40,000 nucleotides of DNA from an uncultured Conexibacteraceae bacterium (lineage in GTDB: Bacteria; Actinomycetota; Thermoleophilia; Solirubrobacterales; Solirubrobacteraceae): assembly GCA_963761675.1 (NCBI GenBank), contig CAVXIA010000001.1, positions 169,387 to 209,386 of the forward strand. The letters run 5' to 3'. The notes under the pieces are model-generated. The model had not been told where the DNA came from, made no database searches, and saw nothing but the letters and a program-made list of their open reading frames with translations. This document shows, piece by piece, positions 1 to 40,000 of the stretch (the stretch's first letter is position 1; the number at the start of each line of letters is the position of its first letter). Position numbers and translations under genes: made by a program.

Positions 1-658
1 GATGCGCGGCCAGCCCCGACGGGAAGCGCAGGTAACAGAAGACCACGTCCTCGACGCCCGCGCGCACGTAGGACTCTCCGTGAGCCACCGCCTCGGTCGG
101 CTCCTCGCCGGCAAGTGCCAGTACGACGGAGACGTCATGCGCCCCGAGCGACCACAGCGCGTTCTCGTCGGCGCGGAGCTTGCCTAGGTTCAGGCGGTTG
201 CCGTAGATGTAGTAGATCTGGCCGAGCTCGCCACTGTCGGCCAGCTCCTTCAGCTTCAACACACCGGGGTGGTACTCGAGCAGATGGCCGACCATCAGCA
301 CCCTGTCGGCCGTCCTCGCCGCTGCGACCGCACGCTCGGCATCGGCGACCGACTGCGCGAGCGGCTTCTCCACGAAGCAGTGCTTTCCCGCCTCCAGCAC
401 GCGTACTGCCAGATCGGCGTGTGTCGGCACCGGGGTCGCGAGCACGATCGCGTCGAGCTCGGGGTCACCGAGCAGGTCGTCGAGCGCACCGCTCACGCGC
501 ACACCCGGGAACTGGCGTGTCGCCCTGGCTCGGGCATCCTCGGAGCCGTCGCACACCCAGCGCAGCTGGCAGCCGGGAAGCCCGGCGAAGTTGCGAGCGA
601 GGTTCGGGCCCCAGTAGCCGAGCCCCGCCACCCCGACCTGGATCTTTTCGTCAGTCAT
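1..658 (-). CDS. Gfo/Idh/MocA-family NAD(P)-dependent oxidoreductase (3' end outside window)
   Basis: Not in the ORF track because no stop lies in the window. Manual minus-strand translation from ATG 658-656 gives MTDEKIQVGVAGLGYWGPNLARNFAGLPGCQLRWVCD...CFVEKPLAQSVADAERAV...MVGHLLEYHPG. This shows the N-terminal Rossmann GxGxxG and the EKP motif of this family. It lies 13 nt downstream of wecB on the same strand. Confidence 0.8.
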   Translation of the reverse strand, partial: MTDEKIQVGVAGLGYWGPNLARNFAGLPGCQLRWVCDGSEDARARATRQFPGVRVSGALDDLLGDPELDAIVLATPVPTHADLAVRVLEAGKHCFVEKPLAQSVADAERAVAAARTADRVLMVGHLLEYHPGVLKLKELADSGELGQIYYIYGNRLNLGKLRADENALWSLGAHDVSVVLALAGEEPTEAVAHGESYVRAGVEDVVFCYLRFPSGLAAH

Positions 659-670
659 CGGCAGGCGAGT

Positions 671-1783
671 CTACGTGGCGAAACCACGGCTCAGCGCCGC
701 GACCACGCGCTCACCCGCATGTCCGCCACCGTAAAGCTCTGGTCGCGCCGACGGGGGCGCAGCGGCCAGCGCCGTGCGGGCCGCCTCGAGGTCGAGGTCG
801 ACCAGCGTGTTCCAACCGGCCTGCACGGTCTCGGTCCACTCGGTGCTCGGCCGCAACGTGATGCATGGGACCGCCGCCAGGTATGCCTCCTTCTGCAGGC
901 CGCCGGAATCGGTGAGAACGGCGCGCGCATTGCACATCAGCGCGGTCAACTCGAGGTAGCCGAGCGGCTCGACGACCCGCACACCCTGCTCGAGCGGCTC
1001 GAGCAGCCTGGCCGCCTCGAGCCGGGCCCGGGTGCGGGGATGCAGCGGCAGCACCACCTCCGCGCCGATGCCGAGCAGCAGCTCGACCAGCGCGGACAGC
1101 CGCTGCGGGTCATCGACGTTGCCGGCGCGGTGCGCGGTCGCGAGCACGTAGCCGCCGGGTTCGAGCCCGTGCCCGCGTACGAGGTCCACGCGCTCACGGG
1201 CGCGCGGCTGCAGCGCCAGCGCAACGTCGACCATCACGTCGCCGACCAGCGCCACAGCGGGGCTGCTGGTCAGCGGACCAGCAGCCCCGGCGCGACCGAT
1301 GCCCTCGGCCGTGAGATTCGCGACAGCCACCTCTGAGGAGCACAGCAGCAGCGAACTCAGATGGTCGGTCAGGACGCGGTTGGTCTCCTCGGGCATGCGG
1401 CGGTCGAAGGAGCGCATGCCCGCCTCTACGTGCGCGACCGGGACGCCCTGCAACGCGGCGGCGAGCGCACCGGCAAGCGTCGAGTTGGTGTCGCCGTAGA
1501 CGAGGACGCAGTCCGGGGCCGCGTCCGCGACGACGGGCTCAAGCGCAGCGAGCATCCGCGCCGTCTGCGACGTATTGGAGCCGCCGGCGACCGCCAGCTG
1601 CACGTCCGGCGCGGGCAGGCCCAGCTCGGCGAAGAAGACAGCCGAGAGCCGATCATCGAAGTGTTGCCCGGTATGCACGAGCAACTCCCGCCCGCGGGCC
1701 CGCAGGCGCGGTGAGACCGCCGCCGCCTTGATGAACTGGGGGCGGTTGCCGATGACCGTGAGGACGTTCAGCGGTACGTCCAC
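671..1783 (-). CDS. wecB: UDP-N-acetylglucosamine 2-epimerase (non-hydrolysing)
   Basis: ORF 671..1843. Family-typical motifs are VIGNRPQFIKAAAV, HTGQHFD, VYGDTNSTLAGALAA, HVEAGMRSFDRRMPEE(T)N and LTDSGGLQKEAY. I prefer the GTG start at 1783, which overlaps pepT by 16 nt; the track start at 1843 would overlap it by 76 nt. Confidence 0.85.
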   Translation of the reverse strand: MDVPLNVLTVIGNRPQFIKAAAVSPRLRARGRELLVHTGQHFDDRLSAVFFAELGLPAPDVQLAVAGGSNTSQTARMLAALEPVVADAAPDCVLVYGDTNSTLAGALAAALQGVPVAHVEAGMRSFDRRMPEETNRVLTDHLSSLLLCSSEVAVANLTAEGIGRAGAAGPLTSSPAVALVGDVMVDVALALQPRARERVDLVRGHGLEPGGYVLATAHRAGNVDDPQRLSALVELLLGIGAEVVLPLHPRTRARLEAARLLEPLEQGVRVVEPLGYLELTALMCNARAVLTDSGGLQKEAYLAAVPCITLRPSTEWTETVQAGWNTLVDLDLEAARTALAAAPPSARPELYGGGHAGERVVAALSRGFAT

Positions 1784-3042
1784 GTCTCCGCGAGACGCAC
1801 GATCACGGCCGCCGACGCGGCCATGTCCTGCAGCGAGGCCCACTCCCGCACGGAGTGATACTCGTAGCCGCCGTCAAAGATGTTCGGCGTGGGTAGACCC
1901 ATGGCGGAGAGCCGCGAGCCGTCGGTGCCGCCGCGGATCGGATGCCGGATCGGCTCGATCCCCTCGGCACGGATCGCCTGCTCGCCGGCGGACACGACAT
2001 CAGGGTCGCCCTCGATGTAGCGGCGCATGTTCGGGTACTGATCGATCACGTCGAAGCTCAGACGCGCCTGGGGCACGGAGCCAACGGCCGCGTCCGCCGC
2101 CCGGCGCACGACCTCGATATAGGACTGCAGGAGCTGCTTATCGAAGTCGCGAACGATCAGCCTGACCTCGGCGTGTTCGGGGTTTCCGTGCATGGACACC
2201 GGGTGGATGAAGCCCTCGCGACCCGACGTTGTGTCGGGCGTGAGCCGTTCCTCTGGCAACGCGGCGACGATCTTGGCGGCCAACCGCAGCGCGCTCACCA
2301 GCCTGCCGGTGGCAAAGCCCGGATGCACGGATATGCCCCGGATGTTGATCCTGATCTCGGCGGCCTCGAAGCTCTCGTCCTGCAGCTCCCCCAGCTCCGA
2401 GCCGTCGATCGTGTAGGCGCAGCGCGCACCGAACCGCGGCACGTCGAACAGCGTCGCGCCGTGACCGACCTCCTCGTCGGGCGTGAAAGCGATCCGCAGC
2501 GTAGGCCGCGGTAGCTCTGGATGCGCAGCCAGATGGGCCACGGCCGCCATGATCGCCGCGACGCCCGCCTTGTCGTCGGCCCCCAACAGCGTGTCGCCGC
2601 TGCTGCTGACGATGTCATGCCCCACCCTGCTCGCGAGCGCCGGCATCCTGGCCGGGTCGAGCACGGTGCCCTGCCTCGGCAGCTCGATCACGCCGCCGTC
2701 GTAATCGCGATGCACGAGCGGCTCCACGCCCGCTCCGGGAGCCTCCGGGCTGGTATCGACGTGCGCGATCAGGCCGATAACCGGCGTGCCCGGCACCGTC
2801 GCGGTCAGGGTGGCATAGACGTAGCCGTGCTCGTCGAGCGCCGCGTCGACGACGCCGATCGCGTGCAGCTCGTGCACCAGCAGACGCTGCAGGTCGAGCT
2901 GGCCGGGTGTGCTGGGCGAGCGCTCACGGTCGACCTTCGCCTGGGTGTCAATCCGGACATAGCGGGTGAAGCGGTCCAGCAGATCGGCCGCCATCGCTTC
3001 GGCGAGCGGCGAGGTGAAGGCGGCGGACACGGCACCGATCAT
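1768..3042 (-). CDS. pepT: Peptidase T (tripeptide aminopeptidase, M20B)
   Basis: 424 aa. It contains FTRYVRIDTQ, GLIAHVDTSPE, LLGADDKAGVAAIM, FTPDEEVG and the C-terminal GGTDGS...GGYEYHS pattern characteristic of PepT. Confidence 0.85.
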   Translation of the reverse strand: MIGAVSAAFTSPLAEAMAADLLDRFTRYVRIDTQAKVDRERSPSTPGQLDLQRLLVHELHAIGVVDAALDEHGYVYATLTATVPGTPVIGLIAHVDTSPEAPGAGVEPLVHRDYDGGVIELPRQGTVLDPARMPALASRVGHDIVSSSGDTLLGADDKAGVAAIMAAVAHLAAHPELPRPTLRIAFTPDEEVGHGATLFDVPRFGARCAYTIDGSELGELQDESFEAAEIRINIRGISVHPGFATGRLVSALRLAAKIVAALPEERLTPDTTSGREGFIHPVSMHGNPEHAEVRLIVRDFDKQLLQSYIEVVRRAADAAVGSVPQARLSFDVIDQYPNMRRYIEGDPDVVSAGEQAIRAEGIEPIRHPIRGGTDGSRLSAMGLPTPNIFDGGYEYHSVREWASLQDMAASAAVIVRLAETWTYR

Positions 3043-3076
3043 GGCAAACTCGAGCGGCTCTGCGACCTTTCCGGGT

Positions 3077-5736
3077 CTACTGAACCCGCAGCTTGCGAGG
3101 CACGGTCAGGCGCCCGCCGAGGCGGTCGACAACCGTCACGGAGACGACACCGACAAGCGCGCCGCGCCTCCGCGTCGCGCCGCGTTCCCGCAGGGCACCG
3201 GGAGCGAACACAATCCGCACCGATGAGCGCGCTGATTCCAGATCGATCGTCAACGCTCGGCCGCTGAGCCGAATTCTGTGCGCGAGAGGATCCCCCGAGC
3301 CGCCGAGCACACCGATTGCTTGTGGCGAGCCCGCGAGTTCGAGCTCCGCAGGCAACGTGATCTGCAGCTCCCGCAGTGCGGGCTCGTATTGGCCCGATCG
3401 CAGGGTGATGCTGAACCCTGGCTGCGTCGGACTGCCGCCCGCCGTAGTGCTCACCTGCGGCCGGCGCTCAACCGACCAGATGAACTGGACGGCTCCGTGC
3501 CCGCCGGACGGCGTCGAGGCGGTGATCGTCACGTCGCGCAGACCAGGCCTCGCTGCCTGACCGCTGATCACGCCGGTCCTGCTGTTGAGGTGCAGGCCCT
3601 CGGGCAGACGGCTCGCGTGAAACTCGATCGGGCCTGACTGACCGGCGGCCAGGGTTGCGCTCAGGCGTGTGCGAATGGGCTGCTGGTAGAAGGAGTAGAC
3701 CGCCCCCGGGAAGTGGACTTTTATCGCCTGCCGACACAGCGCCGGCGCCAGCGCTGCGGCCTTGGGCGAGCCGAGACCGGTCGCCATGTCGTAGCCCACG
3801 GTGGCTGGATACAGCCCGGAGGTGTTGCCGTCTGGCGTGAAGTCGTTGTTCCCGACGGTGATGTCGTTGAAGTACGCCGCCTCGTTCTCGCCGGCGAGTT
3901 CGTACAGCCCTGGATCCGCAAACCCGACGAGCGTGCCACGGCAGGCCCGGTTTGCATCGGCCAGCGCGAGCAGAGCGGCCCAGACCGGCGCCGCGCCGCT
4001 GGTGCCACCTGTGCCCTGCCAGCCCGATTCGCTACGCGAAGTGTCGTTGTTGCCGTTCCAGTAGTCGAGATATGGGTACCTCGGGTCGGCATCCGCCGAG
4101 ACGTCGGGGACCTCGCGGCAGTAGCTTCCAGCGGCCAACGTGCAGGGAGCGCCGGAGGAATCGGTGTTGAGCACGGTGAGCGCCGAGGCCGCGCTGGACT
4201 GGTAGGCCGGCATCGCCCACAGCGACGAGATGCCGCCGCCGCCCGCGCCCTTCTCGATCCCGAAGCGGCTGTAATCGATGTTGGGGTCGTCGTCGTTCCA
4301 GACCGTCTCGGCCGGTGGAGGACCGACCGAGGTCATCGAGCTGCCGCCGACCGATGTGGCGAACGGCTGACTGCCCGGGTCGTCGACCTGCAGCGAGTTG
4401 TTCATGTTGCCGCCGGGTGGCGGGCTGTAGCAGTCCTCCGAGCCCGAGTCGCCGGCGGCGCTCACGAAGGTCTGCCCCTGGATCGCCGCCTCCTCCAGCA
4501 GCGTGTCCTCAGCGCGCGCGTCGGTTGCACCCTCGAGCGGCTCGCACTCGCCCCACGAGTTGGAAATCACCTGCGCCTGATCCTGGCTGACGATCGCGGC
4601 GAGCGTGTCGTAGGGACCGGTGCCGGGGTTGTCCGAATTGTTGTTCGGCCCCTGGTAGACCATCAGTTTCGCCTTCGGGGCCAGGCCGATCAGCTGCTCG
4701 ATGTCGAGCGCCGCTTCGCCCTCCCCGTTGCCGCTGCCGGCGCCGCCGTCAACCTTCACGTAGTTGACGGTCGTGTCAGTCCGGTAGCACCTCTGGTAAG
4801 CGGCGATGTCGCTCGGCGCGTCGGGCTCGAGCTCATAGACCGCGATCGTGACGCCCTGGCCGAGGTCACCGGACCGATACAGCCCGGAGAAGCCGTATGC
4901 GGTCGCGATCTGATCCGCCGTGTACGCGCCCTGCCCGGGCGCGATCTGGGCGGCCTGAATGCAGGGTCTCGGGCCACCGGTCGGGACATGTGCGGCGCTC
5001 GGCGAACCGCCGCCATGCGCGAACCGCCGCCATGCGAACCGCCGCCATGCGAACCGCCGCCATGCGAACCGCCGCCATGCGAACCGCCGCCATGCGAGAG
5101 ATCGAGCCGCCGCATGCGAGCGACGCTCGAGAGCCCCATCACGGCCTGCACCGAGGACACGGTATCTGCGTCGACGGCCGGCGCCTGCGCGTTGTAGATC
5201 GCGTCCCGCCCGTCGGCCAGACGCACGCGCACGAGCGTCAGCCTGAACGCCCGCTCGATCGCCGCTCCGCTTGCGCGGATGCCGATCGACAGGCCGTTGG
5301 CACTGACCCGACCCGGGCGCAGACCATGACGTCGCAGCGACGTCTCGACGCTTACGATCGCCTTGCGGGCCGGGGCAAACCGCGCGCGGAACTGCGCCGG
5401 AGTCAGGTAGCGGCGGTAGTCCGACGATGCCGGGTTGCTGACGCCACGGGCGTAGGCGTTCAGCGCCACCGGGTCGCGGGGCGCGAGCGCGACCGTGAGG
5501 TGCATCGTTCTGACCGCGGCCACCCCGGCGACCACCGACGTACCCGCAGGAAGCACCGGGACGGTGCCGATACGCACAGGCCTGCGGCCTGCCAGCCGTG
5601 TGCCGGCGCCGGTTCGAAGGGTGGTGGGGGCGCTGAGCGCCCGCGCACCGGCAGACCCCAAATCGGCTGCCCCCAGACCCGCGACGCACACGGCGGCTGA
5701 GCATGCGAGTCGTCTTGTTGCCCCCGGCGAGAACAC
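3077..5736 (-). pseudogene. Secreted S53 (sedolisin/kumamolisin-type) serine peptidase with C-terminal Ig-like domains; reading frame broken inside a 15-bp tandem repeat
   Basis: The signal peptide, pro-kumamolisin-like activation domain and (HGGGS)5 are in the frame of ORF 4756..5736. The catalytic domain (GEGEAALDIE, SAAGDSGSEDC, GGTSGAAPVWAAL) and Ig-like tail are in the frame of ORF 3077..5893. The frames switch at an extra CG (5018-5019) between repeat units. Confidence 0.8.
5003..5094. repeat. Six tandem copies of the 15-bp unit CGAACCGCCGCCATG (HGGGS on the minus strand), with a 2-bp CG insertion after unit 1
   Basis: Units read directly at 5003-5017, 5020-5034, 5035-5049, 5050-5064, 5065-5079 and 5080-5094. 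Confidence 0.95.
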
Positions 5737-5918
5737 GGCCTCTCGACGGTAGCGGCCCGCGATAAGAAATCCGGTTAGCTTCCTGCAGATTGCGGGTCAG
5801 CTGCGGCCACCGACCACGGGCGGGCGGAAGCCCGCAGCGGCGGTCGCAGCGGCGGTCGCAGCGCCAGCGACGGCACCTGGCGTGAGCGAGCATCTGAGAA
5901 CCGACCCCGGTCGCTAGG

Positions 5919-6578
5919 GTGCAGTCCGTGCCACTCGACGAGAGCTCCCCAACACCGGCCGGCGTCGTCCTCGGGGATGACGCCGTCGCCCGCTGCGCCT
6001 GGGCAGATTCGGCGCCCGAATACCGCGCCTACCACGACACCGAATGGGGCTTTCCGGTCTCCGAGGACCGCCGGCTGTTCGAGAAGCTGAGCCTCGAGGG
6101 CTTTCAGGCTGGGCTCTCCTGGCTGACGATTCTCCGCAAGCGGGAGGCGTTTCGCCGCGCTTTTGCCGAGTTCGATTTCATGGCCGTCGCCGAGTTCGGC
6201 GAGGGCGATGTCACCCGACTGCTCGGCGATACCGGGATCGTCCGTCATCGCGGGAAGATCGAATCCGTCGTCAACAACGCCCAGCGTGCGGTCGAGCTGG
6301 TCGCCCAGGAGGGCTCGCTTGCGGGCTTCCTGTGGTCCTTCGAGCCCGCTCCCCGCTCCCAGCGCCTCATGCGCGGTGATGTGCCCGCCACCAGCGACGC
6401 CTCGCGGTCTTTGGCCCGCGAGCTCAAGCGACGCGGCTGGCGGTTCGTCGGCCCGACCACCGTCTATGCATTCATGCAGGCGATGGGCCTGGTCAATGAC
6501 CACCTCACGGGCTGCCACGTCCGCGACGCGGCGGACGCCGCCCGTGACGCGTTCAGTGCGCCCGGCTCGAACAAGTAG
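5919..6578 (+). CDS. tag: DNA-3-methyladenine glycosylase I
   Basis: 219 aa. The motifs YHDTEWGFP, LFEKLSLEGFQAGLSWLTILRKREAFR, VRHRGKIESV and FVGPTTVYAFMQAMGLVNDH are diagnostic of Tag. Confidence 0.9.
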   Translation: MQSVPLDESSPTPAGVVLGDDAVARCAWADSAPEYRAYHDTEWGFPVSEDRRLFEKLSLEGFQAGLSWLTILRKREAFRRAFAEFDFMAVAEFGEGDVTRLLGDTGIVRHRGKIESVVNNAQRAVELVAQEGSLAGFLWSFEPAPRSQRLMRGDVPATSDASRSLARELKRRGWRFVGPTTVYAFMQAMGLVNDHLTGCHVRDAADAARDAFSAPGSNK

Positions 6579-6604
6579 GAAGCCCCCTGAGATCCGGCGT
6601 CCGG

Positions 6605-7105
6605 TCAGCGAGCGTGGTGGGCGAGTAGATGGCCGTTGCGATCCAGGAGGTACAGGATCCCCGCATAGATCGTGCCGGTCTTGGTGACTGCGATCCCGTC
6701 TTCTTGGAAGCCCTGGTCAGGCCAGTTGATACCAGCAAGCCTTGGGATCACAGTCAGATACGGCGTGATCCCGCGGGACCGGATTTCCTGGATCATGCCG
6801 CCGTGTGTCCCGGCAAGGATCTCGCCGTCAGGATCTAGGGTGAGCTGATCCGGCGTAGCTCACTCCCAGGTTCGTCAGCTTGCCTGCCGGGGGGAGTTCG
6901 TAGGTGAGCTTTGACGCGAAGCTTGAGATGAAGAGGTCCCCGGCGTGATTGAACGCCAGCGCATCCGGTTCGAAAACGACCTTGAGCGGGTGGGAGGCGT
7001 TGGCACGCGGAGGACCTCGCCGCGACTCCCGGCAACCCAGACGAGATGACCGGATGCCGAGATACGCCGGACCGGGGATCTGTCCCCGAGATAGATCTCG
7101 CTAGT
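6605..7105 (-). pseudogene. Decayed remnant of a beta-propeller (NHL/SMP-30-like repeat) protein gene
   Basis: Minus-strand translation gives three repeat-like pieces in three different frames. They are WTSEIYLGDRSPVRRISASGHLVWVAGSRGEVLRVP (about 7105-6990), PLKVVFEPDALAFNHAGDLFISSFASKLTYELPPAGKLTNLG (about 6990-6850) and LTLDPDGEILAGTHGGMIQEIRSRG...IYAGILYLLDRNGHLL (6859-6605). There is no intact N-terminus. Confidence 0.45.
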
Positions 7106-7120
7106 CCAACTAGAACTCGA

Positions 7121-8509
7121 TCAATGGACGAGCTCCCGCCTGGCCATCCAGGCCTGGGAGCCGACCTGCAGGGCGTCCCACGGGGAGCCGAGCGGCGGTG
7201 TGTAGGAGAGATCCAGGTCGGAGATTTCGTCGATTGCCATGACGTTGTGGATGGCGGTCGCGGCGATGTCGACCCGTTTGGCGATCTCGGAGCCGAGGTG
7301 GCCGAGGAGCTGGAAGCCGAGCAGCCTGCCGCTGTTGACATCGGCGGTGTAGCGCATCTGGATCGGGTGGCTGCCGGGGTAGTAGGCCTTGTGATCGTCG
7401 GCTTGGGACGCGACGGTCAGTGGGTCGAAATCGGCGCCGAGGGCTTCGTGGTCCCGCAGGCCGGTGCGGGCGATCACGAGGTCGAAGACCTTCACGACTT
7501 GAGTGCCAAGGCTTCCCGCGAATTCGCGCTCATGACCCAGGGCGTTCTCGGCAGCGATGCGCCCTTGTTTGTGCGCGGTCGTTCCGAGCGGAAGATAGGT
7601 GGTGCCGAGCAGCCGGTGGTGGGTCACGGCGCAGTCGCCGGCAGCGAACACATGCGGGAGATTGGTGCGCATCTGCTGGTCGACAGCGATCGCGCCTTTG
7701 ATGCCGAGTTCGGCGCCCGCGGCCGCTGCCAGTTCGGCCTCCGGACGGACCCCTACGACGACCAGCACGATGTCCGCCTCGTATCGGAGCGCTTGGTTGC
7801 CTGGCCCGGTGGCGTGCACGAGGAGCTGCCCGGCAGAGCCCGCGACCGTCTCGATGGCGTCGACTCGGGTGTCGCACGCGACGGTGACGCCGTGGCGTGC
7901 GAGTTCGACATGGACAAGCGCTCCGAGGTCCGGGTCGACCGTCGGGAGGACCTCAGGCAGCTGCTCGATCTGGGTGACTGATAGGCCGCGTGTCGTGAGG
8001 CCCTCGGCCATCTCAAGGCCGATGTAGCCGGCACCGACGATCACCGCGCGGCGGACGCCGGGCGGTTCGAGCGTTTGGGTCAACGCGAAGGTGTCGTCCA
8101 TCGAGTGCAGGAGATGGACACCATCTTCCGGCCCCAGCGTGTCCAGACCGGCGATCGGTGGACGCACGGGAACGGCGCCGGTTCCGATCATGAGAGCGTC
8201 GTAGGGCAGCTCGCCTTCACCTTCGGGGCCTGTGACCATGAGACGCCTACCTTCGACATTGATGCCGGTCGCGACGGTGTTGAGCCTCAGTTTCATCCCA
8301 GTCGCTTCAAGGTCCTCTCGGGTGCGGTGGGCTAGGTTGCGCCAGTGCGTGACCTCCCCGGAGATGTAGTAGGGAATGCCGCAGATCGAGAAGTTCGGGT
8401 ACTCGTCGGCGACGACCACGGTCACCTCTGCGCTGGGGTCGAGTTCGCGGGCACGAAGCGCTGCGCTGATCCCCGCGTCGCTGCCACCGACCGCGACCAG
8501 TCTCGTCAT
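7121..8509 (-). CDS. FAD-dependent pyridine nucleotide-disulfide oxidoreductase (CoA-disulfide reductase / NADH oxidase family)
   Basis: 462 aa. It has an N-terminal GGSDAG dinucleotide fold, a single redox Cys in NFSICGIPYY (CoADR/Nox-type), a second GAGYIGLE fold and a C-terminal dimerisation domain. Its start overlaps the MIP gene stop (8506-8509). Confidence 0.85.
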   Translation of the reverse strand: MTRLVAVGGSDAGISAALRARELDPSAEVTVVVADEYPNFSICGIPYYISGEVTHWRNLAHRTREDLEATGMKLRLNTVATGINVEGRRLMVTGPEGEGELPYDALMIGTGAVPVRPPIAGLDTLGPEDGVHLLHSMDDTFALTQTLEPPGVRRAVIVGAGYIGLEMAEGLTTRGLSVTQIEQLPEVLPTVDPDLGALVHVELARHGVTVACDTRVDAIETVAGSAGQLLVHATGPGNQALRYEADIVLVVVGVRPEAELAAAAGAELGIKGAIAVDQQMRTNLPHVFAAGDCAVTHHRLLGTTYLPLGTTAHKQGRIAAENALGHEREFAGSLGTQVVKVFDLVIARTGLRDHEALGADFDPLTVASQADDHKAYYPGSHPIQMRYTADVNSGRLLGFQLLGHLGSEIAKRVDIAATAIHNVMAIDEISDLDLSYTPPLGSPWDALQVGSQAWMARRELVH

Positions 8510-9234
8510 GTCAGTCCTTCCGGCTGGGTTTGGTGGGGCAGCATGACTTCAGCGGCCTCTTCCGCGGTGAAGTTCGGGTAGAGGTACCTGATCAGCCCGA
8601 TCGCGACGACTCCGCCGACCATCTGGGCGACGATGAACCCCGGCACCGACGCGGGTGCGATGCCGGCGAAAGTGTTGGAGAACATGCGGCCGATGTCGAT
8701 TGCCGGGTTCGCGAAACTGGTTGAGCTGGTGAAGAAGTACGCGGCGCCGATGTAGGCACCGACGGCTGCCGGGGCGGTCGAACCGCGTTTGGTGCGGGCG
8801 AGCGCGAAGATCACGAGCAGCAGCCCGAGCGTCGCGATCACTTCGGAGAACAGGTGTGCCGGGGAGGCTCGATGTTTGGTTGAGATGCTCACCAAAGCCT
8901 CGGAGAACATCGTGTTCGCCACGAGCGCGCCGAGGATGCAACCAGTGATCTGCGCGGGCGCGTAGGCGACTGCGTCACGCCAGCTCAAACCGCCGAAGCT
9001 TGCGTCGACGAACGAGACGACCGGGTTGAAGTGGCCGCCCGAGACCGGGCCGAACATCAGGATGATCACGAACAGGCCGGCGGCGGTCGCTGCGGCGTTC
9101 TCGAACAGCTGAAGGCCGACGTCACCTGGCGAAAGTTGGCTGGCGGCAATCCCGGAGCCGATGACCACGGCTGCAAGGAACGCGGAGCCAAGCAGCTCGG
9201 CGACCAGCCGCCGGTGAAGAGGAGCCTGGGTCAC
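8506..9234 (-). CDS. MIP-family channel (aquaporin/aquaglyceroporin-like, probable arsenite channel)
   Basis: 242 aa and about 6 TM segments. The two half-motifs are SGGHFNPVVSF (NPV instead of NPA) and SFANPAIDIGR. It sits inside the ars operon. Confidence 0.9.
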   Translation of the reverse strand: MTQAPLHRRLVAELLGSAFLAAVVIGSGIAASQLSPGDVGLQLFENAAATAAGLFVIILMFGPVSGGHFNPVVSFVDASFGGLSWRDAVAYAPAQITGCILGALVANTMFSEALVSISTKHRASPAHLFSEVIATLGLLLVIFALARTKRGSTAPAAVGAYIGAAYFFTSSTSFANPAIDIGRMFSNTFAGIAPASVPGFIVAQMVGGVVAIGLIRYLYPNFTAEEAAEVMLPHQTQPEGLT

Positions 9235-9272
9235 GAGCGTTCTATCGGGCGGCGGAGAACACGATATGGGGG

Positions 9273-11054
9273 TCAGAAACGAGCTTTCGCAGCGCGCCCA
9301 CGCCCGTCGGAGGCAGTGGCTGCCAGGCGGTCAGCCATGTTCGGGCGCTCGAGAGCTGAGTGACCTCGCTCGAGAAGGATGTGTTCCGCCGCCGCGCGAG
9401 CACGCAACGTGGGATGCTGAGTCCCGGTGCCCGAGAGGGTCGCGTTCACGATCCAGCCGTATGGCTCGATACCGGCCCGGCGCAGGTCGGTTTGGAGGCG
9501 GTCGGCTTCGTAGACAGGGGTGCTCTCTGCGAGGGTGAGGATGATCACGCGTGCATAATCCGGATCTCGTAGGCGCTGCGCGAGGGTTCGTACGGCGTCG
9601 GGAACGCGAGCGTTGGTACGTTCGATCTCACGTTGGTAGCCCTCGGCGGCATCAAGGAGAAGGAGTGTGTGTCCGGTCGGGGCGGTGTCGAGCACGACGA
9701 TCCGATCCTGAGCTTCCTCGACGGTGCTCGCGAACGCCCTGAACACTGCGATCTCCTCAGTGCATGGTGACCGGAGGTCCTCGGCGAGCAGCGCCTGCCC
9801 TTCAGCATCAAGGTCCGGTGCGGCGGCGAGGACCTCGGTGCTGTAGCGGTTGGTTTCGACAACCGGATCGATTCGCTCGACTCGGAGCCTGGTGTGCGGC
9901 TGGCCGGCAAGCACGTCGGATAAGTGAGCGGCAGGGTCGGTGGTGGAAAGTGTCACCTCATGCCCACGGTCTGCCAGTGCCACGGCAATCGCCGCGGCGA
10001 CGGTGGTCTTGCCGACCCCACCCTTGCCCATGGTCATCACGACACCGCGTCCGGCGTCTGCGAGCTCGTCGATCAGCTGCGAGAGCTCACCGAAGGCCGG
10101 TAGCGGGGACGATAACCCGCCGTCCTCGTCGTCCTCGTCTGCCGCGCCGCCGCCGGCCAGTCGTCGGAGCGCGGGAATTCCGATGAGATCTCCTGTTGCC
10201 AGCTCCACGGCCGCGACCTGGATCTGGGCAAGCTCGGCAGGAGCGGTCGCGAGCGCTTCCTGCTGACGGTCGGAGAACGCCTGAGCTGTCGGATCACTCT
10301 CGGGGTGGCGGAGAACACCGTTGACAACCAGTTGCTGGTTGGTGACGCCTAGAGCGCGGAGCTCGTCGCTCGCCCGGGCAGCCTCTCGTAGCGCGCCCGG
10401 ATCCGCGCGGGCGACCAGCACCAGCCGGGTCTGTGCCGGATCGGCAAGCCGTTCGACGGCCTGCTCGTATCGGAGACGCTGCCGATCAAGACCAGCGAGC
10501 GGGCCGAGGCAACTTGCGCCGGACGGGTGCTCCTGCGCGTACCCGCTCCATGCGCTCGGGAGCGTCAGCAGCCTGAGCGTGTGGCCGGTGGGAGCGGTGT
10601 CGAACAGCACTCGGGCGTAGCCTGCCGCGGTCTCACTCGTGAGAATTCTTGTGAATTCGTTGAACGCTGCAATCTCAACGGTGCACGCACCTGAGAGTTG
10701 CTCTTCCATGCTCACGAGCGCACTTTCAGGGAGCACGCCCCGATACGGGGCAAGAGTTCTTTCGCGGTACTCCGCGGCAGCCTGCTCGGGATCGATGTTC
10801 GCCACGTCCAGGTTCGCCACGCCGGTCACGCGTGTCGGATCGCCGCCGGCAGCGACTCCGAAGACGTCAGCAAGGTTGGACGCAGGGTCGGTACTGACCA
10901 ACAGCGTCCGCAAGCCCGATGACGCGAGTGCGACAGCGGCAGCGCAGGCGGTCGTGGTCTTCCCAACCCCGCCTTTGCCGGTGAAGAACACGTGTCGGGT
11001 CGGCCAGTCAACCCAGTCCAGCTGTGGCAACTCCTCGAGAGACGGAAGGGTCAC
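9273..11054 (-). CDS. arsA: Arsenite-stimulated ATPase ArsA (two-domain)
   Basis: 593 aa. It has duplicated P-loops GKGGVGKTT (x2), duplicated DTAPTGHTL signal sequences, and the Cys-containing CTVEIAAF / CTEEIAVF segments. Confidence 0.95.
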   Translation of the reverse strand: MTLPSLEELPQLDWVDWPTRHVFFTGKGGVGKTTTACAAAVALASSGLRTLLVSTDPASNLADVFGVAAGGDPTRVTGVANLDVANIDPEQAAAEYRERTLAPYRGVLPESALVSMEEQLSGACTVEIAAFNEFTRILTSETAAGYARVLFDTAPTGHTLRLLTLPSAWSGYAQEHPSGASCLGPLAGLDRQRLRYEQAVERLADPAQTRLVLVARADPGALREAARASDELRALGVTNQQLVVNGVLRHPESDPTAQAFSDRQQEALATAPAELAQIQVAAVELATGDLIGIPALRRLAGGGAADEDDEDGGLSSPLPAFGELSQLIDELADAGRGVVMTMGKGGVGKTTVAAAIAVALADRGHEVTLSTTDPAAHLSDVLAGQPHTRLRVERIDPVVETNRYSTEVLAAAPDLDAEGQALLAEDLRSPCTEEIAVFRAFASTVEEAQDRIVVLDTAPTGHTLLLLDAAEGYQREIERTNARVPDAVRTLAQRLRDPDYARVIILTLAESTPVYEADRLQTDLRRAGIEPYGWIVNATLSGTGTQHPTLRARAAAEHILLERGHSALERPNMADRLAATASDGRGRAAKARF

Positions 11055-11057
11055 GAC

Positions 11058-11474
11058 TCAGCAGCCGGAGCCCGGTGAGCAGCCACAGCCTGAAGACCGC
11101 TCCGACTCCACGGGCAGCGCGGAGGACGCGTCGGCGAGAAGCGAAGCAAGCTCCTGGCGGCCGGGGTAGTGCCCATGGGTGCGGATCTGACCGTCGACCA
11201 ATAGAATCGGCAGTGCTTTCTCACCGAACGCCTGCATGAGACCGGTGACCTTCGAGTTCGCGACAAACGCGTCAGGATCTGAGGTGAGGTTGTGACGCTT
11301 GACGCTCGCGCCTGAAGCCTCGGCCCAACGCAGGTCCTCGCGGATAGCGAGCAGCTGCTCGTCGACGCTCGGCCCGCACACACCGCTCTCACAGCACATC
11401 GCCCCCTCGTATAGGTCAATGCTCTTGCCGGTTGACTCGTGTGGCTGGCGCTGGGAATTCTCGGTGATGCTCAT
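11058..11474 (-). CDS. arsD: Arsenic metallochaperone / repressor ArsD
   Basis: 138 aa. It carries the MCCESGVCG motif (Cys12/13/18 equivalent) and a thioredoxin-like body. Its stop is 3 nt before the arsA start. Confidence 0.9.
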   Translation of the reverse strand: MSITENSQRQPHESTGKSIDLYEGAMCCESGVCGPSVDEQLLAIREDLRWAEASGASVKRHNLTSDPDAFVANSKVTGLMQAFGEKALPILLVDGQIRTHGHYPGRQELASLLADASSALPVESERSSGCGCSPGSGC

Positions 11475-11564
11475 ATTTGGTCCTTTGTTGTGACGTGTCG
11501 GGAAATTGTCGGCCGCGCGACCGGGCTTGCGCAGGGTGGAGAGACAGGCTTTCGTCTGCCCTAA

Positions 11565-12287
11565 TCATGCGGCGGCGACGAGTTTGCGTGCGTACTCTCC
11601 CGGAAGACCAGCGGCTTCGACTTCTCGGGCGACTGCCTCTGCGTCATATGGAACGCGTTCGATCGAGACCTGCACCTGCCCTGCGTCGTCGGGCTCGAGG
11701 ATTGCGAATGCCGCGCGCGGGTCGCCGTCCTTGGGCTTGCCAACCGACCCGCAGTTCACGAACAGGACCTCACCGTAAGTGTGGATCCATGGCTTGTGCG
11801 TGTGCCCGAACACCATCACTTGCGCTTCTTCGGCAGCCGCGAATCGCTCGTATAGGCCGGCGGGCTTTTCCTCGAACAGGTACTCGTTGACCTTTCGCGG
11901 CGAGCCGTGCACGAGATGGATCGGAATGTCTCCGAGCTCAAAGCGCAAATCGAACGGGAGCCCGCGCATGAAGTCCTTCGCGGCCTGATCGGTGTGGGCC
12001 AGGGTCCAGGCGACCGACTTCTTACCGAGTTCGCGATCATGCTCGGTCACATATGCACAACCGCAATCATCCAGATCGCGGGCAATCGCGTAGTCGTAGT
12101 TGCCATAGATCGTCGGGATCGTCCGTTCCTGGATCAGCGCGCACACCTCATTGGGATGCGGGCCGTAACCAACAAGATCCCCGCCGCAAAAGATCTGATC
12201 AACGCTGATCGCGTCGATCGCCTCCAGGCTCGCCTCAAGCGCGGGAAGATTGCCGTGAATGTCGGTAATGACAGCCAGTCGAGTCAA
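11565..12287 (-). CDS. Metallophosphoesterase (YfcE/MJ0936-like) embedded in the ars operon
   Basis: 240 aa. The calcineurin-like motifs are DIHGN, GGDLVGYG, GNYD, VFGHTH and GSVG. Confidence 0.85.
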   Translation of the reverse strand: MTRLAVITDIHGNLPALEASLEAIDAISVDQIFCGGDLVGYGPHPNEVCALIQERTIPTIYGNYDYAIARDLDDCGCAYVTEHDRELGKKSVAWTLAHTDQAAKDFMRGLPFDLRFELGDIPIHLVHGSPRKVNEYLFEEKPAGLYERFAAAEEAQVMVFGHTHKPWIHTYGEVLFVNCGSVGKPKDGDPRAAFAILEPDDAGQVQVSIERVPYDAEAVAREVEAAGLPGEYARKLVAAA

Positions 12288-12302
12288 AATGTCTCCGGAA
12301 GG

Positions 12303-12956
12303 TCAGGGCACTGGGACGGTTGTTAGAGCTTCGAGCAGTTCGGTGACGCGAGCTTTGATCTCGTCACGGATGACTCGAACGACCTCAATTGGCTGCTCTG
12401 CTGGGTCGGGGATGTCCCAGTCCTGGTAGCGCTTGCCCGGATAGACCGGGCATGAGTCGCCGCAGCCCATGGTTATGACGACGTCGGCGGCGCGGACCAC
12501 GATGTCGGTCAGTGGCTTGGGGAACTCCTGGGTGATGTCAATCCCGATCTCGCTCATCGCTTCGGCGACGGCCGGATAGATGTGCGCGCCGGGCTTTGAG
12601 CCTGCGCAGCGCACCCCGACGCGGTCGGCGCCGAGCTGATGCGCGAGTCCGGCCGCCATCTGGCTGCGCCCGGCGTTGTGCTCGCATACGAACAGCACCT
12701 CGGGCAGCAGCTTGGGAATCAGCTCCTCCACCTGTGCGGCCGCGCGCAGCTGGTCGCGAGCGAAGCGCTCGACCAACGTTGGGAAGAACGGTGGGATCAG
12801 CGTTGCCTGCGCTGTCAACCGTTCCCAGGAGTCGTCAACTGCCCGCTTGACCGTCTCCTCCGAGAACACGCCGTCGTACTTCGCAGCGAGCCGGCCGACC
12901 GACGCCGCCAACGCGCTTTCCATCGGCGCGTCACGTCTGATGTGCCCGTAACTCAT
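12303..12956 (-). CDS. arsC: Arsenate reductase ArsC (LMW-PTPase type) with an ~85-aa N-terminal extension
   Basis: It has the CX5R P-loop VCEHNAGRSQ plus MGCGDSCP and a DP motif. ATG at 12956 is preceded by AAGGAGG (12960-12970 minus-strand reading), so I prefer it to the 12995 start in the track. Confidence 0.85.
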   Translation of the reverse strand: MSYGHIRRDAPMESALAASVGRLAAKYDGVFSEETVKRAVDDSWERLTAQATLIPPFFPTLVERFARDQLRAAAQVEELIPKLLPEVLFVCEHNAGRSQMAAGLAHQLGADRVGVRCAGSKPGAHIYPAVAEAMSEIGIDITQEFPKPLTDIVVRAADVVITMGCGDSCPVYPGKRYQDWDIPDPAEQPIEVVRVIRDEIKARVTELLEALTTVPVP

Positions 12957-12994
12957 GGCTGCCTCCTTAGATCCCTGTACTTCCAGTCTACCCA

Positions 12995-13044
12995 TTGACA
13001 GCGATCACTTCAATTGATATTTGTAGATCGATGACCATCGATCT
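12995..13044. promoter_or_regulatory. arsC / arsR divergent control region: TTGACA box and 9-2-9 inverted repeat over the arsR start
   Basis: TTGACA lies at 12995-13000 and palindrome TCAATTGA at about 13010-13017. A perfect inverted repeat AGATCGATG-AC-CATCGATCT at 13025-13044 overlaps ATG 13031. The function is inferred only. Confidence 0.35.
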
Positions 13045-13384
13045 GGAACTCACCCCGAAGACCAAACGACCCGCGGGAGAGCCTTGCTGCGAACCGGTCG
13101 TCTACCCCGACGTCCAACGCGAGCAAGCGATTCGCATGGCCGAGGTCGCCAAGGCTCTCGGCGATCCAGTCCGCTTGCAACTCGTTGACGTGCTCCGCAA
13201 GCATGCGGGCAAGGTCTGTGTATGCGAGCTGGTCCCGCTGTTCGACATCGCGCAGCCCACGCTGTCCCATCACCTCAAGAAGTTGCGTGAAGCCGGGATC
13301 GTCGACTCTGAGCGTCAAGGCCTGTGGGCCTACTACTACGTGATCCCCGACGCTCTGAAGGAGCTGTCCGCATGGCTCAGCTGA
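13031..13384 (+). CDS. arsR: ArsR-family arsenite-responsive repressor
   Basis: It has a winged HTH with the As(III)-binding CVC motif (GKVCVCELV), TLSHHLKKLREAG and an extra N-terminal CC pair. ATG 13031 is preferred over TTG 12995, which lies within the putative -35 box. Confidence 0.9.
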   Translation: MTIDLELTPKTKRPAGEPCCEPVVYPDVQREQAIRMAEVAKALGDPVRLQLVDVLRKHAGKVCVCELVPLFDIAQPTLSHHLKKLREAGIVDSERQGLWAYYYVIPDALKELSAWLS

Positions 13385-14304
13385 CCAACCCTCTGACGAC
13401 CGTCGACGAGCCGGCCGCCTGTTGTACCCCGACGGAGCAGGCCAGCTGCTGCGAACCGATTGACAAGGTCACATGCTGTGATCCGAGCCACGGCGGGGGA
13501 TGTGGCTGCGCCGCCGGCCAGACGACTGACCCGCCGGCGACCGATATTCGCGTGCAGGTCCGTGAGCGCTACGCCGCCGCCGCCCTGCAGGTCACAACTG
13601 TGAGCCCAGAGGTTGGTTGTTGCGCGCCGAGTGACACGTTTGACGGCGGCAGCGAAGTCTTCGGGGCCGCGCTGTACGCGCTCGGTGACCGGGCGCAGAT
13701 CCCAGACACCGCAGCGCTCGCCTCACTCGGCTGCGGCAACCCGACCGCCGTGGCTGAGCTTCACGAGGGCGAGACTGTCCTTGACCTGGGTTCCGGAGGC
13801 GGCATCGACGTTCTCCTCTCCGCCAAGCGCGTCGGGCCCACGGGACTCGCGTATGGCCTCGACATGACCGATGAGATGCTCGCGCTGGCCCGTGAGAATC
13901 AGGAAAAGGCTGGGGTCGAGAATGTGCAATGGCTGCGCGGCCATATCGAAGAGGTCCCGCTGCCAGACGCTTCAGTTGACGTTGTGATCTCAAACTGCGT
14001 GATCAACCTCTCGGGCGACAAGCCCCGAGTGATCGCTGAAGCAGCTCGGGTTCTCCGCCCGGGCGGCCGCTTCGCAGTCTCAGATGTCATCGCCGATGAG
14101 GATATGGACGAGGCGACCCGCGCAGACATGCAGGCCTTCACCGGCTGCATAGCCGGGGCACTCACGCGTGCCCAGTTCCAACAGATCCTCACGGACGCCG
14201 GCTTCCAGGATGTCGATATTCAGGAGACCCACCGGGTGCACCGATCAGCCGGGTCGGCGATCGTCCGCGCTCGCAGACCTGTCTCAGAATCCGTCAGCGC
14301 CTGA
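13372..14304 (+). CDS. arsM: Arsenite S-adenosylmethionine methyltransferase ArsM
   Basis: It has SAM motif I ([11 protein letters not shown]), [13 protein letters not shown] and RVLRPGGRF. The N-terminus is Cys-rich (CC..CC..CC..CGC). ATG 13372 overlaps the arsR stop by 13 nt. Confidence 0.9.
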
Positions 14305-14364
14305 CCCTAACGGCTCCTGCAAGTGGCCGGTGTTTGCACGCCTGAGTCGCGACTGCTTGGGGTT

Positions 14365-14392
14365 AGCGCAAAATTGCGTCCCACATTGCGCT
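14365..14392. terminator. Possible bidirectional hairpin between convergent arsM and the MFS gene
   Basis: AGCGCAA (14365-14371) and TTGCGCT (14386-14392) form a perfect 7-bp inverted repeat. There is no U-tract, so the call is weak. Confidence 0.25.
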
Positions 14393-14416
14393 GCGTGAAC
14401 CGGCGGTCCGGGATCG

Positions 14417-16078
14417 CTAGGCGGGTGATGGTCTGGGCTTAGCTTGACCGCCGGGTTGGACGGTCGGGATGCCTCGGGTGAACGGGAGCGCCACGAGCGC
14501 GAGCAGCGCGAGAATCGCTTCCGCGGCTCGCAGCCCGTCGATCTGGCTCTTCTCGTTCTGTTTGACGATCTCGTCAGCGGTTGCGGTAGGCACGTCCGCC
14601 TGTTGTAACGCGGCCCGGACGTCGGCGTCCGACATGAACGGCACGCCGCCTGCCAGCTGCGTCTGCGCCTGCGCCGCGACGCTCGCGGGAACCTTGGGGT
14701 TGTTCTCGATACCGGTGAGGAACGATGCGGTCATCGCGGAGATGAGCACTGCCCCTGCGAGCGCTGTGCCGATCGACGCGCCGAGCTGAGTGCCTGTGTT
14801 CTGAAGCCCGCCGACCTCGCCGCTCTTCTCATCGGGCACCGAGGAGACCGTCACAGCCCCGAGCTGAGAGGCCAGCAACCCGAGCCCGGAACCGGCGAGC
14901 AACAATGGCCCCGTGACGATCCCCGCGCCGACGCCAACGTTCAGCAAGCCGACCAGCAGCACGAGGCCGGCGAACAACGTGATGAAACCGAGGCGGACGA
15001 CCCGTCGTGGCGAGGCGTTTGGGCGGAGCTTGGGGACACCAACGGCGAACGCGAGCAGGGACAGCGACAGCGGCAACAGGCGCACCCCGGTTTCGACCGC
15101 TGAGACTCCGAGCGCGACCGACAGGAACAGGGGAACGGTGAAGAAGATCCCTGCCTGGATGAGGAACAGGAAGAAGAAGGACATGACCCCGTTGCGCAGC
15201 TGGAGATTGCGCAGCATCACCGGGTCGAAGAGCGCGCCCTCGTCACGCTGGACCCGCCGGTTCTCCCACCACACGAACAGGCCCAGCACGGCGGCGCCCG
15301 CCAGGATCAGCCAGATCGCCGGGGACAGGCCGAACCATTCAGGAGCGTCCGGCTTCGGTCGCACCAGCCCCCACGTCCCGGACCTCAGGATGCCGAAGAC
15401 GATCGCACCCAGGCCGAGCGCGGACAGAGCCGTCCCGACCAGGTCGAGCCTGGCGCCTTCCTCCGCCGGCGTGTCCTGCATTCGGCGAGTCAGCGCGAGG
15501 ATCACCAGCACGATGACCACCTCCCCGGCGAACACCCACCGCCATGACGCGTAGGTGGTGAACAGGCCGCCCACCAGCGGCCCGAGCGCCGCCGCGATCG
15601 CGCCCGCGGCGGCGACGAGCCCGTAGGCGCGAGGACGGTCGGGCTTGCCGAAGTTCGACGCGACCAACGCCACGATCGCCGGCATGATCAGCACCGCCCC
15701 CAAGCCTTCCAGGCCCGACCAGCCGATCATCAGCACGGCCAGATTGTGTGAGAGTGCGGTAGTCAGCGAGCCGCAGGCGTAAATGATGCATCCGATCGCA
15801 AACGCCCGCTTGCGCCCGATCATCTGACCGACCTTCCCGCCCGTGATCATCAGCGACGCCATCACCAACGTGTAGAGGGTGATCGCGGTCTGGATCCCGG
15901 TCACGGTCGTACCAACATCCTTGGCGACCGTCGCGATCGCCGTGTTCATGACCGTCGTATCGAGGGCCATCACGAACTGCCCGGCCGCCAGGGTCATGAG
16001 AACGATCCCCGCTGCGCCGGCGGCGTTCGCCGCTCCCGCCCCACCCGTGGGCGCTACAACATCCGCGTCGGCGCTCAT
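14417..16078 (-). CDS. MFS transporter, DHA2 (14-TMS, EmrB/QacA-like) family
   Basis: It has many TM segments, the MFS motifs (LDTTVMNTAI, GKVGQMIGRKRAF) and a hydrophilic C-terminal tail. I prefer ATG 16078 (MSADAD...) to the 16276 start, which would run across the divergent promoter. Confidence 0.85.
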   Translation of the reverse strand: MSADADVVAPTGGAGAANAAGAAGIVLMTLAAGQFVMALDTTVMNTAIATVAKDVGTTVTGIQTAITLYTLVMASLMITGGKVGQMIGRKRAFAIGCIIYACGSLTTALSHNLAVLMIGWSGLEGLGAVLIMPAIVALVASNFGKPDRPRAYGLVAAAGAIAAALGPLVGGLFTTYASWRWVFAGEVVIVLVILALTRRMQDTPAEEGARLDLVGTALSALGLGAIVFGILRSGTWGLVRPKPDAPEWFGLSPAIWLILAGAAVLGLFVWWENRRVQRDEGALFDPVMLRNLQLRNGVMSFFFLFLIQAGIFFTVPLFLSVALGVSAVETGVRLLPLSLSLLAFAVGVPKLRPNASPRRVVRLGFITLFAGLVLLVGLLNVGVGAGIVTGPLLLAGSGLGLLASQLGAVTVSSVPDEKSGEVGGLQNTGTQLGASIGTALAGAVLISAMTASFLTGIENNPKVPASVAAQAQTQLAGGVPFMSDADVRAALQQADVPTATADEIVKQNEKSQIDGLRAAEAILALLALVALPFTRGIPTVQPGGQAKPRPSPA

Positions 16079-16204
16079 CCCGCACACCCTAACCCACGAC
16101 AGATCCCGAAGCCGCTTCGATCGTTGCGACCGGTCTGCGCCCCGCCCGTCGGAGAGGGTGCTTACTGGGCACTGAGTCTCATAAGTTTGTAAGATTCTAA
16201 CCTT

Positions 16205-16576
16205 ATGTGGGCGTCTCGTTCTGGCCAGCCTCCGGTGTATGCGTTGAAGGCGGACTTCTTTCGGGTTCTGGGTCATCCGGCGCGGGTCCGGATTCTGCAG
16301 TTGCTGCGGGACTGTGAGCGCTCTGTCGGCGCGCTCCAGGAGGCGCTCGAGCTCGACTCCTCAGCCGTCTCCCAGCATCTTGCTGCGCTGCGGCGGCAGG
16401 GGCTGGTCGCGAATCGGAGGGAGGGGACGAGCGTTTACTACCGGGTGAGCGATCCGCGCATATTGCAGTTGCTGGAGCTGGCCAAGGCGATCATCACCTC
16501 GACGCTTGAGCAGAATCAGGCGCTACTTGACGAGTTGGCCGTAGAGGAGTTTGCGCCTGGACAGGGCCACGGCTGA
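16205..16576 (+). CDS. ArsR/SmtB-family transcriptional regulator (Rv0081-like; lacks the CVC arsenite site)
   Basis: 123 aa with FFRVLGHPARVRILQLL...SAVSQHLAALRRQGLV. Its stop is 2 nt before the first hydrogenase-module gene. Confidence 0.85.
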   Translation: MWASRSGQPPVYALKADFFRVLGHPARVRILQLLRDCERSVGALQEALELDSSAVSQHLAALRRQGLVANRREGTSVYYRVSDPRILQLLELAKAIITSTLEQNQALLDELAVEEFAPGQGHG

Positions 16577-16578
16577 CG

Positions 16579-18534
16579 GTGGGCGCCCTCGGTGCCATGG
16601 CGCTCGCGGGGGCGCTGATGATTGGGGTTGGAGGCGCGCTAGCAGCGACGCGTGGCAGGCTGCGGGTCGGTCTGGTAGTGCAGGCCGCGGGGATGACGCT
16701 GCTCGGCGTTGTCGGGCTCGTGGCGCTGACGGGCGGTGACCACGCCGGGTCTGCGTTTCGCAGTACTGTCGCGCCGGCATTTGGTCTGGACCCGTTGAGC
16801 GGCTTCTTCCTGGCGGTGCTTGCGCTGACGGCGGTCCCGACGCTGGTGTACGCGCGTGACTACCTGCCGGGCAGCAGTGGCGACCGAGGCGTCGGCGCGC
16901 TTACGGCCGGGTTTCTGCTGGCGCTCGTCGGGGTGCTGGTGGCGCGCGACGTGACGACCTTCCTTGCGTTCTGGGAGTTGATGACGCTGCTGCCGGCCGC
17001 GGCGATCCTCGTCGCCAGGCGCGATGCAACTGTGCGCAGCGCGGTCTACGCATACTTGGCGATCACTCACTTGGGTGGCGCCGGGGTCTGGATCGCCCTG
17101 CTCGTGCTGCAGCATCATGGCGCGATCGGCGACCCCGCTGCGTTAGCTGCGGCCGGAAACGGCGCTCAAACGCTGGTCGCGGTCGCGGCGTTGGTCGGGT
17201 TCGGGACCAAGGCCGGATTCATCCCGCTGCACTCGTGGTTGCCGCGGGCGCACCCGGTCGCGCCGGCGCATCTGTCAGCGCTGATGTCGGGGATGATGAT
17301 CAAGGTCGCGCTGTACGGGCTTATTCGAGTGGAGTTCCAGTCGCTCGGGACGACACCTCGTTGGCTTGGGATCGCGCTCGTCACAGTCGGCGTGGTGTCC
17401 TCGCTTGGCGGGGTGCTGTGGGCCATCGTCCAGCACAACCTCAAGCGGCTGCTGGCCTATCACTCGATTGAGAACGTCGGGATCATTGCGCTCGGATTGG
17501 GTGCGTCGCTCCTGCTTACAGATGCCGGCGCGCGGACGTGGGCGGCGATCGCGTTTGCGGCGGCGCTGCTTCATATCGCCAACCATGCGACGTTCAAGAC
17601 GCTGCTGTTTCTCGGCGCGGGTGCGTTCGAGCGAGGCGTCGGGAGTCTCCACCTCGATCACCTCGGCGGGCTGCTGCGCCGGATGCCGTGGACCGGGGGC
17701 GCGTTTCTGGTCGGCTCGATGGCGATCGCCGGGCTGCCGCCGTTGAACGGGTTTGCGTCCGAATGGCTGACGCTGCAGGCGCTGCTGCACGCCGCGATGC
17801 ATCGGCCGGTCGGGATCGCGCTGCTCGCTGGCGGGGCGCTTGCAGCGCTGGCGGCGACGGCGGCGCTCGCTCTGCTGTGCTTCGTGAAGGTGGTCGGGCT
17901 GGCGCTGCTCGGCGCGCCACGGCGCGCCGAGTGCGCTGCGGCCGTTGATCCCGCCGTCGGGATGCGCGCCGGGATGGTCGTCCTGGCGGTAGCTTGCATC
18001 GTGCTCGGCCTGGTCCCCGGACTGGTGCTGCCGACGCTGATGAGTCTCGCCCCGGGGAGGGGACACACCCAGCTCCCGCGGCACCTTGGCCTGTGGCTGC
18101 CGGGTACCGGCTCCTATCCCGCATTCGCGGTCGGGCTGGCGCTTATTGTCCTGACCACCGGGGTGACGTTGCTGCGCGGATCCCGCAGGAGCGCGCCGGC
18201 GCCGTCGTGGGCATGTGGGCAGCCGGTGGTGCCCGCACTGCGCTGGACCTCGGCTGGGTTCACGAAGCCACTGCGACTCGTACTCGAGGGTGTTCTCCGC
18301 CCTCGGCGCAGAATCGTGGTCCGAGAGGACGGCGGGATGGTGCAGGAGATCTCCTACTCCGGCCACGTCCCTTCGCTCGTCGACACGGTGCTGTACGAGC
18401 CGACGATCCGCGCCGGACTTCGCGCCGCGGCCGTCGCGCGGCGACTGCAGACCGGCAACATCCGCACCTACGCGGCATATTTGCTCGGGCTCGTGGTCGG
18501 GCTGCTGCTGCTCGCGCGAGCGGGAGTGCTGTAG
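16579..18534 (+). CDS. Proton-conducting antiporter-like membrane subunit (NuoL/HyfB/HycC-like)
   Basis: 651 aa and polytopic. Family motifs include WELMTL, GFGTKAGFIPLHSWLPRAHP, LLAYHSIENVG and ANHATFKTLLFL. Confidence 0.85.
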   Translation: MGALGAMALAGALMIGVGGALAATRGRLRVGLVVQAAGMTLLGVVGLVALTGGDHAGSAFRSTVAPAFGLDPLSGFFLAVLALTAVPTLVYARDYLPGSSGDRGVGALTAGFLLALVGVLVARDVTTFLAFWELMTLLPAAAILVARRDATVRSAVYAYLAITHLGGAGVWIALLVLQHHGAIGDPAALAAAGNGAQTLVAVAALVGFGTKAGFIPLHSWLPRAHPVAPAHLSALMSGMMIKVALYGLIRVEFQSLGTTPRWLGIALVTVGVVSSLGGVLWAIVQHNLKRLLAYHSIENVGIIALGLGASLLLTDAGARTWAAIAFAAALLHIANHATFKTLLFLGAGAFERGVGSLHLDHLGGLLRRMPWTGGAFLVGSMAIAGLPPLNGFASEWLTLQALLHAAMHRPVGIALLAGGALAALAATAALALLCFVKVVGLALLGAPRRAECAAAVDPAVGMRAGMVVLAVACIVLGLVPGLVLPTLMSLAPGRGHTQLPRHLGLWLPGTGSYPAFAVGLALIVLTTGVTLLRGSRRSAPAPSWACGQPVVPALRWTSAGFTKPLRLVLEGVLRPRRRIVVREDGGMVQEISYSGHVPSLVDTVLYEPTIRAGLRAAAVARRLQTGNIRTYAAYLLGLVVGLLLLARAGVL

Positions 18535-19449
18535 ATGAACATCGCCGCCGCGGCCGTGCAGCTCCTCGGGCTCGTCCTGGCGCCGGTGCTCGCCGGCCTG
18601 ATTCAGACGTTGAAGGCGCGGCTCCAGGGTCGCCGCGGTCCATCACCGCTGCAGCCCTACCTGACGCTGCGGCGCTTGTGGTCGAAGAGCGCCGTCGATC
18701 CGGAGGGGACCGGCGTCGTGTACCGGCTGGCGCCGCCGCTGATCGTTGCCTGCCTGATCATTGCTGTGCTGCTCGTCCCGGTCGCCGGCCGGGCTGGGAG
18801 CTTCGGACTCGGTCACGACGCGCTCGTGCTCGTAGGCATCCTGGCCCTGGCGCGCTTCACTGCGGCGGCTGCCGCCTGGGACACCGGCAACGGCTTCGCG
18901 CTGATGGGCGCAGCCAGGGATCTGATGATCGCGGTGTTCGGCGAGGCGCTGCTTCTACTGGCGCTGCTGGTGGCGGCGCTGCCGGCGCACAGTACCGACC
19001 TGCGCGCGATGAGCGCCGTTGCTGCGGGCGTCCAGATCTGGAGCGCGCCGGCGCATTGGTGCGGCGCGTTCGCGTTCGCGCTCGTGATCCTGGTTGAGAC
19101 AGGCCGCCAGCCGATCGACAACCCGGACACCCACCTGGAGCTGACGATGATCCACGAGGGTCCGCTGCTGGAGTACGCCGGTCGCGACCTCGCTCTGTTG
19201 CAGTGGGCGGCCGCGGCCCGGCATTGGGTGGTGCTCGTCCTCGCCGCCGGCCTGTTCCTGCCACGCCCAGGGGGGTTCGCAGCGAGCCTTGGCGTCGAAG
19301 CGGTAGAGGTCATCGCGCTTTGCGCGGCGCTGGCGTTGGTGGAGACCTCCGAGGCGAAGATGCGGATCCTGCGGGTGCCGCTTCTGCTCGGCCTCGGCAG
19401 CGCGATCGCACTCGCCGGGGCCGGCCTTTCGATTGCAGGGGTCACATGA
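18535..19449 (+). CDS. NuoH/HycD-like membrane subunit
   Basis: 304 aa. It has LKARLQGRRGPSPLQPY, the E...GRQPIDNPD...ELTMIHEG region and EYAGRDLAL. Its ATG directly follows the upstream stop. Confidence 0.85.
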   Translation: MNIAAAAVQLLGLVLAPVLAGLIQTLKARLQGRRGPSPLQPYLTLRRLWSKSAVDPEGTGVVYRLAPPLIVACLIIAVLLVPVAGRAGSFGLGHDALVLVGILALARFTAAAAAWDTGNGFALMGAARDLMIAVFGEALLLLALLVAALPAHSTDLRAMSAVAAGVQIWSAPAHWCGAFAFALVILVETGRQPIDNPDTHLELTMIHEGPLLEYAGRDLALLQWAAAARHWVVLVLAAGLFLPRPGGFAASLGVEAVEVIALCAALALVETSEAKMRILRVPLLLGLGSAIALAGAGLSIAGVT

Positions 19450-20063
19450 GCACAGGACTGGTCGATCTGATCGTCGTACTCGCCCTCGGGGTGATCGTCG
19501 TCAGACGCCGGTCGGTCGCGATCTGCCTCCTGGCGGTGCAGTCGCTCGCGCTCGGCATCGGCGCCCTGTCGCTCGCCGACGGCCACTCCGATGGCGAGCT
19601 TGTCGCCGCAATCGTGCTGCTCAGCAAGGCGGCTGTGCTGCCAGTGCTCCTGTACGCCCTGATGCGCCGCACCCGCGAGCCTCGGCTCATCGTCGCCGCG
19701 AACGGGCCACTGATCCGTCTCGCCGCTGCGGGCGCCCTCGTGTTGGGCGCGGTGTGGCTGACCCCTCGCCTCGGGCTCGGCGACGTGCACACCGAGCGTG
19801 CTGCGGTGGCGCTCGTGCTGATTGGGATCGCGGTCGTCGTCGCGCGCCGCCCGGTCCTGTTTCAACTGCTCGGGCTGATCATTGCCGAGAGCGGGGTGTC
19901 GCTGCTGGCGATCTCGGTGCACGGCGGCGTGTCGTACGTCGTCGAGCTCGGTGCCCTGTTCGACCTCGCGGTCGTCGTTGCGGTCGCGGCCGCGTTCGCG
20001 GCACGGATCCATGACGAACTCGGGACGGGCGATACCGAACTGCTACGGAGCCTGCGTGACTGA
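19446..20063 (+). CDS. HyfE/HycP-like small membrane subunit (NuoK-related)
   Basis: ATG 19446 overlaps the upstream TGA (ATGA). It is about 205 aa and very hydrophobic. The function is assigned from position and size, which match HyfE/HycP in Hyf/Hyc-type operons. Confidence 0.7.
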   Translation: MSTGLVDLIVVLALGVIVVRRRSVAICLLAVQSLALGIGALSLADGHSDGELVAAIVLLSKAAVLPVLLYALMRRTREPRLIVAANGPLIRLAAAGALVLGAVWLTPRLGLGDVHTERAAVALVLIGIAVVVARRPVLFQLLGLIIAESGVSLLAISVHGGVSYVVELGALFDLAVVVAVAAAFAARIHDELGTGDTELLRSLRD

Positions 20064-21546
20064 CATCACCCCGATCCTCGTGGCGGTCGTGCCCACGGTT
20101 CCGCTACTCGGTGCGGTGCTGACGCTGCTGGCCAGGTCCGCGCGCCAGGCGGATCGCCTCGCTGTGGCTGCGGCGCTTCCGACCGCTGTCTCGGCGCTGA
20201 TCCTCGGCGGGATCGTATTCGCACGCGGCGGACGGCCGGCATTGCACGGCCACTGGTACCTCGTAGACGGCGCCAGCGCGGTGCTGCTCGCGGTGATTGC
20301 CGTGATCGGCCTGTGCAGCACGCTCGTATCACCGGGCTACCTGCGTACCAGCGGCCGCAGCCTGACGACAGCCACGCGCTCCCACAACCTTTACTACGGG
20401 GCGCTGTTCGTGTTCTGGGCGGCGTTGCTCGCAATCCCGATCTGCAGCAACCTGGCGATGACGTGGTTGATCGTCGAGGCTACGACCGCCGCCTCGGCGC
20501 TGCTGGTTGCCTTCACCGGCCGCCGTGATGCGCTGGAGGCGGGCTGGAAGTACCTCGTGCTCACAACCCTTGGGCTGTCGGTCGCCCTGCTAGGCATCCT
20601 TGTGCTGGCGATCAGCCTGGCGAACGTCGGCCACCACGGTCTCAGCGCGCTCGACTGGTATGCGCTGCGCATCGACGCCCACACTTTGCCGAAGGACTCG
20701 ACCCTGGTCGCGTTCGTCCTGCTCCTCGGCGGCCTGGCGACGAAAATCGGCTGGGCGCCGGTACACAACTGGCTACCGGATGCGCACAGCGAGGCGCCGG
20801 CGCCGATCAGCGCGCTGCTGAGCGCGGCGTTGCTACCGAGCGTGTTGCTGGTCGCCTGGCGGGTCAAGCAGATCCTCGCACCCTCAGTGGGGACCGGAAC
20901 GACCCGCGCCGTATTCCTGGGATTCGGCCTGACCTCACTACTCGTCGCGGTCCCGTTCCTTTGGCGCTCGATGCCGTGGAAGCGGCTACTCGCGTACTCA
21001 AGCCTTGAGCACATGGGTGTGATCGCGCTCGGGATTGGGTTCGGGACGCCGCTGGCGATCGCCGGCGTTGTGCTGCATGTCGCCGGTCACGCGCTCGCCA
21101 AGGCGCTCGGGTTTTACGCCGCGCTGCCGTTGCTGCGCGTCGATCCGGGCGCCGCGAAACGGGCGCCGTCCGGCGTAGCCGGCGCCAGCCCCTCCACCGC
21201 CACCGCGATGGGTGTGAGCCTCGCCGCGCTTGCCGGTATGCCGCCCTCGCCCCTGTTCCTGTCCGAGCTGTTGATCGTGCTTGGAGGCGTCGCCGCCGGG
21301 CAGCTGGTGGTCAGCGCCATCGCGGTGGTCGCGCTCGCGCTCGGCTTCCTCGGGCTGCTTCACGCGCTCCTCGAGGGGGTCATTGGCGAGCGGCCTGATC
21401 GCGCTCGGCAACGTGCCGAGCGCGATCAGGCGGTGACCATCACGCTGACCGCAGTCTTCGGTGTCGGCCTGCTGGCGCTTTTTGCCGCAGGAACGCTGCT
21501 GGTGGGCTCAGGCTTTGTCGCAACCCTCGCTCGGGGAACTCTATGA
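20056..21546 (+). CDS. NuoN/M-like antiporter subunit (HyfF/HycQ-like)
   Basis: GTG 20056 overlaps the upstream gene by 8 nt. Motifs include WLIVEATTAASALLV, ATKIGWAPVHNWLPDAHSEAPAPISALLS and LLAYSSLEHMG. Confidence 0.8.
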   Translation: MTDITPILVAVVPTVPLLGAVLTLLARSARQADRLAVAAALPTAVSALILGGIVFARGGRPALHGHWYLVDGASAVLLAVIAVIGLCSTLVSPGYLRTSGRSLTTATRSHNLYYGALFVFWAALLAIPICSNLAMTWLIVEATTAASALLVAFTGRRDALEAGWKYLVLTTLGLSVALLGILVLAISLANVGHHGLSALDWYALRIDAHTLPKDSTLVAFVLLLGGLATKIGWAPVHNWLPDAHSEAPAPISALLSAALLPSVLLVAWRVKQILAPSVGTGTTRAVFLGFGLTSLLVAVPFLWRSMPWKRLLAYSSLEHMGVIALGIGFGTPLAIAGVVLHVAGHALAKALGFYAALPLLRVDPGAAKRAPSGVAGASPSTATAMGVSLAALAGMPPSPLFLSELLIVLGGVAAGQLVVSAIAVVALALGFLGLLHALLEGVIGERPDRARQRAERDQAVTITLTAVFGVGLLALFAAGTLLVGSGFVATLARGTL

Positions 21547-22982
21547 CGACGATCGAGGAGGTCGAGCCGGCGGCGTGGCGGGCCACGATTGAGCGTGCCC
21601 TCGCCGGCGGCGGGCGGTTCGCCGGCGCCTGGGCGACCGGGCGCGGGACGGCTCTGGGCTGGCGGGCGCTGCTTGTCGGCGCGCGCGATCCGCGCGTGAT
21701 CTCCTGCGATGCGCCCGACCGGGTTATTGACACCATCGCGGACCTGACTCCAGCGGCGAACTGGGACGAGCGCGAGGCACACGACCTTCACGGCCTGCGG
21801 TTCAGCGGCCACGAGCCGATGCGAGCACTCGCAACCCATACCGACGACCCCGCTAGGTGGATGACTCCGGTCCACGGGGACGGCGTCCATCAGGTCGCGG
21901 TCGGACCAATCCACGCCGGCGTGATCGAGTCCGGGCACTTCCGCTTCCATGTCGTGGGCGAGCGGATCCTCGCTGTCGACCCGCGTCTGTTCTACAAGCA
22001 TCGTGGCCTCGAGCGCGCCGCCGAAGGTCTCTCACCCGACCAAGCGCTGCCGTATATCCAGCGTGCCTGTGCTGCGTGCGCAGTCGCCAACACCGTCGCC
22101 TACGCGCAGGCGGTCGAGGATGCGGTCGGGCTGCGCCCCGACCGCAATCTGCGCGTGAACCGAACCGTGTTGCTGGAGCTTGAGCGTGTCTATAACCACC
22201 TGCACGACATCAGCGCAATCTGCGCTGGTGTCGGCTTCGCTCCAGGAACGATGGCGTTCGCCGCGCTCAAGGACAATGCGCAGCAGACGATCGCCGCCGC
22301 GTTCGGGCATCGCTTCCTGTTCGGCACGGTCGCGATCGGGACGGGCGTGGCCGCGCCCGACGCGGCCAGCACAGACACAGTGAGGGCGTCGCTGCGGGAG
22401 CTGCGCAGCGAGTTCGCTGCGGCGTGGCGCGAACTGGAGTTCAGCGGCTCTCTCCAGGCGCGACTCGGTGGGGTCGGCGTACTCGAAGCCGATGATGCGG
22501 TTCGGTTCGGGGCCGTCGGACCCGCCGCGCGAGCATCGGGGCTCCGGGAAGACGTCCGCACCGACAACCGGCAATTGGCCTACGACGGCTTCGAGCCAGC
22601 CGGGTTGCCGGGACCGGCAGCGCCGGATGGGGACGTCAGCGCGCGGCTCCGGCTGCGCGCGGTCGAACTCGGAGCCTCGTTCGAGCTGCTCGACGAGCAT
22701 CTCGCGCAGCCGCTCGCGCGCGGAGTCGCACTCGCGGGGAGCGGCGCGGACCCCCGCCGGACAGGCGCCCGCCGGTTAGGCGCCGGACAGGTGGAGAGCC
22801 CGCGCGGGGCGACCGCCTGCGTCGTCGAGCTCACCGGCGGTGTCATCGCCCGAGTCCACCTGCGGACGGGGTCCTACGCCAACTGGCCAGCGCTCGCCCA
22901 CGCTGCCGCGGGCAACCTCCTCCCCGATTTTCCGCTGATCAACAAGAGCTTCGAACTCTGCTACGCCTGCGTGGACCGCTGA
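21543..22982 (+). CDS. Group-4 [NiFe]-hydrogenase large-subunit-like protein (fused NuoC-NuoD, HycE-like)
   Basis: 479 aa. The NuoC-like N-terminus has ANWDEREAHDLHGLRF. The NuoD-like body has VGPIHAGVIESGHFRF and FYKHRGLE. Both metal-ligand CxxC pairs are retained (RACAACAVAN and ELCYACVDR-stop). It shares an ATGA overlap with the upstream gene. Confidence 0.85.
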   Translation: MTTIEEVEPAAWRATIERALAGGGRFAGAWATGRGTALGWRALLVGARDPRVISCDAPDRVIDTIADLTPAANWDEREAHDLHGLRFSGHEPMRALATHTDDPARWMTPVHGDGVHQVAVGPIHAGVIESGHFRFHVVGERILAVDPRLFYKHRGLERAAEGLSPDQALPYIQRACAACAVANTVAYAQAVEDAVGLRPDRNLRVNRTVLLELERVYNHLHDISAICAGVGFAPGTMAFAALKDNAQQTIAAAFGHRFLFGTVAIGTGVAAPDAASTDTVRASLRELRSEFAAAWRELEFSGSLQARLGGVGVLEADDAVRFGAVGPAARASGLREDVRTDNRQLAYDGFEPAGLPGPAAPDGDVSARLRLRAVELGASFELLDEHLAQPLARGVALAGSGADPRRTGARRLGAGQVESPRGATACVVELTGGVIARVHLRTGSYANWPALAHAAAGNLLPDFPLINKSFELCYACVDR

Positions 22983-23437
22983 TGTTCGTCCTGTTACGAC
23001 AGCTCGGGCGGATCCGGCACAACGAACGACTCCCGAGCGGCGATCGCCGCTGGCTTGCGATCCGCCACGTCGATGCTGGCTCCTGCAACGGCTGCGAGCA
23101 CGAGCTCGGCGCCGCTACCAATCCCTACCACGACCTCCAGCGCCACGGCCTCGACATCGTCGCCTCACCCCGCCACGCCGACATCCTGCTAATCACCGGA
23201 CCCCTCACGACCCGGATGGTTGGGGCGCTGCTCACCGCCTACCACGCCATGCCCGAGCCACGCCTGGTCGCCGCGCTTGGCGACTGCGCCCTCGGATGCA
23301 ACGTCCTGGGCCACGGCCCAGAGCTCGCCGCCCCCCTCGAACAGCACCTGCCGATCGACATCCGCATCCCTGGATGCCCACCCACCCCGGACGCGATCGC
23401 GGAACGTCTCCTCGCCGCGCTCGTGGCGCACCGCTGA
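22982..23437 (+). CDS. NuoB-like hydrogenase small subunit ([4Fe-4S])
   Basis: 151 aa. The cluster ligands are GSCNGCE, GDCA and IPGCPP. Its ATG overlaps the upstream TGA. Confidence 0.85.
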   Translation: MFVLLRQLGRIRHNERLPSGDRRWLAIRHVDAGSCNGCEHELGAATNPYHDLQRHGLDIVASPRHADILLITGPLTTRMVGALLTAYHAMPEPRLVAALGDCALGCNVLGHGPELAAPLEQHLPIDIRIPGCPPTPDAIAERLLAALVAHR

Positions 23438-23491
23438 CGGAAGCGCGCCTCGGGAGGAATGTGAGCCCGCTGGCCAGGACCGGCGTCCATC

Positions 23492-24001
23492 TCAGAAGCG
23501 CCGGGTTGGTAGCGCGGTTTCGTCGCGCACCCAACTCGGATCTTCGATGCAGTACGTGTTGTGCCGCACTCGGGCGCATCCGAACGCGCCGTCACGAAAC
23601 TCAACTCGCTGCTGCTCGACACCATCGACCGCAAGACCGATGAGGTTGGGACCGATGGACATGATCGGTAGTCCCTGGATACGCCCGGCGATCTTCGCAC
23701 CGGACCCATAGCTGGCATTTTGCTCGCTGCTGCGCACCACCACGTGTATGCCAGTGTGACCCGGAATGGCCAGCATGATGCGAGTAGGGCTGAGCGCAAC
23801 CTTGCGGACCTGATCGAACACGAGCCCCTTGGCAGTAAGCGGTGGAATCCTGCCGGAAAGCACCGTCTGCCTCAGTTGCTCAACTCGCTCCGTCTCCCCC
23901 GTGTCAAGGGGCCCGTCGGGTCCGGGCCCAGGCTCACGAAACAGCGCGAAACGCTCAATCAGCCGCGGGTCAATGCGGGCCTGCTCGTGATCACCAGCCA
24001 T
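23492..24001 (-). CDS. Hypothetical protein
   Basis: 169-aa ORF with no motif I recognise. It is called only on length and GC3-consistent frame. Confidence 0.4.
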   Translation of the reverse strand: MAGDHEQARIDPRLIERFALFREPGPGPDGPLDTGETERVEQLRQTVLSGRIPPLTAKGLVFDQVRKVALSPTRIMLAIPGHTGIHVVVRSSEQNASYGSGAKIAGRIQGLPIMSIGPNLIGLAVDGVEQQRVEFRDGAFGCARVRHNTYCIEDPSWVRDETALPTRRF

Positions 24002-24124
24002 GCGCGCAAGCCTACCCCACCCTCGAGGCGACGACCGGTCTCCACGCGAATCATGCGAGCGAATGTGAGGTCTGGGCCAGGTGTGGGTGACACGCCTGCA
24101 GCGTCTTGGATCAGCAGCACCGAC

Positions 24125-24958
24125 TCAAGGGCCGTTGACGGCTCGAGCTCGTCGCGAACCCCGCAGCGGAAAGGTCGACGATCTATGGTTATCTCGCCAC
24201 GGCGCAGCGGTGATCTCGACCTGTTGAGAGGATTCATCCCCGCTGATCACATGACACGGGTTGGGGGAGCGCAGTGGCTTGCCCTCGCTCCGTGGGTCGC
24301 GTCGTGATTGCCAGGAAACCGCACCGATCGCCGCGAGCGCATACACGGCCACGGCGAGCGCTTCGCCGGCAAGGACATCGGAGAGGTAGTGGGCGCGCAG
24401 GTAGATCCGGCTCAGGCCAACGAGCACAGCGATGAGCGTGCCCCCTGCGATCGTGGCGATCCGTCCGCTCCGGCTCGGGATCATGACGGTGAGCGCGATC
24501 GCGATCGCGAGCCACCCGACGGCATTGGCGGCGTGACCTGAGGGATAGCTTTGGCCCGTGGTGTGCACGAGCGGGCCCGGTGGACGGGGACGGTCGACCA
24601 CCGATTTCAGTATCCACACGCCGATCCAGGCGAGCGCCGCTCCGACCATGAGCACGACCGCGCGGACCCGTGCTCGATGCTTGATCAGGAGCAGGGCGCC
24701 GAGGAGGACGGCTGGACCAACGATCGCTATCAGGCCCAGCCTGGTGAACACCCGAGCGGCGCTGTCGAGCCAGGGCGTACGCAGATCGCCGGCGATCTCG
24801 AAGGCCCGCGAGTCGAGCGAGAGCGAAGAGCTGCCAGTCACAGCGATCGTCAGAGCCACGAACACCGTTATGGCGGCGATTGCAACACCGACCAGCACCC
24901 ATGGAATGGAAGCGCGACGCACTGGCATAACCTCGCGCATTGTTGGCTCGGACGGCAA
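24125..24958 (-). CDS. PAP2-family membrane phosphatase
   Basis: It carries the three acid-phosphatase motifs KSVVDRPRP, PSGH and SRIYLRAHYLSD within a polytopic membrane protein. Confidence 0.8.
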   Translation of the reverse strand: MPSEPTMREVMPVRRASIPWVLVGVAIAAITVFVALTIAVTGSSSLSLDSRAFEIAGDLRTPWLDSAARVFTRLGLIAIVGPAVLLGALLLIKHRARVRAVVLMVGAALAWIGVWILKSVVDRPRPPGPLVHTTGQSYPSGHAANAVGWLAIAIALTVMIPSRSGRIATIAGGTLIAVLVGLSRIYLRAHYLSDVLAGEALAVAVYALAAIGAVSWQSRRDPRSEGKPLRSPNPCHVISGDESSQQVEITAAPWRDNHRSSTFPLRGSRRARAVNGP

Positions 24959-24993
24959 CCCCGACGGTTCGAGCCAACGGCGCGCCTGAGGGT

Positions 24994-25257
24994 CTAGGAC
25001 TCGACGAGGATCACCAGGGTCTCGGGGATCACGCCGTCGTGCTCCATCGCATCGGCCCCCGCCTGTGTCTGCATCGCGCCCATCATGGCGTCCATGTCGG
25101 GAACGTTCATCGTGAGGCCGACTCGCTTGGAGCCCTGGGGATCGACGTAGGTCTTGATATCGGTGACACCGAGCGGCCCGAAGAACTCCTCACGCCTCGG
25201 CGAGGAGACCCAGTGCTCGACGTCTTTGACCTCGTGAAATCCAAGTATTCGCGGCAT
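24994..25257 (-). CDS. Small hypothetical protein (87 aa)
   Basis: The ATG is preceded by AAAGGGAG about 11 nt upstream. A 7-bp stem hairpin (25301-25318) lies further upstream. No family was recognised. Confidence 0.55.
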   Translation of the reverse strand: MPRILGFHEVKDVEHWVSSPRREEFFGPLGVTDIKTYVDPQGSKRVGLTMNVPDMDAMMGAMQTQAGADAMEHDGVIPETLVILVES

Positions 25258-25396
25258 GCTGAGCAGCTCCCTTTTTGTGATGGTCGCGTCGAGCGTAACC
25301 CGTCCGCATCGGCGGACGCGAAAACACAGCAGCGGCGGTGGTTCGCCGAGTCACGCGATTGTCCCCGCAGGAGCAAGTCGTCTTCCACCGAGGATT

Positions 25397-26236
25397 TCAG
25401 GCGTTGGGCTCGATGACGTCGGCTGCTGTTGCCGGACGTTCTGTTGACCCGGTGTTGACCTGACCGGGGTTCGAAGCAATGAGATCGTGCAAGAATGCAG
25501 CGTCGCCAATGCCCTCATCCAGTAGATGAACGTATGTCTCGAGGGTGTAGCTGGGCGTGGAGTGCCCGAGCCATTCCTGAACTTGCTTGACGTTACGGCC
25601 AGCGGCAAACAACAGACTCGCGCATGTGTGCCTGAATGTGTGAAAGCTGACCCACGGAAGACCGAGGTCTTCCACCGCTGGCTTGAGCACGCGAGACGCC
25701 AGGTTCGCACGGCTAATCTCGGTCCCGGTTCTAGTGCAAAACACAGGTCCAGAGCCGAGGCCGGAGGTCCGCGGTCCTCGCAGCTGGATGGCCATCCCCG
25801 GCGCGAGCGGGATGTCACGTCGTGAGTGCCGGGACTTCAAGATCTGCCGGCGGCCTTCGTACATCTGCTCGCGCACGCGGACTCGCGGCTTGGGGCCAAG
25901 TTCAACATGCTCCCAGCGCAGACCGATCGCCTCAGAGATCCGCAGCCCGGTATGAGCGAGGAACTCGAAGAACAAGCGCGACTCGTCCGGGACGGCGGCC
26001 AGTACCAGCGCGAGCTCGGCGCGAGTCAGCGCTTTCGCCTCATGCTCGTCTGCTGCCATTGACCTCATGACCGGCAACCGGAGCCCTTGGATTGGGTTCG
26101 CGCGTAGTGCCCCGTCGTCGACCGCAGTCGCGAACATCGGGCGCCAGTCGTGGTTCGCTGGCAGCGCGTTCGAGGTCGCGTGCGGCCCGGTCCTCGAGAA
26201 TGCGGGCTTGTAGGTCGCTGACCGGAATTGCGACAT
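25397..26236 (-). CDS. Tyrosine recombinase (phage-integrase family), N-terminally short or possibly truncated
   Basis: The catalytic domain is intact: HTGLRISE (Arg), FHTFRHTCAS (HxxR) and LGHSTPSYTLETYVH (His/Tyr). Only about 80 aa precede it, versus about 190 aa in the integrase at 38820..39986. The annotated start is 14 bp from the IS end. Confidence 0.8.
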   Translation of the reverse strand: MSQFRSATYKPAFSRTGPHATSNALPANHDWRPMFATAVDDGALRANPIQGLRLPVMRSMAADEHEAKALTRAELALVLAAVPDESRLFFEFLAHTGLRISEAIGLRWEHVELGPKPRVRVREQMYEGRRQILKSRHSRRDIPLAPGMAIQLRGPRTSGLGSGPVFCTRTGTEISRANLASRVLKPAVEDLGLPWVSFHTFRHTCASLLFAAGRNVKQVQEWLGHSTPSYTLETYVHLLDEGIGDAAFLHDLIASNPGQVNTGSTERPATAADVIEPNA

Positions 26237-26249
26237 CGCGTCGCTCGAC

Positions 26250-28208
26250 TAGCCCGAAGTTCCCCTTGGTGAGGCGGGAAGATCTGGCTTGTTCATTGGG
26301 GTTACGCGGGTTTCGGGGTGCGCGGGTCGTGTCTACTTGATCACGACTGGTGCTTCGGTGGCCAGTTTCAGCGCGTGTGCTTGGAGCGCGGTGGGCTGTG
26401 TCAGCTTCTCGAACGTGTCGGCATGGCCGGCCAGTCGGGTCCGGTTCCGGGTCTGGGTAGCGAGCTCGCTCAGCAGCGTGCGGTAGCTGTGGGCGGGGCC
26501 GCCGTTGGTGGTGCGTTTGGTCCGGGCTTTCTGCTCGGCTGCGGGTGAGCGGACGGCTTTGGCGACCGGATCATCGGCCTCGGGCCGGTGCTCGTCGCTG
26601 AACAGCAGGGGTTTCCATGCGGCTTTCAAATGCCAGGTGAGGTAGTAGGCCAGCATGCAGATCAGCACGTGGCATCGGACGCGGTCCTCGAGGTGGTGGT
26701 GGATCGGGCGGATCTGCAGGTCGGGGCCTTTGAGCGAGCCGAACGCTCTTTCTGCTTGTTCGAGGTTCTTGTAGGCGCGGACAACATCACCGGCCGGAAC
26801 GTCAGCTGCGGTGTGGTTGGTGCGCAGGATGTAGAACCCGTCCAGCGCCGCCTCCTCGCTGATCTCCTGCTCTTTGCGCTGGTAGGTGAAGTCCATGTCG
26901 GTGATCTGGATGTCGAAATGCTTTCTGACATGGAAGCGCTTGAGCGCGGGGCCGACCGCCATCCCGATCTGCGCGGCGCCGAGCAGAGTGCCTTTATCCA
27001 CCCGCGATTTGATCAGCTCCAGGTCGGCCTCGGTTGCGTCCAGCAGCTCGGAGCGTTTGCGGGCGCGTTGAGCGCCAACCAGCGGGTTCTTGCAGACGAT
27101 CAGGCGCTCACCGGGGAACTCGTCGATGTCGGTGAGCTCACCAAGGTTCTGCTGATCAAACAGCGATGGTTGGAAGATCCCTTCACGGACGAGCTTCTTG
27201 ATCGTCGGCGCCTTGAGCGCGGTGATCCAGGAGACCCCCTCGGTGCCCTGAAGCGTTTCGATGTTCGCGCGGGTGACCATCCCGCGGTCGGCGACGACCG
27301 TGACGGTCTGAAGGCCGAAGCGGTCCTTGATCTTGGTCACCTGCGCCGGCAGGGTCTTGTCGTCGTGGAGCTCGCCGGAGAACACCTCGATGCTGACGGG
27401 CCGGCCCTCCCGATCGCAGAGCAGCCCGTAGATGATCTGCGGCAGGTTCTTCTGACCGTCACGCGAGTAGCCCAACTTCCCAAGCGGGCAGGACCGGCCC
27501 TCGAAATACGAGGACGAGACGTCGTAGAGCACCATCTCCCCATCCCGCAGGTGACGCTTGGCGAGCCGGTCCTCGACACGGGCCTGACGGTCGATCAGCC
27601 AGTCCATCGCCCCATAGAGATCGTCCTCGTCGACCCCCTCGACACCCAGCTCCGAGGCCAGCGTCGACTGCCCCAGAGTGCGGACAGTGGACAGCTTCGA
27701 GCCCGGTGAGATCACCCGGGAGAGGATCATCGCCATGCACAGATCCCGCGGACGGGAAGGCCGGGAGTCCAGCAGCCTGGCCAGTTCCAGTCGCCGGGCC
27801 ATGACCAAAGCGGCATTCACGTGTCCCGCCGGCAGCGCCCGCTCGATCTCAAAGACCTCATCAACCGCTGTCAGTGTCTCTCCGGCCAGCACCCTGCGGA
27901 TCGCGTCGATCGCCTCCGCCGGGAGATAGGACAGGTTCGCCAGCGTCTCCTTCTTGACCTTCCCGTCCTCACGGTAGGAGCGCCGCAACAACGTCGCGGT
28001 GTACTCACGATCCCCAGACCGACGCTTTGTCGTGCTCACATGCATCGCACCCGATGCTCTCGCTGGACGGCCCATAGCTCCAGCAGATCATAACACAACC
28101 CACGATAGTCGTGGGTACATCATGCGGCAAACAAAAAGCCGGAATCCCCAGCAACCACCAGGGATCCCGACTCAATACACGCCGATTGCAAGGGGGAACT
28201 TCGGACTA
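26250..28208 (-). mobile_element. IS1634-family (IS4-related) insertion sequence, ~1.96 kb
   Basis: The terminal inverted repeats are TAGCCCGAAGTTCCCC-TTG (26250-26268) and the reverse complement of 28189-28208, TAGTCCGAAGTTCCCCCTTG. A single transposase ORF lies inside. No clear target-site duplication was seen. Confidence 0.8.
26333..28045 (-). CDS. IS1634-family DDE transposase
   Basis: The N-terminus MHVSTTKRRSGDREYTATLLRRSYREDGKVKKETLANLS is the hallmark opening of IS1634-type transposases. The protein is about 570 aa. The alternative start is at 28075. Confidence 0.9.
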   Translation of the reverse strand: MHVSTTKRRSGDREYTATLLRRSYREDGKVKKETLANLSYLPAEAIDAIRRVLAGETLTAVDEVFEIERALPAGHVNAALVMARRLELARLLDSRPSRPRDLCMAMILSRVISPGSKLSTVRTLGQSTLASELGVEGVDEDDLYGAMDWLIDRQARVEDRLAKRHLRDGEMVLYDVSSSYFEGRSCPLGKLGYSRDGQKNLPQIIYGLLCDREGRPVSIEVFSGELHDDKTLPAQVTKIKDRFGLQTVTVVADRGMVTRANIETLQGTEGVSWITALKAPTIKKLVREGIFQPSLFDQQNLGELTDIDEFPGERLIVCKNPLVGAQRARKRSELLDATEADLELIKSRVDKGTLLGAAQIGMAVGPALKRFHVRKHFDIQITDMDFTYQRKEQEISEEAALDGFYILRTNHTAADVPAGDVVRAYKNLEQAERAFGSLKGPDLQIRPIHHHLEDRVRCHVLICMLAYYLTWHLKAAWKPLLFSDEHRPEADDPVAKAVRSPAAEQKARTKRTTNGGPAHSYRTLLSELATQTRNRTRLAGHADTFEKLTQPTALQAHALKLATEAPVVIK

Positions 28209-28236
28209 AGCGGACCGCTCCACCTCACGACTGCGT

Positions 28237-28255
28237 CTGTCGCAATCCAGCAGCC
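28237..28255. repeat. Core-less or degenerate copy of the cassette-boundary site
   Basis: The sequence CTGTCGCAAT-CCAGCAGCC matches the arms of the 31288-31320 copy, but the 7-bp core is missing. Confidence 0.5.
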
Positions 28256-28270
28256 ACCTAGCTTCGTCTG

Positions 28271-28303
28271 AGAGTTACGGAATGATCGATATCCACCAGT
28301 GGC
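28271..28303. repeat. Cassette-boundary palindromic site (13-7-13), copy 1
   Basis: AGAGTTACGGAAT GATCGAT ATCCACCAGTGGC. This is the most divergent copy. It lies 19 nt downstream of the stop of ORF 28322. Confidence 0.55.
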
Positions 28304-28321
28304 CGCCGTCAACTCGGTGGC

Positions 28322-28843
28322 TCACTCGGTGTCGGGCGGGGACTGCGGACTTTCGGCTGCCCAGCGACCCAACTCCAACCGGAACCGTTCACCACTTACA
28401 GCCTCTGCGGGCCAGGTCAGTTCAACGGTAACGGCATCACTCATCAGAGGTTCTGGCAACCAGAAGCTGCCCCAAACGGTTGACGTCGATGACGACTGAC
28501 TCTGCTCGTCTCCGAATCCGAGAAGATGAATTCGCGTCAGACTGCGCTTTTGGATCGTCGCAAGCCTGGGCTGTCGCCGACCCCGACGCCGAGCCGCGTC
28601 TGCGCAGACCACGATCCTCAGCTGTCGGAACAACTGGTGAACCGGGGGGTCACGCCGTGGCTGAGGCGCCTCGATCGTCAGGTCAACCGCCAGGCCGCTA
28701 GGCCAGATCCGGAGCCTGTCCACCTGCACCACCGCTGGAGCATCGCAAACCACTTCGGCTGGGTAGACCTCTGAGTCAGGCGGCCCGTCCGGCAGCCGAA
28801 AGCGTTTACTCATCTCCACCGATGCACGGTCGTCGCCCCCCAT
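28322..28843 (-). CDS. Hypothetical protein (cassette 1)
   Basis: ORF 28322..28909. The track start (TTG 28909) lies inside the repeat site and hairpin, so ATG 28843 or ATG 28813 is more plausible. No family was recognised. Confidence 0.45.
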   Translation of the reverse strand: MGGDDRASVEMSKRFRLPDGPPDSEVYPAEVVCDAPAVVQVDRLRIWPSGLAVDLTIEAPQPRRDPPVHQLFRQLRIVVCADAARRRGRRQPRLATIQKRSLTRIHLLGFGDEQSQSSSTSTVWGSFWLPEPLMSDAVTVELTWPAEAVSGERFRLELGRWAAESPQSPPDTE

Positions 28844-28872
28844 AGGTGCAGCCCCGAGTATTCCAACTACTG

Positions 28873-28920
28873 ATTGCGGCAGCGGCTCGGCTGCCGCAAT
28901 GATCGACAAACGGAAGGCCG
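28873..28920. repeat. Cassette-boundary site, copy 2, with an extra inverted arm forming a perfect 11-bp hairpin
   Basis: The site is CGGCTGCCGCAAT GATCGAC AAACGGAAGGCCG (28888-28920). Upstream, ATTGCGGCAGC (28873-28883) pairs perfectly with GCTGCCGCAAT (28890-28900). Confidence 0.8.
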
Positions 28921-28939
28921 GTGGGGTGCGGAAACCCGC

Positions 28940-29344
28940 TTACCGGATCTGCGTGATCAGCCTCGCCCGGACGGTGTGGCCGAGGCGGAGTGTGATCGAG
29001 TGCTTGATGCGCTGGCCATCGACGGTGGCTTCGAGCAGGTAGCGACCAGGGTTGGGGGTCATCATCAGGAACGAGTCGCGTTTGTGCCCGGCAGCCGCGT
29101 ACTCGGCGATCACTTGTCGCCCGCCGGGCCTGAAGAGTCCGATCGAGACCACGGGCACGATCCTGCATCTGCCGGGTGACGGTCCTCCGCACTGCTCCGC
29201 GACAGCCTTGACCTTGGCGCACTTCGCGTTCGGCCAGCAATATGGCTGACTCGCTGGGGCGTGCGACGTGCTGGCGCATCCGGAGATCGCGGCGGACGAC
29301 AGGACGACCACCAGACCGGCCGTGATCCTTGATGTTCTGCACAT
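28940..29344 (-). CDS. Putative lipoprotein, Cys-rich N-terminal half plus beta-rich C-terminal half (cassette 2)
   Basis: It has a signal peptide with the lipobox LSSAAISGC. It resembles the protein at 35790..36236 (CGGP..G..C, PG.Y). Confidence 0.6.
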   Translation of the reverse strand: MCRTSRITAGLVVVLSSAAISGCASTSHAPASQPYCWPNAKCAKVKAVAEQCGGPSPGRCRIVPVVSIGLFRPGGRQVIAEYAAAGHKRDSFLMMTPNPGRYLLEATVDGQRIKHSITLRLGHTVRARLITQIR

Positions 29345-29388
29345 CGGGTCCGCCGATCCTACGTGCGTGGTTGGCGCCTGTCACGCGC

Positions 29389-29421
29389 TGCTTCCCGCCT
29401 TGATCGACGAGGGACAGCGGC
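29389..29421. repeat. Cassette-boundary site, copy 3
   Basis: TGCTTCCCGCCTT GATCGAC GAGGGACAGCGGC. Confidence 0.7.
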
Positions 29422-29465
29422 CGACCGGCAAACACACCGACAGGCTTGCGCTTGTGCAGTACGGC

Positions 29466-30134
29466 TTACGTGTCTGACTCCTTGGGTTCCTGAGTCTCAG
29501 CGTCCGTGGGTGTTCGTTGCTCCTGGTTCTCCTTGGCTACAGCGAGCAGGTCAGACAGTCCGAACTCGTCCCGTCCGTCCGCCAGCGCCCGCCCGCCTGC
29601 GGCCATCAGCAACCTGCGCAACTCCGGGTCCGCGCTGACGACAAGCCGGACATCTTCGGCTCTCGGCCTCGCGGTGGCGCTGCTGTGCGGTTGGTTATCT
29701 GGGCCAGGCAACATGCCGATGACCGTGGTGCGGATCTTCTCGGAATCAATGTCGAAGTCGAGCAGGATGCGGGACGCCACACCCTCGTTCTCACGCACCA
29801 GACCGAGTAGGAGGTGCTCGGTACCGACGTAGTTATGGCCAAGGGCCAACGCCTCACGGAGTGCTAGTTCCAGAATCTTCTTCGCGCGGGGAGTAAAGGG
29901 AATCTCGCCAGAAGTGACTTCCTCTCCGGAGCCAACGATCCGGACCAACTGCTCCAGGGCACCCTCAAACGAAACCCCCAGCGACTCGAGCGCCCGCGCC
30001 GCAAGGCCTTCTCGTTCGCGGAGCAGCCCGAGGAGGATGTGCTCGGTGCCGATGTAGTTGTGCTTGAGCTCTCTGGCCTCCTGCTGTGCAAGAACCACGA
30101 CGTCCCTGGCACGCTCTGTGAATCGCTCGAACAC
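29466..30134 (-). CDS. Stand-alone Clp N-terminal (Clp_R repeat) domain protein, no AAA+ module (cassette 3)
   Basis: MFERFTERARDVVVLAQQEARELKHNYIGTEHILLGLL and a second repeat, HNYVGTEHLLLGLV, match the ClpC/ClpB N-domain. An unrelated ~80-aa tail follows. Confidence 0.85.
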   Translation of the reverse strand: MFERFTERARDVVVLAQQEARELKHNYIGTEHILLGLLREREGLAARALESLGVSFEGALEQLVRIVGSGEEVTSGEIPFTPRAKKILELALREALALGHNYVGTEHLLLGLVRENEGVASRILLDFDIDSEKIRTTVIGMLPGPDNQPHSSATARPRAEDVRLVVSADPELRRLLMAAGGRALADGRDEFGLSDLLAVAKENQEQRTPTDAETQEPKESDT

Positions 30135-30190
30135 GAGTCACAGCATCCCACCGACCGCAAGGGCCAGCCAAGCTCCCGTCAGTCCACCGC

Positions 30191-30223
30191 AGACGGCCGC
30201 TTGGATCGATATGCGGCAGCGGT
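30191..30223. repeat. Cassette-boundary site, copy 4
   Basis: AGACGGCCGCTTG GATCGAT ATGCGGCAGCGGT. Confidence 0.75.
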
Positions 30224-30379
30224 CTATCCAGGCTGAGCATGCACGTGCGGTGGGCCGGTGACCGCGTCGTCGCCGCAGGGACCGTTCTGTCGGAGGCATG
30301 CAGATCGCGAAAGCAGTCGTTCGCGTGGTGCGCGGTTGCACGCAAAGCGCAAGCGAGATCGCGTGCCACGTGGCCTCGG

Positions 30380-31291
30380 TCAGCCTTGCTTGCAGTTGGC
30401 GAGTGCGGATGCGTAGAACCGCAAGTAGCTCCCCCAGTGCGCGTTCCAGTACGCGTAATCGTGCCCGCCCGGCCAGACGTGCATGTGGATCCCGAGGTGG
30501 GCCGCGAGTGTCTCGTCGGCGACGTGGAACGGGTCCTGGTCGCCACCGTCGAGCCACAGGTGCGCGCGCCCGTAGACGTGCGGATCGGCGGCCGTGATCG
30601 CGAGCAGATTGTTGCGCGCGAAGTCCGTCTCGTCATCGAACGCGCCGGCTGCGGTGTCTGCGCCACTGGGCCAGAGCGCAGCGGAGTCCCCGCCGATCGC
30701 GCAGAACCGTCCCGGGTCAAGCCGCGCGATGTCATACGCGCCGAACCCACCCATCGAGATCCCGCCGATCGCTAGCCGTGCCGGATCGGCGTGCAGCCGT
30801 CTCAGGGAGATCGGGATGACCTCGCGTAGTACGTACTCGGCCCACGCTCCGCCCGCGCGGTCATGCCAATAGGAATGATCCCCGCCGTACGGAAAGGCGA
30901 CGTCTGGGGCGCGCGCCCCAAGCGCGTCGAGCGCTGCGAAGAACTGATCGGACAGCTCTGAATTCTGGTCGCCGCCCCGGCCATGCAGAAAGATCAACAG
31001 CGGCCGCCCGCTCCCACCCCCCGGTGGGCTGACCAACGTGATCGGCTCGCGCGCGTGAACAAACCTGCTGTTGATCGTCACGTGAACGATCCGCGTCACG
31101 TGAACGATCCGGGCACCACCAGTCCTCGGCGACCTGATCGACCCAACCACCACGGTCGCCAGGACCGCCACAATCACGACAGTCGCGACGGCGAGCATGC
31201 GGCAACGACGAACGGCCCGCTCCCTGCCAGATTGTGCCCTGTCCACCCTGCGCAACCGTACAGCCCCAGGCAGCCAATGCGCCCGAACCAC
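30380..31291 (-). CDS. Alpha/beta-hydrolase, putative esterase family, membrane-anchored or secreted (cassette 4)
   Basis: It has LIFLHGRGGD, the nucleophile elbow GGISMGG and an N-terminal hydrophobic anchor. An alternative start is ATG 31198. An 18-bp internal tandem duplication lies at 31077-31112. Confidence 0.75.
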   Translation of the reverse strand: MVRAHWLPGAVRLRRVDRAQSGRERAVRRCRMLAVATVVIVAVLATVVVGSIRSPRTGGARIVHVTRIVHVTINSRFVHAREPITLVSPPGGGSGRPLLIFLHGRGGDQNSELSDQFFAALDALGARAPDVAFPYGGDHSYWHDRAGGAWAEYVLREVIPISLRRLHADPARLAIGGISMGGFGAYDIARLDPGRFCAIGGDSAALWPSGADTAAGAFDDETDFARNNLLAITAADPHVYGRAHLWLDGGDQDPFHVADETLAAHLGIHMHVWPGGHDYAYWNAHWGSYLRFYASALANCKQG

Positions 31292-31320
31292 TGTCGCAAT
31301 GATCGAGCAGCAGCAGCCGG
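31288..31320. repeat. Cassette-boundary site, copy 5
   Basis: CCACTGTCGCAAT GATCGAG CAGCAGCAGCCGG. Confidence 0.75.
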
Positions 31321-31339
31321 GATGGACCGCGAGTCGCGG

Positions 31340-31933
31340 TCAGCGTGACCGCACCCTGAGTCGCAACGGAGTCGGCAGCCAACCCCCAGCAGACCTTGTG
31401 ACACCTACCGTGAGCTTGGAGCCTGGTCGTGGACTCTGGGCCGTGATCACGTAGTTCGCGTACAGGTTTGCTCGGTTACCGTCGCGCAGGGCAGGGATGC
31501 TTGCCGCCCACAACAGGTCGTGAACGTGGATCCATTTGATCGCGGCAGATAAGGGCTTTCCCGAAAAGGATGGAACGCGGTACGGGCCCGGCAGAGGCAC
31601 GGGATGCCCGGGGCTTGCCGCTCCGCATGTTGGAATCTTTGCCGACAAAATGACCGTGAAGCCAGGCGGGACGCTTCGACTCGGAGCAGGCGTCGATGAT
31701 GTGACAACCGGGATGCACGCGCCTGACCAATCGACCGAGAACGCGTTCGTGAACGTAACCCTGAACCCGTCGCGGTGCAGCTCGATATAGGCCGCGAGCA
31801 GATTCCTCCCGCTCACGGTCGGGATAGCACGAGCGCTCACCGGATGCGCGGGAGGTCCCGCCGCGCGTGCCAACGATGCGGAACTGATCAGCGCAGCCAG
31901 CGCGGTGAGTAAGAAGAGCTTGGATCGGATCAC
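31340..31933 (-). CDS. Secreted hypothetical protein (cassette 5)
   Basis: It has a clear signal peptide, MIRSKLFLLTALAALISSASLARA. The C-terminal YVITAQSPRPGSKLTVG is PASTA-like, but the assignment is weak. Confidence 0.55.
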   Translation of the reverse strand: MIRSKLFLLTALAALISSASLARAAGPPAHPVSARAIPTVSGRNLLAAYIELHRDGFRVTFTNAFSVDWSGACIPVVTSSTPAPSRSVPPGFTVILSAKIPTCGAASPGHPVPLPGPYRVPSFSGKPLSAAIKWIHVHDLLWAASIPALRDGNRANLYANYVITAQSPRPGSKLTVGVTRSAGGWLPTPLRLRVRSR

Positions 31934-32000
31934 GTCAACTCGTCCACAACACTACGCACGATTCGTAAGCTCATCACAACAGTTTGTAGCCTGGATGTTC

Positions 32001-32037
32001 CGGCTGCCGCAATGTTTCGAGATCCCAGCAGTCTGGT
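32001..32037. repeat. Cassette-boundary site, copy 6 (altered core)
   Basis: CGGCTGCCGCAAT GTTTCGAGATC CCAGCAGTCTGGT. The left arm is perfect and the core is rearranged. Confidence 0.6.
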
Positions 32038-32133
32038 CAATGCTGGATACAGCCCGATCCGTTCGCGAAGCGGCATGCAGTCGTCAGCGTTTGACCACCC
32101 TTGGGCGCATCGACCTCGGCCTGAGCTGCGTGA

Positions 32134-33009
32134 CTATTTCAAAGATGCGGGGCGCCGCATGTCGAACACACCGCATGCGGTCTTGTGGCTGTAGCAGCGA
32201 ACGTTAGGCAGCGCCGACGTTATCGTGCGCGTACGGGTCGTGACTCGCACCGAGGTTGGTCTCGCGGCGAGCCGTTCCTTTAGCAGCTGTCCTCTGGCGG
32301 CTGCGGTCAAAGGCGCGCCCACGATGCGAACGGCCTTCTGGGGCCATAGCGCGACGTACCAGCCGTCGTGGACGACGGCCTGGATTGCCGGGCGGTTCCG
32401 GAAGATGAATTCGACGGCTGTGACATCGCTCCCGGCCTTTCCGTAGTCATAGGCCACCATGCCGAGCTGGTCTTGGCCTGGCCGGTCTCCGAATCCTCCA
32501 AGGCCTGCATCGGTGAGTTGGTCGGGACCGGGAGCGACCAACCGGCGATCGAAAGCCCCGCCATTGGATTGGTATGGGTTGGAGGGGGTACCGGTCATGC
32601 AGAGGAGTGCCGAGCCGCGCGCGTTCGAAACGAGGGCGACAATCCCGCCGTTCTCAGCGCTCACCTTCGGCCCGGTAGCGAACGGACGCTCTATCCCGTT
32701 CCATGCCTGCCTCCGAACGTCGCATCGTCGGACTGCACTCGCGACCACACGCGGGTTCGGTGCGTTCAGAGCCTGGTGAGCGACAGGAGCTCCCGCCCCA
32801 CCCAGATCAAGACCGCCGCCAGCTCCCGCTGCGGAGCCACCGCCGCCGCTGAAGCCGATGATCAAACCGGCTGCAACAAGCACCGCAACGGCCAGCGCCG
32901 CAATGACGCCGCGATGTCGGCGCTGTCGCCTGCGGGCATCCTCGATCACGCCCGCCTTGACATCATCCGGCAGCCGCGGCGATGTGGGTTGAGGGCTCTG
33001 CACAACCAT
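32134..33009 (-). CDS. Single-pass membrane protein, hypothetical (cassette 6, divergent from GntR)
   Basis: 291 aa. A cytoplasmic basic N-terminus precedes a TM segment (VIAALAVAVLVAAGLIIGF), a Gly-rich linker and an extracytoplasmic domain. Confidence 0.5.
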   Translation of the reverse strand: MVVQSPQPTSPRLPDDVKAGVIEDARRRQRRHRGVIAALAVAVLVAAGLIIGFSGGGGSAAGAGGGLDLGGAGAPVAHQALNAPNPRVVASAVRRCDVRRQAWNGIERPFATGPKVSAENGGIVALVSNARGSALLCMTGTPSNPYQSNGGAFDRRLVAPGPDQLTDAGLGGFGDRPGQDQLGMVAYDYGKAGSDVTAVEFIFRNRPAIQAVVHDGWYVALWPQKAVRIVGAPLTAAARGQLLKERLAARPTSVRVTTRTRTITSALPNVRCYSHKTACGVFDMRRPASLK

Positions 33010-33035
33010 CTCAATGTGCTAGGGTAACTGGCACA

Positions 33036-33380
33036 TTGCTGGCTGTCAACATCGACCGCGACGACCCAGCCCACCTGCACGAGCAGGTCGCCACAGAAAT
33101 CCGTCGCGCCATCGCCGACGGCGAAGCGAAACCCGGCGACCGCTTGCCACCCGCCCGGCACCTCGCAGCAGTGATGGGCGTCAACTCCAACACCGTCCTG
33201 CGTGCACTGCGTGCGCTCCGCGACGAAGGATTGATCGAGATGGCCCCGCGACGGGGCATCAAGGTCGTAGGGACCCCGGCCCAGAGTGAGGTGCTGGACA
33301 AGGTCGCCGAACTCGTCCAGATGGCCCGAGCCCGCGGGTACACACGCGCCGACCTATTGCGGATGATCACCAACGCTTGA
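33036..33380 (+). CDS. GntR-family transcriptional regulator (short, YtrA-like)
   Basis: It has the GntR HTH signature PGDRLPPARHLAAVMGVNSNTVLRALRALRDEGLI. A TTG 33036 start avoids overlap with the divergent gene; the track start is 32982. Confidence 0.8.
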   Translation: MLAVNIDRDDPAHLHEQVATEIRRAIADGEAKPGDRLPPARHLAAVMGVNSNTVLRALRALRDEGLIEMAPRRGIKVVGTPAQSEVLDKVAELVQMARARGYTRADLLRMITNA

Positions 33381-33424
33381 TCCGCTCAGGAGATGCCGCG
33401 AGCACAGCAGTCACCCCAAGACAC

Positions 33425-33457
33425 AGCGTGCCGCAATGATCGACATTTGGCAGCGGA
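33425..33457. repeat. Cassette-boundary site, copy 7 (closest to consensus)
   Basis: AGCGTGCCGCAAT GATCGAC ATTTGGCAGCGGA. Confidence 0.8.
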
Positions 33458-33495
33458 GGTCGGACGAGCGTCTCACGCGTGACCGTCCCCGTAAC

Positions 33496-33999
33496 GTGTG
33501 TGACGTGCTGAGCGCGCGAACGGCGGTCGAAGGTGATCAAGCCCAGGCTCTGAGGGTCTGGCGCTCGGCGAATGCTGCCCGCGGCCTTGTGGCAGAGCCT
33601 GGGCGGGTTGCACGCGTGGAGGAGAAGCTCAGTGACACATCAGCTCTTCTCGTGGTCATCGCCGATGACACGCGAGTGGTGGGCATGTCGCTGGCGGAGG
33701 CGTTTAGGGAGCAAGACGGCGCCGGGCCGATCGTTGCTGGTGCTGGGCACATCTCGATGGTGTTCGTCGACCCGGACCGATGGGGTAAAGGGATCGGCGG
33801 TCGTCTACTCCGTGCGCTGCATATCGAGATGCGCGCCGCGACTTGGGAAGAGGCCTCGTTGTGGACTCGCGTCAGCAATGAGCGTGCCCACAGCCTGTAC
33901 TCGCGGAGTGGCTACGTGCGGACTGGCGACGTCAAGCACCTGCCGGGCGGCGATGAAATCGTGCGATACGAAGCGCACCTGACGCCGCTGTCGCCCTGA
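33496..33999 (+). CDS. GNAT-family N-acetyltransferase (cassette 7)
   Basis: It has GNAT motif A, MVFVDPDRWGKGIGGRLLRAL, and motif B, AHSLYSRSGY. The track start ATG 33436 lies inside the repeat site, so GTG 33496 is preferred. The stop overlaps copy 8. Confidence 0.8.
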   Translation: MCDVLSARTAVEGDQAQALRVWRSANAARGLVAEPGRVARVEEKLSDTSALLVVIADDTRVVGMSLAEAFREQDGAGPIVAGAGHISMVFVDPDRWGKGIGGRLLRALHIEMRAATWEEASLWTRVSNERAHSLYSRSGYVRTGDVKHLPGGDEIVRYEAHLTPLSP

Positions 34000-34017
34000 T
34001 CGACTACCGGCACTCCG
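33985..34017. repeat. Cassette-boundary site, copy 8
   Basis: CCGCTGTCGCCCT GATCGAC TACCGGCACTCCG. Confidence 0.75.
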
Positions 34018-34085
34018 GTCAGTGCTGATGTATCCCAAGGGAGAAGGGAGAGGCCCAGCCGCCCCGGATGCGGCCTGACGGCGGG

Positions 34086-35039
34086 TTAGCGCTGCTTTGC
34101 CGAGCCCTCGGGTCTGCTGGGCGCGGTGAGCGCAACGGACAGCATGTGGGCGGCCTCTTGCCAGGGGGACACGCCGGGCTCACCGCCGTGCTGGTATCGG
34201 CGGTGAATGAACTGGATGCCGGCGACAGTGACCCACCAGCGAAGCTCATCGCGTGTCGGCTGCCACTGGCCCTTGAGCTGGTCAAGGTAGCCTCGAGTGA
34301 CAGCCTCCGCGTGTTCTTCTCGGTCGTGTGCAACGTACCCGGATGGTCCCGCGCCGAGGAGGGCGATGAAGATCGCCCGTGCGAGGTCAAGCCCGATAGG
34401 GGCGACGTGCGCGTCTTCCCAGTCGATCAGCACCCCGGTGTTGGCGCCGTCGTCGAGATAGTTTCCCGGGCCCGGGTCGCCGTGCGTGAACACCAGCGTG
34501 CTGCTGCAACGAGGCACCCGCCAGGAGCTCAGTTGCTCCCAATCTTCAACGGTGGCTCTGATCTCACTGAGAGCCTCATCGAGCTCGTTGATTCGCCGCC
34601 TGTGGGCGTGTCCGAACTCAAACGCGTCAAGAACAGCAAGCCCGCTGCCGTCCCAATCGATCCGTGTCAGTCCCGCGATCGCGCGTCCCATCCGAACCCA
34701 AGCCTGTGCGGTTATCGGCGTGTTCCCAGGCGCGCGGTCGGTCACCAGGCAGTACACACGCTCAGTGTTGTACCGCGCGCCTGTGGCGCCGAGGAGACGA
34801 GGTGACGGACCGTGCTGCGCAGTGAGCCAGCTCAGCGCCTGCTTCTCGCAGGCAAGCGACCCGGAGATCCTTTCGAGCTTCACCGCGACCTCCTCGCCGG
34901 TGGCCTCGACCACGCCGAACAGAACCTCGTGACGCGTTCCCTGCACCGGACGTCCCGTTACCCGGATCAGCCGCCCATCATCCAGTTCGATCCGGGCCCC
35001 CTTGGTCACAGATGACATGCTCGCAAGCCGGACAGCCAC
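34086..35039 (-). CDS. Phosphotransferase-family kinase (APH/choline-kinase fold) (cassette 8)
   Basis: It has the catalytic loop FTHGDPGPGN and the metal-binding LIDWEDA, with an N-terminal VAVKL lysine motif. Confidence 0.8.
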   Translation of the reverse strand: MAVRLASMSSVTKGARIELDDGRLIRVTGRPVQGTRHEVLFGVVEATGEEVAVKLERISGSLACEKQALSWLTAQHGPSPRLLGATGARYNTERVYCLVTDRAPGNTPITAQAWVRMGRAIAGLTRIDWDGSGLAVLDAFEFGHAHRRRINELDEALSEIRATVEDWEQLSSWRVPRCSSTLVFTHGDPGPGNYLDDGANTGVLIDWEDAHVAPIGLDLARAIFIALLGAGPSGYVAHDREEHAEAVTRGYLDQLKGQWQPTRDELRWWVTVAGIQFIHRRYQHGGEPGVSPWQEAAHMLSVALTAPSRPEGSAKQR

Positions 35040-35045
35040 CGCGTA

Positions 35046-35078
35046 CCGCTGCCGGATCGATCGAGCTCCGGCAGCGCA
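35046..35078. repeat. Cassette-boundary site, copy 9 (most symmetrical)
   Basis: CCGCTGCCGGATC GATCGAG CTCCGGCAGCGCA. The arms GCTGCCGGA and TCCGGCAGC are perfectly complementary. Confidence 0.85.
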
Positions 35079-35085
35079 GCGTTGC

Positions 35086-35493
35086 TCAGGGGAGGATCTT
35101 GAAGGCAGCCGTGTGGCGGGCGCGCACGATGCTGAAGTGGCGGTGGTCGATGGTCGCGATCTCGGTGACGTTGAGCCGTTCGGCGGCTGCGATTACGGAT
35201 GCATCGACGGTGCCGAGTGGAAGGTCGTGGTATTGGGCGACGAGTTCGGCGATGCGGAGCAGGTCAATGGCGTGCACGGGTTCCAGCGTGAAGTCGCCGG
35301 AGGCGAGATCACCGAGGAGTCGTACTTCCGGGCGCCATCCAAGCCGGGTCGAGACCAGGTAGGAAACCTCAGTCAGAACGAGCGTGGGGATGATCAGCGG
35401 GCCGGGATGTGTTTCGAGTAGCTCGAGGCTGGCGGCGTGGTGGGCGTCATCACCATCGACATACGCGTAGAGCGGGCCGGCGTCGATGATCAG
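35086..35493 (-). CDS. vapC: Type II toxin VapC (PIN-domain RNase)
   Basis: The ORF track shows only the C-terminal 63 aa. Manual translation upstream gives (L)IIDAGPLYAYVDGDDAHH...IIPTLVLTEVSYL...VDASVIAAAERLNVTEIATIDHRHF, which includes the PIN acidic residues. No ATG/GTG/TTG is available. A CTG at 35493 overlaps the vapB TGA (CTGA). Confidence 0.8.
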   Translation of the reverse strand: MIIDAGPLYAYVDGDDAHHAASLELLETHPGPLIIPTLVLTEVSYLVSTRLGWRPEVRLLGDLASGDFTLEPVHAIDLLRIAELVAQYHDLPLGTVDASVIAAAERLNVTEIATIDHRHFSIVRARHTAAFKILP

Positions 35494-35732
35494 CGCGATG
35501 ATTCAACCTCGGCGCGGATGATCTCCTCGATCCGCTCAGAGATATCGCTGTGACCGCTATGTCCGGCCGCCGCGGCCCCAAGCTGGCGGCGCCGGCCTGC
35601 ACCGAGGTGTTCCTCAAGCGCCGTGCGCGTGACCTCGGCGATCGTGCTGCCGCGTCGGTTTGCTTCATGGCGAAGCCTCGCGTCCAGATCGTCTGGGAGC
35701 TTCACGGTCGTTCGTCGCACGTATGCCAGCAT
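35490..35732 (-). CDS. vapB: Type II antitoxin VapB (ribbon-helix-helix, CopG-like)
   Basis: 80 aa. TTVKLPDDLDARLRHEANRRGSTIAEVTRTALEEHL is a typical RHH motif. It lies directly upstream of and overlaps vapC. Confidence 0.8.
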   Translation of the reverse strand: MLAYVRRTTVKLPDDLDARLRHEANRRGSTIAEVTRTALEEHLGAGRRRQLGAAAAGHSGHSDISERIEEIIRAEVESSR

Positions 35733-35746
35733 ATCGCGTCGGACCC

Positions 35747-35779
35747 GCGCTGCCGCAAGGATCGAACCAGGCGTCGTGT
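35747..35779. repeat. Cassette-boundary site, copy 10
   Basis: GCGCTGCCGCAAG GATCGAA CCAGGCGTCGTGT. Confidence 0.7.
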
Positions 35780-35789
35780 GAGGGTTGGA

Positions 35790-36236
35790 TTAGCCCGCGT
35801 ACGCTTTGAATAGAAGCCTGGTAGTGCGATCGCCTTGCACCCTCACGCGACGCCGATCGGTGGCTGTCGCTGCTCGGTGCCTTGACGTCCAGAGCAGCAC
35901 GACCTCGTACTCGCCGGGCTTGACGTGCATTGCGAATCGTCCGTGCCGGATCCGGGCCCGAGCGATCAGCGTTCCTTGCGGTTTCTCTATGCCGGCCTCG
36001 TCAAGCGTGCTGCAGACGTTGTCGGTGCAGCCGGACCATCTGCCGGTGACTACGTGACAGGAGCCGCGCTGGCCGACCGGTCCACCGCAGAGCACGACTT
36101 CTCCTTGAACTATCCCGGCCGCTCGCTGCTGCGATCCGCGTGTTGTTGCCGACGAACGCGTTTGTGCAGCTGCCGACGCCGCCAGAGAAGCCAACGCGGC
36201 TACGGCAAAGACCATGACTAGCGAGCGATTACGCAT
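35790..36236 (-). CDS. Secreted Cys-containing protein, paralog-like to 28940..29344 (cassette 10)
   Basis: It has the signal peptide MRNRSLVMVFAVAALASLAASAAAQ. The shared pattern is LCGGPVGQRGSC ... GRFAMHVKPGEYEVVL. Confidence 0.55.
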   Translation of the reverse strand: MRNRSLVMVFAVAALASLAASAAAQTRSSATTRGSQQRAAGIVQGEVVLCGGPVGQRGSCHVVTGRWSGCTDNVCSTLDEAGIEKPQGTLIARARIRHGRFAMHVKPGEYEVVLLWTSRHRAATATDRRRVRVQGDRTTRLLFKAYAG

Positions 36237-36290
36237 GCTCTCAACCTACGCCGCTTAGCCAACTTCGTCACGCGTATCCCTGGTTCCTGA

Positions 36291-36323
36291 GCGCTCCCGG
36301 CTTGATCGACAAGAAGCAGGCCA
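36291..36323. repeat. Cassette-boundary site, copy 11 (last; 12 nt from the relaxase stop)
   Basis: GCGCTCCCGGCTT GATCGAC AAGAAGCAGGCCA. Confidence 0.7.
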
Positions 36324-36334
36324 TGGCCGAGGTT

Positions 36335-37324
36335 TCAGCGGTCGATGCCGCTCTCGCGTGCTGGGGATGCCGTGTGGGGCTCTGCGGCTGCGGCACCGTG
36401 CTGAAGGTCGAGGTCCTTCTCCCACTGTGGTCGGGGGTCATATTCGGCTGCCAACGGTGGGCGGGCCGGGGCAGCGGCAGCGTTGCTTCTGATGGTGGCC
36501 AGTAGGTGGCTCTCTTTCCAGCCGACCTCGGTGCCCCTGAGCCAGACGTCAGGTCGGTCGAGTTCAGCGAAGCTGATGCCACGTCGTCCTTGCCGGTGTT
36601 CGGTTTGTCGCCAGAGAACGCCTCGTGCTTTGAGTTCTGTTGGGAGCTGGTCAACGCTGATCACGGTGCTCGCCGCCGCACCGATCTTGTTGTGCAACCG
36701 CTTGTAGCGGCCGGTCAGCGGCCGCGACTTGATCCCTCGGGCACGCTCGGCCTTTGGTAGGTGCCGTTGCTGGCCCTGCAGCTCGGTGAGACCGAGGTCG
36801 GCTGTGATCCGCGCACAGGCAGCCTGGGCACGGCTGTAATCACGATGGGTGGATGCGAGCTTGCCGTCCGGTTTGACGATGTTGACGACGAGGTGCAGGT
36901 GCGGGTTGCTGTATCTCCGGTCATGCCGGATCGCTGCCCACTCGCAACGATCGAGTTCCATCTGCTGTACGAACCTGTGCGCAAGTTCCGCGGCCATCAA
37001 GTCATTGACCGGCTCGTCTGTTGGCAGGCCCAACGAGCAGTGCCACACGTGACCGTCACGGGTACCGACCCGGTTCCCGGCCCTGTCCTTTACGGGTATC
37101 GGTGCCTTGCGGCCTGACTCTCGGTGTGGCGCGTCCAGCAGTGCCGAGAACTCCCGTCGCGGGCCCGGGGTCTGGATCGACGTGACCTTGTAGCCGGTAC
37201 GGAGCTGCACGCTCGCCGATCCAGTGATGATCCGCGCCCGGACATGCTCGTTGTGGTTGCCTTTGCCGCCCAAATACCCGACCAGGCCGGCCATGTTCCC
37301 GCCGCGAGTGATGTTCGGGATCAA
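36335..37324 (-). CDS. MobA/VirD2-family relaxase
   Basis: It has the N-terminus (M)IPNITRGGNMAGLVGYL and the His-triad region AAIRHDRRYSNPHLHLVVN. The TTG start overlaps the mobC stop (TTGA). Confidence 0.9.
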   Translation of the reverse strand: MIPNITRGGNMAGLVGYLGGKGNHNEHVRARIITGSASVQLRTGYKVTSIQTPGPRREFSALLDAPHRESGRKAPIPVKDRAGNRVGTRDGHVWHCSLGLPTDEPVNDLMAAELAHRFVQQMELDRCEWAAIRHDRRYSNPHLHLVVNIVKPDGKLASTHRDYSRAQAACARITADLGLTELQGQQRHLPKAERARGIKSRPLTGRYKRLHNKIGAAASTVISVDQLPTELKARGVLWRQTEHRQGRRGISFAELDRPDVWLRGTEVGWKESHLLATIRSNAAAAPARPPLAAEYDPRPQWEKDLDLQHGAAAAEPHTASPARESGIDR

Positions 37325-37725
37325 CGCCTGCGCCTCCCCAGACCCGCCGCAGCATCCTGGACTGCTTGATGCGCGAGCGCCAAGCCACGCAGCAACTCAC
37401 GTCCCTGTTTGGCGAGCGCGTCAAGGTCACCGTTCTGTGAGTTGTGCGCGACGCGCACGAGCTGGTTTACGTTGTTCCCGATCCTCGCCAGCTCACGACG
37501 CGCCTCGACCAACTCGGCCGCGGCAGCACTGTCAACCGCGCCGCTGGAATCTCCCGGGTTCTGCAACACGGCGTCAACCATCATGCGTTGGATCGAGACA
37601 CCACTCTCCGCAGCCCGCTTGCGTAGCTCGAGCAGCTCGTCATCAGAGACCCGCAAATCAACCCGACGGTTACGCGGCACCGCGGCGCGAGGCCGGCGCC
37701 GGCCCGAGCGAACAGGCCCCGTCAT
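37321..37725 (-). CDS. mobC: MobC-family relaxosome accessory protein
   Basis: RVSDDELLELRKRAAESGVSIQRMM ... ELARIGNNVNQLVRVAH is the characteristic MobC pattern. Confidence 0.85.
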   Translation of the reverse strand: MTGPVRSGRRRPRAAVPRNRRVDLRVSDDELLELRKRAAESGVSIQRMMVDAVLQNPGDSSGAVDSAAAAELVEARRELARIGNNVNQLVRVAHNSQNGDLDALAKQGRELLRGLALAHQAVQDAAAGLGRRRR

Positions 37726-37764
37726 ACGTGACCGCCAGGGTGTGGGTTCCGCGAAGCGGCGAGC

Positions 37765-37805
37765 GGTAATGCCAGGCAGAGGCGCAGCCGAATCCTGGCA
37801 TTACC
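37765..37805. other. Candidate oriT: perfect 12-bp inverted repeat
   Basis: GGTAATGCCAGG (37765-37776), a 17-nt spacer, then CCTGGCATTACC (37794-37805). It lies in the 120-bp gap immediately upstream of mobC. Confidence 0.4.
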
Positions 37806-37846
37806 TTTAGCTCGCTCCACCCCAAGCGCACACATCACTCAGACGC

Positions 37847-38581
37847 TCAACCGACAGTCCACTCAGCCCGCTCACCCGGATCCTCAGCCAGATGGTCGGC
37901 GACCATGAGCAGCTCATCGCCGACGTCACGAAACGCCTGCGCGACAGCCAGGATGTCAGCCCCCTCCCCCGCCGCCACGAGCGCCTCGAACGCCATGTCG
38001 AACCGGTCCCACAAACCCTCACGCGCAGGACGGTTTCCACCCGGCCGGAGCTCATACGGCAAACGATCAGGCCGCCACCCAGCCCCGCCCGCCCAGCCCG
38101 TGTTGGTCGTGCGACCCGCATGAAACACAGTCGAGGCGACATGCTCAAACCCGCCGGCGATCGCACGCAACCGCTCCACATAACCCGTGCTCGGCGGCGC
38201 CAATGAACTGACCCTGATCCCCGCAGAGAGACTTCCGCTCGCATGGTCAACCAGCTCCTTCACGCTCTCATGCGTCCCGGCCGGCGTCGGTAACCCTTGT
38301 AGCGTCAGCTCGTCCCTGACGGGCACATCCGGCTCATCGCCTGAGGAGACCGACGGCTCAGGGCCTGGAACCTTCCTCTCAGGAGCAGGGTTGACCGCGG
38401 CGAGCATCCGCTCCACCTCAGACCGGCGAACAATCAACTTGCGCATACCCGCCCGCGATGCCTGCAACTGCCCCTTGCTCACCCACAACCTGACCGTCGC
38501 CGGGTTCACCCGCAACTCCTCGGCGATCTCCGCCAACGTCATGAACGGATCATCCTGCGATCCAAAGCTTTCGGTGCTCAT
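37847..38581 (-). CDS. Excisionase/MerR-type HTH domain protein with an uncharacterised C-terminal domain
   Basis: The N-terminal MTLAEIAEELRVNPATVRLWVSKGQL is an excisionase-family HTH. The remaining ~190 aa are unassigned. Alternative starts are 38590 (GTG) and 38542 (ATG). Confidence 0.7.
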   Translation of the reverse strand: MSTESFGSQDDPFMTLAEIAEELRVNPATVRLWVSKGQLQASRAGMRKLIVRRSEVERMLAAVNPAPERKVPGPEPSVSSGDEPDVPVRDELTLQGLPTPAGTHESVKELVDHASGSLSAGIRVSSLAPPSTGYVERLRAIAGGFEHVASTVFHAGRTTNTGWAGGAGWRPDRLPYELRPGGNRPAREGLWDRFDMAFEALVAAGEGADILAVAQAFRDVGDELLMVADHLAEDPGERAEWTVG

Positions 38582-38591
38582 ACAAGCCACC

Positions 38592-38619
38592 TTAGCGCAA
38601 TCAGAGCAATCTGTATACT
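38592..38619 (+). promoter_or_regulatory. Possible sigma-70-like promoter for xis
   Basis: TTAGCG (38592-38597), a 16-nt spacer, then TATACT (38614-38619), within a locally AT-richer divergent intergenic region. Confidence 0.3.
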
Positions 38620-38650
38620 TTGGTATGTGGGAATCACACGCGAAGACGTA

Positions 38651-38818
38651 ATGACCGTCAACGACGTAGCCGCACTCCTCGAGCTCAAGCCCTACACCGT
38701 CAAGGAATACGCACGCCGAGGCATCCTCCCCGGCCGCAAACTCGGCCGCACCTGGCGATTCCTACGACCCGAACTCGAAGACGCACTCCAACGCCTCCCA
38801 CACGCCGGAGCGAGCTGA
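38651..38818 (+). CDS. xis: Excisionase-family DNA-binding protein (Xis-like)
   Basis: MTVNDVAALLELKPYTVKEYARRGILPGRKLGRTWRF matches the helix-turn-helix_17/excisionase pattern. ATG 38651 is preferred over GTG 38627. Confidence 0.75.
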   Translation: MTVNDVAALLELKPYTVKEYARRGILPGRKLGRTWRFLRPELEDALQRLPHAGAS

Positions 38819-38819
38819 T

Positions 38820-39986
38820 TCACGAGGCGACAGCCGAGTCGGAGGCCGCAGACGCCTCTGTGAGACGAAAGGCCTCAGCCACCAACAGCGCGTCCTCGGC
38901 ACGCGGCGCATAGTGGAGGTACTTCATCGTGGTCTGGACGTCAGCGTGTCCCATCCATTCTTGGACCCGGCGGATATCGGCTTTGCCGATCATGCGCGTG
39001 CCGAACGTGTGGCGCAGATCGTGGAAGCGGAGTCGGCGCAGGCCGGCGCGCTTCAAGGCGTCCACGTAGCGCCGGCGCAGTGCCGAGCCGTCCAGGTAGC
39101 TACCGAGCCCGCCGGGGAACACCAGGTCGTCGTCGCTCACGAACTCATCGCGCTCCGCCAGTCGCGCCAATGCGGTCGCCACATCAGGGGCCATCGGCAC
39201 CGCACGCACCTTCCCGGACTTCGGCGTGGTCAGTTCCCCGCCGGCGTAGCTCGCTCGGACACGAACGGTCGAGCCGGCAAAGTCGACGTCACGCCAGCGC
39301 AGCGCCAGCAGCTCGCCCATCCGCAGGCCCGTGAACGCTGCCGTCAGGTAGATCGCTGCGTCCTGCTCAGAGGCGGCAGCCCTTACCAGCGCCCACACCT
39401 CCTCCGGGGAGAACACCTCGATGTCTCCGGAGCGCCGCTGGGGCGAGCGCTCGACCTCGGCGGCGGCATTGCTCGCAAGCCGGTAGACCTTCTTCGCGCG
39501 ACCGAGGATCCCGTGCAGCTGGATCAACAACTTGTTTCGCGTCCTGGCCGAGCCGCCAAAGCTGATCACCCAGCGCTCAATCACCTCGGGCGTCACGGCC
39601 TCGACCGGCATCGAGCCAAATGCCGGAAGCAGATGCGCGCGGATCGCGGAGCGGTAGCCCTTCACCGTCGAGGGCTTACAGAGGCGATCCTGCTCTGCGT
39701 AGCGCAGATACTCGGCCGCAGCGTCAGCGAACGTAGCCCCGGTGCGGACCAGCCCCGGAAGCGTTCCGCGCCGGGCCTCGTCGAGGAGATCCCGCAGCCA
39801 GTCCTCCGCGAGCCGTTTGGTGAAGTACCCGGCGGGCGGCCTACCTCGCTCGCTCCAGGCCGGCCCGATCTTCTTCTGCGCCTGACGCCCATCGGGCAAC
39901 CGGAATTTGGCGTACCAGACCGCGCCTCTCGAGCGATCGACTCGGAAGACGTGTCCGGTGGGCGGCCTGAGCGTCGTCATTAGCAA
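38820..39986 (-). CDS. int: Site-specific tyrosine integrase (full length)
   Basis: 388 aa. It has an N-terminal arm-type/SAM-like domain and catalytic residues in FTGLRMGE (Arg), FHDLRHTFGT (HxxR) and MGHADVQTTMKYLH (His/Tyr). Confidence 0.9.
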   Translation of the reverse strand: MLMTTLRPPTGHVFRVDRSRGAVWYAKFRLPDGRQAQKKIGPAWSERGRPPAGYFTKRLAEDWLRDLLDEARRGTLPGLVRTGATFADAAAEYLRYAEQDRLCKPSTVKGYRSAIRAHLLPAFGSMPVEAVTPEVIERWVISFGGSARTRNKLLIQLHGILGRAKKVYRLASNAAAEVERSPQRRSGDIEVFSPEEVWALVRAAASEQDAAIYLTAAFTGLRMGELLALRWRDVDFAGSTVRVRASYAGGELTTPKSGKVRAVPMAPDVATALARLAERDEFVSDDDLVFPGGLGSYLDGSALRRRYVDALKRAGLRRLRFHDLRHTFGTRMIGKADIRRVQEWMGHADVQTTMKYLHYAPRAEDALLVAEAFRLTEASAASDSAVAS

Positions 39987-40000
39987 CAGATGGTAGGCCA

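Follow-up and report, generated by a model that had tools for sequence, protein, structure and literature searches.

An array of putative mobile gene cassettes bounded by a lox-like site in a mobilizable genomic island of a soil Solirubrobacteraceae bacterium

Simple tyrosine-recombinase sites such as loxP/Cre (13-8-13), FRT/Flp and the XerH/XerS sites difH/difSL combine dyad-symmetric arms with a short overlap whose asymmetry gives the site its direction, within a total of ~34 bp, and permit excision, integration and inversion. To our knowledge, the known sites of this kind serve single-purpose plasmid or chromosome resolution and are not dispersed as cassette boundaries. Gene shuffling in arrays is represented by integrons, with co-oriented promoterless cassettes that each carry one attC site (variable in length, with R''/L''-L'/R' boxes and crossover near one end), and by dif modules, with distinct XerC and XerD half-sites. 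Integrons have been reported absent from Actinobacteria (PMC4889954), whereas dif modules have been described from Acinetobacter plasmids, where decayed sites yield fused modules (PMC13141974); both points were made in the initial annotation of the locus described here and agree with these sources.

The window analysed is a 40,000-nt stretch of DNA from an uncultured Conexibacteraceae bacterium (Solirubrobacteraceae; GCA_963761675.1, contig CAVXIA010000001.1, 169,387-209,386), a soil actinobacterium. With a probability of roughly 0.78, its region from 28.28 to 36.31 kb comprises about ten mobile gene cassettes within a mobilizable genomic island, exchanged by conservative site-specific recombination (Table 1). 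The best reading assigns the array neither to integrons nor to dif modules; it looks like integron-like gene shuffling in a phylum in which integrons have not been found so far, and no account of such a cassette system was found in the searched literature.

Table 1. Coordinates of the cassette array and neighbouring features in the window.
Feature	Position	Strand	Details
Tyrosine recombinase remnant	25397..26236	-	279 aa, without N-terminal core-binding domain
IS1634-family insertion sequence	26250..28208	-	Transposase 26333-28075; 16-bp terminal inverted repeats
Core-less remnant	28237..28255	+	Left arm CTGTCGCAAT fused directly to right arm CCAGCAGCC
Site 1	28270..28304	+	Core 28284-28289, GATCGAT; external matrix 24.0
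Cassette 1	28290..28900	+	617 bp core to core; small ORFs 28299-28499, 28526-28774 (+), function unassigned
Site 2	28887..28921	+	Core 28901; external matrix 32.4
Cassette 2	28907..29401	-	134-aa protein, 28940-29344, signal/lipobox-like N-terminus
Site 3	29388..29422	+	Core 29402; external matrix 23.4; L123 homology stops here
Cassette 3	29408..30203	-	Clp_N double-domain protein, 29466-30134
Site 4	30190..30224	+	Core 30204, GATCGAT; external matrix 25.5
Cassette 4	30210..31300	-	Esterase/alpha-beta hydrolase, 30380-31291
Site 5	31287..31321	+	Core 31301; external matrix 34.0
Fused double unit	31307..33437	mixed	PASTA-domain protein 31340-31933 (-); 271/291-aa protein 32134-33009 (-); GntR 32982-33380 (+)
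Decayed site	32001-32037		Core GTTTCGA; inside fused double unit
Site 6	33424..33458	+	Core 33438; external matrix 30.0
GNAT acetyltransferase cassette	33436..33999	+	ATG within site 6, stop codon within site 7
Site 7	33984..34018	+	Core 33998; external matrix 27.2
APH-family phosphotransferase cassette	34004..35058	-	Gene 34086-35039
Site 8	35045..35079	+	Core 35059; exact CTGCCG-N4-GATCGA-N4-CGGCAG; external matrix 23.1
VapB/VapC cassette	35065..35759	-	VapB (RHH) 35490-35732; VapC (PIN) 35086-35502
Site 9	35746..35780	+	Core 35760, GATCGAA; left arm good, right arm degenerate; ten-site matrix 19.8
148-aa protein cassette	35766..36303	-	Gene 35790-36236; signal-peptide-like N-terminus
Site 10, last of array	36290..36324	+	Core 36304; external matrix 23.5
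Island backbone	36335..38590	-	MobA/VirD2-type relaxase 36335-37324; NikA/MobC-like 37321-37725; HTH_17/excisionase-like 37847-38590
Island integrase	38820..39986	-	Homologues in related genomes (76-90% identity) directly adjoin tRNA-Lys(CTT)

Pfam bore out the cargo originally proposed (Clp_N, esterase, PASTA, GntR, GNAT, APH and PIN/RHH); the small ORFs of cassette 1 gave no Pfam hit, and VapC lacks a canonical start codon. Relative to the sites, about seven units are antisense, two sense and one mixed. The orientation is not uniform, and at least one unit (cassette 2) contains a promoter-like element, contrary in this detail to the earlier suggestion that the genes have little room for promoters of their own. 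A distant Clp_N cassette likewise lies between sites in contig L171. The IS1634-family element does not belong to the cassette system.

A sequence check reproduced all ten proposed GATCGAN cores on the + strand. The six base pairs GATCGA are invariant and stand as the core, but the seventh base, initially counted with them, varies among the ten sites (C5, T2, G2, A1). The 33-nt 13-7-13 consensus put forward at the outset proved idealised, with 0 matches at <=3 mismatches; a geometry of ~14-6-14 (~34 bp in total) fits better and is captured by the model (GAGA/GCG)CTGCCG-N4-GATCGA-N4-CGGCAG(TCTC/CGC), in which the inverted arm hexamers CTGCCG/CGGCAG are conserved 4 nt from a fully asymmetric GATCGA overlap and N4 is variable. 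Left arms resembling CTGCCGCAAT (<=1 mismatch) are restricted to 28237-35750, and right arms are weak in several window copies. Two of the additional copies reported earlier, one core-altered and one core-less, were recovered (Table 1). Similar palindromes without a core occur in L260, and just upstream of site 2 ATTGCGGCAGC...GCTGCCGCAAT form a further, perfect hairpin.

The motif occurs only within 28.2-36.3 kb: a matrix derived from the ten window sites scored these at 19.8-36.9 and the rest of the 40 kb, on both strands, at no more than 14.1. Because this test is circular, a second matrix was derived from 23 sites, all from other genomes and none from the window; it recovered 9 of the 10 window sites at scores of 23.1-34.0, missing the one at 35760, while Markov-1 random windows yielded 0.1 hits of >=15 per window (maximum 17). 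Among 42 non-redundant matrix-selected sites, 41 carried GATCGA, a count that cannot serve as separate support for the core, as sites with GATCGA had been used to seed the scoring matrix; the remaining one reads GACGGA, and the inner N4 varies.

The distribution of the sites bears on a simpler reading, in which they are REP- or terminator-like intergenic palindromes and the rearrangements by-products of homologous or microhomology exchange between copies, with no dedicated recombinase. The copies are indeed intergenic, imperfectly palindromic and linked to no recombinase, and lone copies lie beside housekeeping genes in many metagenome contigs. However, 0 sites were found in 57.5 kb of flanking core DNA, whereas 40.3 kb of island DNA contained 16, so the comparable density in core DNA that the initial annotation had named as grounds for abandoning its proposal did not appear in the core sampled. 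Independent metagenome contigs carry arrays of 3-7 sites. The sites also have no T-run such as intrinsic terminators possess, the array shows no enrichment of terminator-like sites, the site has no Rfam match, and a stem-only element would not need the conserved loop sequence and orientation that the cassette site has. Taken with the exchange boundaries described below, these points make the palindrome reading very unlikely.

Support for cassette mobility comes from related Solirubrobacteraceae contigs, including Logan contigs, most of this evidence deriving from one group of closely related contigs from a few samples. Window positions 28901-29407 are 92% identical to L123 16838-16323, both copies measuring 501 bp core to core, and the flanks beyond both cores are unrelated; cassette 2 recurs at 90-93% identity in L123, L125-L128 and L130 with neighbours that differ from those in the window. 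A 776-bp PIN/antitoxin cassette provides an empty junction in L123 and L127 (...gccgcatc GATCGA cgaccggaagg...) and an occupied one in L125, L126 and L130 (...gccgcatc GATCGA aagggagg[776-bp PIN cassette]cccctct GATCGA cgaccggaagg...), in surroundings that are 98-99.9% identical between contigs. Insertion duplicates GATCGA only, the base before the core tracks the left flank and the seventh base the right flank, and in L123 and L127 the same cassette is placed elsewhere, between Imm27 and 192-aa genes. One right-hand unit occurs with three different left arms, the junction in each case lying exactly at GATCGA, and Logan contigs start or end at sites (L001 exactly at site 5). Across the array loci, 41 of 65 internal homology breakpoints fall <=22 nt from a core, against an expected 1.9%, the pattern of gain, loss and reshuffling anticipated for related strains.

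At the level of sequence, these comparisons establish that the crossover lies inside the 6 bp of GATCGA, with the arms travelling with the cassettes, and that near-identical genomes differ in whether they have a given cassette and in where it lies. The original proposal, that a simple lox/dif-style site marks off units which site-specific recombination shuffles, is thus supported, insertion, absence and relocation all being precise at GATCGA. Inverted arms, an asymmetric 6-bp overlap and conservative exchange, the features of a simple tyrosine-recombinase core site, were found across the 42 non-redundant sites and the empty and occupied junctions. Homologous exchange between palindromes accounts poorly for this pattern, as exchange is confined to 6-bp identity while the adjoining arms differ; six base pairs are too short for RecA-type exchange.

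Formally, the same junctions could be written as a 6-bp GATCGA duplication around an element with inverted ends, as expected if each unit were a non-autonomous transposon (of the MITE or mobile-insertion-cassette type) with terminal inverted repeats and a GATCGA target, mobilized by a DDE transposase in trans; IS1634, IS110 and Mutator families do occur in or near arrays. Yet all insertions examined lie in a pre-existing full site and none at the other GATCGA hexamers of the window (~58, both strands), and the unit tips (N4) are variable with the conserved hexamer subterminal, which differs from DDE transposon ends. Half-sites are moreover present on the backbone side at the array ends: the left arm of site 1, GAGAGTTACGGAAT, belongs to the backbone side, and the right arm of site 10 is island backbone adjoining the relaxase stop codon. 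Transposition of this type is accordingly the least probable of the explanations considered.

Under conservative site-specific recombination, direct sites on either side of a cassette would recombine to release a circle carrying one composite site, made of the cassette's downstream left arm, GATCGA and the upstream right arm; recombination of this presumed circular intermediate with any resident site would re-insert the cassette, duplicating GATCGA alone and leaving hybrid sites. Re-insertion of this kind would explain the poor match between the arms within one array site. Across 32 cassettes, complementarity between cognate half-sites exceeds that of randomly drawn pairs (permutation p=0.012). 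This support is modest, since cognate half-sites do not covary in their inner 4 nt and pairing between the two arms of one site is also slightly above random expectation (p=0.02). Runs of direct sites occur in related arrays, and head-to-head (inverted) sites, found in L123, L125, L126, L127 and L130, are not easily explained by a fully asymmetric overlap.

The invariant 6-bp overlap fits the tyrosine-recombinase class, and the enzyme would probably belong to it, a single species acting on the symmetric arms. The two neighbouring integrases, originally suggested for this role, are poor candidates: the remnant is N-terminally truncated, and relatives of the intact island integrase use the 3' end of tRNA-Lys as their attachment site. 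In L121, L123 and L062 such a relative lies beside tRNA-Lys together with a 43-bp direct repeat of the tRNA 3' end; no such repeat occurs inside the window, whose tRNA would fall past base 40000. The 5' end of the remnant gene overlaps a half-site-like sequence. A Phage_integrase domain was present in no more than 3 of the 130 ORFs near sites, and no recombinase was consistently encoded beside arrays in this set, which counts against the cassette reading. The cassette enzyme is presumably encoded elsewhere in the genome.

The island integrase could nevertheless have built the array by tandem accretion or through a second specificity, as IntI acts on attI and attC. The window array sits in an island with this integrase family, as do arrays or single sites in the tRNA-Lys islands of L123, L127, L062 and L124; a fragment of a related integrase adjoins seven sites in L171, and the tRNA-Lys integrase is the sole intact recombinase of the L123 island, where no other recombinase gene was called. 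Against this, its 43-bp tRNA-Lys attachment site is unlike the cassette site, the sister island L121 has no sites, the arrays of L125, L126 and L130 have no integrase of this family within the fetched sequence, and no fixed junction links integrase and first site, which are separated in the window by 2.5 kb of mobilization genes. Against the integron-integrase model TIGR02249 (NCBIfam; cutoff 265), the two window integrases score 53.9 and 70.9 bits, the higher value belonging to the island integrase. This origin of the array appears quite unlikely.

An actinobacterial equivalent of the Acinetobacter dif modules, with sites mimicking the host chromosomal dif and units moved by housekeeping XerC/XerD, would agree with the finding of no cis-encoded recombinase, with a 6-bp central region between ~11-bp arms as in Xer geometry, and with a cargo of toxin-antitoxin pairs and small accessory genes (PMC13141974); the left arm CTGCCGCAAT also loosely resembles the XerC half of a suggested Frankia dif, CACGCCGATAA (PMC3025954). 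The symmetric CTGCCG/CGGCAG arms, however, offer no counterpart of the XerD half TTATGTCAAGT (taking the Frankia dif, rather than the host's own, as reference), the core does not vary as pdif spacers do, the uniformly direct window sites depart from the C/D alternation that dif modules require (PMC13141974), and the fetched loci contained no dif-like sequence. Overall, this equivalence seems unlikely.

Among enzymes, as a rough split, the leading if tentative candidate comes from the 234-aa family of L206 and L251, small Xer-like tyrosine recombinases whose genes have a canonical site ~190 nt upstream in L206 and L251-L255; it would be dedicated to the cassettes. Another type, for instance a serine recombinase, is a weaker prospect, host XerC/D somewhat weaker again, and the island integrase the weakest.

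Set beside the described systems, the array resembles integrons, sedentary chromosomal ones especially, in several respects: most units hold one gene and lie between imperfect palindromic sites; they seem to travel as separate cassettes, with the crossover always at the same position of the site; toxin-antitoxin pairs, acetyltransferases, immunity proteins and unknowns make up much of the cargo; and the content differs between close relatives. Unlike integrons, it has no IntI (54-71 bits vs 265), its genes lie on both strands, and neither an integrase beside the window array nor an attI or Pc platform was identified. As initially noted, the site is unlike attC: window sites have no RYYYAAC/GTTRRRY ends and form a fixed-length palindrome centred on GATCGA, and central crossover in so short and symmetric a site gives each cassette two half-sites rather than one attC. 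With dif modules it shares small accessory modules, often toxin-antitoxin, ~28-34-bp sites with a 6-bp spacer, a recombinase not encoded in the modules, and exchange inside the spacer between sites with identical spacers (here GATCGA, by junction comparison), and its decayed site parallels dif-module fusion; pdif modules, though, reside on Rep_3 plasmids, whereas this array occupies a genomic island of Thermoleophilia that lies at chromosomal tRNA-Lys in relatives. From loxP, FRT and difH/difSL, whose arm symmetry, overlap, length and range of outcomes it resembles, it differs in the 4 unconstrained nucleotides beside the overlap and in having only a candidate cognate enzyme.

Altogether, a tentative proposal, rated somewhat below even odds, is that Solirubrobacterales have a third, undescribed gene-cassette system, with two-half-site cassettes, a lox-like site of 34 bp that all of them share and whose GATCGA overlap is invariant, a small tyrosine recombinase that is specific to the system, consists of the catalytic domain only and acts in trans, and exchange among tRNA-Lys islands across soil populations. 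If true, this system would be independent of both integrons and Xer/dif modules.

The strongest evidence that the repeated palindromes delimit exchangeable units comes from related genomes and metagenome contigs (L-numbered loci). In L123, an island with six sites at gene boundaries, the cassette of the 134-aa ORF shares 92% identity with its window counterpart and has the same core-to-core length (501 bp), the homology beginning and ending at GATCGA cores within unrelated flanks. More arrays (L125-L128 and L130) were reached through homologues of the 134-aa protein, and the arrangement of neighbouring cassettes differs among the loci. In L123 and L127 a PhD cassette directly adjoins the 134-aa cassette through the junction ...gccgcatc GATCGA cgaccggaagg..., whereas L125, L126 and L130 have a PIN/antitoxin cassette of 776 bp interposed, with the junctions ...gccgcatc GATCGA aagggagg...cccctct GATCGA cgaccggaagg.... 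L123 and L127 carry the same PIN cassette at another place, flanked by the Imm27 and 192-aa genes, and since the surrounding DNA is 98-99.9% identical, the move is recent. That breakpoints of gene gain, loss and reshuffling fall at the core, a test proposed in the initial annotation, is thus borne out by cassette insertion and absence at GATCGA in relatives.

Comparison of these junctions shows that the base preceding the core goes with the left-hand flank and that at position seven with the right-hand one, which places the exchange within the six core bases. Homology among eight array loci breaks off internally at 65 distinct points; 41 of them fall no more than 22 nt from a core, where chance would place 1.9%, although the relatedness of the loci means that the points cannot be counted as independent. 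In L125, L126 and L130, moreover, three different left arms are attached to one and the same right-hand unit. Short-read Logan contigs from other runs (L001, equivalent to window 31301-34026, and L128) begin or end at cassette sites, which suggests that assembly graphs branch there, i.e. that populations carry alternative neighbours. Head-to-head (inverted) sites bound some segments in L123, L125, L126, L127 and L130 (coordinates for four of these in the table) and sit awkwardly with an overlap, GATCGA, that is fully asymmetric. IS110-family (DEDD) transposases are found in or beside several arrays; IS1111-attC elements target the attC sites of integrons, and by analogy the IS110-family elements might target the cassette sites.

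Within the window, all ten cores read GATCGAN on the plus strand, as first described, and a repeat finder independently sorted the copies into families D1 and D2. The 33-nt consensus originally proposed proved to be idealised, with no copy within three mismatches in an exact and 3-mismatch search of the 33-mer. A matrix built from the ten window copies scored them at 19.8-36.9, the best other position in the 40 kb (both strands) reaching 14.1; as this test is circular, the matrix scoring the copies from which it was built, a second one was constructed from 23 sites of other genomes only. It recovered nine of the ten window sites (23.1-34.0), missing 35760, while Markov-1 random windows scored no higher than 17. 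Left-arm-like decamers CTGCCGCAAT (at most one mismatch) are confined to 28237-35750. Among 42 non-redundant matrix-selected sites, the consensus is cagaCTGCCGcatt GATCGA cgacCGGCAGccgg, the core being GATCGA in 41 and GACGGA in one, although matrix selection itself favours this 6-bp core. Four variable nucleotides flank the core on each side, followed by the inverted hexamers CTGCCG and CGGCAG, with outer arm extensions that are frequently GAGA...TCTC or GCG...CGC. The core-altered and core-less copies noted initially were also recovered (see table).

Equally relevant is where the site occurs, as a palindrome of this kind might instead be a REP-like element present genome-wide. In the Solirubrobacteraceae sequence compared, sites scoring at least 18 numbered 0 in 57.5 kb of core DNA, a small sample, versus 16 in 40.3 kb of island DNA; the equal density in core DNA that would have spoken for such an element is thus not seen, and this contrast argues against it. 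Scanning a genome collection with CTGYCGCAATGATCGA gave mostly chance singletons across all phyla, with 8 of 119 matches in Solirubrobacterales MAGs that carry further degenerate copies. The signature CTGCCG-N4-GATCGA-N4-CGGCAG offers a simple handle for cassette mining in metagenomes: among the matches listed, metagenome contigs yielded independent arrays of 3-7 sites. Viral contigs contained three isolated matches and no arrays, and no related sequence was found in the plasmid database.

Simple tyrosine-recombinase sites (Cre/loxP, Xer/dif) undergo conservative exchange at an asymmetric overlap between symmetric arms. Cassette insertion at the sites described here is likewise conservative, duplicating only the asymmetric 6-bp core between symmetric arms, and strict conservation of GATCGA fits the need for an identical overlap among all mutually exchanging sites. 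With the crossover in the centre, a cassette carries one right and one left half-site at its opposite ends, so that array sites are hybrids, which explains their poor internal symmetry. A circle model predicts that the two half-sites belonging to a single cassette pair with each other more strongly than randomly combined ones do. Cognate half-sites do pair above random, with modest effect (duplex-energy permutation, p=0.012, 32 cassettes), and covariation in the inner N4 between them is absent. As only the outer arms are weakly complementary, a folded single-strand, attC-like substrate is not claimed. A relaxase acting on oriT-like repeats was likewise rejected, the L123 island having an array but no relaxase.

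Another key question concerns the enzyme. The two flanking integrases, put forward initially, are unconvincing in this role, one being truncated and the family of the other attaching at a tRNA 3' end; sister island L121 contains the latter family and no cassette sites. Neither tblastn panels nor a Pfam census of 130 neighbouring ORFs revealed a linked recombinase near the arrays, a Phage_integrase domain being present in only 3 of these 130 ORFs close to good sites. In L206, a 234-aa, catalytic-domain-only, Xer-like tyrosine recombinase has a perfect site about 190 nt upstream and an inverted site about 150 nt downstream; the gene could, however, be mere cassette cargo. The recombinase family (P0126-P0245) is very abundant in Solirubrobacteraceae metagenomes and has a strongly conserved 5' leader, with a cassette site or site-like palindrome about 170-200 nt upstream. 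At the position equivalent to that in L206, L251-255 carry a site, homology to L206 beginning at the core, and L256-260 carry site-like palindromes with other centres. The 234-aa recombinase is at most a suggestive candidate for the cassette enzyme. In L025, some 2 kb away from a cassette site, there are three tyrosine-recombinase ORFs side by side, reminiscent of a recombinase-in-trio element.

The array is embedded in a larger mobile context. Homologues of the 388-aa integrase (76-90% identity) number in the thousands, the named ones from Solirubrobacteraceae and the rest metagenomic. Four contigs have a homologue immediately after tRNA-Lys(CTT), with a conserved hemB...cytochrome b...TatA-TatC block upstream. 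In L121/L122 and L123 the island terminates in a direct repeat, 43 bp long, of the 3' end of the tRNA; for L062 a comparable repeat is deduced solely from the BLAST alignment of this locus with L121 and L123. No such repeat occurs inside the window; given the position of the integrase relatives beside tRNA-Lys, the right end of the window is probably the margin of an integrative mobilizable island, whose tRNA-Lys would lie just past base 40000. A direct repeat, atgtccccaatatgtccc, is conserved between tRNA-Lys and the integrase gene in L121, L123 and L124, some 50-70 nt ahead of where the integrase starts, and may be an arm-type binding site or operator. The terminator after tRNA-Lys in L123 was considered as a primary site and set aside: it has GTCGATC, but its loop differs in L121 and L124.

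Pfam matches agree with the cargo first named (Clp_N, esterase, PASTA, GntR, GNAT, APH, VapBC), while several cassette ORFs have no family match. GntR is paired with a divergent gene, and the GNAT gene has both its ATG and its TGA inside sites. Genes show a biased, yet mixed, orientation with respect to the site, and the array has no enrichment of promoter-like or terminator-like sites. The truncation of the left integrase may stem from an aberrant recombination event; in-silico removal of the IS restored no N-terminus. The 'tRNA-Asn' overlapping this gene was not confirmed by Rfam, which gave no matches in the window; the probable explanation is a false-positive call or a tRNA-like remnant of an att site. 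Between 1 and 25 kb the genes are of housekeeping and arsenic type, with no recombinase among them, and the lower-GC block there looks like an arsenic-resistance accessory cluster.

Coordinates of features in the window and in compared loci
Locus	Position	Feature	Details
Window	7121-14304	Lower-GC block (0.62-0.67)	Pyridine-nucleotide disulphide oxidoreductase, MIP channel, ArsA ATPase, low-molecular-weight phosphatase (ArsC-type), SAM methyltransferase
Window	25391-25490	'tRNA-Asn' (ARAGORN)	100 nt; overlaps 3' end of truncated integrase
Window	25397-26236	Integrase without N-terminal domain	279 aa; left of IS1634-family element
Window	26212-26238	5' end of truncated integrase	Left-arm-like TGTCGCAAT (minus strand), then right-arm-like CCGGTCAGCG; no core
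Window	26250-28208	IS1634-family element	16-bp terminal inverted repeats; between truncated integrase and first cassette site
Window	28237-28255	Core-less copy	Left arm fused directly to right arm
Window	28901-29407	134-aa ORF cassette	L123 counterpart 16838-16323
Window	32001-32037	Core-altered copy	Core mutated to GTTTCGA
Window	35086-35502	VapC (PIN) frame	No canonical ATG/GTG/TTG start downstream of preceding stop codon; first codons ATC ATC GCG CTG, overlapping vapB stop
Window		Right flank of array	MobA/VirD2 relaxase, NikA/MobC protein, HTH_17 excisionase-like protein, 388-aa integrase
Window	38820-39986	Island integrase	388 aa
L206	2970-3674	Xer-like recombinase	234 aa
L025	1860-5020	Three recombinase ORFs	
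L123	13136/14205	Inverted sites	
L125	8222/9938	Inverted sites	
L126	985/4141	Inverted sites	
L130	1406/3111	Inverted sites	
L063	3233-4645	IS110-family transposase	
L124	19300-20517	IS110-family transposase	
L125	6943-7986	IS110-family transposase	
L126	1892-2845	IS110-family transposase	
L171, L137, L138, L177, L197, L225		Independent metagenome arrays	Among the matches listed

Lacking IntI, attC and an integrase-attI-Pc platform, the array is not an integron; surveys recovered no complete integron from Actinobacteria, and integrons are reported absent from this and other Gram-positive phyla (PMC4889954). It also falls outside the definition of dif modules, from which it differs in its symmetric arms, invariant spacer and direct sites. 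Involvement of Xer in cassette exchange is conceivable; no dif site for this lineage was present in the supplements of PMC3025954. By analogy, the array appears to work like both systems, and the literature searched described nothing similar for Actinomycetota or Thermoleophilia. Altogether, the observation itself is confirmed and the initial interpretation supported in its essentials, and we rate the array as a cassette system with an unrelated site and a predicted recombinase.

Integrons are the textbook device for gene stockpiling and shuffling. An analogous system on an unrelated site, if true, would mean that cassette-based genome plasticity arose more than once. If the enzyme is found, the compact 34-bp site with its strictly conserved asymmetric overlap could become a recombination tool for high-GC organisms. 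For the organisms themselves, such a system, if true, would account for some of the turnover of accessory genes in an abundant, poorly studied soil lineage.
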